Origin: a virus
Reading direction: 5' to 3' (one strand)
Length of the DNA stretch: 64,000 nt
IMG/VR virus record: IMGVR_UViG_3300018080_000123
Span: 49,607 to 113,606 of that record
Shown here: in pieces, positions 1 to 64,000 of the stretch
Numbering within the stretch: the first letter of the stretch is position 1
Layout of the letters: each line of letters begins with the position of its first letter
Notes under the pieces: model-generated
What the model saw: the letters and a program-made list of their open reading frames with translations, nothing else
What the model was told of the DNA's origin: nothing
Database searches by the model: none
Translations under genes and position numbers: made by a program

Positions 1-8
1 TTTCCTCA

Positions 9-152
9 CTAACGCCTACGGCGCCTATCTGGAATAAGCTGAATCAAGAATAAAAGACACGCTGCGATTCCTACGCCCATTTTGTCTCCAAAACAATACC
101 CGATAATCAAACCGAGAACGATAATTGCGACTCCAGTTGGATTCCAATTCAT
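9..152 (-). CDS. small membrane peptide (47 aa, MNWNPTGVAIIVLGLIIG...RRRRR)
   Basis: Not in the ORF track. AGGAGG SD before the ATG, ATGA overlap with the upstream gene, two hydrophobic stretches and a basic tail. Confidence 0.45.
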   Translation of the reverse strand: MNWNPTGVAIIVLGLIIGYCFGDKMGVGIAACLLFLIQLIPDRRRRR

Positions 153-427
153 TTGTTTTCCTCCTCGTATTCAATTCTTGTACACCCAGCATTTGGCATA
201 CCGAAATCCTCCAACGGGCCAAACTCATTTTCCCCGAGCATATATCCTTCATAATACAGTTCTCCGTCATCGTCGAACATCTTGAACTTCCTACCGCGGG
301 CAGTTATATGATCGTCATCAAAAGGGCATCCATACGGTCCCGAAATTCCAACTGCGTTACAGTTAGTCTTCAGCGGAGCTTTTGAGTCCGCAATATGATC
401 CTTTGTAATAACCCAACCGTATTCCAT
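149..427 (-). CDS. hypothetical phage protein (start moved to MEYGW)
   Basis: SD AGAGGAG precedes the ATG at 427. Contains FKMFDDDGELYYEG...PLEDFGMPNAGCT. Confidence 0.6.
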   Translation of the reverse strand: MEYGWVITKDHIADSKAPLKTNCNAVGISGPYGCPFDDDHITARGRKFKMFDDDGELYYEGYMLGENEFGPLEDFGMPNAGCTRIEYEEENK

Positions 428-440
428 CTTTATCTCCTCT

Positions 441-629
441 TTACGCTGCAATTTGCTTTTCTGCAAACCGAGCTGCGTCCGCATAATTGGTAAATGTTTT
501 ATACTCGCTCTCGATATGTCGATCAACTCTCACATAAAATGTGTGCTCGTTGAGCTTAAGAATCTGGACAAAATGACCGCGGGTGTTCTCGCCTCTCCAA
601 ACCTCTGACTGGTGATAGTTGTTTTTCAT
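441..629 (-). CDS. hypothetical protein
   Basis: GAGGAGG SD, tightly packed in the operon. Confidence 0.55.
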   Translation of the reverse strand: MKNNYHQSEVWRGENTRGHFVQILKLNEHTFYVRVDRHIESEYKTFTNYADAARFAEKQIAA

Positions 630-641
630 AAATCCTCCTCA

Positions 642-998
642 CTAATCAAGCGTGATCTCATCACGCGTTTTAAGCTGAAAATCCCAACCGCTCAACACAT
701 ACGTGTCCTCTTTCTCAACATCTTCGTTCACCTTGCTCCCGACTCGGTTACCACAAAACAGCGAGGTGAAATCCGATCCAACAATCACACCAGGCATCTC
801 AACAAAAAAATCAGCCCCTGGTTTTTCCTGATAAACTGGATACCAGCCGGGCTGTACTTCAATGTTCGTGTACCACGCCGCTACCTCATAGTAGCGTGTA
901 AAGACTGTTTCCTCATTCACGTGAAACCAGCCGATGCGCTTAAACTCAACCTCGACCGAATGACCGTCCCGAATAAGCTTGCGAGTGATTTTTTCCAT
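642..998 (-). CDS. hypothetical early protein
   Basis: First gene after the promoter at 1023-1051, GGAGG SD. Confidence 0.65.
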   Translation of the reverse strand: MEKITRKLIRDGHSVEVEFKRIGWFHVNEETVFTRYYEVAAWYTNIEVQPGWYPVYQEKPGADFFVEMPGVIVGSDFTSLFCGNRVGSKVNEDVEKEDTYVLSGWDFQLKTRDEITLD

Positions 999-1022
999 TT
1001 GATGTCCTCCCCTCTTTCTTAT

Positions 1023-1051
1023 ATTATAGCTGATTTCGCAGAAAAAGGCAA
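1023..1051 (-). promoter_or_regulatory. sigma70-type early promoter
   Basis: TTGCCT-N17-TATAAT followed by ATAAG, with an extra TTGACA just upstream. Confidence 0.75.
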
Positions 1052-1062
1052 GGACTTTTTTG

Positions 1063-1266
1063 TCAAGAATGAATATTTTTTGTGCGATCCTCTAACACTG
1101 TGATTTCATTAGCTAATTCATCTCTACGTTCTTTGAGCTTAGCTTTGAATTGATCTGAGCTCTTATCTAGCTTAGCACAGCGTCTCGGTATATGATTGGG
1201 ATCATTGAAGAATTTACGAGCTCGCTCCAAAGCACTAACTCTACGTTTTTCTTGGTTTTTCTTCAT
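1063..1266 (-). CDS. hypothetical basic protein
   Basis: ORF with SD, ATGA-coupled to the upstream gene. Confidence 0.5.
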   Translation of the reverse strand: MKKNQEKRRVSALERARKFFNDPNHIPRRCAKLDKSSDQFKAKLKERRDELANEITVLEDRTKNIHS

Positions 1267-1424
1267 TTCTCATCTCCCTCCTCATAGGTAATAAGAACCT
1301 TAACTTTACCTTGAAACTCGCCAGGGATATCGGGATTATCATCCCACATCTCGCTAATATCTCTTTCCATATCATAGATATCTTCAAAACCGTAATATAT
1401 TTTCTCAAAGAGAATCTTCTTCAT
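1263..1424 (-). CDS. small acidic hypothetical protein (53 aa, MKKILFEKIYYG...)
   Basis: Not in the ORF track. Fills the gap exactly, with ATGA overlaps at both ends. Confidence 0.55.
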   Translation of the reverse strand: MKKILFEKIYYGFEDIYDMERDISEMWDDNPDIPGEFQGKVKVLITYEEGDEK

Positions 1425-1924
1425 GCTGCTTCTCTCCTCATTATCTTAAACCTGAGAAACCATGCTGACGGCGATTCCAATCGACGCTCTACTACATAAT
1501 GATGTTTGAGGATTTCCGCCATATCGCCCCAGCTTATCTTACTCTCAGCTCTTTTCTCTCCTCCATCTTTATTAACTACAGTATATTCCTTTTTAGCCGG
1601 ATCATAATCAACGATCAGAAGATAGTGACTATTATCAAGAGGATCGAGTCTATATGACAAAACAATAATCCCGCCTTCTCTAAGATGATTGTTAATATCG
1701 AGAATCCCAGGCCAATTTTTACGGGTAGTAGTCATGAGCTTAGACATGCTTCTAATGGCGCTAGTAAAATCATTCCAAGAACAACCGTTAGGATAGGTGC
1801 ATTTACAAAGTCTTTGAAAGCGTTTTAGATCTTTATAGGTATACTTAAATCCGGCCCACTTGAGCGCATTAATCAAAGCAACCGGCCCGCAACTGTAGGT
1901 GTCTTTTTGCTTAATATACCTCAT
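1421..1924 (-). CDS. C39-like (papain-fold) cysteine peptidase
   Basis: Q-x5-CG motif (QKDTYSCGPVAL) and catalytic His in SHYLLIVDYD. Confidence 0.75.
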   Translation of the reverse strand: MRYIKQKDTYSCGPVALINALKWAGFKYTYKDLKRFQRLCKCTYPNGCSWNDFTSAIRSMSKLMTTTRKNWPGILDINNHLREGGIIVLSYRLDPLDNSHYLLIVDYDPAKKEYTVVNKDGGEKRAESKISWGDMAEILKHHYVVERRLESPSAWFLRFKIMRREAA

Positions 1925-2141
1925 TATCTTTCCTCAGTTTTTCTAGTATTTTTTGTTTGGCCTTTTCATCAAATTTGGGCTTTGTACATTGATCTCTCAT
2001 GAAGAGGCGATAGCACTCCGGACTGCAAAGGTGTAATATTCCCACCTGAGTTTTAAGATGCACAAATCCTTTAGGCAATGGCTTAAAAGATGTCACCATT
2101 TTTTTACACCAATCGCATTCATACCCCTCGCCTTTAATCAT
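1911..2141 (-). CDS. small Zn-finger-like protein
   Basis: CDWC...LCSPEC pattern; start moved to MIKGEG. Confidence 0.45.
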   Translation of the reverse strand: MIKGEGYECDWCKKMVTSFKPLPKGFVHLKTQVGILHLCSPECYRLFMRDQCTKPKFDEKAKQKILEKLRKDNEVY

Positions 2142-2392
2142 TTCTTTTCCCAATCTTCCCAGTTTTGGCCTAACATCTTCATTGCCTTCTTGCAAATATC
2201 TTGACCAGCCATTTGAGTATCTCTCCAGTTACCATTCCACATGGCATCGCACATTTCAGCTATCGCACGCCAAGAATAGTTATGCTCCATATACATCCTG
2301 CGAATCCAGTTAGCTTGCCGCCTTGTCATGTCTTCGAAGTTATCGTCCCACCTAGGCATTTTATTCAGGAACCTCGACCTTTTCATTCTCAT
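2138..2392 (-). CDS. hypothetical protein, possible HTH
   Basis: WIRRMYMEHNYSWRAIAE resembles a helix-turn-helix; start uncertain. Confidence 0.4.
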   Translation of the reverse strand: MRMKRSRFLNKMPRWDDNFEDMTRRQANWIRRMYMEHNYSWRAIAEMCDAMWNGNWRDTQMAGQDICKKAMKMLGQNWEDWEKK

Positions 2393-2643
2393 TACCACCC
2401 CTCGGTCCTCCGTTCCTCGTCCTCTCTCTCCTCTGAATGCTCTTGACAGCATTTCATTGAACAATAGTGGTATTGGCGCTTCTTGCCTCGGATTACGATA
2501 GGCTTCATAATTTGTTCATAATCCAGAACTTTTCTACATTGATCGCAAATATTGCAGTATAGCTTTTCTACCATGTCCCCTACTTTCTTTATACAGCAAC
2601 TGTCTCGTCCACGCCGTCTGTTTTTATATTTTTTACGGCTCAA
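2392..2643 (-). CDS. small Cys-rich (TRASH-like) protein
   Basis: CDQC...HYCSMKC. Confidence 0.4.
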   Translation of the reverse strand: MSRKKYKNRRRGRDSCCIKKVGDMVEKLYCNICDQCRKVLDYEQIMKPIVIRGKKRQYHYCSMKCCQEHSEEREDEERRTEGW

Positions 2644-2693
2644 GGATGGTCCGCTAAATTATTTTATATGCGGAAGACCCTGACAGACGATTG

Positions 2694-2921
2694 CTATTTT
2701 TTAATTTGATTCCAATTGAGACCTTTCTTAATAACACTAACCCCGCCAGTCCTTAGACAAATCCAAGTCGTTCGTCCACATTTGTTACAGTGGTAGACTG
2801 TATTGAATTTGTCACAAACGTAATTCCAATCCGACTCCCCACAGCCGCAAACCGTCCTATAATTATCCTGTTGTTCGGCTCTCCAGCTTTTGATATGCTG
2901 TTTAATTGTTGTGTTCTTCAT
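2694..2921 (-). CDS. small Zn-ribbon protein
   Basis: CGCG...CNKC. Confidence 0.45.
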   Translation of the reverse strand: MKNTTIKQHIKSWRAEQQDNYRTVCGCGESDWNYVCDKFNTVYHCNKCGRTTWICLRTGGVSVIKKGLNWNQIKK

Positions 2922-3129
2922 CCCATCCGCCTTCTGCTATTTGGTTGTCAATAAATTTGAACAGCTTTTCGTGCCTACCTATCTTGATCATATCGAGTGG
3001 GCTAATTCCTCCGAGAAGCGGGTTTGGCGTTTCGAACCAAAGTATGCCTTTTGCGTAACCGAGCACGCGCTCCACCTTCTTGTGGTATTTATTAACGCGC
3101 CTTTGTAGCTCGTATGGATCTTCTTTCAT
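2902..3129 (-). CDS. orphan Xre/MbcA/ParS-type antitoxin C-terminal domain protein
   Basis: WFETPNPLLGGISPLDMI matches the W-x3-PN-x2-LGG-x2-P-x2-h signature of the DUF2384/MbcA toxin-binding domain. Confidence 0.65.
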   Translation of the reverse strand: MKEDPYELQRRVNKYHKKVERVLGYAKGILWFETPNPLLGGISPLDMIKIGRHEKLFKFIDNQIAEGGWDEEHNN

Positions 3130-3153
3130 GATATTATCTATAGGTGTAAACGC

Positions 3154-3735
3154 CTATTCCTCCTCATTCTCTTCTAGGTCTTCTCGAGCCTTAATATCCT
3201 CATCGCTATCCCCTTCTCTCGCATGTTCATTACAACTCACATAGAGCCATCCTTGGCCACGCAGGCTCCCATATTTACCGCATTCTTCGCACGTGTGATA
3301 TGATACTCTCTCAGCGAGACTGATAAGACTATGAATTCTACTATTACAAGCCTGAGTATAGAAGCGCAAACCCCCAAATTTCTCTTTTACCTGAGTAACT
3401 TCAAATACTCCCGAATCTGACCACATAATCCAGCGAGCAATAGGCCCAAAGTCCGTTTTCCGATAAAGCCACTTTGGCTGATGTCTAAACATCAACCTAT
3501 TCCACTTCCGAGCAAACCAACTTTTCAAAAGAGCCCGCCTGATTTTAAGCCAGGTGTGCCCACAATTTCTCTTGAGCTCGTCCTCGATAGCCAAACTGAG
3601 CATCCATAAGAGGTCAAACCAACCATCCCCACAACTGAAACCCCAACACATACAAGTCTGGCGCATGTCTTTGTAGTAGCCTCGATACAGGAGCGGAAAA
3701 CGTTTAAGTAATTTTTTCGTATTCTCCTTATTCAT
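3154..3735 (-). CDS. conserved hypothetical phage protein
   Basis: GFSCGDGW, QVKEKFGGLRFY and TCEECG motifs, which I recognise from phage hypothetical proteins. Confidence 0.65.
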   Translation of the reverse strand: MNKENTKKLLKRFPLLYRGYYKDMRQTCMCWGFSCGDGWFDLLWMLSLAIEDELKRNCGHTWLKIRRALLKSWFARKWNRLMFRHQPKWLYRKTDFGPIARWIMWSDSGVFEVTQVKEKFGGLRFYTQACNSRIHSLISLAERVSYHTCEECGKYGSLRGQGWLYVSCNEHAREGDSDEDIKAREDLEENEEE

Positions 3736-3937
3736 ATTTAACCACCTCTCTACTATTGTTCCTTTTTAATAAATCATTTACATTAAGTTCAATTCTTATT
3801 TCAGGTTTAATCTCTTGACTGGGCTCTAAGTCGATATTTCTTATCGAATGATTGGTATTCTTCTTAGTGCTCAATATTCTGTCTTGTCCATAAACCGGGC
3901 CAAACACAATCATAAATATTATAATCATCCAAATCAA
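3728..3937 (-). CDS. hypothetical protein with N-terminal hydrophobic segment
   Basis: MIWMIIIFMIVFGPVYG. Confidence 0.4.
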   Translation of the reverse strand: MIWMIIIFMIVFGPVYGQDRILSTKKNTNHSIRNIDLEPSQEIKPEIRIELNVNDLLKRNNSREVVKYE

Positions 3938-4218
3938 TCTAAATCCTCCAGAAAACGATCTAAATTCTCCTGTTCTTGTTCAGATGTAAGATCTTTGAAT
4001 CCGTGCTTTTTCCTAATCTTCTTGGCAGAAATCTTCTTAACCTTTCCTCTCTTAGGCTGCCAAGGCTCGGAGACCCTTGTTCCAGTACTATCAACAAAAA
4101 CCGGACCACATCCTTCACATAAAGCAGCCACTTTCTCTCCATCTTTGCACAGGCCGGTCAGATCCCCAAAATCTTGACCAAAAAGCTTGATTGAGCACTG
4201 TTTACAAAAATCTGCCAT
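3934..4218 (-). CDS. Cys-containing hypothetical protein
   Basis: MADFCKQCS...LCEGCG; start moved to MADF. Confidence 0.55.
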   Translation of the reverse strand: MADFCKQCSIKLFGQDFGDLTGLCKDGEKVAALCEGCGPVFVDSTGTRVSEPWQPKRGKVKKISAKKIRKKHGFKDLTSEQEQENLDRFLEDLD

Positions 4219-4219
4219 T

Positions 4220-4447
4220 TTACCTTTCAATTGGAACAATATCTTGTCTCTCTGCTATAACAATCTCTTCTAGTGCATCCATTGCCTCATTTGCCTCATC
4301 TATCTTCCCGCGCACTCTCAGCGACTGAATAGTTGTTAAATATCGCTTTCTGAGTCGATCGTGGTGTTGCATAGCCTCTGTTCTAGTGTTGAACTCCTTC
4401 TCGTCTACTCTTTCCTCGTTTGACTGCCTGACTAAAAAGTATTTCAT
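4220..4447 (-). CDS. hypothetical protein
   Basis: ORF with SD in a packed operon. Confidence 0.5.
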   Translation of the reverse strand: MKYFLVRQSNEERVDEKEFNTRTEAMQHHDRLRKRYLTTIQSLRVRGKIDEANEAMDALEEIVIAERQDIVPIER

Positions 4448-4546
4448 TTAACCCTCTTTGGCCATTTGCCTACCATACCTCCAAAAATGTATGGAGCAAA
4501 TCGCCCTAAACTAATTTCCCAATATTCACAAAAATCCCAAATTTGC

Positions 4547-5119
4547 TTAAATACCCAACGAATCATAATACTTCTTACCTGTAAAATATTCTACAATTAT
4601 GTGCACATCTCCAAGCTGAAGACCATGCAAGGGATTTGTTTTATGCAAATGATCCATGTACGGCTCCATATCGGAGTAGTCGTCTAAAATTACAAACTTT
4701 GATGGATGCCCATTCTTCTTAATCCATTCATCAATCTCTGCCCCTCTCTCATGACGAGGTTCTGATATCCTAGATGGACACAACGTAGGAGTTACCCCTT
4801 TGATTCTCTTATAATAGTCTCCTTTGAGCCAATCTTTGAACATAGTTTGAAGCTCTTTTAAGTTCTTCCAATTGCGCCAGGCACTTGAAATAACAATCAC
4901 AACATCTGGACATTTTTTAAGAATTTGAATAAGGTTGCCGAGAGCAATTGGACAGGGACGTTGGTCCCAACTAGGAGGGATCGGATAATAAAGATTTCGA
5001 TACATTACCTCACTCTGATATGAGTTCAGCACCCCATCAATATCAAGAAAAAGAACCTGGCGGTACTTTGGAATACTTGAGGTAAATTTTGTAGACTTGT
5101 TTGTATTTCTTTTTACCAT
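4547..5119 (-). CDS. HAD-superfamily phosphatase (Swiss Army Knife RNA-repair-like HAD)
   Basis: LFLDIDGVLN, IVISSAWR, RGAEIDEW and FVILDD motifs. Confidence 0.8.
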   Translation of the reverse strand: MVKRNTNKSTKFTSSIPKYRQVLFLDIDGVLNSYQSEVMYRNLYYPIPPSWDQRPCPIALGNLIQILKKCPDVVIVISSAWRNWKNLKELQTMFKDWLKGDYYKRIKGVTPTLCPSRISEPRHERGAEIDEWIKKNGHPSKFVILDDYSDMEPYMDHLHKTNPLHGLQLGDVHIIVEYFTGKKYYDSLGI

Positions 5120-5312
5120 CGTAATCTAAATCCCAATAAAATGGGTCTCCATTTTTACTCATTTCAAACTCTAAACCCCAACATGTATACATACACTCTT
5201 TTGGACCAATCATTTGAGCCGCTTTCTCATGCTCCTCAAGGGAGTCATCTAAAATATAGCAACCTCTATAATTATACTTCTTGTATAGTTTTTCCCAAAA
5301 CTCCCTACTCAC
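5043..5312 (-). CDS. hypothetical protein
   Basis: ORF coupled to the upstream gene. Confidence 0.4.
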   Translation of the reverse strand: MSREFWEKLYKKYNYRGCYILDDSLEEHEKAAQMIGPKECMYTCWGLEFEMSKNGDPFYWDLDYDGKKKYKQVYKIYLKYSKVPPGSFS

Positions 5313-5613
5313 TCCTTATCTCCTCTGCCTCTGCAACTAGCTTTTGTCTTCTTTCTTCAAGTTTTTTGACGAGTTCATTGGCCTGTCTAACATAATCTTT
5401 TGCGTCTTTGATATCAATATCGCATTGCAAAATTTGACGCATTTTTATGGCATGCTCCTTATTAACTGCTCCTGGGGTATCTTTCACCAGACATTCCTCG
5501 CATACCCAACACCTATAAACTTCCTCGCCCGTCATAAACTTATATGTTCGAAACCCACTTCTTCCTATCGTTATCTCTTCGTTACATGAGCTACAAATAA
5601 AACCCACTTCCAT
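5305..5613 (-). CDS. Zn-finger plus coiled-coil hypothetical protein
   Basis: CSSC...CEEC, GGAGG SD, preceded by TGTATAAT. Confidence 0.55.
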   Translation of the reverse strand: MEVGFICSSCNEEITIGRSGFRTYKFMTGEEVYRCWVCEECLVKDTPGAVNKEHAIKMRQILQCDIDIKDAKDYVRQANELVKKLEERRQKLVAEAEEIRSE

Positions 5614-5630
5614 TTCTATCCTCCGTACTT

Positions 5631-5638
5631 ATTATACA
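5631..5638 (-). promoter_or_regulatory. -10-only promoter motif TGTATAAT
   Basis: Recurrent motif directly upstream of an SD and start codon, no recognisable -35. Confidence 0.5.
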
Positions 5639-5676
5639 GGGAAAGGGATTAGTCTTTTTACAACTAACCCCTTCCC
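5639..5676 (-). terminator. stem-loop downstream of the major capsid gene
   Basis: GGGAAGGGGTTAGT / ACTAATCCCTTTCCC inverted repeat; U-tract is weak. Confidence 0.55.
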
Positions 5677-5708
5677 GTCTATATGAATCTGTAATTAGAT
5701 TCTAGATC

Positions 5709-7175
5709 TTATGAACGCCCAATGTTCTTCACGATACAATTCTTGCGAGGTGTATACATATGAAGAGCACCGTACATCAGCTGCATCCATCGATAGTTCG
5801 TACCAAGCAATGCAAGGTCGATCTTCATCATGGTAAGAAGCTGTTTGAACGCAAAGTTGTCCTCGTTTACCTGCATGAGGTAAGCTTTGGACAAACCAGG
5901 CATACTAGCGTTGAAGTCAATATCCAAATCACGGAAGTCACCGTCACCAGCGTGGAAGTTTGCAGGCTTCACGCGGCCGATAAACTCATGATTGCTCGAC
6001 CCAGCCTTGGGTGAGCGGAAGATATTGAAATACTGAACACCACTCGGATTCGAACCCGGGAGAATATCCAGCACGACTTTGTCGCCAGCGGCCACGGTAA
6101 CTGCCTTAGCAGCGCTTGCCAACGTTTCACCGTCGGAATACACTGCTGAACACTTATACTCGTAAGCGCCAACGTCAACAGCCGCAAACTGAGAACTACC
6201 AGAAGCCGGGCTGTTGTCGCCTGAGTTCGCATCCTGAAGGGTAGGGGCCGATTCAGCTGAAACGGCCGCAGCCAACGGAATACGACGAGGACGCTGGAAC
6301 ACGCCAGACTTAAGGTTGAAAGTACCAGAACCGGAAACGAACTGCTTCACAACGTAACCAGCTTTTCCTTCCATACCGAGCGTATTGATGCGCTCCTTGG
6401 CATAGAAAGCACGACTGAAGTCACTGTGGGCTTTCGTATCCATATACATATCCGTGCACATACCGAAATTGTTGGCCTGAACGAGGGCTGCCTCTTCGAG
6501 GATTTCCTCATCCAAAACCTCTCCACTCTGGAGATCATTTCGTTTGTCGAGGATGATGGTATCTGCGCCACTCAGCACATTGTAACCATCAAAGGCCTGA
6601 GCTTTAAACTCAGCCTGGCTCTCTTTGTCGCCAATCTGCTTATCAATACCGTCGAATTCGAGGCCATTGATTGAACTGTCGGCTGAAAAGAGGGCTCGCT
6701 CAAGCTGGGCCAGAATCCAAAGAGCACCATTCTTGATCTCTCTCTGAACGATCGGACCATGAGCTTGCCTAACCAGCATAACGTCGTGGTTAATCTGTTT
6801 CTGAACGCCCATGTACTTGATCTGCACCACGTTTCGGTCATAACCGGAATCCGCAGTTGCTGGAGCCGAGGCCATTGTGAAAAATGGAGGAATCTGGGCG
6901 CCATAACTGTTGTTCGTATTCGCTTGTTCAACCGTGTTGTATGCAGGAGTCTTCGGAATATCATTCCAAAGAAGCAGGTGCTTTTGTTCGTGGGTCACCA
7001 CTCGGAGGGTCTTATCCAAAGATTCGACCTGGAGAGCGGGAGCACCTGTAAAATCACCCGGAAGAGTATCCGAATAATTTTGGCTTGCAAAGCTGAGGGC
7101 TTTGCTGATTTCTTCAAGAAGCTGGGGAGCATCAGCTCCAAAACCAGTCAATGAAGAAGGATTGCTATTTTGCAT
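5709..7175 (-). CDS. major capsid protein, SPO1/Twort-like
   Basis: N-arm KAL...G-x2-ALQVESLD, LWNDIPKTPAYNTVEQ, GLEFDG and a beta-sandwich insertion; GC-richer codons typical of a highly expressed gene. Confidence 0.9.
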   Translation of the reverse strand: MQNSNPSSLTGFGADAPQLLEEISKALSFASQNYSDTLPGDFTGAPALQVESLDKTLRVVTHEQKHLLLWNDIPKTPAYNTVEQANTNNSYGAQIPPFFTMASAPATADSGYDRNVVQIKYMGVQKQINHDVMLVRQAHGPIVQREIKNGALWILAQLERALFSADSSINGLEFDGIDKQIGDKESQAEFKAQAFDGYNVLSGADTIILDKRNDLQSGEVLDEEILEEAALVQANNFGMCTDMYMDTKAHSDFSRAFYAKERINTLGMEGKAGYVVKQFVSGSGTFNLKSGVFQRPRRIPLAAAVSAESAPTLQDANSGDNSPASGSSQFAAVDVGAYEYKCSAVYSDGETLASAAKAVTVAAGDKVVLDILPGSNPSGVQYFNIFRSPKAGSSNHEFIGRVKPANFHAGDGDFRDLDIDFNASMPGLSKAYLMQVNEDNFAFKQLLTMMKIDLALLGTNYRWMQLMYGALHMYTPRKNCIVKNIGRS

Positions 7176-7190
7176 TGATTAATACTCCCT

Positions 7191-7820
7191 TTACTTTAAC
7201 TCTTTAATTGCCTGTTCAACAACTTCTCGATCCTTGGCATCAAGAATCTGAGACGTTGCCTCATAACCACTCAGTGAGGCGCCGGAAATCTTTCCAGCTT
7301 TCCAAAGCTCTTCCATTGTATCAAGAACCTGGGACTTAGAAATTTTCTTTGGTCCCTCATTCTCAGAAGCCGTATGAAATGACTTTTTAACTTCGTTCAC
7401 CTTGTCAACCGACTGACGACCGGTCTTAGGAGCGCGAAGGGCTTTAGTCAACTCATTAACAGCTTCTCGGAGATCTTTGATTTCCTCTTGGACGACGCTC
7501 TGAATCGACTTCTTGAATTCCTCTTCTTTCTTAGCCGACTCTTCTTTTGCCTTCTGCTCTTTTGCAGCTTTCAGCAACTGAAGATCTTCAGCTGTAATCT
7601 CGATGGATTCAGGAGTCTCTTCATCTTCTGAGCCTTCTTCTGACTTCTCAACCTGCTCATCGCCAGTCTCGTCATCAGTAGAATCGGCTTCAGCCACCTC
7701 TTCGTCCTTGAGGTACTCATCGATAAGATCATCGATGGACTTCTCAAGCTCTTCGTCAGTAACAGTTTCGCTGTCCTGCTCTTCAAGCTTGGTCTTCTCA
7801 AGATCAGACATTTTCACCAT
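7191..7820 (-). CDS. acidic scaffold-like head protein
   Basis: E/D-rich coiled coil directly upstream of the capsid gene, with many xxK|S/A sites (LEKS, VEKS, FKKS, VKKS, ISKS). Confidence 0.7.
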   Translation of the reverse strand: MVKMSDLEKTKLEEQDSETVTDEELEKSIDDLIDEYLKDEEVAEADSTDDETGDEQVEKSEEGSEDEETPESIEITAEDLQLLKAAKEQKAKEESAKKEEEFKKSIQSVVQEEIKDLREAVNELTKALRAPKTGRQSVDKVNEVKKSFHTASENEGPKKISKSQVLDTMEELWKAGKISGASLSGYEATSQILDAKDREVVEQAIKELK

Positions 7821-7827
7821 TCTCCTT

Positions 7828-8661
7828 TTATTGTTTGTTATCGGACTCAGATGTTGTATCTGAATCCCCCTGTAGAAGTTTCTTTTGCCACTTTTCCGTT
7901 GTAATCTCGATTATCGTTTGATAATCGGTTTCTGGAAACCTTTCTTTAACCTCCTTTAATATTGCTTTAAAGATTTGCTTACGTTTCTGTCTAGATATGT
8001 CATCATTTGCACTAAGTAAATCACAGCCTTTAATTTTGTTTTTGCCTTTACCGGGCCCCATCCCACGCCCACTAGAGCCCTGAACTGAACCTTTTCCATC
8101 TCTCTGGAATACTAACTTCTTCTTCCCTTCTTTAGTTGTCTCTACCTCGAACTGTCTATTCTTATCTTTCGGATCTTTGACAACAATAGCACCCTTCTTA
8201 ATCCCTTCCTTTTTAGCCTTATCTTCCATTGTCTTGAGACGAGTATAATAATCCGAAATTTCTGCTAAGTGATCTTTTGCAATTTCTTTAGCCTTGGTTT
8301 TATCCTTTGTATGCTCCATCTCAACTTTAATACCCATAGCTAACTGCTTTGGGTCAAAATCACTATCGGGCCTTCCAGCTGCCTTTCCTCCAGGGATTTT
8401 CTCAGCCTTGGCTAGATTTGATAAAAGCTTTTCGTCTTCTTTAATTACCTGCTCAACGTCCGACTTCTCTACATTTTCGCCCTTATGTTTCTGTTTGCGC
8501 TTTTTCTTCTTCTTTCTAGCAAGGCTCTCTGTTGTTGTTACCACAGCCCCACTCATGTCTCCTGGCAACGTATTGGCATAACTAGGACCGCCCGCACCAA
8601 TAGTGAGCGCTTTTTTAAATACTCTAAGGAGCTGTTCTAGTTTTGTCTTTTCAATTTTCAT
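7828..8661 (-). CDS. modular basic head protein with capsid N-arm mimic and DUF5661-like module
   Basis: KALTIGAG...TLPGDMSGA...ESL and QLAMGIKVEMEHT...EIAKDHLAE..DYYTRL. Confidence 0.65.
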   Translation of the reverse strand: MKIEKTKLEQLLRVFKKALTIGAGGPSYANTLPGDMSGAVVTTTESLARKKKKKRKQKHKGENVEKSDVEQVIKEDEKLLSNLAKAEKIPGGKAAGRPDSDFDPKQLAMGIKVEMEHTKDKTKAKEIAKDHLAEISDYYTRLKTMEDKAKKEGIKKGAIVVKDPKDKNRQFEVETTKEGKKKLVFQRDGKGSVQGSSGRGMGPGKGKNKIKGCDLLSANDDISRQKRKQIFKAILKEVKERFPETDYQTIIEITTEKWQKKLLQGDSDTTSESDNKQ

Positions 8662-9878
8662 TAGTATTTAGATTTCATTTGCTCTTTTTCTGTTTTTTTT
8701 CCAATCTTAGCTACAAAAGCCTGATTGCGTTTCTCTTTTCGCTCTTTCATACGTTCCCCGAACTTCTTATCGGCCTCTTCTCCTTCTTTCCTTTTCGCTG
8801 TGACCTTACCTACGGCTGCTTGATTGCGTTTTTCTTTACGGGCTTTCATACGTTCGGCGAACTTCTTATCCCAATCTTCGCTCTCTTTTCGCTTTGAAGT
8901 AATCTTACCTAAAGCAGCCTGATTGCGAGACTCTTTTCCCGACTCATAAATTGGCTTACCGCTCTTTGTGCGACCAACAATTCTGCCACCTTTTGAGCCC
9001 TCTCCGCCAGCCTTCTTCAGTTTTGACTGTTTACGGGCTCTAAGCTCAGTCAACACCGCCCGCTTCGTGGTATCATCGAGCCCTCGAAGCACTTCATTTA
9101 CTTTTGCTCCCGGGCTTATGATCTTATCAACAAGTTTACTAACGTCGCCATCTGTCTTCTTCATGCTCTTGCGATTTGTTGTTCCTCCAATCGATGCCCG
9201 ACATACTGCATAAGGATTAACGCCTGGGCTCTCCTTTTTAACCTCTTTTACACAACGCTTTTCTTTTGGCGTACAACCCTTATTGAGATACTTTCTTGCC
9301 ACATTAAGGATCTTCTCAAGCTTATCTTTATCAATCTCAACATATTCATCTTCGCCATCGTCAGTTGATTTACGCATACATTTCTTTGCGTCTTTTTGAC
9401 CTTCTTTCAAGAGTTTTTCTTTTCCATCTTTTCCTTCGCCCATAAAGCTCTTTTTATCTTTTGAAAGCTTTTTGTGCTCTTTCTCAATAGCCGAAACTCT
9501 ATCACTTAATGAACGCATTTCCTTATGCTCTTTTTTCTCCTCGCCCTTCGACTCTCCTCCGTCTTTTTTCAATGGCATAAGCTTTGTCTCGCTTTCTTTT
9601 GTCGATGGCTTCTTAGGCTTCTGTTTCTTCGGCTCTAGCTCATCTGATCCGGCTTCTTCGGCAGCTTTCTTATGCCCAACCTGATCAGTAGCTCGGGAGT
9701 CGTGGGGGTGGTGTTCATAGCGAGGCTTTGAATTAATCTCATCAATGTTCTTCGGACGATCTCCTGGAATCATCGCTTTCTTCTCGTCCTCGTGCCAATA
9801 AACATAATTACCGGGTGTACCGGTTCGCTTGGCATATTTCAACTTAGACTGTGATTTATCTTTTTCTTTATCTGTCAT
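8661..9878 (-). CDS. Lys-rich modular putative internal head protein
   Basis: Lies within the head operon; GEGSKGG..VGRTKSGKPIY module and 33-aa repeats. Confidence 0.65.
   Translation of the reverse strand: MTDKEKDKSQSKLKYAKRTGTPGNYVYWHEDEKKAMIPGDRPKNIDEINSKPRYEHHPHDSRATDQVGHKKAAEEAGSDELEPKKQKPKKPSTKESETKLMPLKKDGGESKGEEKKEHKEMRSLSDRVSAIEKEHKKLSKDKKSFMGEGKDGKEKLLKEGQKDAKKCMRKSTDDGEDEYVEIDKDKLEKILNVARKYLNKGCTPKEKRCVKEVKKESPGVNPYAVCRASIGGTTNRKSMKKTDGDVSKLVDKIISPGAKVNEVLRGLDDTTKRAVLTELRARKQSKLKKAGGEGSKGGRIVGRTKSGKPIYESGKESRNQAALGKITSKRKESEDWDKKFAERMKARKEKRNQAAVGKVTAKRKEGEEADKKFGERMKERKEKRNQAFVAKIGKKTEKEQMKSKY
8700..8940 (-). repeat. 99-bp (33-aa) tandem repeat, about 2.4 copies
   Basis: GC(C/T)TGATTGCG recurs at about 8720, 8819 and 8918; protein unit RNQAAxGKxTxKRKExExxDKKFxERMKxRKEK. 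Confidence 0.85.
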
Positions 9879-9895
9879 TGTTTAATCCTCTACGG

Positions 9896-11851
9896 CTATT
9901 TCTTTCTGGCTTTTTCAATTTCCGCCTTTTTTAAGCTATGCTTAGCGTCCCAACGCCTAAGAAATTCCTTCTCACTGATGTTATACTTTGTTGGGTTCTT
10001 TTTCTTTGCCTCTTGAAACATCTTAAGAGCAACGCCACGATTACTAGCTATTCTCCCAGGCCCGCGATCGGCAAATGCCTGTCTTTGGATAGCTCTTGCT
10101 GACGTCCCTGGACCGGGCTTACGGCCGCTTCCAGGGCCGCCCTTTTCAAAAAGCTTGGCTCGCTGTTTCTTTTTCTCCTGTTCTTTCTTCCAGCTTTCTC
10201 CGGCTCTATATTCAGAAATCTTTTGTTTAGATTCTATTGCTCTATCAACCTTCTTTCCTTGATCTCGCGCTTGATTAAAATGACTGGTAGCTTTAACATT
10301 TTTTCCTTCTGCGACTGCACTGTGGAAATCGGCTAGATGCTCGTGATATTTTGCTTTCTCTTTAGCAATCCCGCTACCAGAAACAGGAGCTCCTCCCTCA
10401 GTGCGACTTGGCTTAGATCTCTTCTCAGCTGCTTCTGCTTCCTTTCTGTGAGCGGCAGCAGCGTCTTTATGATCCTCTTTCGACCAATCATGATGATAGC
10501 CTACTGTATACCCGCTGTGACCTTTACCGTGTGAGGAATAAATAGGTTTGCCCGACTTCGTTCTTCCTATTACTTTTCCGCCTCTGGAGCCTTCTCCTGC
10601 TGCTTTATCGAGAGCTTCCGAAATCGCTTCAACGATTACGCTTTTAATGAAATGCTTCCTATCTTCTTTACGCGTAACAATTTTGGGCTTGAAATCTTCG
10701 CCAGGCTGGGCTTGATGATATTCAACGCGAGAAACATGTTCTTGATATGGAATGTGTAAGCTATTAACTGCTTCTTTAAAACGATTTAAGTGCCCGGGAG
10801 TATGAAATGAGTCTCCATGCTCACTAATTATCTTTCCATGCTCATCTAAAAGTTTTTGAATTTTCTTGTACGTCTCGTTAGCATGGCTTTCGACAGCATC
10901 TCTACCTGGAGCATTATGTTCGCCCGCTCCTCGCTTTTTTCTTGGAGCCTTATCTTTTGCTCCCATGCGACGGGCCTTTTCGAGGACACTTAAAAGGGTC
11001 ATTAAATTACTTTTTTTGACTCTTACTGCGCCCGGTGAAGGGGCGGAGGAGGCGACATCCCCTATCACCGGTTGACTAGCCACTGAAGGACTAGCCAGGG
11101 AAGAATCTTCATCTGTATATCCTAAAAGCTCGCCATCCTCCGACTTAGCAAGGGTTGGATTATCGTCGTAAGTAGAAAGCTCTACTGCTTCACTGTCCTT
11201 TTTCTTTTTCTTCTTTTCGCCATCCTGAATTTTATCTGCCTGACTTGCGCCTTCGGCCTGAATCTTTTCTACCTCACCCTCTCCCACACTTTCAAGAATA
11301 CAGGCCTTATCAATTTCTTCAATAGTATCTGAGCACTCATTAACTTCAAACCTCTCAACAGATAAAGATTTGGCAATCTCTGCATAAGTGCTTGTATTGA
11401 CTGGATCAAGTGTTAAGGCGACTTTCTCCACTCTCGCCCTTGCAATAACGCTCTTATCAATATCGTCTCGTTTAACAATCTTTCCCTCAATTGACATTTG
11501 CACTCTGTTCTTATCTGCTTTCTTCAACGAGCGCATAATGTTATAGAAGGCCTGAGCGCGGGGTTGGTGCTTAAAAAGATAGCCCTCAACATACAACCCG
11601 TTCATTGTGTTTTGGGCATAATCGATCTTACCGAGAACATTTTCTGGGCCCTTTTGATGGTCGTTATTAAAAAGTCCTTTTCCGTTTTTCAACGGACCAA
11701 TATCGAGCCCCGACTGCTGAACCACTTCACCTTGTAAATCCTTATCACCTGTGGAAGCAATTCCTTTAATGCGCCATTCGTCTTCGTTCTCGCCTTTGGC
11801 GAGCTCGACGGGCACAAAAAATTTGAAGGTGTCTTGGTCGCTTTTCCCCAT
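9896..11851 (-). CDS. prohead protease with a long modular C-terminal extension
   Basis: IKGIASTGDKDLQGEVVQQSGLD, FNNDH, MSIEG and VALTLDPVN motifs in the first ~165 aa. Confidence 0.85.
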   Translation of the reverse strand: MGKSDQDTFKFFVPVELAKGENEDEWRIKGIASTGDKDLQGEVVQQSGLDIGPLKNGKGLFNNDHQKGPENVLGKIDYAQNTMNGLYVEGYLFKHQPRAQAFYNIMRSLKKADKNRVQMSIEGKIVKRDDIDKSVIARARVEKVALTLDPVNTSTYAEIAKSLSVERFEVNECSDTIEEIDKACILESVGEGEVEKIQAEGASQADKIQDGEKKKKKKDSEAVELSTYDDNPTLAKSEDGELLGYTDEDSSLASPSVASQPVIGDVASSAPSPGAVRVKKSNLMTLLSVLEKARRMGAKDKAPRKKRGAGEHNAPGRDAVESHANETYKKIQKLLDEHGKIISEHGDSFHTPGHLNRFKEAVNSLHIPYQEHVSRVEYHQAQPGEDFKPKIVTRKEDRKHFIKSVIVEAISEALDKAAGEGSRGGKVIGRTKSGKPIYSSHGKGHSGYTVGYHHDWSKEDHKDAAAAHRKEAEAAEKRSKPSRTEGGAPVSGSGIAKEKAKYHEHLADFHSAVAEGKNVKATSHFNQARDQGKKVDRAIESKQKISEYRAGESWKKEQEKKKQRAKLFEKGGPGSGRKPGPGTSARAIQRQAFADRGPGRIASNRGVALKMFQEAKKKNPTKYNISEKEFLRRWDAKHSLKKAEIEKARKK

Positions 11852-11941
11852 CGTTTCTCCAGATTTATGAACGGATTTGTAGAGTGGTCAATATTTAATT
11901 ATAGTATAACATGGGGTATTTTTTAAATTAAATTGTGCAAA

Positions 11942-12274
11942 TTAGTTATCACCAAACTCGCCTAGCTCTTTCATAATCTTGACAATCTGTGTCCGGAAGT
12001 TCTTCTTTGCCTCTTCCTCACGCAAAGCAATATTGTTGATCGATGTTGCCGTCAACTTGGCCACCTCTTCCAATGTATGTTCTCTTCCATTGTCCAACAT
12101 ATATTTGAAGAAGCAATAGTTGGCCTTTCGATCATCCACATACCAAACACACTCATTCTTGGCACAAGGTAGGACATTAAACCGGCCTGATTTCATCTTC
12201 TCAGCCTTCCGCCTTCCCATGCTACAAACCCGAGTAGGATACTTATCCAGTTTTCGAGGACATCTCTGATCCAT
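11942..12274 (-). CDS. sigma region-4-like HTH protein with Cys-rich N-terminus
   Basis: HTLEEVAKLTATSINNIALREEEAKKNFR resembles sigma4.2 TLEEVG...TRERIRQIExxALxKLR. Confidence 0.55.
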   Translation of the reverse strand: MDQRCPRKLDKYPTRVCSMGRRKAEKMKSGRFNVLPCAKNECVWYVDDRKANYCFFKYMLDNGREHTLEEVAKLTATSINNIALREEEAKKNFRTQIVKIMKELGEFGDN

Positions 12275-12359
12275 TTGACAAAACCTATAATTTGTCGGGA
12301 ATTTATCTGGCCTATTTATGACACATTAATAGACCACTAATGGCCACTAATATCAAGTA

Positions 12360-12632
12360 TTAATGACGGAGCCACCAAAATCTTTGCCCAGCTTCTTCAT
12401 TTTGCATAACCCAGCGATCAAGAACATTTTCTCCATCACACTTCTCGCATACGAGAAAATTAATACAGCTTCTAGATACCGCATAAACCCAGCGCCAAAC
12501 ATCTCCTACCTCAAACCTATGACCACACATATAACATCGAAAACCATCTCCACTCTCTCTCGGTCCCCATTTTGCTTGAACATCTTTTTCTGTTGCAACT
12601 CTAGGCTTCTGATCTACAAAGCTAGTAGTCAT
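12360..12632 (-). CDS. Zn-binding hypothetical protein
   Basis: FRCYMCGH...VCEKCD, AGGAG SD. Confidence 0.55.
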   Translation of the reverse strand: MTTSFVDQKPRVATEKDVQAKWGPRESGDGFRCYMCGHRFEVGDVWRWVYAVSRSCINFLVCEKCDGENVLDRWVMQNEEAGQRFWWLRH

Positions 12633-12649
12633 TTTTATCTCCTGTATAG

Positions 12650-12916
12650 CTACTCTGCAGCTGACTCTTCTTTTTTCTTCTTCTGTATAACGGGGTTTTC
12701 TTCGTTATAAATAGGCAAACAAGTTCTACACATCCAATATCGTTTATCTCTCGTTTTCCTCGTCTTTCTAGGTTTCCCACATCCATCACATTTGATATTG
12801 GCTATTGCACGTCTGCGATAGAATCTAATAAGCTCAAATGCTCCTTCTGCAGCTATTCCTGCAAAGAAGATTATCATAAACCATATGGTGTACTCTATCA
12901 TAGATTCGGCCGGCAT
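12650..12916 (-). CDS. membrane-anchored Zn-ribbon protein
   Basis: N-terminal TM segment, CDGC...CRTC. Confidence 0.5.
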   Translation of the reverse strand: MPAESMIEYTIWFMIIFFAGIAAEGAFELIRFYRRRAIANIKCDGCGKPRKTRKTRDKRYWMCRTCLPIYNEENPVIQKKKKEESAAE

Positions 12917-12918
12917 TT

Positions 12919-13191
12919 TTATTTCTTGTAATCCTCTAAGATATGGCCTTTCGTTGCCAGGTAATCTGCAAAACCTGGATCTATTTGTCCAAGCACGTAT
13001 ACACTCCCTGACTCAGTTCGGGCTGTCAACCGCTCGGGGTCAAACTCTGTCACATTCGATGTAATGATTCGCTTTCCATTCTCAAAATTTGGATTCCCAT
13101 GAACCTCCCCTGCAAGAGCCCTTCGCCACTGCTCGGGGGCCTTGTACGGATCACCAATTGACACTACAAATGACCAATTCTCTAACTTCAT
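12919..13191 (-). CDS. conserved hypothetical phage protein
   Basis: LENWS...PYKAPE...GKRIITS...TESGSVYVLG. Confidence 0.6.
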   Translation of the reverse strand: MKLENWSFVVSIGDPYKAPEQWRRALAGEVHGNPNFENGKRIITSNVTEFDPERLTARTESGSVYVLGQIDPGFADYLATKGHILEDYKK

Positions 13192-13203
13192 CCTTTTCCC
13201 CTC

Positions 13204-13437
13204 CTAATACTTCTCCGGTAACGTGTCAAGCTCTGGGCTACAGCCACAGCACTGCGTATCCCCACTTAAGGCAAGATCTGTCTTTTCTGACAAATTCCTG
13301 AGAAATTCAATCAACCCTTTCTTATTAAATTCCAGATCAGCGAGCTCTCCATTATTATAATGAGCTTTAACTAGCCCCTGTTCAATGGCCCAGTCCCAAA
13401 TGTTCTGCCCTTCATCTTTTTTATACTTGTTTGTCAT
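13204..13437 (-). CDS. hypothetical protein (start moved to MTNKY)
   Basis: AAGGAG SD upstream of the ATG. Confidence 0.5.
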   Translation of the reverse strand: MTNKYKKDEGQNIWDWAIEQGLVKAHYNNGELADLEFNKKGLIEFLRNLSEKTDLALSGDTQCCGCSPELDTLPEKY

Positions 13438-13633
13438 CGTCTTTCTCCTTATCATCAAAAGACTCTTGATACGAAATATGAGCAACATGAACGCCTTCAC
13501 TATAGAACGTTTTAACGCTTCCTATCACAGCTCCTTTTATCTCAAGAATTTCTACAATTGCCCGCTCCAGCCTATCTTCAAATCCAATATCGTGCTCATC
13601 TCTTACAACTTTAATTCTAAAAACGCGTGTCAT
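13421..13633 (-). CDS. hypothetical protein
   Basis: ATGA-coupled to the metalloprotease gene. Confidence 0.5.
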   Translation of the reverse strand: MTRVFRIKVVRDEHDIGFEDRLERAIVEILEIKGAVIGSVKTFYSEGVHVAHISYQESFDDKEKDDDKQV

Positions 13634-14301
13634 TTTTCCACTCTCCTCTTATCGATCTTCTCTAAAATCTTACTTTTATCCTCGCAATATTTGTCCCAGT
13701 GTTTGTCACATAGACCTATCTTTCCAAGCTCCGGTACCATTACCCAACATTCCAGCTGCATCTTACAATACTTAACACTACACCTCAGATCTTTATCTTC
13801 ATAATCTTGAAAAAAGCCTTTTTGAGCAGTGCCAGCAAATTCTGCTTCAATGTTTTGCCTATACAATTCTGCCGCTCCCTCCAGCGCATATCCTCTTTCA
13901 TATTTGTACTTTCCCTCGTATGCTCTCTCCATCAACTGTTCCCCAACCTTGTCAACATATCTCTCCGCTCTTAATCCAATTTGTTTTGCTACATCATATG
14001 TCAAAGATCTGTTATGATACCGAGCAAACTTTCTATCTAACTTACACTGCCAGTGTCCAAGCTCATGGAACAGGTGATTTAAAAATCGCTCTACATTCGT
14101 AAAACGACCCTTAGAGTCTCTCATGCTAATTTTGATTTCTTTTGTCTCCAGATTGATCATAGCACCGCCGCATGTCGTCCAATCAAAGATCAATCCCAGC
14201 CCGCTTCTCAAAGCGATATCGATTCCTTTAGCTACATCTGGATGTTTCAAAAATCTATTCACAATCCACCTTTGTGAATCCGCCCGTAAAACTAATCGCA
14301 T
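13630..14301 (-). CDS. HExxH zincin metallopeptidase-like protein (ImmA/IrrE-like) with C-terminal Zn finger
   Basis: HLFHELGHWQ, downstream AERYVD (third-ligand Glu), CSVKYC...LCDKH. Confidence 0.6.
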   Translation of the reverse strand: MRLVLRADSQRWIVNRFLKHPDVAKGIDIALRSGLGLIFDWTTCGGAMINLETKEIKISMRDSKGRFTNVERFLNHLFHELGHWQCKLDRKFARYHNRSLTYDVAKQIGLRAERYVDKVGEQLMERAYEGKYKYERGYALEGAAELYRQNIEAEFAGTAQKGFFQDYEDKDLRCSVKYCKMQLECWVMVPELGKIGLCDKHWDKYCEDKSKILEKIDKRRVEK

Positions 14302-14617
14302 ATCCGAGGCGGCGATCTCTTTCTTTCCTTTTCCAGTTAACTCTCCTCACCTCTCCATATACTCTAAACGTGCTAGGTCCATACCAATTAGGATGCTTCA
14401 GTTTGACAAAAAGAACAACCTCCGCTCGAGGCCTAATCTTAATCTGATCCTCTTCTTTCACAATGATAAAGCAACCGCCAACGTTAAAATCATATACCGA
14501 CCCCTTAGCAACTATCGTTCTAGTTTCCATATCCATCATTGCTGCATTACTGCCAAGGAAGGTGAGAAGTCTGGGTTTCTTTCTTTTCTCTTCTTTATTT
14601 TCCATCCTCTGTTCCAC
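14255..14617 (-). CDS. stand-alone PilZ-domain protein (c-di-GMP receptor)
   Basis: EKRKKPR (RxxxR switch), YDFNVGGCFI ([D/N]xSxxG-like, Ser to Asn), GEVRRV and GYAISF C-terminal strands, about 120 aa. Confidence 0.75.
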   Translation of the reverse strand: MEQRMENKEEKRKKPRLLTFLGSNAAMMDMETRTIVAKGSVYDFNVGGCFIIVKEEDQIKIRPRAEVVLFVKLKHPNWYGPSTFRVYGEVRRVNWKRKERDRRLGYAISFTGGFTKVDCE

Positions 14618-14636
14618 TTTAAACCTTTACCTCTCT

Positions 14637-14644
14637 ATTATACA
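14637..14644 (-). promoter_or_regulatory. -10-only promoter motif TGTATAAT upstream of the PilZ gene
   Basis: Motif sits at the gene junction, about 20 nt before the start codon. Confidence 0.5.
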
Positions 14645-15000
14645 TCATCATCATATCTTTGTCTGGTTATCCAACTAGCTACTTTTGAGATTATCTTTTC
14701 CATGGCGCCCGATTCGTGACAAACCAACTCTAAGTAATAATCATGGTGATATTCTTTCAAGTCACTAATGATCATAAAAAGACTAAAATAAGGATCAGGC
14801 TCTTCTGCTTCTAACTCATAATAGTACAAAATATCAAGAGCATCAATGATCGGAAGAGACATCAGATCGGCGATATAAGACTGTCTGTCTTTTTGCAAGA
14901 TCTCTTGAACCTCTCCAATCATCCGCTCAAGTTTCCTCTCTTTATAAGTCCTGAGATCAGTTACTGGTTTTTTCGGATCCATGCCTGTAATTCCATTCAC
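14638..15000 (-). CDS. hypothetical protein
   Basis: ORF within the diguanylate cyclase operon. Confidence 0.5.
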   Translation of the reverse strand: MNGITGMDPKKPVTDLRTYKERKLERMIGEVQEILQKDRQSYIADLMSLPIIDALDILYYYELEAEEPDPYFSLFMIISDLKEYHHDYYLELVCHESGAMEKIISKVASWITRQRYDDDV

Positions 15001-15652
15001 GCTTAACCGCAGCCAAAAACTCTTTCACCGTTTGCCAGCGGGTCATTTCTCTGCCGGATGTTTTCACAAAATAAACGGGATAATGAATATAAATCTGATA
15101 TAGATTATCAAAATAAGCATAAATTTTGTAGGGACCTTCATAAAACCAAGTATTATACCACTTCCACTCGGTTTTTCCTGGTGTTAGAATTCCACAATAA
15201 GCAAGGTAATCCAAAACTCTTTCTTCTCGAACTTTTTGCATCTCCTCTCTCACTTCCTCATACGGCCTATCACCAAACAATTCAGGAGTAGCTGTGCTCC
15301 AAACCGGTTTTCGATTTTTCATCTTCTCTTTGTGCTTTTTAGACATTTCTTTTTCATCCGCAACTTCAAAAGGAAAAACTCTTAAATCGTGCTCATAATA
15401 GATCTCGATGTCTGAGCCAACGAGCTCAGCAATTTTTCCTAACCAATTACGATCTTTATCCAGATCGACATCTCCATACCAAACGACCTCGCCATCGACT
15501 ACTACATTTGAATTATAAACTGCCATTGCCGGCCCTCGACTTTTCGATGCGCTCACAAGACGCCCCGGACGACCGAGAAGAATACTCAAAATTGCTCCAG
15601 GGTCTTTATCTGAACACAGAGCTTGAATCTTTTTTTTAATTTTTGTTCCCAT
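14957..15652 (-). CDS. hypothetical protein
   Basis: 231-aa ORF with YNSNVVVDGEVVWYGDVDL. Confidence 0.6.
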   Translation of the reverse strand: MGTKIKKKIQALCSDKDPGAILSILLGRPGRLVSASKSRGPAMAVYNSNVVVDGEVVWYGDVDLDKDRNWLGKIAELVGSDIEIYYEHDLRVFPFEVADEKEMSKKHKEKMKNRKPVWSTATPELFGDRPYEEVREEMQKVREERVLDYLAYCGILTPGKTEWKWYNTWFYEGPYKIYAYFDNLYQIYIHYPVYFVKTSGREMTRWQTVKEFLAAVKREWNYRHGSEKTSN

Positions 15653-15845
15653 TTTTTCTCTCCTCTATTTCGTTAAGCCGACATAACCAAGTAAACAGCT
15701 TAGCAATTCGACATTCATAAAGAGCTATCCGCTCTAAATTTCCTGGTCTAGCTCTTTCAAGCGGATCCCAGAAAAGCTTATTTATTTTTTCTTGAAGCTG
15801 GTCTCGTTTTCTTATTACCATTGCTTTCATTGGATGAATGTACAT
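15636..15845 (-). CDS. hypothetical protein
   Basis: Overlaps the 3' end of the cyclase gene. Confidence 0.45.
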   Translation of the reverse strand: MYIHPMKAMVIRKRDQLQEKINKLFWDPLERARPGNLERIALYECRIAKLFTWLCRLNEIEERKNGNKN

Positions 15846-16473
15846 GTCTAATCACCCCATGGCCATAGCCTTCATGGCTAAAATCCATAATTGTAGTAAA
15901 TACTAATGAATCTTTTTTTTCTTTAGCGATATACATGCCCCGATCAGCCGCTGTAATTAGCTCTTCTGCTTTGTCTCCTTTACTATATGATACAACCCCC
16001 ATACTGGCCGTAACCTTAATTGAATCATACTTAAACCTCATTTTCCTGTGGAGACGTTCGTAAAAATCAGCTGCTTTGTTAGGAGATTTGTTTAAGCTAA
16101 TCACAACAAATTCTTCTCCTCCCCAGCGAAATGCCTTATCATAGGATCGAGTTTGCTGACGTAAAGTTTCTCCTACTTTTTTAAGAATTTTATCTCCTAC
16201 TGCATGCCCATGAGTGTCGTTGATCTGTTTAAAGTTGTCCAAATCAATAAAACCAAGAGATAAAACTCCACCAATCCGATCGCATTGGTTGGTCAACTCT
16301 TCAAAATACCTATAGAAAGACTTGCGATGATGCAAACCTGTAAGCTCATCGCAAAAACTAATGCCAAATTTTTCTAGAAAATCAATGAGTTTTGTAGCGA
16401 GAATGAGCGAACAATCGTTTTTGTGCTCATCGATAAATAGAGTCAGTTCGCCTGTGAAATTGTCCTTTTTCAT
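15778..16473 (-). CDS. diguanylate cyclase (GGDEF domain)
   Basis: DELTGL, DLDNFKQINDTHGHAVGD, I-site RSYD-x5-GGEEF, VTASMG and ADRGMYIAK; all catalytic motifs present. Confidence 0.92.
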   Translation of the reverse strand: MKKDNFTGELTLFIDEHKNDCSLILATKLIDFLEKFGISFCDELTGLHHRKSFYRYFEELTNQCDRIGGVLSLGFIDLDNFKQINDTHGHAVGDKILKKVGETLRQQTRSYDKAFRWGGEEFVVISLNKSPNKAADFYERLHRKMRFKYDSIKVTASMGVVSYSKGDKAEELITAADRGMYIAKEKKDSLVFTTIMDFSHEGYGHGVIRHVHSSNESNGNKKTRPASRKNK

Positions 16474-16486
16474 AGCTCCTACTTAT

Positions 16487-16515
16487 ATTATAGTAGACCT
16501 CTATCAAAAAGGCAA
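16487..16515 (-). promoter_or_regulatory. sigma70-type early promoter of the cyclase operon
   Basis: TTGCCT-N17-TATAAT-ATAAG, then AGGAG SD and ATG. Confidence 0.8.
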
Positions 16516-16544
16516 GCTAAATTTTTATGAGAGATTCCAACAGG

Positions 16545-16739
16545 TTACACTAAACTTAGAAAATCCCCCTCAGAAATCTTCTTTCCTGCTGCTAATCTCT
16601 CTAAATACTGGGCAGCTAACGTTCCGATTTTTACGTTATTTTCTACCCAATGATAATCATCAACCTTGCGAAAAACGCGTTTTCGAGTCCCATTGCTTGT
16701 AACTTGCTTAATGACTATCACCAAGCCTCCTTCCATCAA
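16545..16739 (-). CDS. hypothetical protein
   Basis: Short packed ORF. Confidence 0.4.
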   Translation of the reverse strand: MMEGGLVIVIKQVTSNGTRKRVFRKVDDYHWVENNVKIGTLAAQYLERLAAGKKISEGDFLSLV

Positions 16740-17029
16740 CAGTCCTTCTTATTTCTTGTATCAAAATAGTTTAAAATTCTATCATAAACAATCTCTTTCT
16801 CTTTCTCTAGTAGGCTTTGTCGTCTTATAAATTCATCGCTTGTTCGTCTATAATATTCGATCAAACTCTTAGTCAATCTATCACTAAGATCTGCTAACTG
16901 AATCATCTTAATGGAAGGGCTTTGGCCTTCGGCTGTAAGAAGCCCGTTCCTCTGAGCGGACAGTTTCTCAATTCGTCTAATTATATCTGAGATCTCTCTT
17001 AAGTAATTCTCATACAGAGGAATCATCAT
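16736..17029 (-). CDS. hypothetical coiled-coil protein
   Basis: Packed ORF. Confidence 0.45.
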   Translation of the reverse strand: MMIPLYENYLREISDIIRRIEKLSAQRNGLLTAEGQSPSIKMIQLADLSDRLTKSLIEYYRRTSDEFIRRQSLLEKEKEIVYDRILNYFDTRNKKDC

Positions 17030-17210
17030 CCGGGTCCTCTAATCTCACAACAGGTTTCAACTCATGAAGGCCCTTCTCGCTAAACAACGTTACGAGATAA
17101 ATATCGTCGTATTTGACAACCGCTTCTTCAGCTTCTTCTTTAGTTGTAAACAATAAATAATGCGGATCTTTCTTAAAAATCACACAATAATGAAATTTTT
17201 CTTGCTTCAT
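17010..17210 (-). CDS. hypothetical protein
   Basis: ATGA-coupled ORF. Confidence 0.45.
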   Translation of the reverse strand: MKQEKFHYCVIFKKDPHYLLFTTKEEAEEAVVKYDDIYLVTLFSEKGLHELKPVVRLEDPDDDSSV

Positions 17211-18037
17211 TTGTTTTCTTCCAAAAATTTAACAATCTCCTTGTGGACAATCATCCACCCAATACTCGTAGGAGATTGATAGTTTCCAAAAAGACCGGCA
17301 AAAACCAAACCGGACAGCTCTCCCTTATCATTAAAGACTCCCGACCCGCTATTGCCTGGATAAATGGGAGCCGAAATTAGTCGCGCTTCCGAACCAAGAA
17401 CTTCAGCATAGCTTCCGACCCTTCCTTCGGCGACAGAGCCAAAAATTCCAAGAGGATTTCCGACAACAAAGATCTGATCTCCAAACTTAACTGGCTCTTT
17501 AGCAATCTTAACAGGGGTAAGTTTTTTTCCCTGCGAAACCACTTTTAACAAACACAAATCTGCTAATGACGATTTTCTATGAACTTTTGCATATAGATAG
17601 CTTGTATGTTCGGGGCTCTTAAGAGCCAAACGAAAGAACGTGCCAGGGGCTCTTTTATTAGCCGCCATATCGCAGACATGATTATTTGTTAACACTAGAT
17701 CGGGACTAATTGCAACCCCCGTACCAAAACCAACATTTGTCATCTCTACTCTCACAAACCCTGCCGATGGTTTATCAAGATATCCTTTTGTCGTACTTTC
17801 GGGCCCTTTAGTAGGAAACTTAATAGTATTCCTTTGAGGAATCATATTTCTGCCAACAGGATGTTGTAATGTTATTCCTTTTACAGTATGATTAACAGGA
17901 GTAGAGAGGGTCGAACGATCAATAAATTCGTCCAATTTAACAATTGTAGCGACATTTAATAGAAACATCGCCACCCCCGCAGCCAAATAAAAAACCACCA
18001 GTCCGATATTAAGAATTCGCGCAATTTTACTCAACAT
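17207..18037 (-). CDS. membrane-anchored trypsin-like (S1C) serine protease without PDZ
   Basis: TNNHV (His), ADLCLL (Asp), GNSGSG (Ser), N-terminal TM helix; start moved to MLSKI. Confidence 0.85.
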   Translation of the reverse strand: MLSKIARILNIGLVVFYLAAGVAMFLLNVATIVKLDEFIDRSTLSTPVNHTVKGITLQHPVGRNMIPQRNTIKFPTKGPESTTKGYLDKPSAGFVRVEMTNVGFGTGVAISPDLVLTNNHVCDMAANKRAPGTFFRLALKSPEHTSYLYAKVHRKSSLADLCLLKVVSQGKKLTPVKIAKEPVKFGDQIFVVGNPLGIFGSVAEGRVGSYAEVLGSEARLISAPIYPGNSGSGVFNDKGELSGLVFAGLFGNYQSPTSIGWMIVHKEIVKFLEENK

Positions 18038-18896
18038 TTGTATCTCCTTCTTGATTTTCTTTTTTCTCATTACTTTCTTCCCCAGCAATCTGACTCAATA
18101 CTTCTTCAGTGTTATCAAACTCTTTTTGTAAAGGCTCATACTCTTCTTTTTTAATCTCAACTGTGATCTCTCCTCCTGCAGGAATGCTAATCCTGTCACA
18201 TAGAGCCTTGTATAGCTTTTTCAGCTCGCTTGGTTTGGGAAGATTATCAAAGGTCCTTTTTCTCGGTCCTTTTCGGTAATTCCCTCTTTTTCGATATTCA
18301 ACAATCTCATCTATTAGCCCTAACTCGAGCGCTTCCTCTGCCGAAATAAAAATATCTTTTCCGGTACTAGTCAACCTATCATAAAATTTCTTATCGGGAT
18401 ATGAATTATCGGCATAAACTTGATTCAATTTTGACTGAATCCTTTGCTCTTCCTCTTGATATATTTTTTGATCCGCTAGCGTTCTGCAACCTGGGTCATT
18501 AGCTCCCTCATGTAACAGGACCCTTGTAAGCTTAGACAAATATCTTTCATCGCAACAGCACATAATCCATGTAGCAGAGCTTCCTACGTGGCCTTTCCCA
18601 TAAAATACAAACTTACAGCGAGTTTCTTGAATAGTGTCATGAAGAGCCATCATTGACTCTGCGCATCCGCCATAAGAATTCATATAAATAGTGATTGGTT
18701 TGCTACTCATCTCCTCCATGAGATGAATTCCCATAATAGCTACTTTAACTGAATCCTGATCAAAAGCGTTATAGCTGACTTCTTCGTCGTCAGGCTCTTT
18801 ATCCGTTGGTTTACCAAAATAGATTTTTCTATGAATAACATCCACACCCCATTTCATTAGATTGTCAAGCCAGTCAGCGTCTTTTCTTGTAGACAT
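18027..18896 (-). CDS. clpP: ClpP-like protease with C-terminal extension
   Basis: IYMNSYGG, VGSSAT (Ser), LLHE (His), KDIFISAEEALELGLIDEI (Asp). Confidence 0.8.
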   Translation of the reverse strand: MSTRKDADWLDNLMKWGVDVIHRKIYFGKPTDKEPDDEEVSYNAFDQDSVKVAIMGIHLMEEMSSKPITIYMNSYGGCAESMMALHDTIQETRCKFVFYGKGHVGSSATWIMCCCDERYLSKLTRVLLHEGANDPGCRTLADQKIYQEEEQRIQSKLNQVYADNSYPDKKFYDRLTSTGKDIFISAEEALELGLIDEIVEYRKRGNYRKGPRKRTFDNLPKPSELKKLYKALCDRISIPAGGEITVEIKKEEYEPLQKEFDNTEEVLSQIAGEESNEKKENQEGDTNVE

Positions 18897-18904
18897 AACG
18901 CCTC

Positions 18905-20227
18905 CTATTTCTTGTGTTCTAGCTCTAAATCATAAATTGGAATGATTTTATCTAACTCCTTGTTATTATCTACTTCTTTACTAAACTGAACTCGCCTAAT
19001 ATCTCCGCATGGATGTTTTTTTGTAGACTCCACGATTGTCTGAGATGAAATAGCGTAGTTGATACTTAGTGAGCTTGCAAACGGATCTTTTCCGGATAAT
19101 GTCGAATTAACAACAACATCGATTCCATTTTGTGTTTTAGCTTTTAGCTCCTGGTGAACGTGCCCTGCAAGAACGCCAGCAATAGGAGGATTCCCCTTTT
19201 TAATTTCTCCAGTATTAAATGACTCTATTTGATGTGTAAGGGCTTTAAAATTAATTGACTTCCCGGGAGCAGAAATAGCTGAAAATACCGTATCTCCGTG
19301 AACACCTATCAGACGACCACCAATCGTATCAATCATCACATACTGTGTTTTAGGAATAACGAATTTAACCCGACCAGCAAAAATCAACGATAGGGCATAA
19401 TAAACGGGATTAATTACGCTATCATATTTTTGTTGGTTAACTCTATTTCCGCCCTCTCTACGAAATGGCCAGTCTTCATGATTGCCAGGAATACCATAGA
19501 ATACAATCTCATCAAAAAAATTCAAAAGATACGAAATCATATGAAACAAAACATGTAGGGCCCCGTTCATTTGATGAACAATAAGATCAGTATCAATTCC
19601 CGTCTTGTTATGAATCTTACCATGATTAATATCGCCTAAAGAGGCTAAGTGAAGTTTTTTGGTGGCTGCCCTATGGGCAAGTTTATAGTTAGCAATTTCC
19701 TGGGCAAAGAATGCGCATCTCCTGCAGCCCTCTGTCCATCCAAAACTATTTGAATTCCCGACTTCATTACTATCGACCTTGAGACCAAGATGCCAGTCTG
19801 AAAACGGAGCAACCAACTCTCTTTTTTCTACAGTAGGGGCTTGAATCTTTTTAAGAAATCCTTTTATTTCTTTCTTATTAAGAACAACCGGACTTAACTT
19901 AAGATTTTTGATTGACTTGGCAAACTCTTCGGTCAAATAGGCCATTTCATAATCTTCAAGAATATTTTTTCTTTGAATTGAGCGTGCAAGACTCCTATAT
20001 TTATTTGCAACAATTGTTTCTGATGTTTTAAGAGTCTCTCCCAAATCAACCGCTTCTTCAAAAGCGACGTTCCATCCTCCGAAGAATTTTCTGATTAAAT
20101 GGTCTGATAAACCGGCTGAAACAAACTCTGTCTTCGTTGGCCGAGATCCTTTCAACTTATGTAAAGCAACTATCTTCTCTAGAATTTCTTTTTTGAGCTC
20201 TTTATTGCTTTTTTTCTTCATCCTCAT
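18905..20227 (-). CDS. calcineurin-like metallophosphoesterase with N-terminal helical DNA-binding-like repeat
   Basis: SDWHLG, LGDINHG, PGNHE, VHGD and AGHVH motifs. Confidence 0.8.
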   Translation of the reverse strand: MRMKKKSNKELKKEILEKIVALHKLKGSRPTKTEFVSAGLSDHLIRKFFGGWNVAFEEAVDLGETLKTSETIVANKYRSLARSIQRKNILEDYEMAYLTEEFAKSIKNLKLSPVVLNKKEIKGFLKKIQAPTVEKRELVAPFSDWHLGLKVDSNEVGNSNSFGWTEGCRRCAFFAQEIANYKLAHRAATKKLHLASLGDINHGKIHNKTGIDTDLIVHQMNGALHVLFHMISYLLNFFDEIVFYGIPGNHEDWPFRREGGNRVNQQKYDSVINPVYYALSLIFAGRVKFVIPKTQYVMIDTIGGRLIGVHGDTVFSAISAPGKSINFKALTHQIESFNTGEIKKGNPPIAGVLAGHVHQELKAKTQNGIDVVVNSTLSGKDPFASSLSINYAISSQTIVESTKKHPCGDIRRVQFSKEVDNNKELDKIIPIYDLELEHKK

Positions 20228-20507
20228 CTCCGCAATAATTAAAAATGATATTATCTGGCCTCATAGCCAGATAATCCTTGCCTTCTATATTAATTGTGTA
20301 AATTTTAAATTCATCGAGCTCAGCAAAGCAGACTCTTTTTCCCATAAGCTTAGAAATAGCTTCTTTAGGTTGTATGAATCCCGACACCTTTACAATCGTC
20401 CCTTCGTTGTTGTTTTGCTCTTTAGGCATAATAAGCCCTTTTTGCTCAGGGGCTTTATCTTTCTCAATAATAAGCCATCCATTCCAGACATCAATATTAT
20501 TTAGCAT
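20202..20507 (-). CDS. groES: co-chaperonin GroES-like
   Basis: About 100 aa; LIIEK, mobile loop KGLIMP, EGTIVKV, IEGKDYLAMRPDNI. Confidence 0.7.
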   Translation of the reverse strand: MLNNIDVWNGWLIIEKDKAPEQKGLIMPKEQNNNEGTIVKVSGFIQPKEAISKLMGKRVCFAELDEFKIYTINIEGKDYLAMRPDNIIFNYCGDEDEEKKQ

Positions 20508-21321
20508 CTTCCTTCTCCTGCTTTACGCGAATATTAAGAACTTCAACATCAAAATCAACTTCTTTTCCCGCCAACTGTTCGTCTGCGTAATCTTCAGGAA
20601 AAACAACATGAATTACTCCAGGCTTATTCTTTTCTGCACCAATAAGGGCCTGTTCAAACCCTTCAAAAACCTGCCCGGCTCCGACCTGAATCAGCTCATT
20701 ATCGTTAGATCCTCCCTCAAACTCAACGCCGTCAAGTTTGCCCACATATTTTAGATTAACAATGTCCCCCTCTTCAACGGGACGATCGACTTCAACCAAA
20801 TTAAGCTTTTCATTGACCTGCTTTTCAATTTCTCTCATCTTATCTTTTTGAAGATCGTTGATTTTATCAACCAAAGCCTTCTTTTCTTTTTTCTCGCTTT
20901 CTTCAAGATCTTCAACAGACATACACTTTTCTGGATTAAGACTAAGCAAGATTTCTTTCACCCAAGCCATCTCTCGGACCAGATATTCTTGAGTCCCTGC
21001 AATTTGCAAAGTAAGATCCGCAACAGCTCTGTTCAGCTTAGTTGTGTTTTCCGATACATAGCTGGTAGTATTAGCAATAATCTTCCTAAAATTCATATCC
21101 ATTTGAAGAACATCATTACCTAAAGCCTGAACGATAGCTTGAAGTCGTGCAACGGGGATAACAACAGCTTTATCTCTATATCCTTTAGCAAGAGGCTCGT
21201 TTTTTGCTCCAGCTTTTTGAAACCCGCTCTGCTTCACATTCTGTTCGGCTTCATCGGCGGCCTTATCGTGACTCTCTTTCATTTGCTCAGCTTCCTTTTT
21301 GAGCGCTTCTTCATTTGTCAT
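20497..21321 (-). CDS. coiled coil fused to a trigger-factor-type FKBP PPIase domain
   Basis: DRPVEEGDIVNLKYVGKLDGVEFEGG...GFEQALIG...FPEDYADEQLAGKEVDFDV closely follows the trigger-factor PPIase domain. Confidence 0.85.
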   Translation of the reverse strand: MTNEEALKKEAEQMKESHDKAADEAEQNVKQSGFQKAGAKNEPLAKGYRDKAVVIPVARLQAIVQALGNDVLQMDMNFRKIIANTTSYVSENTTKLNRAVADLTLQIAGTQEYLVREMAWVKEILLSLNPEKCMSVEDLEESEKKEKKALVDKINDLQKDKMREIEKQVNEKLNLVEVDRPVEEGDIVNLKYVGKLDGVEFEGGSNDNELIQVGAGQVFEGFEQALIGAEKNKPGVIHVVFPEDYADEQLAGKEVDFDVEVLNIRVKQEKEDAK

Positions 21322-21332
21322 GGAGATTCCTC

Positions 21333-21749
21333 CTACTTAATATTTTTGTTATCTTCTTCTGTTTTATTTTCAACTGAATAATTGTTCTTTTGTCTGTCCA
21401 TATTAACGCGCCATTTCTGCATATAAAGATCGTAAAGCTTATCTGCATCAATTCCATTTGATGTGCAAATGTCGAGCATAAAAAATAGCAAATCTGCAAT
21501 TTCAACATTGATATTCTGTTTTTGAGATTCCAGCAGAGCAAAACGATTTTCTCTTCCTTCCTTACTCCACCACTTCCAAGCATAGCAATCTTGAAGCTCA
21601 GATAACTCTTGTCGAAGAGCTTGAATCAAATCAATAGTCCACTTACCGACTTCATTAGGAGATAGGTCTTTTAGCATGTCGGTTCCGCGACCAATTGCTA
21701 ATCTGAGCTGTTTCTGTTTATCAAAAATATCTTTCAATTTGTCACTCAT
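21333..21749 (-). CDS. all-alpha NTP pyrophosphatase (dimeric dUTPase/MazG-like)
   Basis: QELSEL...WKWWSK...VEIADLLFF. Confidence 0.75.
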   Translation of the reverse strand: MSDKLKDIFDKQKQLRLAIGRGTDMLKDLSPNEVGKWTIDLIQALRQELSELQDCYAWKWWSKEGRENRFALLESQKQNINVEIADLLFFMLDICTSNGIDADKLYDLYMQKWRVNMDRQKNNYSVENKTEEDNKNIK

Positions 21750-22234
21750 TTAACTTCGCTCTCCTCAACGACTGTTTTTTGACCGTTAGGAAATTTAACA
21801 ACTATCTTCCCATTTCGCCTGGCCATAATTTTGACTTTTTGATTATTGTAGATTCCCTCTCCAATTCCGTCTCTCAAAGTCTGTCCTAGAACACCAGCAA
21901 AACCATCCTTGGGAGACTCAGGGAGAGAGGTTTCTTTCTCGGAAGATCCAATATTACTCAACACTCTGCTGGCCAAATGTTTTAAAGCAGAAACCTCTTG
22001 CTCAGTAAACAAAATTTCAATTTGTTGAGCGCTAGAAGTGGTTCTATCAGTATCAATTTCTTCAATGCGCCTATTGGCATAATCTTGAATTTCATTTGAC
22101 ACTTGCTCTTTAATCTCTTTTGGAAATTGCTTACCATTAAACTTAATAGAAAGAGACTTAAAAGCTTGAATTAATTGAAGTTTTGTGCGTAACTTATTAA
22201 GAGTAATCTCTGACTTGAGTTGTTCTTGCGACAT
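21746..22234 (-). CDS. hypothetical protein
   Basis: AGGAGG SD, TGTATAAT upstream. Confidence 0.6.
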   Translation of the reverse strand: MSQEQLKSEITLNKLRTKLQLIQAFKSLSIKFNGKQFPKEIKEQVSNEIQDYANRRIEEIDTDRTTSSAQQIEILFTEQEVSALKHLASRVLSNIGSSEKETSLPESPKDGFAGVLGQTLRDGIGEGIYNNQKVKIMARRNGKIVVKFPNGQKTVVEESEVK

Positions 22235-22251
22235 GTTTGCCTCCTGTCTTC

Positions 22252-22259
22252 ATTATACA
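22252..22259 (-). promoter_or_regulatory. -10-only promoter motif TGTATAAT
   Basis: Intergenic, just ahead of the SD, no -35. Confidence 0.55.
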
Positions 22260-23159
22260 TTATCGCTTACGTTGATGATGATAATGTATATAATCGGGGC
22301 CAACATATTCCATTTTGTCTTTTTCGGTGAAGCCCCAACCTTTTGGTAGTTCAACCAATCTATCTCTACAATTTGGATGAGTTGATCCAACCACTGGCTT
22401 CCACTCCGAAGCCTTCCTCCCATAATTTGTCCCATTTCTCATGAGATCGGTGAGCCGATATATTTTCGGAGTCCCGTCGGGATTAACATAAAACTTTCTA
22501 CAATAAGCGCAAAGAGCGGCGTCTCTAACAACCAACTTATAGACGTATGTTTCTTCGAGTTCTTGTTTCCCTTTATTTCTTTTTACAATAGCGTCCGCTG
22601 CCCCATAAGATTGAGCGTTATTCATTTCAGTAACTGCTACTCTACTCCAATCTCGCGCGAAGTCCCCAGTAGCTTCCCTCAGGTCTTTAACAATCTCTTG
22701 AATCTTCTTATCTTCCTCTATCGCGGTAACAAAAGCCGGCCTAATCCCTTCAGTCTGAATTATATTTCTGTATTCAAAATTTCCATCTCGAATTAGCCCT
22801 TCAACTTTTTGCTGAAACTGAGAGGACAGCTTTTGAACTGTCTGAGCCACGTTCTCTTTCACATGATCAACGGCATGTTTTTCAATATCACTAAGAGAAG
22901 GCTTTGGTTCTCTAATCTTCCAATCCTCGTGATCTACTGGGCCATACTCATACCCTTGAACGTTTCCTCGGGTCATCCCAGTTTTATAAGAATCAGCGAT
23001 ATAATCTTCATTTTTAGCAGTATCAAATCCTAGATCCTTTAACTCCTTAATTTCTTCATCAGATAGTTGATCGGGCCCTAGAGTACTTAGAATAAAATAA
23101 TTATGTCTTATCCTAATTCTCTCTTTAATGGCTTCAATTTTTGATTTATCAACAATCAT
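22260..23159 (-). CDS. Mu gpF/SPP1 gp7-like head morphogenesis protein
   Basis: RDWSRVAVTEMNNA, CAYC and HPNCR; follows the portal gene. Confidence 0.75.
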   Translation of the reverse strand: MIVDKSKIEAIKERIRIRHNYFILSTLGPDQLSDEEIKELKDLGFDTAKNEDYIADSYKTGMTRGNVQGYEYGPVDHEDWKIREPKPSLSDIEKHAVDHVKENVAQTVQKLSSQFQQKVEGLIRDGNFEYRNIIQTEGIRPAFVTAIEEDKKIQEIVKDLREATGDFARDWSRVAVTEMNNAQSYGAADAIVKRNKGKQELEETYVYKLVVRDAALCAYCRKFYVNPDGTPKIYRLTDLMRNGTNYGRKASEWKPVVGSTHPNCRDRLVELPKGWGFTEKDKMEYVGPDYIHYHHQRKR

Positions 23160-23377
23160 TAATAATTTCTCAACTCATCAATAATATCTTGAATTGATCT
23201 TTCAATCACGTCTTTTGCATATTGAGCGGACCACTTAAGTTCAATATCTCTCAACACCGGATCGTCGAACCTACTCGGATGAGCGTTTTCTGCTTTTTCA
23301 GAAAGAGCTTTAACAAGCTCCTCTTCAACAGACTCAGGAGTCTCTCCGGGTTCCAAAATGATTTTAATCTTAGCCAT
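23159..23377 (-). CDS. small head-module protein
   Basis: TAATG-coupled between portal and gpF-like genes. Confidence 0.55.
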   Translation of the reverse strand: MAKIKIILEPGETPESVEEELVKALSEKAENAHPSRFDDPVLRDIELKWSAQYAKDVIERSIQDIIDELRNY

Positions 23378-25101
23378 TATTTTTTATACCACTCTACTTT
23401 GATCAATTTAGGACTTTTACTTTTCTTGAGAGATCTTTGCATCTCTCCTTCAGGCTCTCCGGATTCTTCTTCATTCAGAGCTCCGAACCCCTGATCTTCT
23501 TCAGGGCCAAACTCTCCACCCTCTGGGATTGCTTCTTGTTTCTTCTCTGCTTCGAATTCGCCAAATTGAGAAATCCACTGAACGTATTGAGGGTCTAAAA
23601 TCAAATGCCCGCCTCTCTCTGGCCCCAAAGGCTCCATTCCATCCTCAGCTCGAATTTCATCAATAGTTTTTGAATACCTGACTTCTTTATTTTCTCTTTC
23701 GACTTCTTGAACTCTAGATTCTGCATCTAACCCAACAAACTCTAAACAAAATTCATTATTGACCTTATCAATAATTTCCTCATTAATCAGATCCTCAAAA
23801 AACCGAAGAAGCGGCCTCAGTCCTTTGTCTTTTGAATGCTTCATCCGGGTTTCGTTTTGAGACTGGAAAACTCCTCCAGGAGATCCGGCATCTTTAGCAA
23901 TATCGAACCCAATTTCCTCAGGGCTGATACAATAAATAGCACAAGCAATCTTAATAAGATAGTTCATCCAATTTGAATACTCGATATCTCTGTTAGATTG
24001 AGTTAGCGGAATCCACGAAATCTTATCAGAGCCTGCAAAAATCGGAGTTCTCCAACTATTAACATTCCCGCTCGTTTGGGCATCCCACTGCTGTCTTAAA
24101 GCTTTCAGTTTCCTCTGTGGAACGTCAGCTTGAAAATGAAGAATTCCTTTGGTAACATGCCCTTGAGTAAAGAAAAGCTTGTTATAGGTTTCTGCCTGTA
24201 GATGAGAAGTGATTGTTGATACCAATAGTTCTAGTTCTCCAACGGAGTACCCGTTTGCATAAATATCGTTAACGGGGTTCCCCATACGAAAAATAAGATC
24301 ATCCGCTGTAAATCCCCTGACTACTCTGTTATCAATAACTTGAGCATAAAGATTGTTGTTTTCCTGGGCCTCTTTTCTTTCTTCCTCGTTATCGGGTCTT
24401 GTAATGTTATTGTAAGATTGAGCCCCAGTAGCGGAGGCGGTAGAAGTGTCTTGCCCTTTGTTAGATGCAAATCTTATTGTTCCAGCGTCGACAGGTAAAA
24501 AATGATGAAGTTTATCTGCATTATCATGAATTTTTTCTATTGCGACCTGGTCATATGTGAGCCTGTCCCTAGCGGCTTTTCTCAAAAATACGTCAAGAGA
24601 TAAAAGCTCGGTCTGTGGGCGATCGTTCATATGTCCACAATTTGAAATAAACTCGGTTAGCTCATCAATAATTGCTTTATCTTGCTGTTCGAGTTCTTTG
24701 ATTTTATTTTCATCATCATCGAGACTTTGATCACGATCCCTCTTGCGCCTAATAATAAATCCTTCACTATATTTATTTTTCTGAGGTCGACTAAACAAGC
24801 AAAGCTGGTTGGTCCGAGTTTGAATAATTGAAGCTATGATAGTATCTCGATAGGACATTAACTTTAGAACATTGAAATCAATTCGAGTTGGTTTTTCTTT
24901 ATACCCAGCAGACTCATAGTAGGCATCATGAAGAGGAGCATAAAAAGATCGACGATAGAATCCGTCGTTGAAATCCATAAGCTCGTTATCTCGAGATTTC
25001 CGGACCATATCGGCTCTTGAATCAGAAATGTATTTTTCAAGACGAACGTCAGTTGCTTCTAGTATCTTTCCAATAAGTCCTTTTTTCTTCTCATCTGACA
25101 T
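23377..25101 (-). CDS. portal protein, SPO1-like
   Basis: RDRLTYDQV, PVDAGTIR, YNKLFFTQG, ISPEEIG and SKDKGLRPLL. Confidence 0.9.
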   Translation of the reverse strand: MSDEKKKGLIGKILEATDVRLEKYISDSRADMVRKSRDNELMDFNDGFYRRSFYAPLHDAYYESAGYKEKPTRIDFNVLKLMSYRDTIIASIIQTRTNQLCLFSRPQKNKYSEGFIIRRKRDRDQSLDDDENKIKELEQQDKAIIDELTEFISNCGHMNDRPQTELLSLDVFLRKAARDRLTYDQVAIEKIHDNADKLHHFLPVDAGTIRFASNKGQDTSTASATGAQSYNNITRPDNEEERKEAQENNNLYAQVIDNRVVRGFTADDLIFRMGNPVNDIYANGYSVGELELLVSTITSHLQAETYNKLFFTQGHVTKGILHFQADVPQRKLKALRQQWDAQTSGNVNSWRTPIFAGSDKISWIPLTQSNRDIEYSNWMNYLIKIACAIYCISPEEIGFDIAKDAGSPGGVFQSQNETRMKHSKDKGLRPLLRFFEDLINEEIIDKVNNEFCLEFVGLDAESRVQEVERENKEVRYSKTIDEIRAEDGMEPLGPERGGHLILDPQYVQWISQFGEFEAEKKQEAIPEGGEFGPEEDQGFGALNEEESGEPEGEMQRSLKKSKSPKLIKVEWYKK

Positions 25102-25175
25102 ATCTAATCTCCAATCCTTGTGTATAATCTATCATTATAGCGGAATTCCATACAACTTTAAATTATTCAACCATG

Positions 25176-27071
25176 TCAAAACGCGAAATTAAAGCCTCCA
25201 TCGTCGTCGTCGTCGTTGTTGTCTTCAAAATCCGCTCTGTTATCATAAATTGGCTTTCCAGTTAGCTGTCCAATTTCTTCCGGAGTTGGCGCTTTGTCAA
25301 ATTTTCTGGTTTGGGCGTTCCCGTGGCTCTCAGCAAAATTAAATTCTGGCGTTCCAATTCCTAAAGTAGAATGTAATGGATATCTAATTGCGTCTGGCGC
25401 GTGAGAGTATTCATGGGCATATTCCCCATCAATTACATTTCCCGCGCTGTCCAGTTTATGATGGAACTTATGAATGCATAGCTTTAAATACTCACAAGAT
25501 TCGTGAACAAACAGTCGAGTATTCTCGGTTCCAGGAATTCTGATTAAATTTCTGACAGTAGAGATCCCAGGGCGAACATCTTTGACAACATTCTCTTTCA
25601 TTCCGTCCTTTGCGCCTCTTTGGATGTTTCCCCCGTACCTTTTTGGTCCTGCACAATGAAAGCCTGCTTTTCGGAGAGATTTTATTCCGCTAGGATTCTC
25701 TGTGTCGGCATAAATTGTCTCAATTTTGTATCTTCCCCACTGTTGTTTAAAGTATAGGGCAAATTCCTCGTCTGTCATTTCTGGACTCATCAAAGCGATT
25801 TCTTTAACAATATAGACTCTTTGTCTTCCATCGACATAGATCAAATATGCAACCATAGGGTCAGTAAAACCAAAATCAATTCCTACAATTGGGAAAACAC
25901 TATGATCTTCAAACGTTTTTACAAGCTCTTCTTCGGTAATCTCATGATCTGGAGATTCTCCAGTGAAAATCTCATACATTTGAGTGTATGTTTTGATATT
26001 TTTATAGTCTCTCCAATCACTATATACTAAACCTGTAGAAGGAGGTTGCTTGCATAAGAACTGAGCAATGGCCATTTGCTCGTCATTTGACTCAAAAAGC
26101 TTCATCTGGACATAATCACATGTCTTAAGCCACTTACTCTTCGATTTTTGCTTCTTTGAATGAGTTCTACATGCAGCAAAAATTTTACAATTTTTTAAAC
26201 ATCCTTCATACCCATCAAACCTCTCATATCTTTTTTGATCATCGGGAGGAAGACTTTTGAAATCCTCTTCCGACTGAGAGATAAGAGTATCCCTTTTTAC
26301 ATAAATAGGAATCTTTTTAGTCCCCGACCTGCTCTCAGGACACCTCTCCATAATATCAATAATATTCCAATGAAATACTTTGACACCTTTTTGAGGCGCT
26401 TCATCGATTTCTTTTTGAACCAATCCAAACGCCGACTTCCGAACAGAGATGCCAAAAGTAATAGGGGGGCGGCCATCGGGCATATTAATAGGAATGCTAT
26501 CAATATCACTGTACGCGGAAACGTCTTGCACGACATCAATTTCATCCTTACAAACTAACGATTGGTGAGGCCCTTGCACTCTTTTTTTAGTACAGGGCAT
26601 TGTTTCTAAAATAGCTCCTTTTTTTGTCACAGTCTTTTCTAATATAGAACTTTCAACCAACTCCCATATAAGAGAATTTCGCTTTATATATGGTTGAAAA
26701 TAATCATTGTAACAATGCTTTACATGAGACTCTCCTGCAGCAATATGACAAGATCCTCTACTGTCATGAGTAAGAGATAACAGCTCTACAATTGCAGCAT
26801 TCAAAGTTTTAAAGCCCGAACGGCAGGCATACCATAAAGATTTGGTGAAACGCTCTTCTGGAGAAATTGTGTTCCAATAAAGCATACTCCTATACAATTC
26901 CCATACCATATGCATTGGATTACTATTAGAGTCGGGATCAACGGTACAATCGGGGAGATCGGCCTTAAGAAAAAACTTAATCCAATTCCGCAATTCCCTT
27001 TTAGTCTTGCACGGGCGATCCCTTAGGGTCCTTAGGGTCGCTAGTGTTTTGTCGCTTTTCTGATCGCTCAT
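25176..27071 (-). CDS. terL: terminase large subunit
   Basis: Walker A-like CRSGFKT, Walker B KDEID, nuclease GIDFGFTDP and HAPDAIRY; upstream of portal. Confidence 0.8.
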   Translation of the reverse strand: MSDQKSDKTLATLRTLRDRPCKTKRELRNWIKFFLKADLPDCTVDPDSNSNPMHMVWELYRSMLYWNTISPEERFTKSLWYACRSGFKTLNAAIVELLSLTHDSRGSCHIAAGESHVKHCYNDYFQPYIKRNSLIWELVESSILEKTVTKKGAILETMPCTKKRVQGPHQSLVCKDEIDVVQDVSAYSDIDSIPINMPDGRPPITFGISVRKSAFGLVQKEIDEAPQKGVKVFHWNIIDIMERCPESRSGTKKIPIYVKRDTLISQSEEDFKSLPPDDQKRYERFDGYEGCLKNCKIFAACRTHSKKQKSKSKWLKTCDYVQMKLFESNDEQMAIAQFLCKQPPSTGLVYSDWRDYKNIKTYTQMYEIFTGESPDHEITEEELVKTFEDHSVFPIVGIDFGFTDPMVAYLIYVDGRQRVYIVKEIALMSPEMTDEEFALYFKQQWGRYKIETIYADTENPSGIKSLRKAGFHCAGPKRYGGNIQRGAKDGMKENVVKDVRPGISTVRNLIRIPGTENTRLFVHESCEYLKLCIHKFHHKLDSAGNVIDGEYAHEYSHAPDAIRYPLHSTLGIGTPEFNFAESHGNAQTRKFDKAPTPEEIGQLTGKPIYDNRADFEDNNDDDDDGGFNFAF

Positions 27072-27654
27072 TATTATCCAATAGTTTGGTTTCTTTTACT
27101 TCTTTAAATTCTGCATCTACGATGTCATCCGCCAGTACCTCGAGCAAACGATCTGCTTTTTCATCGCTAATCTCTATTTTTTCATATATATCAACATTAA
27201 CTTGTTTTCTTTCCACTCCATCGTTTTCAATCAAGTATAGGGTCTTAACGAGCTTTTCAAAATCGCCAATGTCAGAAACAAAATTAATAAGTTGAAGATA
27301 GCCAAAATCTTTGTCTTCTTTATTTTGACCTTCTCTAATACGTTTTTCAATATCAGAGATGCGCGAAGCCGTTAAATCGATCAGCTTTCCTGTTGCTTCG
27401 AAAACTTGTTGTTTGAGTTCAAGAATCTTTTTATCGTTCTGAGCTCGAACTTTCTCAAGAATTTTACCTTTGCGATCCATCCATTTTTCCTCGTCCCTCA
27501 TATTATAAATTGTCTGAACATCACAATCGTATTGAAGAGCCAATTGCGTATACGTTTTATTATTTTCCATCCAGTCCTTAAAAATAAGCTCACGCGTTTC
27601 AGGCGAATGCTTATGTTTAGGGCCGACAGCTTTCTTTTTTGATTTCCTGCCCAT
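27001..27654 (-). CDS. terS: putative terminase small subunit
   Basis: N-terminal HTH plus coiled coil, overlaps the terL start. Confidence 0.55.
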   Translation of the reverse strand: MGRKSKKKAVGPKHKHSPETRELIFKDWMENNKTYTQLALQYDCDVQTIYNMRDEEKWMDRKGKILEKVRAQNDKKILELKQQVFEATGKLIDLTASRISDIEKRIREGQNKEDKDFGYLQLINFVSDIGDFEKLVKTLYLIENDGVERKQVNVDIYEKIEISDEKADRLLEVLADDIVDAEFKEVKETKLLDNNERSEKRQNTSDPKDPKGSPVQD

Positions 27655-28171
27655 CAATTTTCTTCTTAATCTCTTTTATATGATCAAAATACTCAGTTGC
27701 CTCTTTAATGATTTCAGGGTTTGAGACATTTGACCCCGTTTTATAAAACCCAAGCCAAGAATTTGGATGCCGAATCTTGTACGTAAGTTTAAGATGTCGT
27801 AAGATCTTGCAGGCAACATCCAAATTATAATCAAAATCACTCAATAGGCGATCCGGATTAAGTTTCATTCTCCAAATATTAGTAACGTTGATTTGATAAC
27901 AACCATAATCAATTATATGCCCGTTCTCGTTTTTTCCTTTTTTATATTTGCATAGGGTGCTTTCCTTGAATGCGATGGCAGTTAAGTTTTTCCAGTCTAA
28001 TCTATATTTTTTAGCATATAGATAAATTGACTTTGCCATATCGTAAGCCTCGTCACAAGAAATATTAGGCCTTAGTTTCATAATAGAAGAAGTAATCGGT
28101 AATTCGCACTTAGATCCTGCAAATCCCGGTGAGCTAAGCAAGGCAAATAATAGAATCAAAGAGTACTTCAT
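27617..28171 (-). CDS. lytic transglycosylase (SLT-like) with signal peptide
   Basis: AIAFKES catalytic Glu, DYGCYQIN, YNLDVACKIL; N-terminal MKYSLILLFALLSSPGFA. Confidence 0.8.
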   Translation of the reverse strand: MKYSLILLFALLSSPGFAGSKCELPITSSIMKLRPNISCDEAYDMAKSIYLYAKKYRLDWKNLTAIAFKESTLCKYKKGKNENGHIIDYGCYQINVTNIWRMKLNPDRLLSDFDYNLDVACKILRHLKLTYKIRHPNSWLGFYKTGSNVSNPEIIKEATEYFDHIKEIKKKIDGQEIKKESCRP

Positions 28172-28470
28172 TACTTTTTATACACCTTAAATTCGCATTT
28201 CAGATCATATGCAGCCGTAAGTGGAGCTAAAGCAGTAAACAATCTATCTCGAATCCGGCTTTTACTCCGAAAAATCATGCTCCATCGAGACAAAAAAAGC
28301 CTAACAACAATACTTCTCTCTTTTTTATCCAGCGAGAAATGAGCCGATTTTACAGCTCCATCGCACATCAAAGCTAATCCTAGAATACAGTCTACAACGG
28401 GACCGGAATCAATCTGATCGTGATCAATAAGCCACTTAATACTCTCATTTATAAATCGTTCATCTTGCAT
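28171..28470 (-). CDS. hypothetical protein
   Basis: TAATG-coupled ORF. Confidence 0.5.
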   Translation of the reverse strand: MQDERFINESIKWLIDHDQIDSGPVVDCILGLALMCDGAVKSAHFSLDKKERSIVVRLFLSRWSMIFRSKSRIRDRLFTALAPLTAAYDLKCEFKVYKK

Positions 28471-29057
28471 CTTTGGCTCCTAAGATATGCTAATCCAACA
28501 AGAATAGCGTCACACACGTCGTTATCTTTCATTTTCATATTAAGATTATACAATTTATTGACCATTCTCACGGACAGGTGTTTTTTTGTAATTTTGCCCC
28601 TGGCCTTCTTGCCTTCCTTTTTAGCTTTTCTAATATCAGCATTATTCTGCTTATCTTCTTTTGACATATACAAGCCCATAGTTTGGCGCCACTTTGATGT
28701 ATCTAAATAAATAACTCGGATTTCTTCATCCCTACAAACATCAACAACCAAACAATGTATGAATTCAAGCATTTTTTGAGCAAATCTATTTTTCCCTTTG
28801 TTAGTTTCTTCTATCACAACCACATCGGGAATAAACTTATGATATACGTCAAAAATATTGAGCATCATCCTTTTAGCAGCATCAACATAATTAAACGGAT
28901 ACCCTTCTTCTTCGGTATTATAAGGAGCATTTTTTCCCCATACCTTCTGAACAATGGTTCCGTGGTCAACAAGTTTCTCTTCCTCGTCTATGATAGCCCA
29001 CCCCGTTTGAGTAGAGATATCCAGAGCTAAAATTCTATGCAATTTTTGATATTCCAT
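28449..29057 (-). CDS. ruvC: RuvC-like Holliday junction resolvase
   Basis: ILALDISTQTGWA, VVIEE and NDVCDAI. Confidence 0.75.
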   Translation of the reverse strand: MEYQKLHRILALDISTQTGWAIIDEEEKLVDHGTIVQKVWGKNAPYNTEEEGYPFNYVDAAKRMMLNIFDVYHKFIPDVVVIEETNKGKNRFAQKMLEFIHCLVVDVCRDEEIRVIYLDTSKWRQTMGLYMSKEDKQNNADIRKAKKEGKKARGKITKKHLSVRMVNKLYNLNMKMKDNDVCDAILVGLAYLRSQRCKMNDL

Positions 29058-30882
29058 CTCGTTTTTCCACGGATAGCGTGTTATCGACCAAATCCTTTGT
29101 GGCGTTAAAATGATCAATAATGAAAATATTTTCTCTTTCTTGTTTCAGGCGATTCAATAAATCAACGATTAGCTCTCGTCCGTTCTCATCGAGCCCCTCA
29201 AACACCTCATCCAGAAACATGAAATTAAATGTCTTATGGCTTCGGTTGGCCACAATATTTGATAATGCAAAACTTACTGCTAGTTCGATCCTCTTTTTCT
29301 CGCCGCCAGATAGGGATTCAAAATCTCTCTGAACATTATCCATCACAATAGATGTACTAAACTTTTGCTTAATTTCTCCCTTTGAATCGGTCGTTTCGGT
29401 CTCAAACGATACGCGAACATCTGCATTAAACAAAGTCTGAACATAATCATTAACGTTATCATTTAGCTCGTTGACAACAGTATCAAATACATGATACTTA
29501 ATATTTTTGTAAAGATCTTTTAAGGTAATGTAATACTGTTGGCTTTCGTTTTTCTCTTTCACTTCATCATTTAACTTTTGCAACTCGCTTTCGACTTTTT
29601 TAATACTTTCTTGACAGCTTTTCAACAAATCCCAAAAACGATTGGTTTCGTGACCGATTTTTTCTAAATCGCCGATAAGCCTGCTCCAAATTCCGCGAGC
29701 GGATTCGAGATTGGACAAATACATTTCTTTATGGCGAATCTTTTCTTGAACATCTCTTTTTGCCCGTTCGGCTTTCTCAATTTTTTCTTTAACGAGAGGT
29801 TCAAATGTTAACAACTCTTTACACTCTGTCATTTTTTCAAGAATTTGCTGTAGCTCTTGATCAAGAACTCTAAGCTCTCCCCGAGCCTTTTCAATTTCTT
29901 TTCGTTGATGCTCTTCATTGATCGGCTGTTTACAGCGAGGACAATCTCCTTCTAAAGAAGAAAGCTGTTCTATCTCTCGCTTTTTATTGTTTGACAACTC
30001 CAGTAGCACACTTTTTCTGTTAGCGTAGCTACTATTTAGATTATGAACCTCCGCGAGAATGTTAATTTTATTTTTGTATTTTTGTATTTTTTGATCAAAG
30101 TCAACACTTTGCTCCTTAATAGAATTTTCAAGAATTGCAACATCTTCTTCTATCTTCTTAATAGCTTGGGACTGTTTTTCAATTTCTACTTCTTTTTCAT
30201 CCAGTTTGCGCTTTTTATCGGTCTCAAATCCCTCATATGCAATTTCAAAGCTTTTATACTCTCTCTCCAGCTTTTGTTTACTTTCCGTCATAAAGGAAAT
30301 CTTCTGACTCAACATCTCTAATCCCACAGAAGAAGTTCCCAGAGCCTCATGTGCTATTTTATAAGCTTTATCAAAATCATCTAAGCTAATCAACTCGGTT
30401 AAAATCTTAACTTTTTCCCCGTCGCTGGCAGAAACAAAACGAGACTTAGCATTTTGACAGAAATAAACCGAATTAACAAAAATATCATATGACAATCCTA
30501 GAGTATTCTCAATGACCTTTTGAAGTTCGTCTTTATCTTTTCCTAGCTCTTGCTGCCCATTAATTGTAAGATTTAATATGGTAGGCTTCCTTCCTCTTTC
30601 AATTTTATATATATTGCCGTGATCTTCGACTTCCATACTCACAAAAAGATCTTTCTTTTTCTTTTTGTTAATTAGTTCATCTACCTTAACAGATCGAGGA
30701 ATTTTTCCTGTAAATGCATAGCATATTGCGTCGGGGATAGCTGTCTTTCCGGCTCCGTTAGCGGAGTCCTCGTCATAGTTCCATCCTTTAATCAAATGAA
30801 GGCCTTGATCAAAAATTGCATGATCTAAATTAAGCTCTTCAAAGCTCCAAAAATTTTTAGCGCTGAGACTTAAAACTCTCAT
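29035..30882 (-). CDS. sbcC: SbcC/Rad50-like (T4 gp46-like) ATPase
   Basis: NGAGKT, Zn-hook CPRC, LSGGE and FLDEVF. Confidence 0.9.
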   Translation of the reverse strand: MRVLSLSAKNFWSFEELNLDHAIFDQGLHLIKGWNYDEDSANGAGKTAIPDAICYAFTGKIPRSVKVDELINKKKKKDLFVSMEVEDHGNIYKIERGRKPTILNLTINGQQELGKDKDELQKVIENTLGLSYDIFVNSVYFCQNAKSRFVSASDGEKVKILTELISLDDFDKAYKIAHEALGTSSVGLEMLSQKISFMTESKQKLEREYKSFEIAYEGFETDKKRKLDEKEVEIEKQSQAIKKIEEDVAILENSIKEQSVDFDQKIQKYKNKINILAEVHNLNSSYANRKSVLLELSNNKKREIEQLSSLEGDCPRCKQPINEEHQRKEIEKARGELRVLDQELQQILEKMTECKELLTFEPLVKEKIEKAERAKRDVQEKIRHKEMYLSNLESARGIWSRLIGDLEKIGHETNRFWDLLKSCQESIKKVESELQKLNDEVKEKNESQQYYITLKDLYKNIKYHVFDTVVNELNDNVNDYVQTLFNADVRVSFETETTDSKGEIKQKFSTSIVMDNVQRDFESLSGGEKKRIELAVSFALSNIVANRSHKTFNFMFLDEVFEGLDENGRELIVDLLNRLKQERENIFIIDHFNATKDLVDNTLSVEKRDGISKIA

Positions 30883-31229
30883 TCGTAGTCCTCCATCTTT
30901 TTTGGAGTTCCGTCTTCCCTCAACCAACCCTGCTCTTTTGCATATTTGGTCCCATATTTGGCAACCAGATCGGGCAGCTCATATTTAACGTGATGTTCTT
31001 TGGTTCGTCTTTTCATAATCGAATTCAGGTCTTTTTTAATCTGTTTATTTCTATAGGAATCGGCCTGCTCTTTAACGATAGCATTAGAAACAATAGCAGC
31101 TTTTTTCTTCATCGAAGTTCCACACTTACTACATACAGGACAAACATAGCTGTTTTCTTCTTCACGGGTCTTGAAGAGTTTTCTTTTTTCTTCTGCGCAC
31201 TTATCGCATACATATATTCTAATTGGCAT
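30879..31229 (-). CDS. FmdB-like zinc-ribbon protein
   Basis: MPIRIYVCDKC...CSKCG. Confidence 0.6.
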   Translation of the reverse strand: MPIRIYVCDKCAEEKRKLFKTREEENSYVCPVCSKCGTSMKKKAAIVSNAIVKEQADSYRNKQIKKDLNSIMKRRTKEHHVKYELPDLVAKYGTKYAKEQGWLREDGTPKKMEDYE

Positions 31230-32214
31230 CTCTTACCTGCTTAAGTATTTTTTGACTAAGTTGATTTAATTTTTCTTTGTCAAGTTTCGTTTGAAGAGTA
31301 CTGATGTAGACTTCAACCATTTTATTCTTATCTAGATTTTCCTCGATCTTGATAAGTTTGGCGCTTTTAATTTCTATTTTTTGAAGAGAGAGGTTAGGAA
31401 AATTGAACATTGATTTGGTAATTTTGTTGAGGACATCTTTTGGTCCTTTTAGCTTAAGCCTAATATAATCGCCAGGAGAAGCTTCAATTTTGATGCTCTT
31501 AATATCTTTTTTCTTCATTACCGTGCAGCTTAATTGAATATGACGCGGTAAATCTAATCTAATTTTGTTTATACTATCATCTCTGGTGTCATAAATAATA
31601 ACACTCTTTTCTTGATTAGCTTCTGAAAATGAATGAGAGAAGGGTGTCCCTACACAAATAATATTCTTTTGCTCTTGAGGAGTATGAATATGTCCTAAAA
31701 AAACTCTCTTATAGGGGTCAAAACGAGAAACTTTAATTCCGCTAGTTATTTCTTTCCCGCTCTCATACTTAAAACCACTGACGTCTTGATGAGCATATAT
31801 AACATCCACATTCCCAACCTTTTGCAACGCGGAGACAAAGGATTCCTCGTTCTTACAATAAGGAATCACCCCAGCCCGAACCGATTCAGAAGAAAACCCG
31901 AAGGCAATAGGCTCAGAATGAATATCTACGTTCTCTAATTGATTGAATGGAGTTAGAGCGTGATTTTGACACTCAAGATTCTCATAATCGTGATTTCCAA
32001 CAAGCATAGAAACACGCGTTGGCCAATCGCGAAGCTGATGAAGAAGAAATCTCTGACATTCAGATCTGATATCAGCTTTTCCGTGATATTGATCTCCCAA
32101 GAATATAGTATGATCGACAGTTTTTGCAATCTCGCGCAGCTGTTCAAAACATTTTTCAGCTGTCTTCAGTCGGCTCTTCTTCAGATGAAGATCCCCAACT
32201 ATCAGTTTCCTCAT
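31219..32214 (-). CDS. sbcD: SbcD/Mre11-like (T4 gp47-like) nuclease
   Basis: GDLH, LGD, GNHD and LGHIH. Confidence 0.88.
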   Translation of the reverse strand: MRKLIVGDLHLKKSRLKTAEKCFEQLREIAKTVDHTIFLGDQYHGKADIRSECQRFLLHQLRDWPTRVSMLVGNHDYENLECQNHALTPFNQLENVDIHSEPIAFGFSSESVRAGVIPYCKNEESFVSALQKVGNVDVIYAHQDVSGFKYESGKEITSGIKVSRFDPYKRVFLGHIHTPQEQKNIICVGTPFSHSFSEANQEKSVIIYDTRDDSINKIRLDLPRHIQLSCTVMKKKDIKSIKIEASPGDYIRLKLKGPKDVLNKITKSMFNFPNLSLQKIEIKSAKLIKIEENLDKNKMVEVYISTLQTKLDKEKLNQLSQKILKQVRDAN

Positions 32215-33085
32215 CTTCTCCCCCTCTCTTTGATCCTTTAGTTAGATCTTCAATAAAATAAGATCTCACTCTGAATTGGACCGATTCAGGCTCAAGTCCC
32301 GAACGAAGATGATTTTTAGTCATTCTTGCTTTAACAACAATTCCGTCTTTAATTCTCTCTCCTTTGACCATTCTAATATAATCACTTACTCGCGCCAATT
32401 GAATAATTACTGAGCTAAAATATTCGGCTGCGTCTCCGCCCTTATTTCCATACCCATGGCCACCAATCTTAGCATACGTTTGGTTAATAAACAATAGAGT
32501 AATATTACTATTATATAGTTTCTGGACAAATACTCTGAGCCAACGTGCGATAACCTTCGCTGCAGAAGCTAACTGAGTTTTTTCATCCATATCGGCTTCG
32601 GTTTCTACTTGAGATGGGGTCCCCCCTAAACTATCAAAAGCAATAAAAATCTTTGCATTGGGATCATGAGCAAAAATTATATTGATGTACTCGTCAATCC
32701 CCACAAAAGCTTGCTCTAGATTTGGTGGAAAAATTGCGTTAATATCCCCCGGCTTTCCGCCCATTTTTTCATAACGCTCCATACTAAATTTCTTTTCTGT
32801 ATCCACCAAAACAACATAAAGCCCATCTTTTTGAGCTTGAATCATAGCAAGCATTGCAAGAGTTGTTTTCCCGGAATTTGGACGGCCTGCTATTTGATAA
32901 ATTCTTGATGCTCCGTATCCTGGGCGAGTTAAAAGACGATCAATTGGAGCGGCGGCATTAATCCAATAAGCAGGGAGAGGGACATCTTCTCCTGTCCCAA
33001 CGATAACATCGTTACGTTTCTTTGCTTTATAGCTTTCTTTCAACTTCTTGGCTAAAATATCAGCGCTAAGCTTTTGATCAGTCAT
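32156..33085 (-). CDS. uvsX: RecA/UvsX-like recombinase
   Basis: GRPNSGKTT, VDTE, FDSL and LFINQ. Confidence 0.85.
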   Translation of the reverse strand: MTDQKLSADILAKKLKESYKAKKRNDVIVGTGEDVPLPAYWINAAAPIDRLLTRPGYGASRIYQIAGRPNSGKTTLAMLAMIQAQKDGLYVVLVDTEKKFSMERYEKMGGKPGDINAIFPPNLEQAFVGIDEYINIIFAHDPNAKIFIAFDSLGGTPSQVETEADMDEKTQLASAAKVIARWLRVFVQKLYNSNITLLFINQTYAKIGGHGYGNKGGDAAEYFSSVIIQLARVSDYIRMVKGERIKDGIVVKARMTKNHLRSGLEPESVQFRVRSYFIEDLTKGSKRGGEDEETDSWGSSSEEEPTEDS

Positions 33086-33462
33086 TATTTATCCCTTGCC
33101 TTTCCACGATAATATATGTGAGCATTCATAAACAGCTCTTGCATGCTTTTAAAATACTCTACTTCATTTTTCTTTTGTTGATATTCTCTTTCCGCTTTAG
33201 CATACTCTTGATTTAAAGGAATATCAATTTTTTTCGATGTCGCCGAAGATTCCGGAGATTTCTTAAAAGCATTCGACTCGGCAATATTTCTTAGGCTTCT
33301 AAAGCCAACTAATTCATTTTGAACAGTCTTAACTATTCTACAAAGAGTATAATATGCTTTGATAAACTGAGTAGCGTAATATTCTGCATCAGAGAATGAA
33401 CAGTCTCTGTCCGGTAAATTTTCAATTAGTTTTCCAAATTCCTTTAATTGCTCTTCAAACAT
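33085..33462 (-). CDS. UvsY-like recombination mediator
   Basis: Helical 125-aa protein between the SSB and UvsX genes; call rests on synteny. Confidence 0.45.
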   Translation of the reverse strand: MFEEQLKEFGKLIENLPDRDCSFSDAEYYATQFIKAYYTLCRIVKTVQNELVGFRSLRNIAESNAFKKSPESSATSKKIDIPLNQEYAKAEREYQQKKNEVEYFKSMQELFMNAHIYYRGKARDK

Positions 33463-33479
33463 TTAACCTCCAAAAGAGG

Positions 33480-33516
33480 AGGCCGAAAGGGCCGCTCTCG
33501 CGGCCCTATCCGGCCT
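33480..33516 (-). terminator. GC-rich hairpin after the SSB gene
   Basis: AGGCCG..AGGGCCGC-GAGA-GCGGCCCT..CGGCCT followed by CCTCTTTT. Confidence 0.7.
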
Positions 33517-33537
33517 ATTTTACGAGGAGGGGACATC

Positions 33538-34359
33538 TTAATCTTCCTGCAACATTGCTTTCAGCTTATTCAAATTGGTATCGCCAACAGCTGACGTCTC
33601 TGCTGTTTTTACAGGCTCAGGTTGAGAAGCTGAAGCTGAGTTCGTGATCTGCATTCCAGCTAACAAGGGAGATGAATTTGTTGGCTGGGTCGCATTTTGA
33701 TTGGAAAGTTTTGCCGCATTAACATCCTCTCCATTCAAAACTTTTTCCAATTCTTCAGGGGTATTCTCAATATAAACTGAAGTCAGATCTTCAAGCTCAA
33801 GTCCATTCACAATTGAATCGGGGAGGGCCCCTTTAGCTTTAACCCAAACCCGACAGTAAGGGTCAGTCTTTACCCTCTCAACTTCAAGAATGGCTCCGGT
33901 TTTGAGATCTGTAATATCGCCATCTTCGCGAAGCATGGTAGCGCGAATTTCTCTGTGCTGCGACTTTTTAGCACGCAAAACTTTGACTTTCCCTTCTCCG
34001 TCAACTATGTTGTAAAGAAAGAAAGTCTGAGGGCCAATATTCTGAGCCTCTTTCTGCTTTTGATTAGCTGTAAGCCAATCAGCTCGATCACAAATTGGAC
34101 AAGCTCCGTGCTTTTCTTTTGAACAAACATAAACTCGATTCTTACCATCTCCTCCAATAAATCCATAATGAAGTGTAATTTCATGAAAAGGAATTCCGTC
34201 GGTCTCTGGGCGAGCCGGAAGAACACGGAGAAGAGTATTGTTCCCATTCGTTGAATAGGGAATAGTAACAATTCTTCCGCCGCCGCCAGAAAGAGCTGCC
34301 TGTTTGCGCTCTTCGTCATGCTTAGCTTGTTCTCTTAAAAAATTCTTATTAAGTGCCAT
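33538..34359 (-). CDS. gp32-like single-stranded DNA-binding protein
   Basis: LRVLP, HYGF...CSK...CPIC Zn site, DITDLKTG; start moved to MALNK. Confidence 0.75.
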   Translation of the reverse strand: MALNKNFLREQAKHDEERKQAALSGGGGRIVTIPYSTNGNNTLLRVLPARPETDGIPFHEITLHYGFIGGDGKNRVYVCSKEKHGACPICDRADWLTANQKQKEAQNIGPQTFFLYNIVDGEGKVKVLRAKKSQHREIRATMLREDGDITDLKTGAILEVERVKTDPYCRVWVKAKGALPDSIVNGLELEDLTSVYIENTPEELEKVLNGEDVNAAKLSNQNATQPTNSSPLLAGMQITNSASASQPEPVKTAETSAVGDTNLNKLKAMLQED

Positions 34360-34380
34360 TTTCGACCCTCCTTTATTTTT

Positions 34381-34388
34381 ATTATACA
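34381..34388 (-). promoter_or_regulatory. -10-only promoter motif TGTATAAT
   Basis: Intergenic, ahead of an AGGAGG SD. Confidence 0.55.
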
Positions 34389-35378
34389 TTAAAAATTTAC
34401 TTCTAAACTCAGAAACAAACTTTTATTGTCGTTGATATCATATCCAATTCCTGGACCCAGATAGGTATTTGGAAAGATATCCAAAGGCCTATACATTATC
34501 GGTTTAAAATTAACTCCAAGATTTTTGATAGATTTGTCAAAGTCTACTCCGATATTGACAAATTTAAACTTCAAATCGTTTTTACTTTTTCCATATCCCG
34601 AAGTCGAGAAAGTTAGGTTTGGCTTTGCTATGAATCCATTTAGATTAGCACCAATATTAGCTCCTAAACCAAAACGAGGAGCCCACCAAATAAATGTATT
34701 CTTTTTAGAATCGTCCTGCTCTGTCGGATCAGTAATTATGATTCCGCCTTTAATGGGTAGCGGATAGGGAATGTCTTTCCAATCTTTAATTTCTCTCTTC
34801 TCTGCAAGCCCGCTTTCCTTGACAACATAAAATGCTTTGGTAAAAACTTTTATCTTTCCAGTCTGCTCGTCTTTAACTTCAAAACTCTTGACCACTATTT
34901 CAAACAAATAATTTCCACTTTCAACACTATGATCTTTTTTAATTAAAACCCAGCCAATTGGCGGGCTATCTTCACCTTGAATTCTAACTTCATTCAAGAA
35001 ATAGCCTCCATCAAGATTAAAAAAACTCCAATCGTCACTTTGCTCGGCTTGCCGAATTTTCTTTTTTAGCTCAAAGGTGGTTTCAGTAATTGACTTAATT
35101 CGACCATTTGCTTCATCAAGAGCTTCTTCAAACTCCTTCTTGACTTCCTCAAAAAGCTCTTTTTGAGTGCGATATCGGCTTTCCAACTTTCCAGTATAGT
35201 CATTAAGCTTTTTGAACTTCTCATCTTTACCGATCAGCTCTTTGTATAGTCTATCTTTCTCTTGTCTGTCTTGAATATAGTTATACGTAAAAATAGCAAC
35301 TAAAATTAACAAAACTCCAATTACTAGGCCTTTAAAATTTCTAACAAGGAGTCTTAACAAAAATTTTAAAAAGTTCAT
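34389..35378 (-). CDS. membrane-anchored coiled-coil protein with C-terminal amphipathic beta strands (spanin-like candidate)
   Basis: N-terminal TM segment, coiled coil, Gly/aromatic strands ending in LFLSLEVNF. Confidence 0.55.
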   Translation of the reverse strand: MNFLKFLLRLLVRNFKGLVIGVLLILVAIFTYNYIQDRQEKDRLYKELIGKDEKFKKLNDYTGKLESRYRTQKELFEEVKKEFEEALDEANGRIKSITETTFELKKKIRQAEQSDDWSFFNLDGGYFLNEVRIQGEDSPPIGWVLIKKDHSVESGNYLFEIVVKSFEVKDEQTGKIKVFTKAFYVVKESGLAEKREIKDWKDIPYPLPIKGGIIITDPTEQDDSKKNTFIWWAPRFGLGANIGANLNGFIAKPNLTFSTSGYGKSKNDLKFKFVNIGVDFDKSIKNLGVNFKPIMYRPLDIFPNTYLGPGIGYDINDNKSLFLSLEVNF

Positions 35379-35695
35379 AAAATGAAACCCCATAGAAGAC
35401 GTCCAATATTTAGACCAACAATCCAAAAAAGAACATCGAATATTGTTTTAGTTATTGATTGCCCATTCCGAACATCTTCACACTCTTTAAATCCAAGAAA
35501 AAATGTAAACACATTACCAAACAAAACCCATATAATCCAATTCCATCCTAAACTAAATCCAAGCGACACCCCACCTATCAAATGAAAACACTGTTTATAC
35601 CAAAATTGCCAATGCAAAGGGTTATGCTGAAGAACTCGGCCGACTCCAAAAGAGTAAGGCAATCGACAAAGAAACAAATAAACCTTATCAAACAC
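35375..35695 (-). CDS. small multi-TM protein
   Basis: Three hydrophobic segments. Confidence 0.5.
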   Translation of the reverse strand: MFDKVYLFLCRLPYSFGVGRVLQHNPLHWQFWYKQCFHLIGGVSLGFSLGWNWIIWVLFGNVFTFFLGFKECEDVRNGQSITKTIFDVLFWIVGLNIGRLLWGFIL

Positions 35696-35924
35696 TTTCC
35701 TCTTCCTCTCCGCTCAAATCGGTATGTTTTCTAAAACCATAGAGGGCCCCGATTGATCCTACAACCGTTGCAAAATCGGTTCCAGAAAACTCGCCAAGAG
35801 AAATTCCCTGAATTGTCATTCCCGATAGTAAAAGTTTGATAATTGACACAAAAAAAGCAATAACAAGTAAAGTAAGAGTGACGGACGATTTACTCGTTTT
35901 GGGGTCTCGGATCCACACTTTCAT
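35688..35924 (-). CDS. two-TM holin-like protein
   Basis: KSSVTLTLLVIAFFVSII and FATVVGSIGALYGFRK, charged tail. Confidence 0.45.
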   Translation of the reverse strand: MKVWIRDPKTSKSSVTLTLLVIAFFVSIIKLLLSGMTIQGISLGEFSGTDFATVVGSIGALYGFRKHTDLSGEEEESV

Positions 35925-36522
35925 AGTCTCCCTCCTGATCCCATTCGTTGACAAAATAATCCATTATCGTTTTAGCCATCGGATATTTCTCAAGCAATGG
36001 GCCATAATATTTGTCATTTAATTGACTAATAGTATTCTTATATACCTTGTTAAATTTAGTATTTCCACTACGGCGTTCTTCTGTTAAATAAATTAGCCGC
36101 TCAAGTAAATCTGCAAGATCAATAATTTCTCCCTCTATTCCATCTTTGCAGTTGAGAGTGGCTCGGCGAATATTCTTTTTAGCTTCTCTAGGTAAATGTA
36201 AGAGAGCCTCATCAAATAATTTTGTCTCAATTTGTTTAGTTTTGGCTCGCATTTCATCATCAAAATTTTTTGTAGGAGCAGGGATATCCCCCAGCATAGA
36301 TTCGGGGACATCGTGCCATGCAGCTTTAGAATAGATCGCTAACATATCTAATTTTTCTTCATTCTCTCCTCTTCGCGCATTTTCGCACTCGGCAATAATA
36401 GCAGCCAAACAAATGACAACATGACTATGAGCCGCAACAGACTGAGAACAATTGACTCTATGAGTTGAGTACCTTTTGATATACTGAAGATTAAGCAAAA
36501 TATTAAGTAGTTGATTCTTCAT
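35890..36522 (-). CDS. HD-domain deoxynucleotide phosphohydrolase (YfbR-like)
   Basis: IKRYS, QSVAAHS, WHDVPESMLGDIPAPTK and LADLLE. Confidence 0.85.
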   Translation of the reverse strand: MKNQLLNILLNLQYIKRYSTHRVNCSQSVAAHSHVVICLAAIIAECENARRGENEEKLDMLAIYSKAAWHDVPESMLGDIPAPTKNFDDEMRAKTKQIETKLFDEALLHLPREAKKNIRRATLNCKDGIEGEIIDLADLLERLIYLTEERRSGNTKFNKVYKNTISQLNDKYYGPLLEKYPMAKTIMDYFVNEWDQEGDYESVDPRPQNE

Positions 36523-37231
36523 CGCCCTTTTTTAAAACCTTTCTTTGAATCTTTTTAAATACTTTTGCCGAATCCTTTTCCAACTGTTCTAATTCTCCAT
36601 ACACACTATCAACAACCGCATCGGCCTTATCCCGAAGAACTAGATATCCCTGCTCCGACGGATGGTTATCTTTTCCCTTTTCCTCGGCAACCTCATTTTT
36701 GACATATACCAAATAGAATTCATCTCCAAATGTTTTCTTACAGTGTTCATATTCATTTTCAAATCTCATATCAGTAACAAGATATACCCCCTGAGGTTGA
36801 ACATTTTTGAATGCCATCTCGATATGCCACGTAGGACAAATATGCCTAATAATTTCAGTAGCAACAAATTTAATCACATCTCTATAGGTATTTTTTCCTC
36901 CAACAAAAACGTGCCTATCCCACGAACTCACTGAAATTGAGTATGGATTAATCACATTTTTATTTTTCAAGCGATTGTAAAGGTCTGCTACTTTATGAAT
37001 AATCTGTCTTACGGTTTTAGTGCTTAAAGGAACATTTTTGCTTAAAAAACTATCTTTCTCGTCTCCGTCTATTTGTTCTGCGGTAAACTTAAAAATCTCT
37101 TTCATAATTTCATCTTTAAAGCACCTTGCAAAACAAATTGTTCCAGATGCTCCAAATCGCTCGAGAGCAATCTGTCCTACTGTGTCTTTTCCTGCTCTTT
37201 TCGCCCCTATAAGTCCAATAATTAGTCTCAT
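36503..37231 (-). CDS. deoxynucleoside monophosphate kinase (T4 gp1-like)
   Basis: IIGLIGAKRAGKDT, VTDMRFENE and HPSE. Confidence 0.85.
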   Translation of the reverse strand: MRLIIGLIGAKRAGKDTVGQIALERFGASGTICFARCFKDEIMKEIFKFTAEQIDGDEKDSFLSKNVPLSTKTVRQIIHKVADLYNRLKNKNVINPYSISVSSWDRHVFVGGKNTYRDVIKFVATEIIRHICPTWHIEMAFKNVQPQGVYLVTDMRFENEYEHCKKTFGDEFYLVYVKNEVAEEKGKDNHPSEQGYLVLRDKADAVVDSVYGELEQLEKDSAKVFKKIQRKVLKKGDEESTT

Positions 37232-37247
37232 ATTGTCTCCTACCTCC

Positions 37248-37255
37248 ATTATACA
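37248..37255 (-). promoter_or_regulatory. -10-only promoter motif TGTATAAT
   Basis: Overlaps the dnaE stop codon, ahead of the SD. Confidence 0.5.
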
Positions 37256-40200
37256 ACAATACACTTAATTGAATTGAGAGCTAGTCCAAATTTGCTAGTT
37301 GATCCTACTATTTCAACCATTATACCGGGAACTAACTTATCTTTCACCGCCGGTAGAATATCGCTCCAAACGTAAACTGTTATGACATTATCTCCGTTTT
37401 TGACCTTCACTCGATAAAAATCTTTATCGGTTTTTGTCTTTGCTTTCTGAACAAGGTCGATTAAACCTCCTATGCGAACAGTCTGGTTATCAATAGGAGG
37501 AATTTTAGTATAATCCCCAATTGTTCCCTTTGTAAAAAGAGTATCAAATCTTCTTACCCAATCGGTCCTATAAATTGAAAGAGCATTTTTCTTAAGTTCT
37601 TCAAAAGCGAAGGTATTATCAATATTGTCAAACTTCTTTGGAACGTCTTCTTTTCTCAAAAAATAGAAATGCATGATGAGATCTCTAATGCTTTTCTCTG
37701 GCTCTATATTTCTAAATGTATTCGATAAAATTAAATTTTCAATCACATTCTTCTTTACGGTTCTTTTTTCTATTCGAGTCCAAAAATCCTTGAAACTATT
37801 AAAAGGTCTTTTAGAAATAATCTCTTCAATTGCTTCATCGGCAACTTGGGTAACATAAGCGAGGGGCATAACCAGTTTCTCATTTTCGTTAAGTCTGAAC
37901 TCTTTTTCGCTTTCGTTGATTTCTGGTTCAATTAGAATATCGCGTAAAAAACTGTTCTTATCGTCTTCAACAAACCCCTTAAAGTCATCCGTCGAGCAAT
38001 TCTGGAATACGGATGCCCACCACTCTAACGGATAATAGGTTTTTAGATATTGACATATATATCCTATATACGAATAACAAACAGAATGAGATCTATTGAA
38101 GCAATAGCTCGCGTAGTTTTCCATTTCTTTAAGCAAAGTATGAGCTCCATCCTCGCTCATTGGAGGATTAAGCTGTGTCGTTGCGTAATTAATGAATTGA
38201 TCTTTTGCCTCTTGTTTTAGTCCCCCAGGCTTTGAAATAGCTTTTCTAATATGATTCGATTCTACGGCGGTAAAACCCCCTAAAGACTGAAAAATTCTCA
38301 TGATTTGCTCTTGATAGACCATCAGCCCATATGTATCTTTCAAAATTGGCTCTAAAGCAGGATGAACATAAGTTATTGCCTTTTCTCCTAATTTTCGATC
38401 AACATACTTCTCGTCCATTTTTCCAAGCCTGTATGGTCCCGGTCGACCTATTGCTGTAATAATTGCTAGGTCATTAAACGTATCTGCTTTTGATCTTTCT
38501 AAAAGAGGAGTCGACAAAGCCGTATTAAACTGAAATACTGACTCAGTATCTCCTTTTCTAAACTTGTCTAGAACCTTTTTATCGGTCGGCTCTAAACTAT
38601 AAATATCTAGATCTATATTTCTTCTCAATTTGAGTAATCTAAGACACCCTTGAATATCTCTCAGAGTATTCAGAGATAGAATATCAAACTTGACTAATCC
38701 CGCTTTTTCTAGATATCTTCCATCATATCCAGTCATTGGGGTTGCATCAAGTGCGTTTGGCTTATTTATTACAACCGGAATATAGTCTGTTGGATTTCCA
38801 GGAACAATTACAATCGCGCAAGGATGAACTTTATTAGTCTTGATTTTGCCTGCCATCTTTAACGCTGCTTTGAACACATCTTGATTGGCAACAAAAAATC
38901 CCTGAAGCTCTTCATTCCCCTCGCTAAACAAAAACTCTTCAAACCATTCACGCTCATTAACTCCAGGGCCAGAGGACGGAATGTCTTTAGTAATTGTATT
39001 TATGTATGCATAGTCATAAGCTTCTTTTCGAAGAACCCTGTAAGCATCTTTAATAGCTGTTTTTGTTTTGATGCCCTGCAGAATCCCAACTCTAATTACT
39101 TTATCATGTCCATATTTTTGTCTCAAATAACCAAACACTGATTCCTGATCAGAAAAGTCTAGATCAATATCGGGATAATCAGTTCTACTAATATCAAGAA
39201 ACCTTTCAAACGGCATATCATATTTGATAGGATCTAGTTTAGTAATATCTAATGCATAAGAAAGCAAAGATCCTCCAACAGATCCACGACCTGGCCCAAC
39301 AAGGATATCATTAGCCCTACACCATCGAACAATATCTTCAATAATAAGGAAGTAGTCAGCAAAACCTTTCTCTTTTATTACCGTCAGCTCGAAGTTCAAT
39401 CTTTGAATATATTCATCTCGGATAGGAATTTTCTTATTCTTTTTAACAATAGTAAGTAAGAGGTCCTCAGAGGTCATTTTTTCTTTTGATAAAGGATGGT
39501 CTTCAATAGGAAATCTAACAACCTCAGGCCTTCTTCCTAACTCATATATCTCTACCTTATCTGCTATTTCATTGGAATTCTGAACCGATTGGTTGAATTC
39601 TTCTTTAGTAAAAATCTTATCGTGCCCGTGCTTCTTGAACTCTTCCCAAGATTCTTCAGCGGTCATCAAATAATGATTATCAGTAGCAAAATGCCATCCA
39701 TCTTTTCCTGCAAACGAATTAAGAATAAAGATATCTTGAATCTGCTTATCTTGTTTACTCGGATAATGAACATCCAAAGTATGAATTAGTTTCACATTGT
39801 GTTTGCGGGCCCATTCAATCATCTGTCTATTGTGATCGATTTGAGAATTCTTTTCAGTCTTTTCAAAATTTTTATACTCCCTATTCCACTGCGTACTAAG
39901 ATCAAGCGGCTGAATCTCAGCATAAAAATCATCGCCAAGCTCTTTTTTAAACTCAATGAAGAGCTCTTCGCTTGTGACAGAAGATGCAATGCATGCAGTA
40001 GTAACGATTAGGCCTTCTTTATGATCAAACAGATCTTGAATACTAATCAAAGGCCGGTAGTTGAACGTCTTAAATCCTAACGAAGCAAGCTTCAATAAAT
40101 TAAGATACCCGGCATGGTTCTTAGCAAGAGCAACAATATGTCGTCTTTCAATTTTTTTCTTTGTCTTTTTTTCAGGAAGAAAAAACTTTTCGCACGTATA

Positions 40201-40401
40201 AAACTCAACGCCTAAAACAAGCTTAATATCTTCTGTTTTGCAAGCTTCATGAAAATGGAAAAGGCCACAGGCAGTACCGTGATCGGTAATACCTATGGCC
40301 TTCATCCCGAGTTTCTTAGCTCTTTTTACGTACTCTTCAGGTGTCCCAACTCCGTCGAGGAAAGAATACATAGTGTGAAGGTGTAGCTCAACTCTTTCCA
40401 T
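37249..40401 (-). CDS. dnaE: DNA polymerase III alpha subunit (family C)
   Basis: PHP motifs HLHTMYSFLDG and ITDHG, GPGRGSVGGSL, PDIDLDF, KFDILSL, FNRSHS, C-terminal OB fold. Confidence 0.95.
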   Translation of the reverse strand: MERVELHLHTMYSFLDGVGTPEEYVKRAKKLGMKAIGITDHGTACGLFHFHEACKTEDIKLVLGVEFYTCEKFFLPEKKTKKKIERRHIVALAKNHAGYLNLLKLASLGFKTFNYRPLISIQDLFDHKEGLIVTTACIASSVTSEELFIEFKKELGDDFYAEIQPLDLSTQWNREYKNFEKTEKNSQIDHNRQMIEWARKHNVKLIHTLDVHYPSKQDKQIQDIFILNSFAGKDGWHFATDNHYLMTAEESWEEFKKHGHDKIFTKEEFNQSVQNSNEIADKVEIYELGRRPEVVRFPIEDHPLSKEKMTSEDLLLTIVKKNKKIPIRDEYIQRLNFELTVIKEKGFADYFLIIEDIVRWCRANDILVGPGRGSVGGSLLSYALDITKLDPIKYDMPFERFLDISRTDYPDIDLDFSDQESVFGYLRQKYGHDKVIRVGILQGIKTKTAIKDAYRVLRKEAYDYAYINTITKDIPSSGPGVNEREWFEEFLFSEGNEELQGFFVANQDVFKAALKMAGKIKTNKVHPCAIVIVPGNPTDYIPVVINKPNALDATPMTGYDGRYLEKAGLVKFDILSLNTLRDIQGCLRLLKLRRNIDLDIYSLEPTDKKVLDKFRKGDTESVFQFNTALSTPLLERSKADTFNDLAIITAIGRPGPYRLGKMDEKYVDRKLGEKAITYVHPALEPILKDTYGLMVYQEQIMRIFQSLGGFTAVESNHIRKAISKPGGLKQEAKDQFINYATTQLNPPMSEDGAHTLLKEMENYASYCFNRSHSVCYSYIGYICQYLKTYYPLEWWASVFQNCSTDDFKGFVEDDKNSFLRDILIEPEINESEKEFRLNENEKLVMPLAYVTQVADEAIEEIISKRPFNSFKDFWTRIEKRTVKKNVIENLILSNTFRNIEPEKSIRDLIMHFYFLRKEDVPKKFDNIDNTFAFEELKKNALSIYRTDWVRRFDTLFTKGTIGDYTKIPPIDNQTVRIGGLIDLVQKAKTKTDKDFYRVKVKNGDNVITVYVWSDILPAVKDKLVPGIMVEIVGSTSKFGLALNSIKCIVV

Positions 40402-40412
40402 TAAAGCTAACC

Positions 40413-40691
40413 TTATTTGTTCAACAATCCAAGTTTCCTCGCCTGGTAGTTGACGATAGTAACGGTGGATTTGTTGAAACCCTGTCCGATGATATCTGCA
40501 GCAGCTTCACCGGCCAAAAGGCGACGGAGAATGTCAGCTCGCTTTTTCGTAAAACGAACTTTGGTAACATTCCCATTCTTTCGCTCCAACTCGAAAGTCT
40601 TACCAAACCACTCCTCGGCACTCGCCGTGGCGTCGGTATTGGGAGTTTCGACAGTTGCAGCATTCTCAGTCATGTCTAAGGTAGTAGTCAT
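40413..40691 (-). CDS. small putative DNA-binding (HTH) protein
   Basis: RADILRRLLAGEAAADIIGQGFNKSTV; strong SD and two promoter types upstream. Confidence 0.55.
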   Translation of the reverse strand: MTTTLDMTENAATVETPNTDATASAEEWFGKTFELERKNGNVTKVRFTKKRADILRRLLAGEAAADIIGQGFNKSTVTIVNYQARKLGLLNK

Positions 40692-40731
40692 AATTTGACC
40701 TCCTCTAGGTGTTTATGTTAGAACCACTTGT

Positions 40732-40739
40732 ATTATACA
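40732..40739 (-). promoter_or_regulatory. -10-only promoter motif TGTATAAT
   Basis: Intergenic. Confidence 0.5.
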
Positions 40740-40753
40740 TCCTATCTAATTAT

Positions 40754-40782
40754 ATTATAACATATTTTGCAAAAAAGTGCAA
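40754..40782 (-). promoter_or_regulatory. sigma70-type early promoter
   Basis: TTGCAC-N17-TATAAT-ATAAT. Confidence 0.75.
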
Positions 40783-40803
40783 GAACTTTGTTTCTCAATA
40801 ATT

Positions 40804-41352
40804 TCAACGAGTTAGCCCTAAGATAAACTCATACCAAGATCTTTTGGCTAGCTGTCCTAAGGTGTGATAGAGCTGAGAAACTCCTTTCTGATAGTTGATT
40901 TTGCACTCGCGTCGATACATAATTTCCCCACAATCTACGTCTTTTGTAGCTTTATGGATTACAACCCCAGTCGATGGAAGCTCTAAACGATATGCCTTCT
41001 CTTGAGGATCTTTTCCTTTAAGCTCGGGGAATTTTACTATGTCTCCAGGATGAAGATTATAGATTTTGTACTCGGCACAAATTTCTTCAGGAATAACCCT
41101 CATATATCCCATAAGAAAAATATAGTCGATAGGCATAAACTCTTCAATTCGAACTAAGACTTCTTTATAGTCCTCAAGAGTTGGATTTTTTGGAAGAACA
41201 TAGATTAGATTTGAATTCCAACCGCCTTTCAACAGAGGAGATTTTGCGTTATTTGTAACAAAAACAACTGCGCTAATCCCCAATTCCCATTGGCGATCGG
41301 CTATGTGTTGAGCATCCGAACCTGTGCGCGAGCTAAAAATAACAACATTCAT
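40804..41352 (-). CDS. dpdN: PurN-like formyltransferase, putative dPreQ1 formyltransferase
   Basis: FSSRTGS, LMGYMRVI, YNLHPG and TGVVIH...VDCGEI; last gene of the que/dpdA cluster. Confidence 0.75.
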   Translation of the reverse strand: MNVVIFSSRTGSDAQHIADRQWELGISAVVFVTNNAKSPLLKGGWNSNLIYVLPKNPTLEDYKEVLVRIEEFMPIDYIFLMGYMRVIPEEICAEYKIYNLHPGDIVKFPELKGKDPQEKAYRLELPSTGVVIHKATKDVDCGEIMYRRECKINYQKGVSQLYHTLGQLAKRSWYEFILGLTR

Positions 41353-41353
41353 C

Positions 41354-41890
41354 TCAATCCTCTTTTGATGAAGCAAGCCTCATTAATGAAACCTTACTTA
41401 AAATAAAATCAATTCTCTCATCAATTGTTCCAGCCACTACAAAATGTGGAACATCATATTCATAAAGTAACTTTCGAATTTCATCATCCACCCTTTGTTG
41501 ATACAGCGGGTTCCCCGATCTCTCGGAATCTCCCTCTAATTCAAACGTAATTGGAAAATAGAAGAAAATTGAATCGTCTTTGATTTTGTGATAAAAGTCA
41601 ATCATTTTTTTTTCGTTGCTAAAGTCCCGAATATTTACCTTTGCATAAGCAATACAGTCAAAAACATTGCGCGTAAAATATACCAGCTTATCGTAGTCAA
41701 TAAAATGTTTTTGAATATGAATAGTTAAGTCGTCAATTAAGCTTTGATATTCGGGTTTTCCAATAGGTAGATTTGCTCTAATAACAGGCCGGCTAATCCC
41801 ATCTAAGTATAAATCTCCGGTTCGGTTTGAGATTTCTCTCAACACCGTGGTTTTTCCTGTTCCATGACTTCCTACTGCAAAAATAAACAT
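41354..41890 (-). CDS. P-loop nucleotide kinase (NadR/Ttd14-like)
   Basis: AVGSHGTGKTT, RNVFDCIAY, FELEGDSER and GTIDER. Confidence 0.7.
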   Translation of the reverse strand: MFIFAVGSHGTGKTTVLREISNRTGDLYLDGISRPVIRANLPIGKPEYQSLIDDLTIHIQKHFIDYDKLVYFTRNVFDCIAYAKVNIRDFSNEKKMIDFYHKIKDDSIFFYFPITFELEGDSERSGNPLYQQRVDDEIRKLLYEYDVPHFVVAGTIDERIDFILSKVSLMRLASSKED

Positions 41891-42384
41891 TATCGGTTGT
41901 CTACCTTTTTACAATTGATATTTCTCTGTATTAGTCGATGCTGTCTAAAATTTTCCCACTCGGGACTCCCATTGCAAGAGCTCGAGAAAGGATCAATGCT
42001 AATTCCGCCCCGAGGGAGAAACTCTCCCACCACTTCGATATATCTAGGGTTCATCAGCTTCTTCAAATCTTTCATAATGATATTTACGCAATCCTCATGA
42101 AAATCTCCCTGATTGCGAAACGAAAACAAATACAGCTTTAATGACTTTGATTCGACCATCAATTCATCCGGGACATAGCTGATATAAATCGTAGCAAAAT
42201 CCGGCTGCCCAGTTTTTGGACAAAGAGACGTAAACTCGGGACAATTAAAAGTTACCATATACTCGGTATCTAAATGCTTATTCCGAAACGTCTCTAGAAC
42301 TTCAGGATTATACTTATCAGAATATTTTACATTCTGATTCCCTAGTAAGTTCACACCCTCCAATTCTTTGTCATTCCTCGACAT
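41890..42384 (-). CDS. queF: preQ0 reductase, type I QueF
   Basis: [13 protein letters not shown], QueF motif [19 protein letters not shown] and PRGGI. Confidence 0.93.
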
Positions 42385-43228
42385 TTCTTTTCTCCTGTGC
42401 AACGAGGTACTTAAATACCTCTATATTATACAAGATGCATTGCATTTGCCTAATCGTAAGCTTAACGTCAAGGTTATTGGCTAAAAGATCTTTTTTCTTC
42501 TTTCCCCTCAATCCAAAAAGATAGCTAATTTTCATGTCAAAATATCCATGAATGATAGGACAGCTTGTATCCACAGATACAATAAAGTCGTATCTATTTC
42601 CATCCCTATATTTGATAAACTCGATAGGATCGCTACATCCAAGAAGATGATGGTGTTTCTCTCTGTTAATAAGCCCTTTTTCAATAAGTCGATTGATTAG
42701 TTTATGCCGCGCTTCAACAAAGCGAAGAACTTCTTTGCCATATTTTGGAATAAGTTCATCATCATAAAACAAAACATCATATGGAATAGCAATAACGCTA
42801 ACACCGGGATTATTAACTAATGTAGAATAACAATCAAAGTATTCTTGTTCGGTTTTTCCCTGAGCAACTGCGATGATTTTATACTCTAATCTCTCTTCCT
42901 TCATTCGAGCAATAAAATTTTCAACGCTTGCAACTGTAGCAGGTCCATTATGTAAAACATCTGGAGGAACGATATGAGTAGGATTAATCATTCTTGCGTA
43001 CTTTAAAAGAAAATCAGCAGTAACAGACTCTCCCAACTCAAAAACACTATTATCAAGGAAAATTATTCGTCCTTTTTTTGCTCTGTCAATATAAAACTGC
43101 AAATACTCCGGATCCCGCTCGCACATATGAACTAAGCAATAATCAAAATCATTGAATGTCAAAGAAGGTCCAAAGAGCATTTTCGGGCACTCATGAGAAA
43201 CTAGCAACCTGTCATTTGTCTTTTTCAC
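42371..43228 (-). CDS. dpdA: TGT-fold 7-deazaguanine DNA transglycosylase (DpdA, probably DpdA3-type)
   Basis: [25 protein letters not shown] and SVDTS match TGT catalytic motifs; lies between folE2 and queF. Confidence 0.75.
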
Positions 43229-44048
43229 GAAAATTCCTTTCTAATGTTGCAATAGCATTACACTGATGAATGCTCTCATCGTGGTCGGCTGTTACTTGGT
43301 AGTAGTCGATCTTATCCCCCATCTCATCTAAAACAACAGCAATCTTACGAACCATATCCTCGACAAATCCAGGATTATCATAGGCCCTCTCTGTGACATA
43401 TTTTTCGTCAGGCCTTTTGAGAGTATTCCAAATTGGACAGCTTCCAGCTTGTTCAATTATCTGAGCAAGATCTTCAATCCAAATAAAATTTTTCATATCT
43501 TTAAAGCGAATCTTAATGGTTCCGGTCGACCTTTGATTATGAGCCCCGTGCCCCGCTCCGTTTCCATTAGAACTCATTTCTTTGCTACAAGGACAAAGAG
43601 ACGTGTACATAACACTGACGCTCAAAAAAAGATCCTTTTCTCCGTTTTCTAATACGCCTTCGAAATGACAATCGTAGTAAAAATGAGACTCTTCTCCGCT
43701 AACTGGAGCTTTCTTTTTAACAAAATATGGAAAATCAATTCGAATCTTTGAATCAGTCTGCTGAAGCTGATCTCGACATGCGTCAACCATATCATTAACA
43801 AGATCGCTATCAAGCAACTTCTTCTCAAGCGCTCTTTCAATGACTTGAGAAAACCGACTCATATTGACCCCGCGACTTTCTGTACTAAGATCAACAGCAA
43901 GAGAAACAGTTCCCACAGTCGTCGTAACTCCCTCCCCTTTTGTTTTTACGCTAAACGGAATTTTATAATTACGAATTCCCACCCAGTTAATCTTTTTGTC
44001 ATATTTGTCTTTTGAATTTTGAATATCTGGTAAATTTTGACTATTCAT
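43212..44048 (-). CDS. folE2: GTP cyclohydrolase IB
   Basis: LPDIQ, RGVNMSRF, TSLCPCSKE, GAHNQRS, LKRPDEK, FVEDMVR and ESIH. Confidence 0.93.
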   Translation of the reverse strand: MNSQNLPDIQNSKDKYDKKINWVGIRNYKIPFSVKTKGEGVTTTVGTVSLAVDLSTESRGVNMSRFSQVIERALEKKLLDSDLVNDMVDACRDQLQQTDSKIRIDFPYFVKKKAPVSGEESHFYYDCHFEGVLENGEKDLFLSVSVMYTSLCPCSKEMSSNGNGAGHGAHNQRSTGTIKIRFKDMKNFIWIEDLAQIIEQAGSCPIWNTLKRPDEKYVTERAYDNPGFVEDMVRKIAVVLDEMGDKIDYYQVTADHDESIHQCNAIATLERNFREKDK

Positions 44049-44469
44049 CTTTTTCCCTCGGGATTAAAATAGTTTCGGTTGGGAAAACAATCCAGTCGCT
44101 CGTCTCTCGAACGAAAAGATACTTGCTTGTTTTAGCGCAATCATCTTGTTTATATAGTGCAGCAAAAAAACAGAAATTTATACAATTAATTTTTTTTTCA
44201 ATTGTCCGAAAAGTCTCTCCGGTACAGAAGACATCATCTACTATCAAAGCATTACTTAGCTTAGAAGGCCAACAACTCTTATCAACCATTGATAGCCCAA
44301 CAACATTCTCTATTTCAAAAAGCTTTGATAAATATCCAGCGATAGGAAGTCCGCCGCGCGAAACTCCAACAATCTTATCAAACTCAAGATCTTTGACTTT
44401 CCACGCTAACTGAACGCATAAACTGTCAAACTCTCCCCAATCTAATCTATATTCTCTTCTACTCCTCAT
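44041..44469 (-). CDS. type I phosphoribosyltransferase (Gpt-like)
   Basis: IVGVSRGGLP, PRPP loop LIVDDVFCTGET, and WIVFP. Confidence 0.8.
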   Translation of the reverse strand: MRSRREYRLDWGEFDSLCVQLAWKVKDLEFDKIVGVSRGGLPIAGYLSKLFEIENVVGLSMVDKSCWPSKLSNALIVDDVFCTGETFRTIEKKINCINFCFFAALYKQDDCAKTSKYLFVRETSDWIVFPTETILIPREKDE

Positions 44470-45178
44470 TTTTACACTCCCAGTAAAACTTTTGAGCCGC
44501 CATCCATTCATCAAGCGTTAACAGAGGGTCTTGAACTCTATTGTCAATAAAAACTTCAGTTCGCTCCGTACACGTTCCACATTTCAAACAAGGTCTGTTT
44601 TCGCCCCTATAACACGACCACGTTGTCGAATAGTCAACCCCAAGATCAAGCCCAACCTCGCCCACTTGACTTTTTGTCATATTCTGAAACGGCCTAAGAA
44701 ACTCTACTCCTCTAAAGGTTCCAGCCTTGGCGGCTTGTTCAAAAGCAATATTGAAATCTGGACGACAATCTGGATAAATAGCATGATCTCCGGCGTGAGA
44801 TCCAAGAGCGACATAATCGGCTTCCACGCTGTCAGCAATTCCAACAAGATTTGACAACATAATCCCATTCCTGAACGGAATGACGGTCTGTTTCATGCTT
44901 TCTTGATCATACAATCCTTCAGGAATCTCTCCCCCGCTCTTTAAAAGATCTGACTTAAACAAACCATTGATATAGCTAATATCGATGGTCTGATGAGGGA
45001 TATTTAGTTTATCGCAATGCCATTTTGCAAGTGGTAACTCCTTCTCATTATGCTTTGAATTCATGAAGAATGAATAAGCCTTAAGATCATACTCTTGATC
45101 ATGAAGATAATAAAGCAAAGTTACGGAATCCATTCCTCCTGAAATGCTAATGATAGCACTTTTCTTCTTGTTTGACAT
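44459..45178 (-). CDS. queC: 7-cyano-7-deazaguanine synthase
   Basis: SISGGMDS, PFRNGI, YPDCR, and TWSCY...CLKCGTC. Confidence 0.95.
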   Translation of the reverse strand: MSNKKKSAIISISGGMDSVTLLYYLHDQEYDLKAYSFFMNSKHNEKELPLAKWHCDKLNIPHQTIDISYINGLFKSDLLKSGGEIPEGLYDQESMKQTVIPFRNGIMLSNLVGIADSVEADYVALGSHAGDHAIYPDCRPDFNIAFEQAAKAGTFRGVEFLRPFQNMTKSQVGEVGLDLGVDYSTTWSCYRGENRPCLKCGTCTERTEVFIDNRVQDPLLTLDEWMAAQKFYWECKNEE

Positions 45179-45179
45179 T

Positions 45180-45914
45180 CTATACTCCTTTTTTTGATCC
45201 GTAGAGCCAAATATGGGCTCTCGTAGCGAAATTCCACCCAGCTCTTTTGCAAAGCTCAATAACCCAACTGGCTCTCTCCTTGAGCTGTTCATCGGTAATT
45301 CCTTGAGGCATCAGCCATATCTTGTCATCAGGAATACCGAAATCTCCCTGAAAGTCAACAATTTCTGATAAATCAGAAAAGTTATGCATGACAAATTTTA
45401 CCTGGTAGTCGACCCCATCGGCTAAAAAACTATTAATTACTTGATCAATCAATCTCCTTGCTTTCCAACAAGCCGAATTGCTTGACTCTAATTTTGGTGA
45501 AAGTGAAATAAATTGAGCCTTAGAAGGCCAATAAATTGTTCCATTAGTCTCAACCGTTATATAGTGCCCGTCTTCAACTAAAACATTAATTAAGTCAGCA
45601 ACAGACTTTTGCACGTATGGTTCGCCGCCCGTAACTACAACATGTTTACATTTGAACCTTTTAACTTTTTCAACAATCTCTTCTATTGTAACAAGATTTT
45701 TTTCTGGATTCCAACTACTGTGAGGAGTGTCGCACACAGTAAATGATCCGTCACTATTTTTCCACTTACATCTAAGATTACAGCCGCTTGTACGAATAAA
45801 TACAGAAGGGACACCGGTATATTTTCCTTCGCCTTGAATTGAATAGAAAATTCCCCCATCCCCCTCTTTGGTCAAATTAATTTTTTTGTCAAGGCGACTA
45901 TCTCTATTTTTCAT
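45180..45914 (-). CDS. queE: 7-carboxy-7-deazaguanine synthase (radical SAM)
   Basis: FYSIQGEG, FIRTSGCNLRC-x11-CDT, VTGGEP, ETNGT and SPK. Confidence 0.92.
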   Translation of the reverse strand: MKNRDSRLDKKINLTKEGDGGIFYSIQGEGKYTGVPSVFIRTSGCNLRCKWKNSDGSFTVCDTPHSSWNPEKNLVTIEEIVEKVKRFKCKHVVVTGGEPYVQKSVADLINVLVEDGHYITVETNGTIYWPSKAQFISLSPKLESSNSACWKARRLIDQVINSFLADGVDYQVKFVMHNFSDLSEIVDFQGDFGIPDDKIWLMPQGITDEQLKERASWVIELCKRAGWNFATRAHIWLYGSKKGV

Positions 45915-46464
45915 TGAATGCTATCTCTCTTACTAAAATGAAGTCATTAACAGTTTGATTCCAAGCCCTCTCATTCTGATTATACAGGAGATATGCTGGA
46001 TGAAAGACTGGAACAATTTTGCATTGGATCCCGCTATAATAAGCGTTAAAAACCTTACCTCTTGATTTTGTAATACGTTGAAAATAGCCCCCCAGCAAAC
46101 ATTGGCTCGCAATTCTCCCAACTGTTACAATGACTTTTGGAGCGACTGCTTTAATTTGTTGCTCTAACCAATCAGCGCACGCTCTCACCTCATCGAGTTC
46201 AGGATCCCTGTTGTTAGGAGGCCTACACTTCACAATATTAGTAACATAAATGTTGTCATTTAAATTAAGTTGTGCTTGTTCCAATATCTTTTCTAAAACC
46301 TGCCCCGCTTTTCCCACAAACGGGAGTCCGGTTCTGTCCTCATCTGCTCCGGGGGCTTCTCCGATCAACATAATTCGAGACTCCAGTTTTCCTCGCGAAA
46401 CTACTACCTGAGTCCGCCCTAAACAAAGCTTACATCTTCGGCAATTTTTTAGATGATCAAACAC
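45904..46464 (-). CDS. family-4 uracil-DNA glycosylase (4Fe-4S)
   Basis: CRRCKLC, IGEAPGADED, PFVGKAG, VKCRPPNNR and HPAY. Confidence 0.9.
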   Translation of the reverse strand: MFDHLKNCRRCKLCLGRTQVVVSRGKLESRIMLIGEAPGADEDRTGLPFVGKAGQVLEKILEQAQLNLNDNIYVTNIVKCRPPNNRDPELDEVRACADWLEQQIKAVAPKVIVTVGRIASQCLLGGYFQRITKSRGKVFNAYYSGIQCKIVPVFHPAYLLYNQNERAWNQTVNDFILVREIAFNEK

Positions 46465-46873
46465 TCAAATCCTCTATTGTAGCATAACTATTCGCCGTTT
46501 CCCATAATCGAACTTTTTTAAGATTAACCGCGTCTGGTAGGCGGACCCATATTCTCTTCCAAAAGTCTTGAACCATATTTTCGCAAGTGGTTATATAAGG
46601 AAGTTCTTGGTTGAGAAACCTGTGATCGCACTCGCTAACAATCTCTTCTTGAATAATGCTCTTTAAATCTTTAAAATTAATAACAAAACCGTTTTCATCC
46701 ACCGGACCGATAACAGTAACCTCTAAAGTATAAGTATGTCCGTGTCCAACACAATCCTTATCCCTATAGCAAGCTCCATATATCTCTTGATTCTGCTTTT
46801 CGGTCAGATGATCATTCCAAAGCTTATGTCCGGCCTCGAACTGAACAATTTTAGTAACCGAAACTCTTTTCAC
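46457..46873 (-). CDS. queD: 6-carboxytetrahydropterin synthase
   Basis: FEAGHKL, GHGHTY, DHRFLN, TTCEN and RLWET. Confidence 0.88.
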   Translation of the reverse strand: MKRVSVTKIVQFEAGHKLWNDHLTEKQNQEIYGACYRDKDCVGHGHTYTLEVTVIGPVDENGFVINFKDLKSIIQEEIVSECDHRFLNQELPYITTCENMVQDFWKRIWVRLPDAVNLKKVRLWETANSYATIEDLSV

Positions 46874-47088
46874 GCTTCCCCCTTTCTAGCCCAACGTCTC
46901 CTATTAAACAAAACATGTCGAGCTGCTTCGACATCTTCATCCGTAAACCAAGTGTTGGAATTCGTCTCTGCTTGCCAAATCATCCACTTTAAATAGCCGC
47001 TAGAAACAAATTTAAAAGGGGTTCCTCTGTGCCTACCAAACTCTAAAAAATGATCTACGTAGCGATTCCCCTTTTTACGTTTATTCAT
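46870..47088 (-). CDS. small ExoX C-terminal/DUF3820-like protein
   Basis: FGRHRGTPF...GYLKWM. Confidence 0.55.
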   Translation of the reverse strand: MNKRKKGNRYVDHFLEFGRHRGTPFKFVSSGYLKWMIWQAETNSNTWFTDEDVEAARHVLFNRRRWARKGEA

Positions 47089-47096
47089 AATTTCTC

Positions 47097-47642
47097 CTAA
47101 TAATTACTCCAATCAATATCACTAAGATTATAGTAAATCAGCGACTTTGAATTTCCTTCCTCATCCTTATAATGATCTTTATACACGCCTGGAAGGCGTT
47201 TTTGAGTCATAATTCTCTTTCCGATATTAATCAAAAGGCATTTGACGTACATATAGATGTAAGTAGATTTTTTTCCAATCTTCAAAAGTTCTTCATCGAC
47301 AAATTTCTTCAGCTCTTTGATATCATCAACCGAGTCAATATATCGGTTAAGCTCTTCTTTCTTTTCAAGAGCCCGACGCGACCTCCTAATATATCCTTTT
47401 GCACTTTCTCTCAAAGAATCGATACAACACTCCTCTCGACACCTTTCTTTGTTCTTGAGTCTTTCGGCAGTGTGTCTCTCGCAATCTAATAGAGCGCGGA
47501 CAAGAAATAAATTACACTCTTGGATTAAATCCCTTTTTTCCATTGCAAGCAAATGGAGATTATGAATTTTTTGTTTGTTGACCAGGTCATAAACAAAATC
47601 CCTGTACTTCATAAACTCTTCGGTTAGCTGTTTATTATCCAT
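47097..47642 (-). CDS. sigma region-2-only factor (putative phage sigma)
   Basis: RDLIQECNLFLVRA resembles sigma 2.2 EDLIQEGNIGLIRA; KSTYIYMYVK resembles 2.3 FSTYATWWIR; no region 4. Confidence 0.55.
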   Translation of the reverse strand: MDNKQLTEEFMKYRDFVYDLVNKQKIHNLHLLAMEKRDLIQECNLFLVRALLDCERHTAERLKNKERCREECCIDSLRESAKGYIRRSRRALEKKEELNRYIDSVDDIKELKKFVDEELLKIGKKSTYIYMYVKCLLINIGKRIMTQKRLPGVYKDHYKDEEGNSKSLIYYNLSDIDWSNY

Positions 47643-47662
47643 AATGTCCTCCCTCACTCTAA

Positions 47663-48655
47663 TTATAGCTTATAATAATTATAAGTGCAAGCACTTTTTG
47701 CAAAATTAACTATTTCTTCCGGAGAGAAGTCCCCAGGATCTCTGCCGTCTGGGAATCTAATAACAAAAATGTCGTAAAAAGGGGCAAGTATTTTTGCCGT
47801 TTCATCTATCGCTTCAATAGCATCAGAATCTAAAGCTACAATAACAGTTTCAAGATTGGGAATCTCTCTAATCAATCGAAGCTGATATTCAGATAAAATA
47901 CTTCCAAACTGAGCGACTGCATTGATCCGATGAGCTTTAATTGCATCTACAGGGCCTTCAACAATAGTAACCAGCTTTTTATCTCTTACATTATCATAAT
48001 TGAAAAGAGCCTTAGACTTTTGAAACCCTTTTGATGTTAGAGCTTTTGGATATTTAGAATCGGCTTTCCACCTATTAGTAATATCTCTTCCTTGATATCC
48101 GACAATCTTGTCATACATTTTTACAGGAAAAATAACTCTTTTCATTTCTGGACAATATCTCAGATCAAATTTTCTTGCTAGATCTTTATTAATTCCTCGC
48201 GATTCTAAATAGAGAAACCCTTCTCTATTTGCCCTGTGCGATCTCTCAAAATCGTAGAAATTATATGGCAAAATAATTTCCGGTAAAGTCTCAAGCTTAA
48301 TTTTTTTGTCTTTGCTACTATAGGGGTCTTTCAACTCACCACTTAGGACAACTGGAAGCTTTTTTCGTTTTCCAACAATTTTATAGAAAGCTTGCCAATA
48401 TGTAGTGTTGTCTATATAGGCTACAAGATGAGCTAAATTTTGTCCAATTCCGAATCTACAGCTCTTCCTAAAACACTGAAATTGTTTTGTATCTTGATTA
48501 ACGTAAAACTTTTTTGATCTTCCGCACTTGGGGCATTTTTCAAATATGAGTTGAGATCCATTTTCTTCAAATTCAATTCCATTGTCAACAAGAAAGCCTT
48601 TTAAATCAAAGCTAGAGCATCTTTTCAAAAAGTATTGATATTTATGATCACTCAT
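47663..48655 (-). CDS. dnaG: DNA primase
   Basis: Zn finger CPKC...CFRKSC, YLESRGI, YQGRD, Toprim IVEGPVDA and LDSD. Confidence 0.88.
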   Translation of the reverse strand: MSDHKYQYFLKRCSSFDLKGFLVDNGIEFEENGSQLIFEKCPKCGRSKKFYVNQDTKQFQCFRKSCRFGIGQNLAHLVAYIDNTTYWQAFYKIVGKRKKLPVVLSGELKDPYSSKDKKIKLETLPEIILPYNFYDFERSHRANREGFLYLESRGINKDLARKFDLRYCPEMKRVIFPVKMYDKIVGYQGRDITNRWKADSKYPKALTSKGFQKSKALFNYDNVRDKKLVTIVEGPVDAIKAHRINAVAQFGSILSEYQLRLIREIPNLETVIVALDSDAIEAIDETAKILAPFYDIFVIRFPDGRDPGDFSPEEIVNFAKSACTYNYYKL

Positions 48656-49973
48656 ACTTTGCATCTATTTCCTCCAAAGTCACTTCTGTTTGCATCAATT
48701 CTGGATCATGAGTGATGATTCTCGACATATTCATTTCGCATAAAACTAGCTTTCCAGTCCTTCCGTCTCTTTGCTTATCAAGGCATAAAACAAATTGACC
48801 CTCTTTGTATGGGTTAATTGTAAAAATAGTCTCCGATACTTGAGCTATCCCAATACACTCGCTCACACTAACAGAGCGAACAATCTTAAAACTATGGGAT
48901 TGTTTATGTCCTTCTCTATTAAATTGAGCTGCAGTAAGAATAGCAATATCCAATTCGGCCGACATTAGATCAAACGTATCCCACACCTCTTGTTGATTGT
49001 GTCTTTTTTCTGAATATCTTTTTCGAGGATTAAGCTTCTGACCATAATCACACACCAACATATCACAGGGGAATTCTTTCATCTTAAACTTTACATAATC
49101 GTACACGTCTTCTACGCTTACACCTACTTTTCTCATTGGTTTAATAATGATATGATCACTTAAAAATTTTCTGGCCTTATCAATAAGCACCTTTTCTTCA
49201 GAAGAAGGCGGGCTTGAAATAATTTTGTTATATGGAATAAGAGTAACTCGGCTAAGGAAACGAGAAAGAATTTGCTCCCTCCGCCCCTCATGAAATATGA
49301 ATATCACCTTTTTTCCTACTCTAGCAGCATGATAGGCACAATTAATCAGCATCGAGGTTTTGTAAGAATTATAGCCGCCAATGATAGTCGTCACCGACTG
49401 TTTCGGAATTCCTCCTTCTAGATATTGATCGAAGATAGGAATTCCAATCGGAATCTTATTTACATTAATATGTCTAACCTTATCAAGAATAGAATAGATT
49501 TCGCTCACCTCAATTATATCATCTTTAACAAAATCAACCTGTCTAATCTCATTAATTTGATTTTGAGTATAGCTGTAGGCTTTTTCAAACTGAGCATTAT
49601 TAAACAAATTAGCAGAAGCCGAATGCGCAATTTTGAATCTATTTAACCGAATAAAATCTGTCAGCTTTGTCTTAATGTACTCTTTATTTTTAACATCTGC
49701 ATCGGCAACCGCTATAACAAGAGCCCGATAGTTTTCTCTTTCTTCTGGAACTACTTTGTTAAGCTCTTCTTTGAGAAACACGTTTGAAGGGAGCGCGTTC
49801 CATTGTTCATAGTATCTTTTGATAGTATTGAACACCCAAGAAAGATAGACATTCTCGAAGTAAGAATCCTGTAAATAGGTGATTGCTTTGCTACAAAAAT
49901 ACTCCTCTGTTAACATCAACCTAAGGATTGATCGTTGAAAATCTTTAGTAAATGGAAACTTCGCTTCGGACAT
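48648..49973 (-). CDS. dnaB: DnaB-like replicative helicase
   Basis: Variant Walker A GGYNSYKT, FHEG, VCDY, AAQFNRE and DKQRDG. Confidence 0.85.
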   Translation of the reverse strand: MSEAKFPFTKDFQRSILRLMLTEEYFCSKAITYLQDSYFENVYLSWVFNTIKRYYEQWNALPSNVFLKEELNKVVPEERENYRALVIAVADADVKNKEYIKTKLTDFIRLNRFKIAHSASANLFNNAQFEKAYSYTQNQINEIRQVDFVKDDIIEVSEIYSILDKVRHINVNKIPIGIPIFDQYLEGGIPKQSVTTIIGGYNSYKTSMLINCAYHAARVGKKVIFIFHEGRREQILSRFLSRVTLIPYNKIISSPPSSEEKVLIDKARKFLSDHIIIKPMRKVGVSVEDVYDYVKFKMKEFPCDMLVCDYGQKLNPRKRYSEKRHNQQEVWDTFDLMSAELDIAILTAAQFNREGHKQSHSFKIVRSVSVSECIGIAQVSETIFTINPYKEGQFVLCLDKQRDGRTGKLVLCEMNMSRIITHDPELMQTEVTLEEIDAKYE

Positions 49974-49974
49974 A

Positions 49975-51564
49975 TTAATCGACCTCTGCTACGCTTCCGC
50001 CACATGTGGCCAGCAGTCCTGCAATACTAAGAGCATTGATAAGAGCTGACCTCACGACTTTAACCGGATCAATAATTCCATCTTTCATCATGTCAACTAT
50101 TTCATGAGATTTTGCATTATACCCGCTCTCATATTCTTCTTTGATCTGCGGAACGATTAAATCAGGGGCCCTTCCGGTATTTAAAATGATTGTTCGGATA
50201 GGAGCCTGTAAGGCGATATTCAGAATCTTTCCTCCGTAACTATCATAATCAAGCGTTTCTCGCGCACGATACAGGGCCATTCCACCCCCAGGAACAACCC
50301 CCTCACTAATTGCCGCTCTCGTAGCGTTTAAGGCATCCTCAACTCGATCCTTCTTTTCTTTCACTTCAATCTTTGTCGCCCCTCCAACACTAATAACTGC
50401 CATTCCATTGCTAAGTCCAGCAATACGTCCGCTAATTCTATCTTTGTCAAACTCAGAGAAAGCGTTTTTTCTAAGCTCTTTAAGAGAGTCAACCCTCTTT
50501 AAAATAGTTTCTTCGTCTCCACTTCCACCGTAGATGGTTGTAAAAAATCTTCCAGCAACTACTTTATCCGCGCACCCAATATCTTCAAGTGTGGCTGCTT
50601 CAAGAGATTTTCCCGCCTCCCCCAGAACATTGGCACCAACCATAATAGCAATATCTTCTAACATCAAAGCTCTCTGATCGGTAGCGTCAGGAGATTTAAT
50701 ACAGGCAACCTGAAGCCCTTGCATTCTTTTATTCAAAACCAACCAATTCAAAGCATCTCCAACAATATCGTTAGCAATAATAAACATCTTCATGCTCATA
50801 TCGGGAGGATCCCCCACGATCTTCTGAACAATGGGAACAATCTGGCTGAAACTACTTATTACACCATTGTAAACAATAATTGCTGGTTTTGTCAAAATAG
50901 CTTCTGCAGTTTCAGGGTTTGTTTGAAAATAATGATACCCAATTAATCCTCTAGCAATCTGAAAACCGTCAACCGTCCGTAAATTTGTCTCCCGAGAAAC
51001 GCCTTCCTCGACAACAATAACTCCGTCCTCTCCAACGGTTTCGATTGCTTCGTTGATAATTTGTCCAATCTCTATATTATTGTTAGCAGAGATTTTTCCT
51101 ACATTGATAATCTCTTCTCTGGTTTCAACTTTTTTTGCATGATCAATCAAATTATCCAAAACGGCTTTTGCCTGTAGTTGAATCTGATCAAACAAATTTT
51201 GAGGCTCTTCTCCAATTTCAATGTACTTGAGGGCTTCGTTAAAGATAGCTTCTGCAAGGACAATGGCAGTTGTTGTCCCATCTCCTGCCTCGTGATTGGT
51301 TTTTCGTGCTACATCTTTAATAGCCTGAAGAGCATTATTCTCATGAACTTCCTCAAACCTCTTGATATATTCAGCGACCGTTACTCCGTCTTTCGTCACT
51401 AAGGGGTTTAAAGGGCGACCCGAAGGATCTTGGCCCTCGCGCTGGAGAATAATTGGGAGTCCGCCAGGTCCAAGGGTTCTCTTAACCATTCGAGCAAGCT
51501 TATTAATCCCATCTCTAAGGCTTGTTCGAAGTTCTTTTCCATCTAAAACATCTGTATGTCTCAT
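49975..51564 (-). CDS. groEL: chaperonin GroEL
   Basis: TLGPGG, TKDGVTVA, AGDGTTTA, EKKDRVEDALNATRAA, GVVPGGG and GIIDP; no GGM tail. Confidence 0.95.
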   Translation of the reverse strand: MRHTDVLDGKELRTSLRDGINKLARMVKRTLGPGGLPIILQREGQDPSGRPLNPLVTKDGVTVAEYIKRFEEVHENNALQAIKDVARKTNHEAGDGTTTAIVLAEAIFNEALKYIEIGEEPQNLFDQIQLQAKAVLDNLIDHAKKVETREEIINVGKISANNNIEIGQIINEAIETVGEDGVIVVEEGVSRETNLRTVDGFQIARGLIGYHYFQTNPETAEAILTKPAIIVYNGVISSFSQIVPIVQKIVGDPPDMSMKMFIIANDIVGDALNWLVLNKRMQGLQVACIKSPDATDQRALMLEDIAIMVGANVLGEAGKSLEAATLEDIGCADKVVAGRFFTTIYGGSGDEETILKRVDSLKELRKNAFSEFDKDRISGRIAGLSNGMAVISVGGATKIEVKEKKDRVEDALNATRAAISEGVVPGGGMALYRARETLDYDSYGGKILNIALQAPIRTIILNTGRAPDLIVPQIKEEYESGYNAKSHEIVDMMKDGIIDPVKVVRSALINALSIAGLLATCGGSVAEVD

Positions 51565-52073
51565 ATGTTGTCAATCCTCCTAAAATTCTCATCTCTCAGA
51601 TCCCACACTATAGTGGGCTCGCTGAAATATTGATCCCTAAACCTTTTGAATGTACTTGCATCTGTCTTAACTAAATAAAAATTATTAAAACAACACACAA
51701 AACCCCCATATCTAAACACGCAAATTGTATGCGATTTTTGCCACTGCTTTGGAATATAAGTATACATATAGCCTCGAATCTGAAGCTGTTTGAGAAGCTC
51801 AATTGCTAGAATTGCGAATCCATCACAGTCGTCTTTCTTTGTCTCGTAGACTTTGCCAGGATAACTAATTGAATCAAATAGCTTATTCCAGCTATCTTGA
51901 GTCCAAATAACCTGCCGAAGAATCCCTGCAACGTCAGCTAAATTCTTTACCTGAGGCATGGCGACATACTTGTATTTTCTCTCAAACAAAACCCGGTACC
52001 CTCTCGACCACCAATAACGCGGCCCGCTCAGCCAAAGTCCGGCAATAATTTTTATCAATAATCTCTTAATCAT
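51561..52073 (-). CDS. transglutaminase-like/papain-fold protein
   Basis: DDCDGFAIL (Cys) and SHTICVF (His). Confidence 0.55.
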   Translation of the reverse strand: MIKRLLIKIIAGLWLSGPRYWWSRGYRVLFERKYKYVAMPQVKNLADVAGILRQVIWTQDSWNKLFDSISYPGKVYETKKDDCDGFAILAIELLKQLQIRGYMYTYIPKQWQKSHTICVFRYGGFVCCFNNFYLVKTDASTFKRFRDQYFSEPTIVWDLRDENFRRIDNI

Positions 52074-52293
52074 CTTTAATGAACTCCCAATGATCCATGC
52101 ACATTAATTCCGGAGTGTCGGCTTTCCAACTGGGAAGTAATCTATTCGCTTGGTATATAGCATCAAAAGGATCTCCTGTACTAAAATTATATTCGAAACT
52201 CAAATAAAAATCAAGATCTTTTTTTGTTCTCGAACCAAGTTTATGCAACTTCTCTTGCCACTCTCTTCCTTTTTTAGATAGCCTAAGTTTCAC
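52066..52293 (-). CDS. hypothetical protein
   Basis: Packed ORF. Confidence 0.4.
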   Translation of the reverse strand: MKLRLSKKGREWQEKLHKLGSRTKKDLDFYLSFEYNFSTGDPFDAIYQANRLLPSWKADTPELMCMDHWEFIKDD

Positions 52294-52296
52294 TGT

Positions 52297-52629
52297 TCAC
52301 TTACACCTATTACAAACAGGATTTTCAAATTGATGCCACCCGCACTTCTCACACTCATAATATTGAACTTTCCTATTTTGATATCTAATAAGACATATTG
52401 GACATAAAATATGCTGATACTTGGGCAAATTATTCAAATCAACAAACTCAGCAATAGGTAATCTCCCGGTAAATAGCATTTTCAATCCTAGTCCAATACT
52501 TCTTATCCGATACCAAAAGATACAACAATATGAGTACCCCGAAGCTCTTCCTTTCTTAACAAAGTTTTTATCAACGAGTCCCAATATTCCCCTCAATGCT
52601 TTAATGCGAATTTGTCGCTTTGTTCTCAT
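52297..52629 (-). CDS. Cys-rich hypothetical protein
   Basis: CPIC, CEKC and CNRC. Confidence 0.45.
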   Translation of the reverse strand: MRTKRQIRIKALRGILGLVDKNFVKKGRASGYSYCCIFWYRIRSIGLGLKMLFTGRLPIAEFVDLNNLPKYQHILCPICLIRYQNRKVQYYECEKCGWHQFENPVCNRCK

Positions 52630-53057
52630 TAGTCAAGATCTCTCCCGCAAATCTTACAAATTCTTTTTCCGTTAATCATTGTCATTCCAGGCCGGCAAAA
52701 GTGATCTTGCTTACGTGTGGGGTCTTGGGCATTAGGAATAGTCGGAGCATTAAAAGGGTCATCAAAAAGATTATCAAGATCGAGATCTAGACGGCCATCA
52801 AAGGGCGAATCGGTAGATGACTCATAAGGGTTAAGCTGAGGGAGAGGATCGTCGGCTGAATTCCCATCATGATCTTGAACAGCGTCATAATTAATTATAT
52901 GATTCCCAATATTCACTACATCAATCAAAGTGGGAACCTCAATCCATCCCTCATCAACTCTAATAAGAATCTCCCCGTTGACCATCTTTCCGAGACTATG
53001 ATCCCAATAACTAGTTGCATGGATGGTCCCAACGGGAATATTAATTTTTATGTTCAT
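52629..53057 (-). CDS. hypothetical protein with C-terminal Zn ribbon
   Basis: HFC...CKICG. Confidence 0.5.
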   Translation of the reverse strand: MNIKINIPVGTIHATSYWDHSLGKMVNGEILIRVDEGWIEVPTLIDVVNIGNHIINYDAVQDHDGNSADDPLPQLNPYESSTDSPFDGRLDLDLDNLFDDPFNAPTIPNAQDPTRKQDHFCRPGMTMINGKRICKICGRDLD

Positions 53058-53298
53058 CCTTCTCTCCTTTTGCTAACTGTATTAATGCTCCTCTAATCTT
53101 AATAGCCATATGAAGCATAAAAACGCTATACAAAACAAAAAATCCCATAGCTAGACCCTTACCCAATAGAGCTGCTCCCATGCCAATCATGAATCCACAT
53201 CCAGACATCCAAGCAGATCCAATCATAGATATTCCACATTTTGCAAACAGCTTAGCTAAAGCCTCTCTTCCAACCTCTTCGTTATTCATGAATTTCAT
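53041..53298 (-). CDS. small two-TM membrane protein
   Basis: Two hydrophobic segments. Confidence 0.45.
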   Translation of the reverse strand: MKFMNNEEVGREALAKLFAKCGISMIGSAWMSGCGFMIGMGAALLGKGLAMGFFVLYSVFMLHMAIKIRGALIQLAKGEKDEHKN

Positions 53299-53545
53299 CC
53301 TTACTTGTTGCTAAAGTTTTCCAGTAAATTTTCGACGGACCGGGTCCTCTCCAATAATATCCAAACCTCCACTCTCCCGCGTTGTACTCTCGTTTAAGAA
53401 TATAATTACTTTGCCCGCCTCGAAAAAGAGAGCGGCGCTTTCTCTGTTGTTGCTTACTAAGAATATACTTAATAGCATTCCAATTACGCTCTCTCAATAA
53501 CATCACGCACCTCAAAAAGGAATGGCAGAAGGAATGATTGGACAT
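53282..53545 (-). CDS. hypothetical protein
   Basis: Packed ORF, start uncertain. Confidence 0.35.
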   Translation of the reverse strand: MSNHSFCHSFLRCVMLLRERNWNAIKYILSKQQQRKRRSLFRGGQSNYILKREYNAGEWRFGYYWRGPGPSKIYWKTLATSKDEIHE

Positions 53546-53745
53546 TCGATCTGCCTAATTTGTCGTTCAACCGCTGCTTTATGAAAACACAAAGCCTCCA
53601 GCCTAATACGATCTACGCTACTGGCGCTTGTTTGCTGTGCAATGAGCTTGTCAAGATCGACAAGCTGCTTTCTAAGATTTGTTAGCCTTCTATGCATAGC
53701 GAAATCAACGTAAATAATATTGCTTTGCATAAGTCCCTCCTTCAT
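53512..53745 (-). CDS. hypothetical protein (likely start MQSNII at 53730)
   Basis: GGAGG SD, TGTATAAT at 53748-53755. Confidence 0.5.
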   Translation of the reverse strand: MKEGLMQSNIIYVDFAMHRRLTNLRKQLVDLDKLIAQQTSASSVDRIRLEALCFHKAAVERQIRQIECPIIPSAIPF

Positions 53746-53758
53746 TCATTATACAATT

Positions 53759-54097
53759 TTAATCATACTTATCATACTCTTCTGGGTGCCCTCCGAGAAT
53801 TGTCAGCGACTTATAAAGTCGATCCGAATAAACGTCAATATTTTTAAGCAAATCTTCATTAGTCATGCCATAATATTTAACATCTACCCAGCTATGTTTG
53901 CCAATCCTAGTTGAACTGCGAATGCTTATTTCACAACTATTTACTCTTCCTAATTCCCAGTGATAATGTTCAATAACAACCTGGTGTGTAGTCCCAGAGA
54001 TTTTTTTGTAATACTGATCCGCGGTATTAAAAACATTTCGACCGCACTTCTTAAATCCTATTTCTTCTAATGCATTACAAAATTCTTTTTCATTCAT
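53759..54097 (-). CDS. hypothetical protein
   Basis: GGAGG SD, ATGA overlap. Confidence 0.5.
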   Translation of the reverse strand: MNEKEFCNALEEIGFKKCGRNVFNTADQYYKKISGTTHQVVIEHYHWELGRVNSCEISIRSSTRIGKHSWVDVKYYGMTNEDLLKNIDVYSDRLYKSLTILGGHPEEYDKYD

Positions 54098-54312
54098 TCT
54101 TGCACCTCCGCATCAAATACTCTAAGCCAATCACAACCATTTGACCACCAACAAGTCAGCCCTGCGTCCTCGTCTTCAAGCTTCCAGCCTCCTTCAAAAA
54201 GAGCTTTGACTTTTAAGGCTGCTCTTTTGGCTTGTTCATACGTTCGATGGACACTTACAACGGACCCTCCCTCATAATTTTCTCCATTCATAACAATATA
54301 AACTACCATCAT
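54094..54312 (-). CDS. hypothetical phage protein
   Basis: VYIV...YEG..VVSVH.T.E.A pattern common in small phage proteins. Confidence 0.55.
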   Translation of the reverse strand: MMVVYIVMNGENYEGGSVVSVHRTYEQAKRAALKVKALFEGGWKLEDEDAGLTCWWSNGCDWLRVFDAEVQE

Positions 54313-54542
54313 TTGATCTCCCCTTTTGAATATTTTTCATTGTATGCATCAACGATTCTACTAAGATTGTCTTTTAGCCTTTCCCATGCCTCATCCGACC
54401 ATGGATTTGGAGGGTCAACCTTAAACAGTCGATTAACAACTACATCAATGGTACAAGCAATATCGCCAAAGTCCGGGCATACTGAAAGCCCAAACCCAGT
54501 ATCATAAACAACGAGTTTTTTATACACTTGTTTTCCTTTCAT
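54309..54542 (-). CDS. hypothetical protein
   Basis: Coupled ORF. Confidence 0.5.
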   Translation of the reverse strand: MKGKQVYKKLVVYDTGFGLSVCPDFGDIACTIDVVVNRLFKVDPPNPWSDEAWERLKDNLSRIVDAYNEKYSKGEIK

Positions 54543-54733
54543 TAGTTAAAGCTCCTTTCTACTTTCTCAACCTTCCACATACTACGATCTCTATCAGAAA
54601 AAGTAGTTGCTTTAAGCTTACGAAAGGCTTTTTCAACAGCTTGCTCATCATTTTCGGCGTAGACTTCAACCTTGCCACTATACTGCTCGTAAAATCCAGA
54701 CACACTTCTCATATAGACATAGTATTTATTCAT
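54542..54733 (-). CDS. hypothetical protein (start moved to MNKYY)
   Basis: VEVYAENDEQAVEKA. Confidence 0.5.
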   Translation of the reverse strand: MNKYYVYMRSVSGFYEQYSGKVEVYAENDEQAVEKAFRKLKATTFSDRDRSMWKVEKVERSFN

Positions 54734-54959
54734 AATCTTTCCTTTCTGGAAAAGGTGCTTTCGGAGTCTTCCAAGGCTCACCACTGAAATAGTGCTTAGC
54801 AAAAGCATCAAAGAGGATCTGGTGTTGTTTGCTTTCCCTAGCCGCTACCTCTAGGCGATCAAGATAGGCTCTCCCAGCGCGCCATATGCGATGATCATCT
54901 GAGAACTCAAAATACCAATCGTGACTGTTGAGTGCGTCATAGAACTCTAATAGTGTCAT
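54726..54959 (-). CDS. conserved hypothetical phage protein
   Basis: HDWYFEFSDDHRIW motif, strong SD. Confidence 0.6.
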   Translation of the reverse strand: MTLLEFYDALNSHDWYFEFSDDHRIWRAGRAYLDRLEVAARESKQHQILFDAFAKHYFSGEPWKTPKAPFPERKDYE

Positions 54960-55062
54960 TTCAAACCCCTCCTCTAAAAAATCATTGCCATTGACAAGGC
55001 TATCATAATCACAAAAAAGATAATCGCATTGAGATCTTCCCAGTTCATTTTACTTCTCCTCT

Positions 55063-55443
55063 TCATTTCACCTCTCCTCTGCAAATAGGACACAATTTAC
55101 AAGCATTCTTCTTGTTTTTGAGTTGGCGCTCTAACCTTCTATCCCCTTTCCAGAGGCGGGCCACTTGAAAAGTAATCCCAGCTTCAACAATCACATTGAT
55201 AAGCCGAGCGCCATGACCCTGGAGATGCCGCTCTATTCTCTTTTCAAAACTCTCGGTATAGCCCAGATAATGTTTGGCATGCTTGTAAGGCGTGTCAAAG
55301 TGTAGTAGATAAATCGTGCCACAATTAGAAGCGGGCGGGTAGGGCTGTACCACAGCGTCCTGTGGCCTTCTTAGTTCCCCACCCCTTTCGGCTTGATCTT
55401 CAGCCTTGTTTGTATTCCCGCTCTCCATGGTAACTGCTTTCAT
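55063..55443 (-). CDS. small GIY-YIG-like endonuclease
   Basis: TIYLLHF...HYLGYT...RIERH...LERQLK...CPIC. Confidence 0.65.
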   Translation of the reverse strand: MKAVTMESGNTNKAEDQAERGGELRRPQDAVVQPYPPASNCGTIYLLHFDTPYKHAKHYLGYTESFEKRIERHLQGHGARLINVIVEAGITFQVARLWKGDRRLERQLKNKKNACKLCPICRGEVK

Positions 55444-55592
55444 TTTACATTTTCCTTTTGCTTTTTAAGATGCTGCCAACATAAACTATCTTTTTTACCT
55501 TTTCTTCCGCACTGGGCTTTGCTTCTATCCTTAAGCACAATTACTGCCTTACATCTGATCCTCGCCGGGGCATCTCTCCAGACTCTTTTCAT
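55440..55592 (-). CDS. small CCCH Zn-finger protein (50 aa)
   Basis: Not in the ORF track. MKRVWRDAPARIRCKA...QCGRKGKKDSLCWQH, AGGAG SD, ATGA overlap. Confidence 0.55.
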   Translation of the reverse strand: MKRVWRDAPARIRCKAVIVLKDRSKAQCGRKGKKDSLCWQHLKKQKENVK

Positions 55593-55601
55593 TCTTGTCT
55601 C

Positions 55602-55913
55602 CTACTTGCAAAAACGCTCTTCGTAACGATTGAGCCAATAACTGACAAACTCGCCAACCTCGCCCTTTGCCTTTTTCGAAAGCTTGTGCACGCCCTCAGT
55701 CCTCCGAATTCGGGCTTCGGCCAACTGACGCATCATTTTCTCTTGCGGCGTCTCAAAGCCTTCAACCTCAAGCGTTTTAACCTCGGCTTTTCCTTGCGCT
55801 AGCGGATCGACTGCTACGCTGGCGATAAACCAATTATCCATTCCAGCTCTCCGCGAGCGACGATTATTGGCTCTAATTAACCCTGAATCTTGTCTTTTGT
55901 TTGTATCTTGCAT
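55602..55913 (-). CDS. hypothetical early protein
   Basis: First gene after the promoter at 55939-55967, GGAGG SD. Confidence 0.6.
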   Translation of the reverse strand: MQDTNKRQDSGLIRANNRRSRRAGMDNWFIASVAVDPLAQGKAEVKTLEVEGFETPQEKMMRQLAEARIRRTEGVHKLSKKAKGEVGEFVSYWLNRYEERFCK

Positions 55914-55938
55914 CTTTGTTCCCTCCCTCTCTAATTAT

Positions 55939-55967
55939 ATTGTATACTATTTTGACAAAAAAAGCAA
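55939..55967 (-). promoter_or_regulatory. sigma70-type early promoter
   Basis: TTGCTT-N17-TACAAT-ATAAT, with an extra TTGACA upstream. Confidence 0.7.
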
Positions 55968-56000
55968 GAAAAAAGTGTCAAATAGTGTATTTTTTTTAGC

Positions 56001-56130
56001 CAATGATTTCATATAGTTAGGCATCTATGATTTCATCTCTTCTGTCTCTGTATAATCATTCATATTTTTCAGCCACAAAAAAAGAGCTATGATCTCATCT
56101 CTATTAGAATCTAGCTCCACGAAATCATTG
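56001..56130. repeat. direct and inverted repeats in the divergent intergenic region
   Basis: CTATGAT(T/C)TCATCTCT at 56025-56040 and 56087-56102; CAATGATTTC at 56001-56010 inverted at 56121-56130. Confidence 0.7.
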
Positions 56131-56309
56131 AGTTTTTTTATTCCTACTTTTTATTAAATATATCGTTGTATTCCTATATAATCACAGAATTATTCATTTT
56201 TCTTACCCTGAGCTCTAATATATGATAGGCTCCTTCCCACCTCCCGACAGTAGTATTATACAATGTAGTTAAGCTGGGCTATCAACTTTTTTCGATTTTT
56301 TTTGTTTTA

Positions 56310-56317
56310 TGTATAAT
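56310..56317 (+). promoter_or_regulatory. TGTATAAT promoter of the helicase gene (probably leaderless)
   Basis: Only 6 nt separate the motif from the ATG at 56324, and there is no SD. Confidence 0.5.
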
Positions 56318-56323
56318 CTCTAT

Positions 56324-57793
56324 ATGGTCAAGATCACTGTTAATAATAGCTACTCTAATATCGCGGGTCTGAGCGATAAGGATAAAACAGAGCTCAGCTT
56401 AAAGCTCTCCTATAAGAATACGTCTATTGAGTATAGCCTTAAACAGGTAGAAAAACAGATAAAGTATTTGTATGTAAAGCGTACAAGATGTGAGATAGAC
56501 GCTCAAGTAAATGAGTATGATAGAAAGATTAAGGAAAAGCTAAAGGCCGAGCGTTTCCTCAAGCATAAGCTTATTGTTAAGCTCCTCGATGTCAAAGATG
56601 GTTCTTTTCCAACAGGCCTATTAACTATGGTCAAGAAGTACTTGGACATTAGTAAAATTCCATATTCTATTTCTGACAAACGTAAGAAGCCAAAAAAAAC
56701 GCTCTATTTGCGCGATTTGATCGAAGAGCCTCCTCTGCGCTATTATCAAACCGAGGCCATCGATTTATGCATAGCTAAAAGTAGAGAAACGATAGAATCC
56801 GCCACCGGTACGGGAAAGACGCGAATGATTAACGAGGTAATTAAGCGTCTCGGGGTGCCAACTCTAATCATATGTCCTACTAACAACATTGTTGTGCAAA
56901 CCGCGGAGACCTTGGCTCTCAAGTTCGGTGGAAAGCATGTTGGAACTATAGGAGATAATAAGAAAGACCTTAACAAAAATATCACCGTCGCATGTGTCAT
57001 GAGTCTGCCTAATTTAGACGATGATTGGTTTAAGAGAATCCATTGTCTCATAATTGACGAGGTCCACCATAGCGCGGCCGAAACATACCAAGAGCTCAAC
57101 AAAAATAGCTTTAGTTCTATTTATCATCGTTTTTGTTTTTCTGGAACTGTGTTTCGCAACGACGGGGCTGATTTAGCTCTACTTGGAGTAACAAATGATA
57201 TTGGCTATCGATATTCCGCTCTTCAAGGCATTAGGGACGGGTATCTTGCTAGGCCTGTTTTTTATATCATCAACAATAAAGTCCAACCTCATTTTAGTAA
57301 AATGCCGTATAAGACAGCCTATCGCACACGCATTGTCGAAAACCAAAGACGCAACGACCTAATTGCCAGTCGTGCGATTAAAATGGCTAGCGCAGGTAAA
57401 TCAGTTCTAATCCTAGTGGATGAGATCAAACATGGAAAGCTCATTGGAAAGCTCTTAGAGGGAGCAAACTATAAATTCATTAGTTCTATGACTAAGTCCA
57501 ATATAAAAGTAATTCATAAATTTAACAATAAAGAAATTGATATTTTAATTGGAACGTCTGTAATTGGAGAAGGAGTAGACACAAAAATAACCGATATTTT
57601 ATTTATTGCTGGCGCCGGAAAAGCTAAAAGTAACATTATCCAAAAAATCGGACGCGCCTTAAGAATCGCTCCTAGCAAAAAGCATGCTATTATTATTGAT
57701 TTTAGCGATAACGGAAATTTCATATTTGAGAATCAAGCTAAACAACGTCAAAATATCTATCGAGAATACCATACTTTGATTGAGCACATATGA
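56324..57793 (+). CDS. SF2 DExH helicase (UvsW-like)
   Basis: LRYYQ, ATGTGKT, IIDEVHH, SGT, EGVD and QKIGRALR. Confidence 0.9.
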   Translation: MVKITVNNSYSNIAGLSDKDKTELSLKLSYKNTSIEYSLKQVEKQIKYLYVKRTRCEIDAQVNEYDRKIKEKLKAERFLKHKLIVKLLDVKDGSFPTGLLTMVKKYLDISKIPYSISDKRKKPKKTLYLRDLIEEPPLRYYQTEAIDLCIAKSRETIESATGTGKTRMINEVIKRLGVPTLIICPTNNIVVQTAETLALKFGGKHVGTIGDNKKDLNKNITVACVMSLPNLDDDWFKRIHCLIIDEVHHSAAETYQELNKNSFSSIYHRFCFSGTVFRNDGADLALLGVTNDIGYRYSALQGIRDGYLARPVFYIINNKVQPHFSKMPYKTAYRTRIVENQRRNDLIASRAIKMASAGKSVLILVDEIKHGKLIGKLLEGANYKFISSMTKSNIKVIHKFNNKEIDILIGTSVIGEGVDTKITDILFIAGAGKAKSNIIQKIGRALRIAPSKKHAIIIDFSDNGNFIFENQAKQRQNIYREYHTLIEHI

Positions 57794-58383
57794 CTAAGAA
57801 ATATGGAATAGTGTATATTATTACTAACTTAATTAACAACAAAAAATATATCGGGCAAACTACTCAATCTCTTCAACACAGATGGTGGACACATTACTAT
57901 TATAGACTTTGTCCGTGTCTCGGAAAAGCTATCAAAAAATACGGAAAAAAGCATTTTCAAATTAGAGAATTCTGTACTTGTTTTAATAAACACGAACTTG
58001 ATAGGCAAGAAATTAGATTAATTCAAAAATTTAACACTTCATCCCCCAATGGATATAACTTATCTTCTGGAGGAGCGTACGGAAAGCATGCCGAAGAATC
58101 AAAAAAGAAAATAAGCAGAGCTAAAAAAGGAAAACCAGGAAGAAAACATTCAGAAGAATTTAAAGAATACTTAAGACAAATTAACACAGGTAAAATAATG
58201 TCTAAAGAAGCTAGACACAAAGTCAGCCAAGCTCAACGAGGCAGAAAACGCTCAGAAGCAGCTAAAAGACATTTAAGTAGAATCAACAAAGGTAAAAAAC
58301 ATTCCGAACAAACAAAACAAAAAATGCACGAATCTCAAATCAAGCGCTGGCAAATAAGAAAACAGCAATTAACTTTAAAATAA
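57790..58383 (+). mobile_element. free-standing GIY-YIG homing endonuclease with NUMOD3 repeats
   Basis: GIVYIITNLINNKKYIGQT, NGYN, and repeated HSEExKxKxS units. Confidence 0.85.
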
Positions 58384-58385
58384 AT

Positions 58386-58408
58386 AAAAAGCCGCCCGAA
58401 GGCGGCTT
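58386..58408 (-). terminator. intrinsic terminator between convergent genes
   Basis: AAGCCGCC-TTCG-GGCGGCTTTTT on the minus strand. Confidence 0.85.
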
Positions 58409-58441
58409 ACATGCTCTAATGTCGAAACACAAGAGGGTGTC

Positions 58442-59095
58442 TTAAAAAATTCTCATTATCTTAATAAGACCTATATAAGCTGGTCTATTTTCCGATGTAT
58501 GGGAAAGAGCATCGTCGGTCCCGGGAGCAGAAGAATCTGTTACTCCAGTTGCAGGACCTGTATAATAATATTGATTAGAAGTCCACTCAGACCAAGTAAG
58601 AGGGCTAAATCCAGTTCCAGACTGACAAATTAATTCAGTTGCACAAAACTGAGTGCTTCCTCCTCCACTATTATAGCTATAATATCTATTTATTGCATTA
58701 TCATAATAAAAGATTCTAAAATTCAAAGTTCCAGGCCCATGAGTATGACTATTAACTGTATGACTATGATATAAGTCGACAGTGTCTACTCCTCCACTAT
58801 CACTTCCCATTACAGACATATCTTCTTTACCGCGACTAAATTTTCCTCTCAAATCGGGAGTATTGTCTCCGACCATAGAAGAACGGCTATCTGAAATAAC
58901 AGCTCCGTCGCATACTTGCCAATTATCAGGTAAATCGATTGTGGCATCTGTTCGATAATAATCTATAATAGCTCCAATCGGAGGAATCATAGCCAATACC
59001 GAAGCATTTACATCAAAATCGCTCGGCTCTTTTGCCGAAGGACTTTTTCGTGCTGATGCTCGACCTGCTCGCTTTTTAAAAGCTCCGCCTGCCAT
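58442..59095 (-). CDS. short tail-fibre protein with collar-like domain
   Basis: PIGAIID...WQVCDG...TPDLRGKF, HSHTVNSHTH and RPAYIGL. Confidence 0.75.
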   Translation of the reverse strand: MAGGAFKKRAGRASARKSPSAKEPSDFDVNASVLAMIPPIGAIIDYYRTDATIDLPDNWQVCDGAVISDSRSSMVGDNTPDLRGKFSRGKEDMSVMGSDSGGVDTVDLYHSHTVNSHTHGPGTLNFRIFYYDNAINRYYSYNSGGGSTQFCATELICQSGTGFSPLTWSEWTSNQYYYTGPATGVTDSSAPGTDDALSHTSENRPAYIGLIKIMRIF

Positions 59096-59104
59096 TTTAT
59101 CTCC

Positions 59105-59659
59105 TTAGAATATTTTTATTAGTTTAATAAGACCAACATAAGCCGGAACAACATCTTGAGAGCCAGATCCTGCACTGTCTGTTGAACCTGATGCTTGCCC
59201 ATTTTCTGTCCAGAATCTTGTGTTTCCAGTATCATAATACCAAATAACAGTATTGGTTGCATCGGATCCTGCTGCTCTTCCTGATCCATCAAATACACGA
59301 CACGCTGTTCCGTCTTGTTTATAGAATGTCATTTCTCTCCCAATACCGGTCCCCGGGAAATATGCAAATCTAAATTGCAAACTTCCACCTCCATGAGTGT
59401 GACTCAAGTTCTTAGTATCTGATCCTCCAGATGTTGCTCCTGCAGAAGTGTCAGCCTTCCCTCTGGTCATCTTATCTCTACAATCAGGGGTATTGACCCC
59501 ATTAAGAGAAGACCGAGCATCACTGATAAGACCGCCATCACACCACTGCCAGCCTTCAGGAATAGGGGTCCCGGCATCCTTACGATACCAGTCAATCACT
59601 GTTCCGACAGGCAAGGCATCTGAATGAAGACCTGGCACTTTACTTCTTGTAGGAGGCAT
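59105..59659 (-). CDS. short tail-fibre protein with collar-like domain (paralog)
   Basis: PVGTVID...WQWCDG...TPDCRDK, SHTH and PAYVGLIK. Confidence 0.75.
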   Translation of the reverse strand: MPPTRSKVPGLHSDALPVGTVIDWYRKDAGTPIPEGWQWCDGGLISDARSSLNGVNTPDCRDKMTRGKADTSAGATSGGSDTKNLSHTHGGGSLQFRFAYFPGTGIGREMTFYKQDGTACRVFDGSGRAAGSDATNTVIWYYDTGNTRFWTENGQASGSTDSAGSGSQDVVPAYVGLIKLIKIF

Positions 59660-59678
59660 TTTTTATTCCTTTTTATTT

Positions 59679-59987
59679 TTATGCATCTGGATCAATATCG
59701 GTAACATCTTCTTCTGAAGCCACGATTCCTTGACTCACAAGTTCTGCTTTAAGATCGTCGTATAAATCTTCCCTTGATTTCTCGCTGGCAGAAGAAACCG
59801 ACATGAGGACTTCAGATAGTCTAGCTTTAGAAGCATCTCGAGCCGACTTGTCTTTAAAAATACCTGCCATAACTTCATACTGAAGATTTCCGCTCATTGA
59901 ACAAAACATCTCAATGCGAAGAATTTTGATGTACGCTGTGGAACAGGTGTTCCCGAATTTGTCATTAAAAGAAATTTGTTGGCCCAT
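59679..59987 (-). CDS. putative tail-fibre assembly protein
   Basis: Small protein in the fibre cluster, AYIKI...LYDDLK. Confidence 0.4.
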   Translation of the reverse strand: MGQQISFNDKFGNTCSTAYIKILRIEMFCSMSGNLQYEVMAGIFKDKSARDASKARLSEVLMSVSSASEKSREDLYDDLKAELVSQGIVASEEDVTDIDPDA

Positions 59988-60013
59988 TTGTCGTCTCCTT
60001 TATTTAAAGTTAA

Positions 60014-60559
60014 TTATCGTCTTTCTACTGCTACTAGTCGAGCTCTATAAACTTTTGCATAGTAATCTGTAGCACTTGAAGAGCTTCTTGCCTGAATTTT
60101 ATACGTATATGTCCCTGCACTAATAATATCGGTAGTCTTGACAGATGTAACGCTATCTCTTATCAACAATTTATCAAACGGATCTTTTGTTGCACTTACA
60201 CCGGGCTCATAATAAGAAATAATTGTAGAATCTCGAACGATTACAAATTCGCCTCTAGTAGGGTAAGAAGAAGGAGTCTCATCAACTGCTTCAATAAACG
60301 TCTCTCGATCAGTCCCGTCAGATATTAAATAAATATCTACTGGCTTCCCAGATGTTGTAATTGTAACAAACAAATTTGTTACATCTTGAAAAGAAAACGA
60401 GTTGGTTGACCACGTTCCACAACTAGCGCTAATTGCAATTTCACCAAGCCCAGCAACAGGGGCTCCGCTTCCCATTGATGCCATTTTATTAACAGTAATA
60501 ATTCCATCTTCCTGGGTATAAATACTGCCGCGAAGCCCGGTTTTTACAATATTAGACAT
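60014..60559 (-). CDS. tail-associated beta-sandwich protein
   Basis: DVTNLFVTITTSG...AGTYTYKIQ. Confidence 0.55.
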   Translation of the reverse strand: MSNIVKTGLRGSIYTQEDGIITVNKMASMGSGAPVAGLGEIAISASCGTWSTNSFSFQDVTNLFVTITTSGKPVDIYLISDGTDRETFIEAVDETPSSYPTRGEFVIVRDSTIISYYEPGVSATKDPFDKLLIRDSVTSVKTTDIISAGTYTYKIQARSSSSATDYYAKVYRARLVAVERR

Positions 60560-63500
60560 TACGGATTCCTTATCACTAGCGCAGCAATAATGTTATCGTT
60601 CCCATTATCAACAACGCCGTTTGTATCATTGTCGTGAATAAAACCATTAATTATATTTTCATCAGCGCCTGCATCAATTACAATTCCTTCATCGTTAGCC
60701 ATAACCCTACAATCAATCTGACACCTGTCTGCTCCGCTACTGAGTTGAATTCCGTCTTGAAAATTTCGAATACGCATTTTGCTCAACCCAATTTCCGCCG
60801 CCGACAAAGTAAATGCATCGATACCGCTTGCTTTTCCCGGTCCAATAATTTCGGTGTTCCAACCTGAACCTTCAATTTCAATTCCAGCGATATTCAAATT
60901 AACAGTTGCAGCGAAATTAAATACCCCCGCGCCAACAAAGATTTTTCTCTCAACTGCTCCGCCGGCAAGGATGGCAGCATTAATTGCATCAATGAAAACT
61001 TGCTCGGTATCTCCAATAAAATCACCAATCGAGTTTACCCCATCCCCAATTGAAAGAACCGTTCTACCATCTAACCCAACCTCGCGCGCAATCTGGCCAG
61101 CTGGCTTTTTATAAATATGATATGTCGCGCCGACAACACCTGAAAGAATCTGAATTGTGTTAGGGCTATTTTCATCATAGTCAATATCTGGATGAATGCG
61201 AGCAGCTCCGGCATATACTTCAAGCTCAATACTATTTACAGCTGCATTTAGATTGTGATTAAGAGTTAGGCTTCCATCAGCATTCAAATCTCCGCCAATA
61301 ACAGGGCCAAAAGTATATCTTCCGCCAGTCGGTTCTTCGTCAGCATTATCTACTTTGTTATAAAGAACGGCAAATTTATCTAGTGAGCTAGTTGTCTGAA
61401 ACTGGTTTGCATGTCGATAGCGAACAATTAACTTCCCGCCTGAGAGATCGCTATCGCCAAGCCCCTGGAGTTCGCTTCCATATTGATCTGAGTTAACCAG
61501 AACAGGAACTGTCCAATGTCGGCCGCCATCTGTCGAAAGAATATAGCTTGCTTCATCGTCGTTATTAACGGCAAATAAAACAGCTTCATCAATTGGAGAG
61601 CGTGCCATAAAAGGAGTATCGTTGGGGTTTGTTACCCTGATGTATTGCGCGTCTAAAGTCGCTGTAACGCTTCCCCCATGACCCCACAACACATAAGATG
61701 TATCTGATCCAGAGTCGTTAAAAATATCATATTCTTGTTCGTCTTGAAGCACTCCATTCAGATACCATTTGAATGAATCATAATTAATTCGTTCAAGTCT
61801 AACTGTATGCCACTCATTAAGATTAATCGGCACAATTGGGGAGCCAGAGATTGTACTTCCGTTGTTTGTCATTCTAAGTGAAAGATTTCCGCCATTATTC
61901 CACAACGAAACATAAGCACACTTACGCGCAGCTCCAATTCGAATAATACTCATATCGGTTCCAACATTAACCGACATCGGGCGGAATCTCACTTCTATCG
62001 CTATATCGCCTTGGGCTAGCCTTCCAGAATTAATAGCATAATTTATCATTACTCCGGCGGCTGTAAAGCGACCAAAAGCTTCAGGCGTAGTCGTTCCATT
62101 TGGGAATGTTACTACATCAGTCCCGCTCTTATTCCACTGTAAAAAGAGATCTTCTAAATAATAATCACTTGGATCATCCTGAATTGATTCATTAGCTGCA
62201 TTAGGTTCAACAGTTCCTTCCCAACACCAGCTTCCGCGACTATTAAGAACTTTCGTTTCAATAATAGACATGTAAGCCCGATAGCTAACAAAATCCCATT
62301 CCGAAGTTGAGGTTGTTCCAGTTGAAGAATGGCCAAAAACTAAGCCCGGAGCGCTGCCGGTTGTTGGAAGATTGGCGTAGGGAATTGTAAACTGTAGTAC
62401 ATTATCGATAAAAACTTGAACACGATCTTGTCCAATTTTCTGCATTCGATAAGTGTGCCACTGGTCCCAATTTACATTTACTTCGGCCGGAGCTCCATCA
62501 ACGTCATTAACTGGACTTCCAGCATAATCATCAATTCTAATTTGCTTTGTTCCAACCACATCTCGGAACAACATTCTAAAAGGCTTATTTCCATTAATGC
62601 GAACGCTAAAATCATCGCCCGTTCCAAGAGTATTAGCTGTAATCCTCATTCGAAATTCAAGATCAACGTCTGCAGTATTATCAATCTCCGCTCTAAGAGC
62701 CTTAGTATAATAGCATGTGTCAGCCGCGCCAGGGACAGTAATAGTCAAAATTCCACTTGCAACCGCTCCCCCTCCGCCGCCGCCTGTACTTTCAACCCAA
62801 TCAATTCCGCTATATGAATAGGAATTCTGAGGTAAGGTTCGGGCTTCGTAAGTATGAATTTCTCCCTTCTCCGTAAAATCTCTTTGACTGGTAGCTACAT
62901 TATTGCTAGAATTTTGTGACTTGGACTCATTAACAAGACTCGGATGATTAACAGGATCAAATGGGACAAATGATGTGAAAGCAATTTCTTCCATATCATT
63001 TTCATTCAACAATTGCTCAAGCCCCGCCTCGCCTTCGCCGCCTCCCGAGCCAATCGGAAGCCAATTCGTCGTGCTTCCGTCGTCTTGTTTAACATAAACG
63101 CTAGCCGTATCGGCTTTGAAATATAAAGATGTCTTCGGAGCGTCAACGGGGATAGCTAACACATCTGTGACGCCAACGATAAAATATACATTTTGAGATG
63201 CGGCAGTATTTTCTAAAATATGAGTAGGTTCATTGGCTACGGGCTGAGCAGTAAGTAGATGTCCGTTTAAAATCCCGACATCATTACTGTCGTACAAGGT
63301 CATAATGTTCGTTGTTGCAATTCCATTCCCATTATTAAACAATAGATTACCGCTAGCGTTTAACCCAACAGTAAAATAATGAGAGCCAGTTCTTAAAATA
63401 TAACCAGAGTACGCTGTACCAGAGGTTGAATGAGTATAGAAAAGGGCGCGAGCCGCACTATTGGCCCCAGTTGAAGTGTTTTCCACAGAAAGAGCGACAA

Positions 63501-63690
63501 CCCCACCAGACTCTGCTCTTAGAATATTTAGATCGCCTTTTGATAGTTCCATTCGCTTATCGGAGTTATATAAGCGGGCCGTTTCAATTCCATTAACAAA
63601 GATAGCCGTATCAAGGCTTCCTTGCATCTGGGAGATGACATTGTTCTCAACTAATTGTGAGCTTTCACCTGGCTGTAATCTGATGGCCAT
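60559..63690 (-). CDS. large tail spike/receptor-binding protein with lectin-like domains and beta-helix C-terminus
   Basis: Two LamG/ConA-like segments (WHTYRM...VFIDNVLQ; WHTVRL...WYLNGVLQ) and IEIEGSGWNTEII followed by beta-helix-like repeats. Confidence 0.65.
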   Translation of the reverse strand: MAIRLQPGESSQLVENNVISQMQGSLDTAIFVNGIETARLYNSDKRMELSKGDLNILRAESGGVVALSVENTSTGANSAARALFYTHSTSGTAYSGYILRTGSHYFTVGLNASGNLLFNNGNGIATTNIMTLYDSNDVGILNGHLLTAQPVANEPTHILENTAASQNVYFIVGVTDVLAIPVDAPKTSLYFKADTASVYVKQDDGSTTNWLPIGSGGGEGEAGLEQLLNENDMEEIAFTSFVPFDPVNHPSLVNESKSQNSSNNVATSQRDFTEKGEIHTYEARTLPQNSYSYSGIDWVESTGGGGGGAVASGILTITVPGAADTCYYTKALRAEIDNTADVDLEFRMRITANTLGTGDDFSVRINGNKPFRMLFRDVVGTKQIRIDDYAGSPVNDVDGAPAEVNVNWDQWHTYRMQKIGQDRVQVFIDNVLQFTIPYANLPTTGSAPGLVFGHSSTGTTSTSEWDFVSYRAYMSIIETKVLNSRGSWCWEGTVEPNAANESIQDDPSDYYLEDLFLQWNKSGTDVVTFPNGTTTPEAFGRFTAAGVMINYAINSGRLAQGDIAIEVRFRPMSVNVGTDMSIIRIGAARKCAYVSLWNNGGNLSLRMTNNGSTISGSPIVPINLNEWHTVRLERINYDSFKWYLNGVLQDEQEYDIFNDSGSDTSYVLWGHGGSVTATLDAQYIRVTNPNDTPFMARSPIDEAVLFAVNNDDEASYILSTDGGRHWTVPVLVNSDQYGSELQGLGDSDLSGGKLIVRYRHANQFQTTSSLDKFAVLYNKVDNADEEPTGGRYTFGPVIGGDLNADGSLTLNHNLNAAVNSIELEVYAGAARIHPDIDYDENSPNTIQILSGVVGATYHIYKKPAGQIAREVGLDGRTVLSIGDGVNSIGDFIGDTEQVFIDAINAAILAGGAVERKIFVGAGVFNFAATVNLNIAGIEIEGSGWNTEIIGPGKASGIDAFTLSAAEIGLSKMRIRNFQDGIQLSSGADRCQIDCRVMANDEGIVIDAGADENIINGFIHDNDTNGVVDNGNDNIIAALVIRNP

Positions 63691-63738
63691 TAGTTACTCC
63701 TGTTTATATTTTTTATCATTGATTTATTATCCAATTCT

Positions 63739-63999
63739 CTATACGCCCATTTTAATAGTATCATCAGTCGTATCGTGCCACAATTCCCCAGCATTTGCTC
63801 CGGCTGCGCCTTGATTTATACCCGATTTTAGATTTGGTATAGAAACTGTAGGATCTCCAAAAGAAATCATACCGCTGCCCGTAGCTATAGCATAATTATT
63901 TGTAGCTCCTGTTATACCTCCGACATATAAGCCATATTTATTAATACCAGTATCTGCGCTACAAGAATCAACTCTCATAGCCGCATAATATGTAACTTC
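63739..63999 (-). CDS. tail-fibre protein, 5' truncated by the window edge
   Basis: Frame open to the end of the window; NKYGLYV..ITGATNNYAI and C-terminal GELWHD. Confidence 0.5.
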   Translation of the reverse strand, partial: EVTYYAAMRVDSCSADTGINKYGLYVGGITGATNNYAIATGSGMISFGDPTVSIPNLKSGINQGAAGANAGELWHDTTDDTIKMGV

Positions 64000-64000
64000 C

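Follow-up and report, generated by a model that had tools for sequence, protein, structure and literature searches.

The phage genome IMGVR_UViG_3300018080_000123 encodes, within a single gene string, a stand-alone GGDEF diguanylate cyclase and a predicted single-domain PilZ protein, and we lean toward reading the pair as a c-di-GMP signaling module, with a writer and a reader behind one promoter. c-di-GMP acts as the principal switch by which bacteria pass between swimming and a life attached to surfaces, and it also governs many phage receptors, among them pili, flagella, and exopolysaccharides. With such a module the phage would probably take over this switch in its host. Phages are already known to disturb it indirectly, with peptides that switch on a cyclase of the host. 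Should the module work as predicted, viruses can both write and read one of the core second messengers of bacteria during infection, which would bear on superinfection exclusion, on how infected cells are retained in sediment biofilms, and on the way in which "auxiliary" genes in viromes are interpreted.

Genome context and gene string

The record is a complete 113.6-kb phage genome from a sediment metagenome, with direct terminal repeats and an estimated completeness of 100%; the window analyzed here is a stretch of 64,000 nucleotides of it. Phage hallmark genes are encoded (major head protein, head protease, DnaB-type helicase, GroEL, and exonuclease), the complete genome yielded no integrase gene, and this tailed phage is probably virulent. 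The original prediction had itself raised the possibility that the segment is host DNA misassembled into a phage contig. Several GenBank "phage" records with GGDEF matches are indeed host DNA (ON470595, for example, carries DgcM, DbpA, and ZntB). Here, however, read depth is even across window positions 11000 to 20500 (41-57x), overlapping contigs run through the region with no joints, GC content is uniform, and the genes on both flanks are phage genes on the same strand. Moreover, a sister phage shows the identical gene order on contigs from two other metagenome assemblies. The terminal repeats, the even depth, and the sister synteny, along with the purifying selection and the profile, fold, and motif evidence for PilZ given below, largely refute the view that the segment is misassembled host DNA or that the small ORF is wrongly taken for a PilZ gene, which we regard as highly improbable.

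Both ORFs lie on the minus strand where the original prediction had placed them (Table 1), in a tightly packed, overlapping string of genes of one orientation in which the cyclase is the first gene and the PilZ-like gene the fifth, that is, four genes downstream as had been claimed. Three ORFs with no family match separate them; for the longest of these, no match was found in Pfam, PHROGs, NCBIfam, or PADLOC and none that was usable in the ESM Atlas. The string goes on with a gene whose start overlaps the end of the PilZ-like gene by 47 nt and whose product gives weak matches to WLM and MPTase-PolyVal, below threshold; whether this gene is part of the module is uncertain. The dN/dS ratios calculated against the sister phage show that the cyclase and the PilZ-like ORF are both under purifying selection.

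Table 1. Features of the c-di-GMP gene string, with amino acid identity and dN/dS relative to the sister phage
Feature	Coordinates	Strand	Identity	dN/dS	Remarks
Sigma-70-type promoter (predicted), TTGCCT-17 nt-TATAAT	16487..16515	-			Followed by AGGAG ribosome-binding site and cyclase ATG
Stand-alone GGDEF diguanylate cyclase	15778..16473	-	80%	0.12	231 aa; PF00990, TIGR00254, residue check
69-aa ORF, no family match	15636..15845	-	85%	0.07	Start overlaps cyclase tail by 68 nt
231-aa ORF, no family match	14957..15652	-	68%	0.13	Ortholog in sister phage
120-aa acidic ORF, no family match	14638..15000	-	75%	0.06	Ortholog in sister phage
Single-domain PilZ-like protein	14255..14617	-		0.13	120 aa (116 aa from ATG at 14605)
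HExxH (zincin-like) protein, Cys-rich C terminus	13630..14301	-	82%	0.06	223 aa; HELGH motif read

The sigma-70-type promoter proposed ahead of the cyclase was recovered with a score of 10 out of 12 in the scan, and the sister phage has the same two hexamers at the same spacing. Taken as a class, promoter-like sites show no enrichment in the region (24 found versus 21.6 expected). This one belongs to a family of sites, CTTGC[CA]YTTTT...YTATAATWTAR, that recurs on the coding strand at window positions 1051, 40782, 47690, and 52214 and that also precedes the replication and nucleotide-metabolism blocks. A second promoter-like site is located directly before the PilZ-like gene and, like the three intervening ORFs, counts against the module reading. 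We infer that the cyclase and PilZ-like genes are cotranscribed.

Predicted writer and reader

Judged by its sequence, the first gene product belongs to the GGDEF diguanylate cyclases. PF00990 scored 132.5 bits (cutoff, 23.8) over residues 40 to 187, covering profile positions 2 to 158 of 161, and TIGR00254 scored 141.2 bits (cutoff, 37.4). The protein had been described as a domain with only a leader of about 40 residues and no sensor; the leader was found as described, but the GGDEF domain (40 to 187) is also followed by a basic C-terminal tail of 40 residues. GGDEF domains function as dimers; the profile search recognized no dimerization domain in the leader and no sensor or receiver domain in the cyclase. 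The motifs read DELTGL, DLDNFKQINDTHGHAVGD, and GGEEF, and the I-site (R109-S-Y-D112) stands exactly five residues before GGEEF, as predicted.

The active site was checked in an alignment of 120 homologs numbered against PleD. In it, D77, K82, and N85 correspond to PleD D327, K332, and N335; D94, L97, and the GGEEF motif (118 to 122) to D344, L347, and 368 to 372; and K184, R109xxD112, and R140 to K442, R359xxD362, and R390, R140 being the secondary arginine of the I-site. The roles of these residues in PleD, including the metal ligands E370 and D327 and the phosphate-binding K442, have been described (PMC12943098, PMC7288161). The metal-binding D77 is invariant (120/120 homologs), and the guanine-specifying residues N85 and D94 are both present. 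Ser instead of Asp at the position of PleD D344 marks the Hypr cGAMP synthases; the Asp that the original prediction had taken to specify GTP is indeed there, in a position where 102 of the homologs have Asp and 18 have Ser.

The claim that every catalytic element is in place holds for the motifs that were named but not for two other positions. D188 occupies the position of PleD R446, where the homologs have Arg (92), Lys (16), or Asp (3 of 120), and H49 that of the Asn in LTGLxNRR, which is Asn in 116 of the 120. Both substitutions are common to the cyclases of the window and sister phages. Since a phosphate-binding Arg and a near-invariant Asn are replaced, activity could be reduced or altered, although K186 and K187, which adjoin D188, could substitute for the missing Arg. 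Synthesis of c-di-GMP by this enzyme is thus likely but not assured.

The same substitutions would be in line with a phage that reads or soaks up c-di-GMP rather than making it, with the GGDEF protein acting as a weak or dead enzyme that serves as an I-site receptor and the PilZ-like protein as a second binder, so that host c-di-GMP would be sequestered or reported and its free level lowered. Phages do deploy nucleotide-signal sponges, and the intact RxxD and R140, together with the missing dimerization and sensor domains, would suit such a role. However, degenerate GGDEF receptors have usually lost several catalytic residues, whereas this protein retains GGEEF, the metal ligand D77, the transition-state lysine K82, N85 and D94 for guanine binding, and K184. 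Besides, Arg is absent from the R446 position in 28 of the 120 homologs too, and the two neighboring lysines might replace it. We find it unlikely that the protein is such a receptor. The dN/dS of the cyclase fits the enzyme and receptor roles equally.

The assignment of the PilZ-like protein is less direct. Against the Pfam PilZ profile (PF07238) it scored 14.4 bits, below the cutoff of 22.5, and the HMMER check suggested with the original prediction therefore succeeded for the cyclase but not for its partner. Taken by itself, this score speaks for the small ORF not being a PilZ gene. However, when the profile of the phage family was compared with 26 bacterial PilZ domains in hhalign, they aligned over 97 columns with 96% probability (P = 4.8e-9), the maximum for 20 column-shuffled control profiles being 1.1%. 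PilZ accounted for 26 of the 30 nearest clusters in the ESM Atlas (score, 0.95). Structure prediction, also suggested as a check, bore the assignment out. The AF2 model (pLDDT 75) shows six strands, with low confidence in the arm formed by residues 6 to 19. The top 17 Foldseek matches to it are all PilZ domains (best E value 2.5e-3, probability 1.0), as are the top 12 matches in VIA, all of them solved structures (Z 7.7-9.6), led by MotI (Z 9.6) and including YcgR, PA0012, MrkH, and Alg44 (Z about 8.6); the first non-PilZ matches, which are barrels, reach at most 7.4.

In the alignment to the PilZ HMM, R12 and R16 (R12-K-K-P-R16) fall on RxxxR, and D43 and G48 of a second motif that begins 27 residues after R16 (D43-F-N-V-G-G48) fall on DxSxxG. 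RxxxR is invariant in the four-way family alignment and is also kept by a homolog from G035, one of the related phages described below. The window copy thus keeps RxxxR and the Asp and Gly of the second motif but not its Ser, the usual ligand-contacting residue, which is Asn here (DxNxxG instead of the canonical DxSxxG). Asn does not occur at this position in any of the 26 reference PilZ domains, two of which have Gly there. The Ser is kept in the sister phage (DFSAQG) and in the homologs P0124 (NISSDG) and G035 (DISENG), and the homolog from G003, another relative, has DICSGG. These last two homologs score above the Pfam cutoff (34.4 bits for G035 and 23.6 bits for G003) and match the phage family profile with E values of 1.4e-16 and 5e-6, respectively. 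No cellular relative of the family was found among 1.8 billion representative proteins. Considering the profile-profile comparison, the predicted fold, the motifs, and the homologs above the cutoff, this evidence makes the ORF a PilZ domain in spite of its own sub-threshold score. Given the Asn in place of Ser, c-di-GMP binding is, like the activity of the cyclase, likely without being assured.

Distribution in the head-protein clade

Five IMG/VR relatives (G003, G035, G009, G011, and G051) have major head proteins 40 to 47% identical to that of the window phage. They are phages of roughly 110 to 120 kb with c-di-GMP genes a few kb from the head module. The complete 119-kb genome of G003 has a PilZ homolog and no GGDEF gene, and the same is true of the G035 fragment, where PilZ adjoins an Rrf2 regulator; in both, the PilZ gene is on the opposite side of the head gene compared with the window phage. 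G009 and G011 code for a different type of GGDEF protein, N-terminally truncated and with a C-terminal extension, and no PilZ is detectable in either. G051 has a REC-GGDEF protein together with an HD-GYP. In the window phage, the claimed absence of EAL and HD-GYP genes from the window extends to the whole 113.6-kb genome, in which the EAL, HD_5, and HD profiles have no match and no HD-GYP gene was found; its sole HD protein is a YfbR-like nucleotidase.

Among the clade relatives surveyed, GGDEF and PilZ are combined only in the window phage and its sister. The survey of co-occurrence that the original prediction called for thus gave a mixed answer, the pair being present in the sister and in Bacillus phage SP-15, while relatives have only PilZ, only GGDEF, or REC-GGDEF together with HD-GYP. 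Since PilZ occurs without GGDEF in G003 and GGDEF without PilZ in G009 and G011, the pair is not obligate. Such a distribution would also be seen if these were two independent accessory genes that happen to share the variable region lying between the replication module and the head module, PilZ, which the clade would carry in any case, sensing host c-di-GMP and the cyclase being a separately acquired manipulator of the host. The window cyclase shares up to 45% identity with bacterial cyclases but only 33% with the GGDEF proteins of the relatives, which suggests separate acquisition. The Rrf2 neighbor of the G035 PilZ gene, the REC-GGDEF with HD-GYP of G051, and the position that PilZ takes in G003 and G035, across the head gene, also speak for independence. 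Yet in the window and sister phages both genes, each of them under selection, belong to a co-oriented, overlapping string with a single conserved promoter, and SP-15 likewise combines them. Irrespective of where the two genes came from, a running phage cyclase would expose the PilZ protein in the same cell to its product. We consider full independence of the two genes possible, although somewhat doubtful.

The differing combinations of PilZ, GGDEF, and HD-GYP within one head-protein clade argue for recurrent selection. They could even belong to a clade-wide toolkit of c-di-GMP writers, erasers, and readers, recruited again and again by these sediment phages and used in the window phage as a private second-messenger circuit in which the level set by the input-less cyclase would be read only by the divergent PilZ adaptor, controlling a phage-side process. 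Candidate targets would be the overlapping HExxH protease-like protein or the products of neighboring ORFs, and the outputs could include the timing of head maturation or lysis or a block to superinfection. However, the PilZ without GGDEF in G003 means that the reader can do without a writer from the same phage, and we hold a private circuit to be rather unlikely. The core of the original prediction, a writer plus a reader, survives every computational test run; what the G003 genome weakens is the closed form of the circuit.

Proposed mechanism and comparison with known systems

The computational results establish the phage origin of the segment, the identities of the domains and their motifs, the conserved gene order, and the purifying selection. 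For the writer-reader module that we favor, we infer a sequence of events that covers enzyme activity, ligand binding, timing, and all downstream effects. Host RNA polymerase would read the strong sigma-70-type promoter and transcribe the string with the cyclase first and PilZ four genes later. Having no input domain, the cyclase should convert GTP to c-di-GMP whenever it is expressed, and in a phage with no phosphodiesterase of its own the level would be capped by product inhibition through the RxxD I-site. Raised c-di-GMP would act on host effectors, turning motility off and matrix production or adhesion on. The PilZ adaptor would bind the messenger via RxxxR and D-x-(S/N)-x-x-G and, once ligand bound, would bind a host or phage protein. 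Superinfection exclusion, biofilm induction, and timing of the phage cycle, the outputs originally offered, are speculation.

The window cyclase has its catalytic domain and I-site in common with the PleD/WspR-type cyclases that have an I-site, and the phage PilZ protein is predicted to share the beta-barrel and N-terminal RxxxR arm of MotI/DgrA, YcgR, MapZ/PA4608, PA0012, and Alg44, which are also the proteins that its model matches best. Unlike the bacterial modules, this one is virus encoded, its cyclase has no sensor or receiver domain, and the genome contains no matching phosphodiesterase; it also differs in the Asp at the R446 position, in the Asn at the PilZ Ser, and in the great divergence of its PilZ family. 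Among phages, the YIP peptides, which are early products, bind the host cyclase YfiN of Pseudomonas aeruginosa and raise c-di-GMP, altering the motility and biofilm of the infected cells (PMC8085984). YIP thus works as a small activator peptide for an enzyme of the host, whereas the window phage would bring its own enzyme and receptor. DgcK and DgcL, the GGDEF cyclases of SXT-type integrative conjugative elements, also alter host motility and biofilm. These elements resemble the window phage as mobile elements that import GGDEF cyclases, but they are conjugative and chromosome resident, in contrast to the virulent-type phage found here, and we know of no dedicated PilZ partner for DgcK or DgcL.

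The pair of genes was originally thought to be without a described precedent, but it has one. The annotation of the large cultured Bacillus phage SP-15 (KT624200.1) lists a GGDEF cyclase (SP15_150) and a PilZ-domain protein (SP15_170). The SP-15 genome paper names the cyclase in a figure legend only and does not mention PilZ and, as far as we could find, the literature contains no analysis of a phage with both a synthase and a receptor. As in the window phage, the SP-15 cyclase is short, with RxxD and GGEEF, and the PilZ gene is on the same strand; the PilZ protein, of about 117 aa, has RxxxR and the canonical DxSxxG. In contrast to the window phage, a distance of 14.7 kb separates the two genes in SP-15, and its cyclase gene lies within a sugar/teichoic-acid cluster and codes for an N-terminal hydrophobic helix. 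The two cyclases are 35% identical, and the window PilZ found no match in GenBank phages by tblastn. Since SP-15 is in culture and has both a canonical cyclase and a canonical PilZ, the idea that phages write and read c-di-GMP is testable in a laboratory host.

Cyclase and PilZ candidates

The cyclase candidate scored 132.5 bits on PF00990 (residues 40 to 187) and 141 bits on TIGR00254. Its functional positions were read from an alignment with 119 database homologs (120 sequences), taking the residue roles of the reference cyclase PleD from two reviews (PMC12943098, PMC7288161). L44, D77, K82, N85, D94, L97, R109xxD112, GGEEF 118-122, R140, and K184 are all kept (in PleD, L294, D327, K332, N335, D344, L347, R359xxD362, 368-372, R390, and K442, respectively). 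Position 94 is Ser in 18/120 homologs; the Asp of the window cyclase favors the conversion of GTP to c-di-GMP over cGAMP synthesis, so that a Hypr-type enzyme was rejected, as originally argued. The GGEEF motif, the metal and guanine residues, and the RxxD site are thus intact, but the protein is not fully canonical as first described. D188 occupies the phosphate-binding position R446 of PleD (Arg in 92 and Lys in 16 of the 120 homologs), and H49 lies in the LTGLxNRR turn (Asn in 116/120). We read both as selected states rather than errors, since they are common to the sister phage, a close relative found on contigs of two further metagenome assemblies. No sensor, receiver, or transmembrane domain was found in the cyclase, which has the expected 40-aa leader and also a 40-aa basic tail. 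From these residues, catalytic activity is likely; that the deviant protein serves as a receptor or sponge instead of an enzyme seems improbable. A complex prediction with two copies (score, 0.02) was silent either way on dimerization. The final 68 nt of the gene (15778-15845) overlap the start of a 69-aa ORF in another frame, and both frames are kept in the sister phage.

The proposed receptor had a single family match, PF07238, at 14.4 bits and hence below the cut-off of 22.5, but its fold, profile-profile comparison, and motifs all point to PilZ. Exhaustive searches returned very few relatives, namely, the ortholog in the sister phage (76% identity) and a database cluster at ca. 41% (P0123 and its full-length form, P0124). 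AF2 modeled the protein (pLDDT 75) as a six-stranded barrel whose N-terminal arm is disordered, and PilZ domains ranked first when this model was compared with solved structures. The top 17 Foldseek and top 12 VIA-align matches were solved PilZ domains throughout (VIA-align Z of 9.6 for MotI and ca. 8.6 for YcgR, PA0012, MrkH, and Alg44), with split barrels and tail-tube proteins starting at Z 7.4. In the ESM Atlas, likewise, PilZ families make up 26 of the 30 closest clusters (score, 0.95). A reference profile was built from 26 bona fide PilZ domains, gathered in five bacterial genomes; against it, HMMER placed R12 and R16 on RxxxR, D43 and G48 on DxSxxG, and two C-terminal blocks, G-x-V-x-R-V-N-W and G-Y-A-I-x-F, on the corresponding PilZ strands. 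An hhalign comparison of the phage family with the same domains gave a probability of 96% (P 4.8e-9, 97 columns), versus at most 1.1% for 20 column-shuffled controls; a PDB sequence search with the family profile gave chance matches only (E above 1).

Homologs in G035 and G003, two IMG/VR relatives by major head protein, exceed the Pfam PilZ threshold (34.4 and 23.6 bits) and match the family profile with E values of 1.4e-16 and 5e-6, respectively. All four aligned proteins, and the G035 homolog as well, have RxxxR and the Gly of the second motif. The second motif begins with Asp or Asn across the family, and its Ser position holds Ser in the sister, P0124, and G035, Cys in G003, and Asn in the window. 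Both sequence and model thus identify the product as a PilZ domain, for which ligand binding is probable, with the caveat of the Asn at the Ser position.

Origin and expression of the gene string

The 113,606-bp record has direct terminal repeats and an estimated completeness of 100%. Nearly all window genes lie on the minus strand, and a DnaB-type helicase and GroEL were identified with PHROGs in addition to the genes in the table. A tyrosine integrase was searched for in the genome and not found; the phage is probably virulent, since it has its own replication genes. A host misassembly, which had been named as a possible refutation, is very unlikely and hardly credible as the source of the segment. 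GC near the cyclase and PilZ genes (0.39-0.41) equals that of the remaining window, and contigs tile 11000-20500 without joints at an even depth of 41-57x, with a single contig linking the PilZ and cyclase genes. These contigs come from the only public run in which the sequence is present, sediment metagenome DNA that is probably the source sample; no RNA run is listed among such runs. Between the exonuclease and an HExxH protein, a stretch that takes in the cyclase, three unknown ORFs, and PilZ, the sister phage has its genes in the same order, with protein identities of 67-98%. One sister assembly breaks inside the PilZ gene (end of L004 and start of L005, Ga0180433 contigs of 29,314 and 70,393 bp), which may reflect strain variation there, while a second (L003) runs across this point.

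The string consists of a promoter, the cyclase, ORFs of 69, 231, and 120 aa, PilZ, and the HExxH protein. The gene for the HExxH protein begins within the end of the PilZ gene (overlap, 47 nt); an AF2 model of this protein (pLDDT 36.5) was set aside. An ESM Atlas search with the 231-aa ORF gave no usable lead. PADLOC found no defense-model match for any gene of the string, and therefore no link to a known defense system was seen. All seven gene pairs compared between the window phage and its sister are under strong purifying selection (Nei-Gojobori dN/dS is 0.12 in the cyclase and 0.13 in PilZ, and the remaining genes span 0.06-0.13; dS is near saturation).

The sigma70-type promoter before the cyclase reads as described (TTGCCT-17-TATAAT, followed by AGGAG and ATG) and is the same in the sister phage despite differing flanks. 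It belongs to a near-identical family on the coding strand, CTTGC[CA]YTTTT...YTATAATWTAR, which probably constitutes a single temporal class among the promoters of the phage. Because its sites precede the helicase/GroEL block, a large ORF, and other non-structural genes, expression of the string by the host sigma-70 RNA polymerase together with early or middle genes is suggested. Immediately ahead of the PilZ gene, and within coding sequence, is a second, weaker promoter-like site whose end lies at 14637. Directly upstream of the cyclase promoter are two adjoining proteases, one trypsin-like, membrane-anchored, and with a weak PADLOC match to defense-system protease modules, the other ClpP-like with a long C-terminal extension.

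Coordinates of features in the window phage and in other phages (L-numbers are retrieved loci with their own coordinates)
Feature	Locus	Position	Source
Major head protein	window	5709-7175	PHROGs
Head maturation protease	window	9896-11851	PHROGs
HExxH protein	window	13630-14301	
PilZ candidate (-)	window	14255-14617	
Cyclase candidate (-)	window	15778-16473	
Trypsin-like and ClpP-like proteases	window	17207-18896	Pfam
Exonuclease	window	18905-20227	PHROGs
YfbR-like HD protein	window	35890-36522	
Large ORF	window	37249-40401	
Promoter family sites (first base of -35 hexamer)	window	1051, 16515, 40782, 47690, 52214	
G003 PilZ homolog	L199	1486-1914	
G035 PilZ homolog	L206	1495-1953	
G011 GGDEF	L091	12332-13159	
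G009 GGDEF	L092	10932-11651	
G051 receiver-GGDEF and HD-GYP writer-eraser pair, beside head-protein homolog	L205	391-2364	
SP-15 genes	L201; L204	3926-4477; 4762-5115	

c-di-GMP genes in related phages

The major head protein places 203 IMG/VR relatives in one clade, many of them 110-121 kb long; we searched 46 of these, including the 70-kb contig of the sister. c-di-GMP genes were found in 5 of the 45 others. G003 (a complete genome of 119 kb) and G035 (a fragment of 49.6 kb) each have a PilZ homolog ca. 3 kb from the head gene, with a 30-40-aa C-terminal helical extension and, in G035, a Rrf2-family regulator as its neighbor; GGDEF was not found in either phage. G009 and G011 encode a distinct GGDEF family, N-terminally truncated and without the LTGL turn, in which Asn replaces the last residue of the DxD motif and the C terminus is extended by a conserved stretch of ca. 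100 aa. The gene follows a conserved 110-aa ORF, and integrase-like and Rrf2-like genes lie near that of G009. PilZ was not detected in these two by PF07238 profile search, a weak negative given the coarse first-pass filter for divergent PilZ (the same search of the window phage's own genome missed its PilZ ORF). G051 (IMGVR_UViG_3300018080_007235), an 11.8-kb fragment assembled from the metagenome that also yielded the sister phage, has a gene for a receiver-GGDEF response regulator, immediately followed by one for an HD-GYP protein (HD_5, 96 bits).

From these gene sets, c-di-GMP genes recur in the clade in changing combinations, a pattern that appears undescribed. GGDEF and PilZ occur together only in the window phage and its sister (among the 46 relatives searched, with the weak PilZ negatives of G009 and G011); they are not an obligate pair. 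Phages with PilZ but no GGDEF favor the main rival reading, that the two are independent accessory functions sharing a variable region, which we consider rather unlikely. By a modest preference, we propose instead that the phage cyclase raises c-di-GMP in the host and that the phage PilZ adaptor reads it. The cyclase, input-less and product-limited, would be expressed early or in mid-infection; the single-domain adaptor would respond to the increase and then act on a partner, and host c-di-GMP effectors would respond too. Superinfection exclusion, matrix induction, and timing of the cycle are conceivable outputs. The original interpretation is in this sense partly supported, its observation of both genes being confirmed. 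The reported lack of EAL and HD-GYP proteins in the window extends to the whole genome, where profile searches for EAL, HD_5 (HD-GYP), and generic HD had no match. One HD protein considered as an HD-GYP candidate was rejected as a YfbR-like nucleotidase (107 bits).

The closest cellular GGDEF proteins (36-45% identity) are scattered over many phyla and no tRNA genes were found in the 64-kb window, so neither search yielded a host; the ESM Atlas neighbors of the PilZ protein hint weakly at Thermodesulfobacteriota.

Precedents in other phages

A tblastn search of GenBank phages gave GGDEF matches in 133 records, most of them unannotated fragments or host DNA, which were excluded as precedent. 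For example, the match in ON470595.1 ("Escherichia phage vB_EcoS-683R6," L202) is E. coli chromosomal DNA with DgcM, DbpA, ZntB, and TtcA; records of this kind make "phage" cyclases seem commoner than they are. PHROGs contains eight GGDEF-containing families, every one labeled "unknown function." Full-text literature on phage-encoded diguanylate cyclases, with subscription journals poorly covered and the negative accordingly weak, returned only the YfiN-interacting phage peptides of Pseudomonas aeruginosa, which raise c-di-GMP via a host enzyme (PMC8085984). A PilZ-domain protein has been reported for Maribacter phage Panino.

A precedent exists for the phage cyclase-PilZ pair, of which no described case was originally known. 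The cultured Bacillus jumbo phage SP-15 (KT624200.1), which has hypermodified DNA, is a genuine case annotated with both, although its genome paper gives the cyclase in a figure legend only and never mentions PilZ or c-di-GMP. The c-di-GMP writer and reader of the window phage therefore have a precedent, one that had gone unremarked. In SP-15, SP15_150 is a short canonical I-site cyclase (RxxD, GGEEF, and AKESGRN) within a glycosyltransferase and teichoic-acid cluster, and SP15_170, encoded on the same strand 14.7 kb further downstream, is a canonical 117-aa PilZ protein with RxxxR and DISATG, tagged as Pfam PilZ by the depositors.

Follow-up and report, generated by a model that had tools for sequence, protein, structure and literature searches.

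Gene content of the cluster

In an uncultured 114-kb sediment phage, the enzymes known or predicted to put formylated preQ1 (fdPreQ1) in place of guanine in DNA all lie in one gene string. Within the window, the 64,000-nt stretch that was analysed, ten contiguous genes occupy positions 40804-46873, all on the minus strand. Their junctions measure -17 to +1 nt, and most starts are preceded by a Shine-Dalgarno-like sequence. Profile searches assigned all ten families, bearing out the contiguous queD-udg-queE-queC-PRTase-folE2-dpdA-queF-kinase-purN-like set proposed in an earlier note on this DNA. The operon is situated within the replication module, and three neighbouring genes are listed as context.

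46457..46873, minus strand: QueD-like 6-carboxytetrahydropterin synthase, PTPS fold (PF01242, 4.7e-28)
45904..46464, minus strand: family-4 UDG, between queD and queE (TIGR00758, 195 bits)
45180..45914, minus strand: QueE, radical-SAM 7-carboxy-7-deazaguanine synthase (phrog_2076, 1.2e-51)
44459..45178, minus strand: QueC, preQ0 synthase (TIGR00364, 154.4 bits; PF06508, 5e-50)
44041..44469, minus strand: 6-oxopurine (Gpt/Hpt-like) type-I PRTase (family profile against purine PRTase 1vdm)
43212..44048, minus strand: FolE2, GTP cyclohydrolase IB (NF010200, 261.7 bits; PF02649, 2e-80)
42371..43228, minus strand: DpdA3-type guanine transglycosylase (phrog_19058, 1e-39; TGT-fold model)
41890..42384, minus strand: QueF, one-domain NADPH-dependent preQ0 reductase (TIGR03139, 170 bits)
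41354..41890, minus strand: Kin, nucleoside/nucleotide P-loop kinase (PF13521 AAA_28, 2.6e-9)
40804..41352, minus strand: predicted DpdN-type formyltransferase (PF00551 Formyl_trans_N, 2.6e-14)
37249..40401, minus strand (context): DNA polymerase III alpha-type replicase (PHP, DNA_pol3_alpha, finger and HHH_6 domains)
36503..37264, minus strand (context): T4 gp1-like dNMP kinase (PF21448 DNMK, 1.1e-8)
35890..36522, minus strand (context): YfbR-like HD-domain 5'-deoxynucleotidase (PF12917, 1.1e-30)

QueC, the PRTase, QueF and DpdN probably start at internal ATGs instead of the longest-ORF starts; the longest ORFs of QueC, QueF and DpdN extend to 45292, 42402 and 41376, and the probable QueC start, the ATG at 45178, has AAGGAG upstream. 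The public DpdA call (269 aa) is short at the N-terminus, and the GTG at 43228 recovers the conserved 'VSHExP' N-terminus.

All five preQ1-pathway enzymes are present, and FolE2, QueC and QueF score above their NCBIfam equivalog cut-offs (215 for NF010200, 150.3 for TIGR00364 and 86.9 for TIGR03139). QueF also retains both the catalytic Cys and the NADPH motif 'ESKSLKLY', so that its earlier reading as a reductase holds. The QueD-like protein scores 66.6 on the NCBIfam QueD model, below the cut-off of 89.25. Its closest solved structures are mammalian-type PTPS (3i2b/1b66, ~1e-19), while E. coli QueD (4ntm) matches at 1.5e-4; it resembles PTPS-II more closely than bacterial QueD, and its genomic context suggests the QueD role. 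QueE matches five NCBIfam QueE models at 1e-19 to 1e-25, none reaching the cut-off, and its Cys motif is CX3C-X11-C, with a shorter insert at the same position in related phage QueEs. FolE2 occurs in only one of 81 related viral loci, and the annotated relatives immuto, phiST and BSTP12 have FolE type I instead. The relatives' QueF is a two-domain form of ~300 aa, unlike the one-domain protein of the window.

The PRTase family profile matches the purine PRTase 1vdm at 5.7e-28, followed by GpT, HPRT and XGPRT, and the protein has the PRPP motif 'LIVDDVFCTGET' and a C-terminal 'WIVFP'. Homologues are found in immuto (4.8e-40) and in 15 of the 81 loci. The UDG is well above its family threshold (195 against 125 bits on TIGR00758) and, like family-4 Fe-S UDGs, has several Cys along with GEAPG and HPA motifs. 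In the 81 related loci, no UDG homologue was found up to 10 kb from DpdA3, which places this gene outside the conserved module.

The transglycosylase and the formyltransferase

The transglycosylase gave no Pfam match, TGT included. Its AF2 model (pLDDT 90.4) has a TGT-type barrel, and the best 50 Foldseek matches in the PDB are all TGT. A tblastn search against phages retrieved mainly immuto, CP220-like and phiST-like phages, which are the DpdA3 groups of Cui 2023. The family HMM recognised immuto (2e-121), CP220 (2.5e-85) and phiST (3.5e-21) and gave only 1.7-4.5 bits on the DpdA1 proteins of 9g and CAjan. In the tree, the window protein branches between phiST/BSTP12 on one side and the immuto/CP220 clade on the other, and is thus bracketed by three phages in which 100% of G is replaced (Cui 2023, PMC10516641). 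We therefore assign it, by fold and phylogeny, to the DpdA3 subfamily and neither to the tRNA TGTs nor to DpdA1; the association of DpdA3 with full G replacement, invoked in the earlier note, agrees with the published data (Cui 2023, PMC10516641). Expression of DpdA3 in E. coli gave no activity (Cui 2023, PMC10516641).

These results bear on whether the cluster could act on RNA, supplying more queuosine precursor or modifying host or phage tRNA and so tuning translation, as was formerly proposed for phage Que genes lacking DpdA (PMC6884629). Pfam gives no TGT match for the transglycosylase, and characterised members of its DpdA3 subfamily occur alongside fully modified DNA; queuosine synthesis has no step for a formyltransferase, and the operon sits among replication genes. 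We consider an RNA target very improbable.

The formyltransferase contains 'YNLHPGD' and 'VDCGEI', the NLHP and D-x-G catalytic residues noted earlier. Its N107, H109 and D148 are invariant (the Asn-His-Asp triad), and the DpdN signature 'PELKGKDPQ' is present. A PurN of ordinary purine synthesis, such as cyanophages carry as an auxiliary metabolic gene, would leave unformylated dPreQ1 in the DNA; the nearest solved structures are indeed GAR transformylases, and the PurN of cyanophage P-SSM7 matches at 26% identity. However, the protein scores only 44 bits on the PurN equivalog TIGR00639 (cut-off 150). On a DpdN HMM from which the window sequence was left out it reached 136 bits, and three PurN controls 45-56. 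A split with 100% SH-aLRT groups it with the DpdN proteins, and its best cultured match is immuto DpdN (35.8% identity). The genomic arrangement also argues against PurN: the gene lies in an operon near dpdA, DpdN occurs in 30 viral loci, directly after DpdA3 in most of them, and natural DpdA3-DpdN fusion proteins exist (P0048, P0069). Immuto, which has the same pair, contains fdPreQ1 only and no dPreQ1. An ordinary PurN thus appears unlikely, and on sequence grounds we place the protein in the DpdN clade, whose members are the predicted makers of fdPreQ1 (Cui 2023, PMC10516641), as the earlier note had stated.

Predicted product and comparison with cultured phages

The best explanation of the locus, and one we hold to be fairly probable, combines preQ1 synthesis, DpdA3 exchange and DpdN formylation. 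FolE2, the QueD-like PTPS, QueE, QueC and QueF would, in this order, convert GTP to the free preQ1 base; this route through preQ0, also given in the earlier note, is the published one (Cui 2023, PMC10516641). The DpdA3-family transglycosylase would then swap guanine for the 7-deazaguanine and the folate-dependent DpdN-family enzyme formylate the aminomethyl group, an order of insertion and formylation that we infer. In its simplest role, the Gpt-like PRTase may convert the released guanine to GMP, returning GTP to the pathway.

The earlier note had judged by eye that common restriction sites were plentiful, and the observed/Markov-expected counts agree: 490/494 for GATC, 51/43 for GAATTC, 87/81 for AAGCTT and 53/52 for AGATCT. 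For the six-base palindromes (n=64) the mean z is -0.08, and for non-palindromes it is 0.0. No restriction-site avoidance was seen in these counts (O/E ~1), nor are G-containing palindromes depleted, which is compatible with DNA modification, though no proof of it. Together with membership of the DpdA3 and DpdN clades and the DpdA3-DpdN fusions, this makes fdPreQ1 DNA, probably with near-complete replacement, well supported by homology, and the earlier proposal of fdPreQ1 at possibly most guanines is strengthened to that extent.

The closest cultured relative is Flavobacterium phage immuto, whose DNA contains 345,000 fdPreQ1 per 10^6 nt and no dG, that is, 100% fdPreQ1 (Cui 2023, NAR 51:9214, PMC10516641). 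It shares QueD, QueE, QueC, QueF, DpdA3 and DpdN with the window and likewise has a GTP cyclohydrolase, a Gpt-like PRTase and Kin. Its DpdA, at 38.7% identity, is among the best matches, with those of Campylobacter phages at ~40%. No nucleotide similarity exists between the window and immuto, and the systems differ in several respects: FolE2 against FolE type I, a one-domain QueF of 170 aa against a two-domain protein of 306 aa, a PTPS-II-like QueD and an inserted family-4 UDG in the window only, the order dpdA-queF-kin-dpdN against dpdA-dpdN-kin-queF, and a Pol III alpha replicase against Pol A. The first four are variants on the known system. For both DpdA3 and DpdN, the window protein branches most basally in its clade, with 36-40% identity to characterised members, so that differences in substrate or acyl group are possible.

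Campylobacter phage CP220 (Firehammervirus) has a DpdA3 of ~39% identity (40% in CP21-type relatives), with a Kin homologue directly downstream and a phosphohydrolase gene adjoining. Unlike the window, it lacks QueF and DpdN; its pathway ends at CDG and its DNA carries 100% dADG (Cui 2023, PMC10516641). The DpdA3 of Cellulophaga phage phiST is distant (25% identity). This phage, with 100% dDG (7-deazaguanine), has DpdA3 and DpdL, lacks QueC, QueF and DpdN, and resembles the window in having Pol III alpha after the cluster and in its nucleotide-pool genes, MazG and a P-loop ORF, which lie beside DpdA3.

A kinase linked to DpdA3

The Kin family profile matches the ribosylnicotinamide-kinase domain of NadR (1lw7), a deoxynucleoside kinase and TMP kinases. 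The structures closest to its AF2 model (pLDDT 86) are deoxyadenosine kinase (2jat/2jas), NadR, YorR and TMPKs, and the modelled fold is deoxynucleoside-kinase/NadR-like. Kin immediately follows DpdA3 or DpdN in 77 of the 81 related loci, and homologues occupy this position in immuto (8e-61) and CP220 (6e-49) too. The published post-replicative scheme assigns no role to this tightly linked gene, and we found no discussion of a conserved DpdA3-linked kinase in the literature searched.

The DpdA1/DpdA2 phages 9g (dG+), CAjan (dPreQ0) and Dp-1 (dPreQ1) and the bacterial DpdA-DpdB systems use the same preQ0 pathway leading to a TGT-fold DNA transglycosylase. Bacterial DpdA depends on DpdB, a ParB-like ATPase that does not resemble the dNK/NadR fold of Kin. 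In DpdA1/DpdA2 phages replacement is partial, at 0.1-30% of G (Cui 2023, PMC10516641), and the genomes of 9g, CAjan, Dp-1 and Rosebush gave no Kin homologue where positive controls matched.

Such a kinase could point to the same product made before replication, at the nucleoside or nucleotide level. The first step would be either base exchange by DpdA3 on a deoxyguanosine compound or ribosylation of the deaza base by the PRTase, giving a product for Kin and the T4 gp1-like dNMP kinase to phosphorylate. DpdN would act on a 5'-phosphorylated aminomethyl compound, formylating it as PurN does GAR, and Pol III alpha would then incorporate the modified dNTP, while the YfbR-like 5'-deoxynucleotidase drains dGMP. 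Besides the small-molecule kinase character of Kin, its conserved position and its absence from the four partial-replacement phages, several observations fit. The dNMP kinase and the HD 5'-deoxynucleotidase lie 3 kb away, and beside DpdA3 CP220 has an HD and a P-loop gene and phiST its MazG gene. The DpdN loop 'SQTGSE' aligns with the GAR-phosphate loop of PurN structures, although it could equally accept a DNA 5'-phosphate. The four-residue Zn site of TGTs is not conserved in DpdA3, which in our alignment has a single invariant Cys. A modified-dGTP route has been proposed for Campylobacter phages (PMC6884629), and the ADG nucleoside was detected in infected cells (PMC10516641).

Other observations weigh against this route. 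In phiST, complete replacement occurs with no detectable Kin homologue. Kin is present in only 21 of the 44 DpdA3 loci with sufficient flank in a second sample, where a QueC-type DpdA3 clade pairs instead with a protein that has an RGRP AT-hook at its C-terminus, a partner that suggests action at the DNA level. The dNMP kinase and the HD gene are not kept near DpdA3 in other loci, the phage lacks an RNR, and no TGT-family enzyme is known to act on mononucleotides or nucleosides. Pre-replicative base replacement does occur in T4 (hmdCMP with the gp1 dNMP kinase) and S-2L (PurZ/DatZ/MazZ). Next to its modification genes the window likewise encodes two kinases, one of them a gp1-like dNMP kinase and the other a nucleoside/nucleotide kinase, and an HD nucleotidase; unlike those phages, it has no enzyme known to make a modified mononucleotide, and the likeness may serve as a lead only. 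We regard the pre-replicative route as rather unlikely, though clearly more plausible than an RNA target or an ordinary PurN.

To conclude, exchange by DpdA3 with formylation by DpdN remains our preferred reading, and the window would add a new, deeply branching member to a kind of system known from a Flavobacterium phage. The new point is the conserved kinase beside DpdA3, which, with the PRTase, the dNMP kinase and the 5'-deoxynucleotidase nearby, reopens the nucleotide-level route as a question.

Organization of the 7-deazaguanine gene cluster

The phage carries the ten-gene 7-deazaguanine cluster that the earlier note had claimed for it. Pfam, NCBIfam and PHROG scans assigned families to ten ORFs that fill window positions 40804–46873 on the minus strand.

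Genes of the cluster in transcription order
Gene 1, 46457–46873, minus strand: PTPS/QueD-like protein
Gene 2, minus strand: family-4 uracil-DNA glycosylase (UDG), above the curated NCBIfam cut-off
Gene 3, 45180–45914, minus strand: radical-SAM QueE
Gene 4, start 45178 (probable internal start), minus strand: QueC, above the NCBIfam cut-off
Gene 5, 44041–44469 (44469 a probable internal start), minus strand: type-I phosphoribosyltransferase (PRTase)
Gene 6, minus strand: FolE2, above the NCBIfam cut-off
Gene 7, 42371–43228 (GTG start at 43228), minus strand: DpdA; no Pfam match, phrog_19058 at 1e-39, faint match to the NF041059 DpdA profile
Gene 8, 41890–42384 (42384 a probable internal start), minus strand: QueF, above the NCBIfam cut-off
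Gene 9, 41354–41890, minus strand: AAA_28 P-loop protein, here called Kin
Gene 10, 40804–41352 (41352 a probable internal start), minus strand: Formyl_trans_N protein (DpdN)

With the likely internal starts of QueC, PRTase, QueF and DpdN, the gene junctions range from −17 to +1 nt, and a Shine-Dalgarno-like purine run precedes most starts. Judged by this layout, the cluster looks like one translationally packed unit. A sigma-70 promoter scan gave no signal above shuffle level, and terminator-like hairpins numbered 13 as compared with 4.2 in the shuffle, none of them clearly bounding the operon. For three small flanking ORFs (40413–40691, 46870–47088 and 47097–47657; 92, 72 and 186 aa), Pfam gave no match and 81 related loci contained no homologue; none of the 81 shares the UDG.

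The QueF and formyltransferase motifs quoted in the earlier note are all present in the translations. QueF scores 170 bits against TIGR03139 (cut-off 86.9) and keeps both 'SLCPKTG', with the catalytic Cys, and 'ESKSLKLY', which fits the NADPH motif E(S/L)K(S/A)hK(L/Y)(Y/F/W); its reading as a nitrile reductase and not a QueF-L enzyme is thus upheld. QueE (88 bits at best) and the QueD-like protein (66.6 bits versus 89.25) lie under the NCBIfam cut-offs and pass in Pfam or PHROG. The QueE radical-SAM cysteines are spaced CX3C-X11-C, and related phage QueEs carry inserts of ~7 to >40 residues at the same place in the motif. The QueD-like protein is nearer to mammalian-type PTPS (3i2b, 1b66; ~1e-19) than to E. 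coli QueD (1e-4), its nearest family being PTPS-II, and the spacing between its Cys and HGH (GAC...DCVGHGH) differs from that of the bacterial CxxxHGH motif. The PRTase belongs to the Gpt/Hpt type of 6-oxopurine enzymes, and its PRPP loop is intact.

DpdA3 and DpdN in the predicted route to fdPreQ1

The gene set, the placement of DpdA and of the formyltransferase, and the restriction-site counts support the earlier proposal that the predicted product is formyl-preQ1 (fdPreQ1) DNA. The phage would make preQ1, which DpdA3 would insert into DNA and the formyltransferase would convert to fdPreQ1; most G positions, or all of them, are probably replaced.

Comparison with homologues revealed that a GTG start at 43228 restores a conserved DpdA N-terminus missed by public gene calls. 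The AlphaFold (AF2) model of the protein has a pLDDT of 90.4, and its top 50 Foldseek matches in the PDB are all tRNA-guanine or archaeosine transglycosylases (TGT/ArcTGT; E 4e-9 to 1e-7, TMq 0.5–0.6); the model is therefore a TGT-type barrel, and the doubt raised earlier, that the protein might lack a TIM barrel, falls away. At 285 aa, DpdA is shorter than TGT (~370–390 aa). TGT has a C-terminal zinc site made up of three Cys and one His. In the DpdA family alignment C133 is the sole invariant Cys, and the DpdA3 family therefore has no conserved TGT-type zinc site. Bacterial TGT uses two catalytic aspartates; D59 (LDNS), D90 (PDVL) and D220 (SVDTS) are invariant across 13 DpdA sequences. The Pfam TGT profile PF01702 does not match DpdA at E ≤ 0.01, a profile that also misses the DpdA1/2 genes of phages 9g, Dp-1, CAjan and Rosebush; among these four, NF041059 detected the DpdA of 9g and CAjan only.

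A tblastn search with DpdA across all phage records matched 31 of them. Most belong to the three groups that Cui 2023 (PMC10516641) assigns to DpdA3, namely Campylobacter CP220-like phages, Cellulophaga phiST-like phages and the Flavobacterium phage immuto; some Bacillus and other phages make up the rest. The named DpdA3 members CP220 gp056, phiST CGPG_00065 and immuto gp206 served as references. A DpdA family HMM detected them at 2.5e-85 (CP220), 2e-121 (immuto) and 3.5e-21 (phiST), and gave the DpdA1 of 9g and CAjan only 1.7–4.5 bits. In a maximum-likelihood tree of DpdA3 proteins rooted on phiST/BSTP12, the window protein and five metagenomic proteins form deep branches outside a large immuto/CP220/marine clade. 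The tblastn, HMM and PF01702 results, taken with this tree, place the protein with the named DpdA3 and not with TGT or DpdA1. It is thus bracketed by immuto, CP220 and phiST, in whose DNA dG is undetectable (PMC10516641, Table 1 and Discussion).

The DpdA family is large, comprising 5069 representative clusters (50% identity; E ≤ 1e-3) and more than 580 IMG/VR contigs. The closest relatives of the window protein (P0002–P0007) are 40–87% identical to it, and searches that scanned IMG/VR with this protein alone and metagenome contigs with a window-clade alignment yielded only relatives of at most ~41% identity. Other, longer DpdA3 forms end in a C-terminal NUMOD3 motif (P0030) or in DUF3310 (P0137).

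DpdN was named by Cui 2023 from immuto YP_010114479.1, with preQ1/dPreQ1 formyltransferase as its predicted function (PMC10516641). This protein is the best cultured match of the window formyltransferase (35.8% identity). The latter matches Formyl_trans_N (PF00551) at 2.6e-14, and its Asn-His-Asp triad N107, H109 and D148, aligned to the PurN motifs, is invariant in 22 sequences. Where PurN has 'SLLPxFxG', the DpdN clade has its own 'YPELKGKDPQ'. An identity as PurN itself (GAR transformylase) is very unlikely, the TIGR00639 score being 44.2 bits versus an equivalog cut-off of 150.1. A DpdN profile built without the window protein gave it 136 bits versus 45–56 for three PurNs, and a tree separated DpdN from the three PurNs with 100% SH-aLRT, the window protein being basal on a long branch. 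The enzyme therefore groups, by sequence, with DpdN and apart from PurN. It is co-encoded in one operon with dpdA and the FolE2-to-QueF genes. Elsewhere, dpdN directly follows dpdA3 in most of 30 DpdN-bearing viral loci, and two natural DpdA3–DpdN fusions occur (P0048 and P0069, 447 aa each). In one locus (L092:11367–12326), an IMPDH/GMP-reductase-family gene (PF00478, 3e-56) follows dpdA3–dpdN in the slot usually held by the kinase.

Kin and the level of guanine replacement

The published pathway lacks a kinase that accompanies DpdA3: the words kinase and PRTase have zero occurrences in the text of Cui 2023 (PMC10516641), and immuto encodes homologues of both. Iterative profile searches from the window kinase covered 81 loci (80 viral loci and immuto) and found a Kin homologue in 77, nearly always directly after dpdA3 or dpdN and often with a stop/start overlap. 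The commonest architecture is dpdA3–kin–queF (36 loci). CP220 gp057, a 'thymidylate kinase' adjoining the DpdA3 of that phage, matches Kin at 6e-49. No homologue was detected in 9g, CAjan, Dp-1 and Rosebush, four phages with partial replacement, by searches that did detect the positive controls.

Kin matches PF13521 (AAA_28) at 2.6e-9. In profile comparison the closest match is the NadR ribosylnicotinamide-kinase domain (1lw7, with a shared VDDGxRS), followed by deoxynucleoside and thymidylate kinases. The fold of its model (pLDDT 86) most resembles those of Mycoplasma deoxyadenosine kinase, NadR and YorR (2jat, 2jas, 8puu, 6gyf, 3kb2). With a Walker A motif, a DR motif, a DDGxRS-type lid and a nucleoside/nucleotide-kinase fold as the defining traits, Kin falls among the NadR-RNK/deoxynucleoside-kinase-like proteins; the window copy departs at some conserved positions (TR for DR; GDSERS). 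These profile and fold matches predict a small-molecule kinase and not a DpdB-like ATPase, the latter being ruled out by the fold. A predicted complex of DpdA3 and Kin scored 0.01, which weighs neither way.

When expressed in E. coli, DpdA3 was inactive, and 'other unknown enzymes' were invoked (Cui 2023, PMC10516641); Kin is a concrete candidate for one of them. The association raises the question of whether full G replacement in the DpdA3 branch (this phage, immuto, CP220 and hundreds of marine contigs) is purely post-replicative. DpdA3 and the neighboring Kin might instead act together on a nucleoside or nucleotide, with DpdN formylating at that same level, a T4 gp1-like dNMP kinase carrying the product on, a 5′-deoxynucleotidase draining dGMP and the DNA polymerase incorporating the modified base as a dNTP. 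A modified-dGTP route has been proposed for Campylobacter phages, as recorded in Hutinet 2019 (PMC6884629). Genes for a gp1-like dNMP kinase and a YfbR-like 5′-deoxynucleotidase lie three kb downstream of the cluster, and the DpdA3 gene has an HD + P-loop gene beside it in CP220 and a MazG gene in phiST. Such a route would make DpdA3 the first TGT-fold enzyme acting on a mononucleotide or nucleoside, and would explain why DpdA3 alone is inactive in E. coli.

We nevertheless consider this route rather unlikely. Use of mononucleotides is not known for any TGT-fold enzyme. A Kin homologue could not be detected in phiST, and of the 44 loci with enough flank in a second sample, which was more divergent, only 21 carry one. 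Other DpdA3 loci do not conserve the dNMP kinase, the deoxynucleotidase or the small flanking ORFs, and searches of the genome found no RNR, MazG, ThyA or ThyX. The PRTase is equally well explained as salvaging guanine released by transglycosylation. Moreover, the partner of DpdA3 in a QueC-type (QueF-less) clade is instead a 167-aa protein with a terminal RGRP AT-hook, a sign of action at the DNA level there.

Genes for the AT-hook protein (examples)
L144:9501–10004: AT-hook gene
L147:6739–7251: AT-hook gene
L128:251–754: AT-hook gene
13 more in alignment A6

These genes lie directly upstream of dpdA3, often overlapping it. Their ~167-aa products, for which Pfam has no match, share a conserved NYNxFRWWR motif, carry an RGRP(K/R)K AT-hook at the C-terminus and may be DNA-binding partners of DpdA3; a relationship to Kin was considered and they proved unrelated. 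Likewise, phiST gp041 was rejected as a Kin homologue, hhalign having aligned the P-loop only (probability 1%). In CP220 (L083, NC_027997.1:53542–56035), the HD-phosphohydrolase + P-loop fusion lies upstream of DpdA3 and the Kin homologue downstream, and the genome has another Kin copy (4e-28) at a separate position (NC_027997.1:5419–5928). Insertion of preQ1 into DNA by DpdA3 remains our preferred reading, and the conserved kinase partner makes the question of pre- versus post-replicative replacement testable.

A divergent lineage of the DpdA3/DpdN system

The record is 113,606 bp long, of which the window is bases 49607–113606; it has direct terminal repeats of 123 bp, is rated 100% complete and has a G+C content of 39.8%. 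The plus strand holds far more C than G (26,720 versus 18,462 over the whole genome) because nearly all genes lie on the minus strand. Among public sequencing runs, the full-length genome is present in one sediment metagenome only, its probable source, and no RNA run was listed as containing it. The 6-kb cluster has no megablast nucleotide match among 50,697 phage records, and the replicase (Pol III alpha) is only ~30% identical to that of any cultured phage. The phage is uncultured and represents a distinct lineage.

The cluster is housed in a replication/recombination module (window 47663–51564 and 29035–34389) with a DnaG-type primase, a DnaB-type helicase, a GroEL-like chaperonin, a gp32-like SSB, a RecA/UvsX-like protein and a Mre11/Rad50-like pair; immuto, too, has GroES/GroEL near its cluster.

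The GATC, GAATTC, AAGCTT and AGATCT sites, which had looked plentiful by eye, occur at Markov expectation (490 observed/494 expected, 51/43, 87/81 and 53/52, respectively). The 64 six-base palindromes are not depleted (mean z −0.08), and a few four-base ones are under-represented in the whole genome (GTAC 142/207, CATG 221/276, CTAG 227/278 and TATA 559/673; z −3.7 to −5.9). The lack of site avoidance is consistent with protection by modification, weak evidence by itself.

The fdPreQ1 system is already known from immuto. Relative to it, the window has FolE2 and not FolE type I, a one-domain QueF and not the two-domain form of ~300 aa, a QueD-like protein that resembles mammalian-type PTPS more closely than E. 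coli QueD, an inserted UDG, a different gene order and a Pol III alpha replicase. It is rare for a canonical base to be replaced completely, and measurements of fdPreQ1 exist for one cultured phage only. This genome provides a second lineage of the DpdA3/DpdN system, complete and deeply divergent, in which FolE2, the one-domain QueF and the PTPS-II-like QueD are non-orthologous parts. Work on restriction-resistant DNA and on sequencing chemistry has an interest in enzymes that produce fully deaza-substituted DNA, and the non-orthologous parts of this system help to define which of its components are essential.

Follow-up and report, generated by a model that had tools for sequence, protein, structure and literature searches.

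Modification of DNA with 7-deazaguanines shields phages from restriction enzymes. In the current literature DpdA enzymes put all such modifications into finished DNA, and the authors who defined DpdA3 proposed that every deazaguanine modification is post-replicative (PMC10516641). The same work found 100% replacement of guanine only in DpdA3 phages, with guanine fully replaced in the Flavobacterium phage immuto_2-6A and the Campylobacter phage CP220, and modification of less than 0.1% of guanines by bacterial DpdA; it also reports ADG nucleoside in the cytoplasm of cells infected with CP220 and a failure to reconstitute DpdA3 in E. coli, and the kinase and the phosphoribosyltransferase (PRTase) discussed below occur 0 times in its text (PMC10516641). 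PMC6884629 cites a 2019 proposal of a modified-dGTP route for Campylobacter phages. We found no paper describing a link between DpdA3 and a kinase.

Full purine replacement also occurs in the Z-genome (2-aminoadenine) phages, which carry PurZ, MazZ, DatZ and DpoZ, with nucleotide phosphohydrolases and the phage polymerase encoded nearby. Replacement in these phages proceeds via a modified dNMP made from a canonical deoxynucleotide (PMC8065100, in part), which resembles the route considered below; however, PurZ is an adenylosuccinate-synthetase homolog unrelated to the TGT barrel, and any removal of dGTP in the phage studied here would rest on putative candidate enzymes. In the bacterial Dpd system a TGT-family enzyme inserts 7-deazaguanine with the help of DpdB, a partner that uses ATP and on which it depends (PMC10164549), but DpdB is not a small protein of the NMP-kinase fold. 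A further possible parallel comes from tubercidin and toyocamycin synthesis, where TubE/ToyH, a PRTase of the purine type, is encoded together with FolE, QueD and QueE and places a 7-deazaguanine onto ribose 5-phosphate; that setting is a Streptomyces secondary-metabolite pathway that yields ribonucleosides and lacks DpdA (PMC6112128). TubE/ToyH is a precedent for a route considered in the initial annotation of our locus, in which a PRTase would place preQ1 on a nucleotide for later incorporation. That annotation described such a nucleotide-level route as new, which holds only in part, given TubE and the modified-dGTP proposal of 2019.

The 7-deazaguanine gene string

The phage is complete, with a genome of 114 kb, and the window analyzed is a stretch of 64,000 nucleotides, to which all positions refer. 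The genes of interest form one packed string on the minus strand in the order QueD, UDG4, QueE, QueC, PRTase, FolE2, DpdA3, QueF, kinase, DpdN, orf92, DnaE, DNMK and YfbR-like HD. An ORF check found the PRTase, kinase, DNMK and HD frames of the initial annotation in place and likewise the overlaps claimed for the first two: the PRTase shares 8 nt with FolE2 and 11 nt with QueC; the ATG of the kinase and the stop of QueF have 1 nt in common, and the 3' end of the kinase gene overlaps the longest DpdN frame. In a sister phage contig (L097, 87% identical) the order from DpdA3 to HD is unchanged.

All of the genes for preQ0 and preQ1 synthesis lie in the same string as DpdA3. These are FolE2 (GTP cyclohydrolase IB, 43212-44048; PF02649, 270 bits), QueD (6-carboxytetrahydropterin synthase, 46457-46873; PF01242, 98 bits), the radical SAM CDG synthase QueE (45180-45914; PF04055, 46 bits), which clusters with the QueE proteins of other DpdA3 loci, the preQ0 synthase QueC (44459-45292; PF06508, 170 bits), and a short unimodular QueF converting preQ0 to preQ1 (41890-42402; PF14489, 113.6 bits; TIGR03139, 170 bits). 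A family-4 uracil-DNA glycosylase (45904-46464; PF03167, 125.8 bits; TIGR00758, 195 bits) sits within the que genes. Between DpdN and the phage DnaE (Pol III alpha, 37249-40401; PF07733, PF17657, PF02811 and PF14579) there is a conserved ORF of 92 residues (40413-40691), 86% identical in the sister contig and with no match in Pfam or PHROG.

The DpdA3-type transglycosylase (42371-43228) was identified by tblastn, fold and motifs. Using the references of PMC10516641, it is 38.7% identical to the immuto protein YP_010114477 (E 2e-38), 39% identical to CP220 gp056 (E 8e-32) and 25% identical to CGPG_00065 of phiST (E 8e-11). It matches the A3 family profile, which includes this phage's own sequence, with an E-value of 2.6e-87; it has no Pfam match and scores only 14.8 bits against the NCBIfam DpdA model (cut-off 200). 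The AF2 model (pLDDT 90) matches TGT in Foldseek (E 7e-9) and aligns with ArcTGT 1IQ8 over 245 residues (VIA-align Z 19.1, rmsd 3.2); the model shows a minimal TGT barrel that lacks the Zn subdomain. Its conserved motifs are LDNS-FEL (D59), HHLLG and DTS-P (D220), and D59 and D220, invariant across 27 family members, are candidate counterparts of TGT Asp102 and Asp280, judging by the resemblance of the motifs.

DpdN (40804-41376, with a likely start at an ATG at about 41352) contains a Formyl_trans_N domain (PF00551, 53.8 bits) and the catalytic Asn, His and Asp of PurN; aligned to PurN 3AV3 it retains the SxxGS[DN] loop, NLHP and D-x-G (here D-C-G). It is encoded alongside DpdA3 and QueF and is predicted to convert preQ1 to formyl-preQ1. 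DpdN homologs are found in 33 DpdA3 loci (32 in one clustering), and fused DpdA3-DpdN proteins exist. Taken together, FolE2, QueD, QueE, QueC, QueF, DpdA3 and DpdN constitute a DpdA3-type 7-deazaguanine module, and by analogy with immuto_2-6A we predict that guanine in the DNA of this phage is replaced by formyl-preQ1. Immuto has the gene set FolE, QueD, QueE, (QueC), QueF, DpdA3 and DpdN; a PRTase gene immediately precedes FolE, and the kinase of its DpdA3-DpdN-kinase-QueF core is of the AAA_28 type. The order in our phage differs (DpdA3-QueF-kinase-DpdN), FolE2 stands in place of FolE and DnaE in place of PolA, QueF is short, there is no MazG-like gene ahead of DpdA3, and the catalytic Asp of the PRTase is replaced by Cys.

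The DpdA3-linked kinase

The P-loop kinase (41354-41890) lies on the same strand as DpdA3, with QueF as the one gene in between, and is the best-conserved protein of the string, with 93% identity in the sister contig. It matches Pfam AAA_28 with 37.9 bits (cut-off 27). The Walker A sequence GSHGTGKT aligns to the invariant G7, G12, K13 and T15, and the other family-invariant residues, R34, Q49, R74, D78, Y82, D121 and R124, are all present, with D121 and R124 forming the lid motif. In the 'DR' motif, at least 90% of the family have an Asp (D73), which is replaced by Thr (F-T-R-N) both here and in the sister contig. Profile matches are to the ribosylnicotinamide-kinase domain of NadR, with which the kinase has the DDGxRS motif in common, and to deoxynucleoside and thymidylate kinases; the top folds for the model (pLDDT 87) are Mycoplasma mycoides deoxyadenosine kinase, TMPKs and NadR. 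By sequence and modeled fold the protein is a predicted small-molecule nucleoside or NMP kinase of the NadR-RNK, dNK and TMPK kind.

Members of this kinase family lie directly downstream of DpdA3, on the same strand, in 73 of 80 IMG/VR loci. The gaps run from -49 to +22 nt, mostly -16 to +6, and are about 500 nt where DpdN intervenes; four of the seven loci without the kinase end less than 600 nt past DpdA3. These 80 are the nearest among at least 526 relatives; at 70% identity their DpdA3 proteins fall into 27 clusters, and the loci are therefore not independent samples. The usual arrangement is DpdA3-(DpdN)-kinase-QueF, often with the stop codon of one gene overlapping the start codon of the next where the kinase meets its DpdA3 neighbors, and in T4-like marine phages DpdA3-kinase-QueF forms a self-contained three-gene cassette amid structural genes. 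The pairing is also present in immuto (gp206/gp203) and in CP220, where the kinase gp057 of the same family follows the DpdA3 protein gp056 by 42 nt, although the CP220 locus lacks QueF, DpdN and a PRTase and the modification is dADG. Upstream of the CP220 pair lies an HD-AAA_33 fusion, which we take to be a possible end-healing HD-Pnk.

As a control, the 17 9g-type DpdA1 loci had no kinase, PRTase or MazG (0/17), which favors a specific link to DpdA3. The association has its limits. The AAA_28-type kinase is missing from phiST, although guanine is fully replaced there; in the phiST-type DpdA3 clade a different P-loop kinase (AAA_18) lies directly upstream of DpdA3, together with MazG and DCD-like genes, and looks like a non-orthologous replacement. 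An adjacent kinase is mostly absent from the PolA-linked DpdA3-like clade, and Bacteroides phage DAC16 carries the kinase and lacks DpdA3. Co-occurrence nevertheless shows that the kinase is a core component of the DpdA3 system and not a stray gene. The initial annotation had read this gene cluster as a hint of a nucleotide-level route, and the kinase supports that idea: it belongs to a nucleoside/NMP-kinase family and is a near-obligate, often translationally coupled neighbor of DpdA3 across very different phages. Its alternative, that PRTase and kinase only recycle guanine released by base exchange, suits the PRTase but not the kinase, which is found in DpdA3-kinase-QueF cassettes with no PRTase or FolE nearby.

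The phosphoribosyltransferase and the nucleotide-pool enzymes

The PRTase (44041-44469) starts at an ATG at 44469 with GGGAG 8 nt upstream; its frame is open from a TTG at 44514 as well. Its scores against family models are low, with 26.6 bits for PF00156 (cut-off 26.3), a best NCBIfam match to the xanthine PRTase PRK09177 that is nearly full length (E 7e-10) and well under the cut-off, and 38.7 bits for the xanthine PRTase equivalog NF006613 (cut-off 138). The closest solved proteins are the archaeal purine PRTases 1VDM and Sulfolobus GpT-2 4Z1O, to which the PRPP motif LIVDDVFCTGET and the PPi loop GVSRGGL align. The length of about 140-150 residues, the SRGG of the PPi loop, VDD..TG.T and the C-terminal W-I-V-F-P are common to these proteins and E. 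coli Gpt, and we class the enzyme as a Gpt/XPRT-type purine PRTase. It differs from them at the catalytic Asp of DDxxDTG, which is a Cys (DDVFCTGET) here and in P0016, its only close homolog (69% identical). At this position 12 of the 13 further PRTases linked to DpdA3 have Asp, and 74 of 80 homologs from databases have Glu. In HGPRT the equivalent, Asp137-type catalytic residue contacts N7 of the purine.

A PRTase is present in 18 of 84 DpdA3 loci, more often in those with FolE (11/25) than in those without (7/59), and in eight of the 11 FolE-bearing cases it lies directly upstream of FolE; none was seen near DpdA3 in CP220 or phiST. This rarity, together with the usual place before FolE, fits recycling of guanine into GTP, and the enzyme is probably a guanine salvage enzyme feeding FolE2. 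The Cys at the catalytic position means that in this lineage it may instead be a TubE-like 7-deazaguanine PRTase. As a general entry point to the pathway, the role first suggested for it, the PRTase fares poorly in view of its distribution, its enrichment beside FolE and the retention of the N7-contacting acidic residue in the family.

Directly behind the phage DnaE are a T4 gp1-type dNMP kinase (DNMK, 36503-37264; PF21448, 35.4 bits; phrog_139) and a YfbR-like HD phosphohydrolase (35890-36522; PF12917, 107 bits), as annotated. The latter matches phrog_7076, 'dATP triphosphohydrolase' (E 3.6e-23), and among solved proteins YfbR 2PAQ and OxsA 5TK6 come closest to it. Neither gene occurs anywhere in the genomes of immuto, CP220 or phiST; both are thus lineage-specific and not general parts of DpdA3 systems. 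The genome has no clear dGTP-destroying enzyme, NDK or RNR, and searches of it with MazG PF03819 and HD PF01966 gave no match. Putative candidates for dGTP removal, judged by sequence, are the YfbR-like HD and a dUTPase_2/PRA-PH-like protein (21333-21749).

The level at which guanine is exchanged

We consider a nucleotide-level route through DpdA3 and its kinase the best reading of these observations, with a probability of roughly 0.45; it runs against the published post-replicative model. DpdA3 would take a free deoxyguanosine nucleoside or nucleotide and exchange its guanine for preQ1, DpdN would formylate the aminomethyl group, and the linked kinase would phosphorylate the modified monomer, which may be no substrate for the guanylate kinase of the host; broad-specificity kinases would then finish the triphosphate. 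Incorporation of this triphosphate by the phage DnaE would make replacement pre-replicative, so that it could be complete. The released guanine would, we infer, most likely be converted by the PRTase to GMP and then GTP and returned to the adjacent FolE2, which would close a guanine-to-deazaguanine loop and pull the exchange forward. In this lineage DNMK may assist with the second phosphorylation and the HD enzyme by dephosphorylating dG nucleotides. To our knowledge every characterized TGT/DpdA relative works on a polymer, tRNA or DNA, and a monomer substrate would be unprecedented. Pre-replicative systems of the T4 hmC or Z-genome type have an enzyme that builds the modified dNMP or dNTP on a free nucleotide, and the sole candidate for this step here is DpdA3. 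It might then be, as a slightly more tentative proposal, the first TGT-family base exchanger on free dG nucleoside or nucleotide rather than a DNA transglycosylase, turning the dG pool, with the kinase, into a pool of 7-deazaguanine dNTP ahead of replication, with guanine recycled through the PRTase-FolE loop. Of the initial nucleotide-level interpretation, the hint given by the kinase is supported, and entry through the PRTase and general roles for HD and DNMK are not.

The published model, in which DpdA3 acts on finished DNA and replaces its guanine with preQ1, the P-loop protein is a DNA-level accessory (a DpdB-like ATPase partner or a DNA-directed kinase like the 5-hmdU DNA kinases of thymidine hypermodification) and the PRTase recycles guanine, seems to us less likely, yet it has much to recommend it. 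DpdA3 is homologous to TGT and DpdA, bacterial DpdA requires ATP hydrolysis by DpdB (PMC10164549), and DpdM is proposed to work on preQ1 already in DNA (PMC10516641); tight coupling of two genes suits a protein partner as much as consecutive enzymes, and the DpdA3-DpdN fusions are compatible with either level. However, the kinase is compact, folds like the nucleoside/NMP kinases, carries a lid motif also present in NadR-RNK and has no DNA-binding or ParB-like part, and its CP220 paralog adjoins a dUTPase in the replication module. Nucleotide-pool enzymes of MazG and DCD type cluster with DpdA3 in other clades, and the confinement of 100% replacement to DpdA3 phages (PMC10516641) also argues against exchange in finished DNA.

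We give little credence to a route in which the PRTase, acting as TubE does, would join preQ0, preQ1 or CDG to PRPP, after which the kinase would phosphorylate the ribonucleotide, host RNR would convert it to the deoxy form and DnaE would incorporate it, with DpdA3 only mopping up residual guanine. The joining of CDG to PRPP has a precedent in TubE, a PRTase of the purine type (PMC6112128), and a Cys at the N7-contacting position of the phage enzyme and P0016 would suit 7-deazaguanines, which have no N7; but the distribution and residue counts given above speak against it, as do the cassettes lacking a PRTase, the place of the gene before FolE, and the absence of an RNR from the phage. It is similarly improbable that kinase, PRTase, DNMK and HD are ordinary nucleotide supply in a replication module with no specific tie to modification. 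Enzymes of dNMP phosphorylation, nucleotidases and salvage enzymes are common in large phages, and this reading would account for the kinase of DAC16 and for the absence of DNMK and HD from other DpdA3 phages, but not for a kinase found beside DpdA3 on unrelated phage backbones, often with overlapping codons, and absent from the DpdA1 control loci.

If DpdA3 and its kinase do act on free nucleotides, the confinement of complete guanine replacement to DpdA3 phages would be explained, the TGT superfamily would gain a new substrate class, and DpdA3, kinase and QueF would offer a compact three-gene cassette for the enzymatic production of 7-deaza-dGTP analogues. The DpdA3 family comprises about 4,600 clusters at 50% identity, and the answer therefore concerns many environmental phages. 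Two cultured systems carry DpdA3 together with the kinase, the Flavobacterium phage immuto and the Campylobacter phage CP220.

The deazaguanine gene string and its DpdA3 and DpdN proteins

The window covers the right-hand 64 kb of its source record, which is complete (113,606 bp, with direct terminal repeats), and positions 35,890-49,973 form a single minus-strand gene string with short or negative spacers. Its order is DnaB, primase, two unknown ORFs, QueD, a family-4 uracil-DNA glycosylase, QueE, QueC, PRTase, FolE2, a 285-aa protein, QueF, a P-loop kinase, a PurN-like formyltransferase, a 92-aa ORF, DnaE, a T4-type dNMP kinase (DNMK) and a YfbR-like HD protein; ORF, family and identity searches confirmed the coordinates and family calls that the initial annotation had made. 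The order from the 285-aa protein to the HD gene is kept in an 87%-identical metagenome contig, the sister contig (L097). A DNA-level search of a phage collection returned short QueF matches only, and a sigma-70 promoter scan of 35000-52000 was uninformative, with 51 sites against 48 expected.

The 285-aa protein (42371-43228) has no Pfam match, is 39% identical to the DpdA3 proteins of both Flavobacterium phage immuto_2-6A and Campylobacter phage CP220, and is modeled (pLDDT 90) as a TGT barrel that lacks the Zn subdomain. Isoelectric point was dropped as a hint of DNA binding, as the median for DpdA3 is 5.4 vs 5.6 for the DNA-acting DpdA1 of the phage 9g type, which is no difference. The formyltransferase (40804-41376), a predicted DpdN, is closest to PurN, with which it shares the SxxGS[DN] loop near the N terminus and the Asn-His-Asp residues. 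Among the best 150 of 4,582 DpdA3 family representatives, two (P0134 and P0140, each of 447 aa) are fusions in which DpdA3 occupies residues 1-268 and DpdN residues 271-445, which argues that the two enzymes would act in turn on one substrate, whatever its nature. Of the other long DpdA3 forms, one is extended by NUMOD3, one by DUF3310 and the rest by sequence of unknown kind; no fusion of DpdA3 to the kinase occurs among the same 150 representatives, and a search for longer forms was also empty.

The uracil-DNA glycosylase (45904-46464, minus strand; TIGR00758, 195 bits), between QueD and QueE, has a homolog among the other DpdA3 loci only in a Bacillus phage locus (L004). The minus-strand ORFs at 47097-47657 (186 aa) and 40413-40691 (92 aa) have no Pfam or PHROGs match, nor does the former match NCBIfam; in the sister contig the latter is conserved at 86%. 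QueF (41890-42402, minus strand) is a short unimodular form of 170 aa; in most DpdA3-kinase-QueF cassettes it has about 309 aa. Downstream of the replication genes, at 29035-32214 on the minus strand, lie an SbcC/Rad50-like ATPase (630 aa) and an SbcD/Mre11-like phosphoesterase (331 aa).

Linkage and nature of the kinase

The initial annotation had proposed co-occurrence with DpdA3 as a check on its reading of the nucleotide genes. For the kinase (41354-41890, minus strand; Pfam AAA_28), profile searches seeded from the window kinase, the 'thymidylate kinase' gp203 of immuto_2-6A and gp057 of CP220 converge on a single family. This family was sought with iterated profiles among the ORFs of the top 80 of at least 526 IMG/VR relatives of DpdA3. 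It turned up in 73 of these loci, in each case immediately downstream of DpdA3 on the same strand; the spacing is -49 to +22 nt (mostly -16 to +6) and widens to about 500 nt if DpdN intervenes. Four of the seven loci lacking it stop less than 600 nt past DpdA3. The sample contains related members: clustering at 70% identity leaves 27 groups for DpdA3 and 35 for the kinase. Its phage backbones are still of at least four unrelated kinds (T4-like, immuto-like, Firehammervirus and the DnaE phage of the window). The conserved core across loci is DpdA3-(DpdN)-kinase-QueF, and in many marine phages of T4-like type it stands by itself as a three-gene cassette amid structural genes. Very probably the kinase belongs to the core of DpdA3 systems. 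A family member also occurs in the 178 kb Bacteroides phage DAC16 (L003, 11986-12540; E 5e-21 to the A2 family profile), where DpdA3 is absent from the whole genome and the neighbors (RNase H, an AAA_33 kinase, a weak methyltransferase match, most of the others without a match) give no clue.

A 32-member kinase profile matches the ribosylnicotinamide-kinase domain of NadR, with which it shares the DDGxRS motif, and then deoxynucleoside and thymidylate kinases. The closest folds to the predicted model (pLDDT 87) are Mycoplasma deoxyadenosine kinase, TMPKs, NadR and shikimate kinase. In CP220 a second paralog, gp006 (L096, 5407-5940), adjoins dUTPase between the topoisomerase and primase genes of the replication module. 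Such features point to a small-molecule kinase, not to a DNA-handling ATPase, and are compatible with either a nucleoside or a monophosphate as substrate. The window kinase is under strong conservation, being the best-conserved protein of the sister contig (93%), despite the Thr that replaces the Asp of the family 'DR' motif in both.

The PRTase and the nucleotide-pool genes

The PRTase (44041-44469) is a short enzyme of the Gpt/XPRT class, with GGGAG in front of its start ATG at 44469. Its homologs are found in only 18 of 84 DpdA3 loci, unevenly distributed: 11 of the 25 that hold FolE vs 7 of the 59 that do not. In eight of those 11, as in the window and immuto_2-6A, the gene lies directly upstream of FolE. 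Since one guanine is freed per exchange and one GTP is spent per deazaguanine at FolE, the simplest reading is salvage; most likely the PRTase feeds guanine back into the pathway and so helps to drive the exchange.

The initial annotation had the PRTase as a possible entry point for preQ1 into nucleotides, which now looks unlikely. In 6-oxopurine PRTases the Asp after the PRPP motif (DDxxDTG) touches N7 of the purine, an atom that 7-deazaguanines lack. This residue is Cys in the window PRTase and in its only close homolog (P0016, 69% identical, the one protein from which the sister-phage residue was judged). Of the other DpdA3-linked PRTases, 12 of 13 have Asp there, whereas 74 of 80 database homologs have Glu. 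Because Cys stands at the N7-contact position, entry through the PRTase stays alive for the window lineage, and there is a precedent in TubE, a purine-type PRTase able to use CDG (PMC6112128). Against it, most DpdA3 systems have no PRTase, and no RNR was found in the phage genome.

For HD (35890-36522) and DNMK (36503-37264), family and structure matches showed the original family calls to be sound, but co-occurrence with DpdA3 gave no support to their being parts of the system: neither family was found in the whole genomes of immuto_2-6A, CP220 and phiST, a third reference DpdA3 phage, or in two large DpdA3 contigs. These genes are lineage extras and may help modification in the window lineage. 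No NDK, MazG or further HD protein was found in the phage genome. A dUTPase_2/PRA-PH-like gene (21333-21749, minus strand; PF08761, 47.5 bits), encoding an all-alpha NTP pyrophosphohydrolase, adjoins structural genes 20 kb away and could act on dUTP or another dNTP.

Level of modification and other DpdA clades

At a rough probability of 0.45, the best-supported reading is that the kinase would mark a pre-replicative route at the nucleoside or nucleotide level. The hint of such a route in the initial annotation holds in so far as the kinase is core to DpdA3 systems, but loses the PRTase, which likely recycles guanine, and the HD and DNMK genes. A modified-dGTP route was once proposed for Campylobacter phages, as a passage in Hutinet et al. 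2019 notes (PMC6884629). The serious rival, to which we give a lower but real chance, is that the kinase is an accessory working at the DNA level. Cui, Hutinet et al. 2023, whose work established DpdA3 and DpdN and put replacement at 100% in CP220, phiST and immuto_2-6A, describe all deazaguanine modifications as post-replicative; their reconstitution of DpdA3 in E. coli failed, and their text never mentions a kinase or phosphoribosyltransferase (PMC10516641). Our literature search turned up nothing on DpdA3 published since. A control set of 17 loci with the DNA-acting, 9g-type DpdA1 yielded no kinase, PRTase or MazG. The kinase itself has the predicted small-molecule character, and a complex prediction for DpdA3 and kinase (score 0.01) gives no verdict either way. 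HD and AAA_33 protein gp055 of CP220 was set aside as a dGTPase candidate, as it may equally be an end-healing HD-Pnk.

A third clade, distant and DpdA3-like, includes Bacillus phages. In about 20 loci (L107-L127 of IMG/VR, and L004 of Bacillus phage BSTP12) its gene immediately precedes that of a PolA-type polymerase, with FolE, QueE, QueD and QueC also there; most of these loci lack a kinase next to it, and in BSTP12 a marginal kinase relative (hhalign probability 59%) lies upstream. In a second scan, which started from phiST-type DpdA3, the gene just upstream of DpdA3 encodes a small P-loop protein of another kind (Pfam AAA_18), and MazG and dCTP-deaminase-like genes are close by. Directly after DpdA3 in phiST-like loci L102-L105 is a GT2-like glycosyltransferase (PF13712), which hints at a sugar-decorated deazaguanine.
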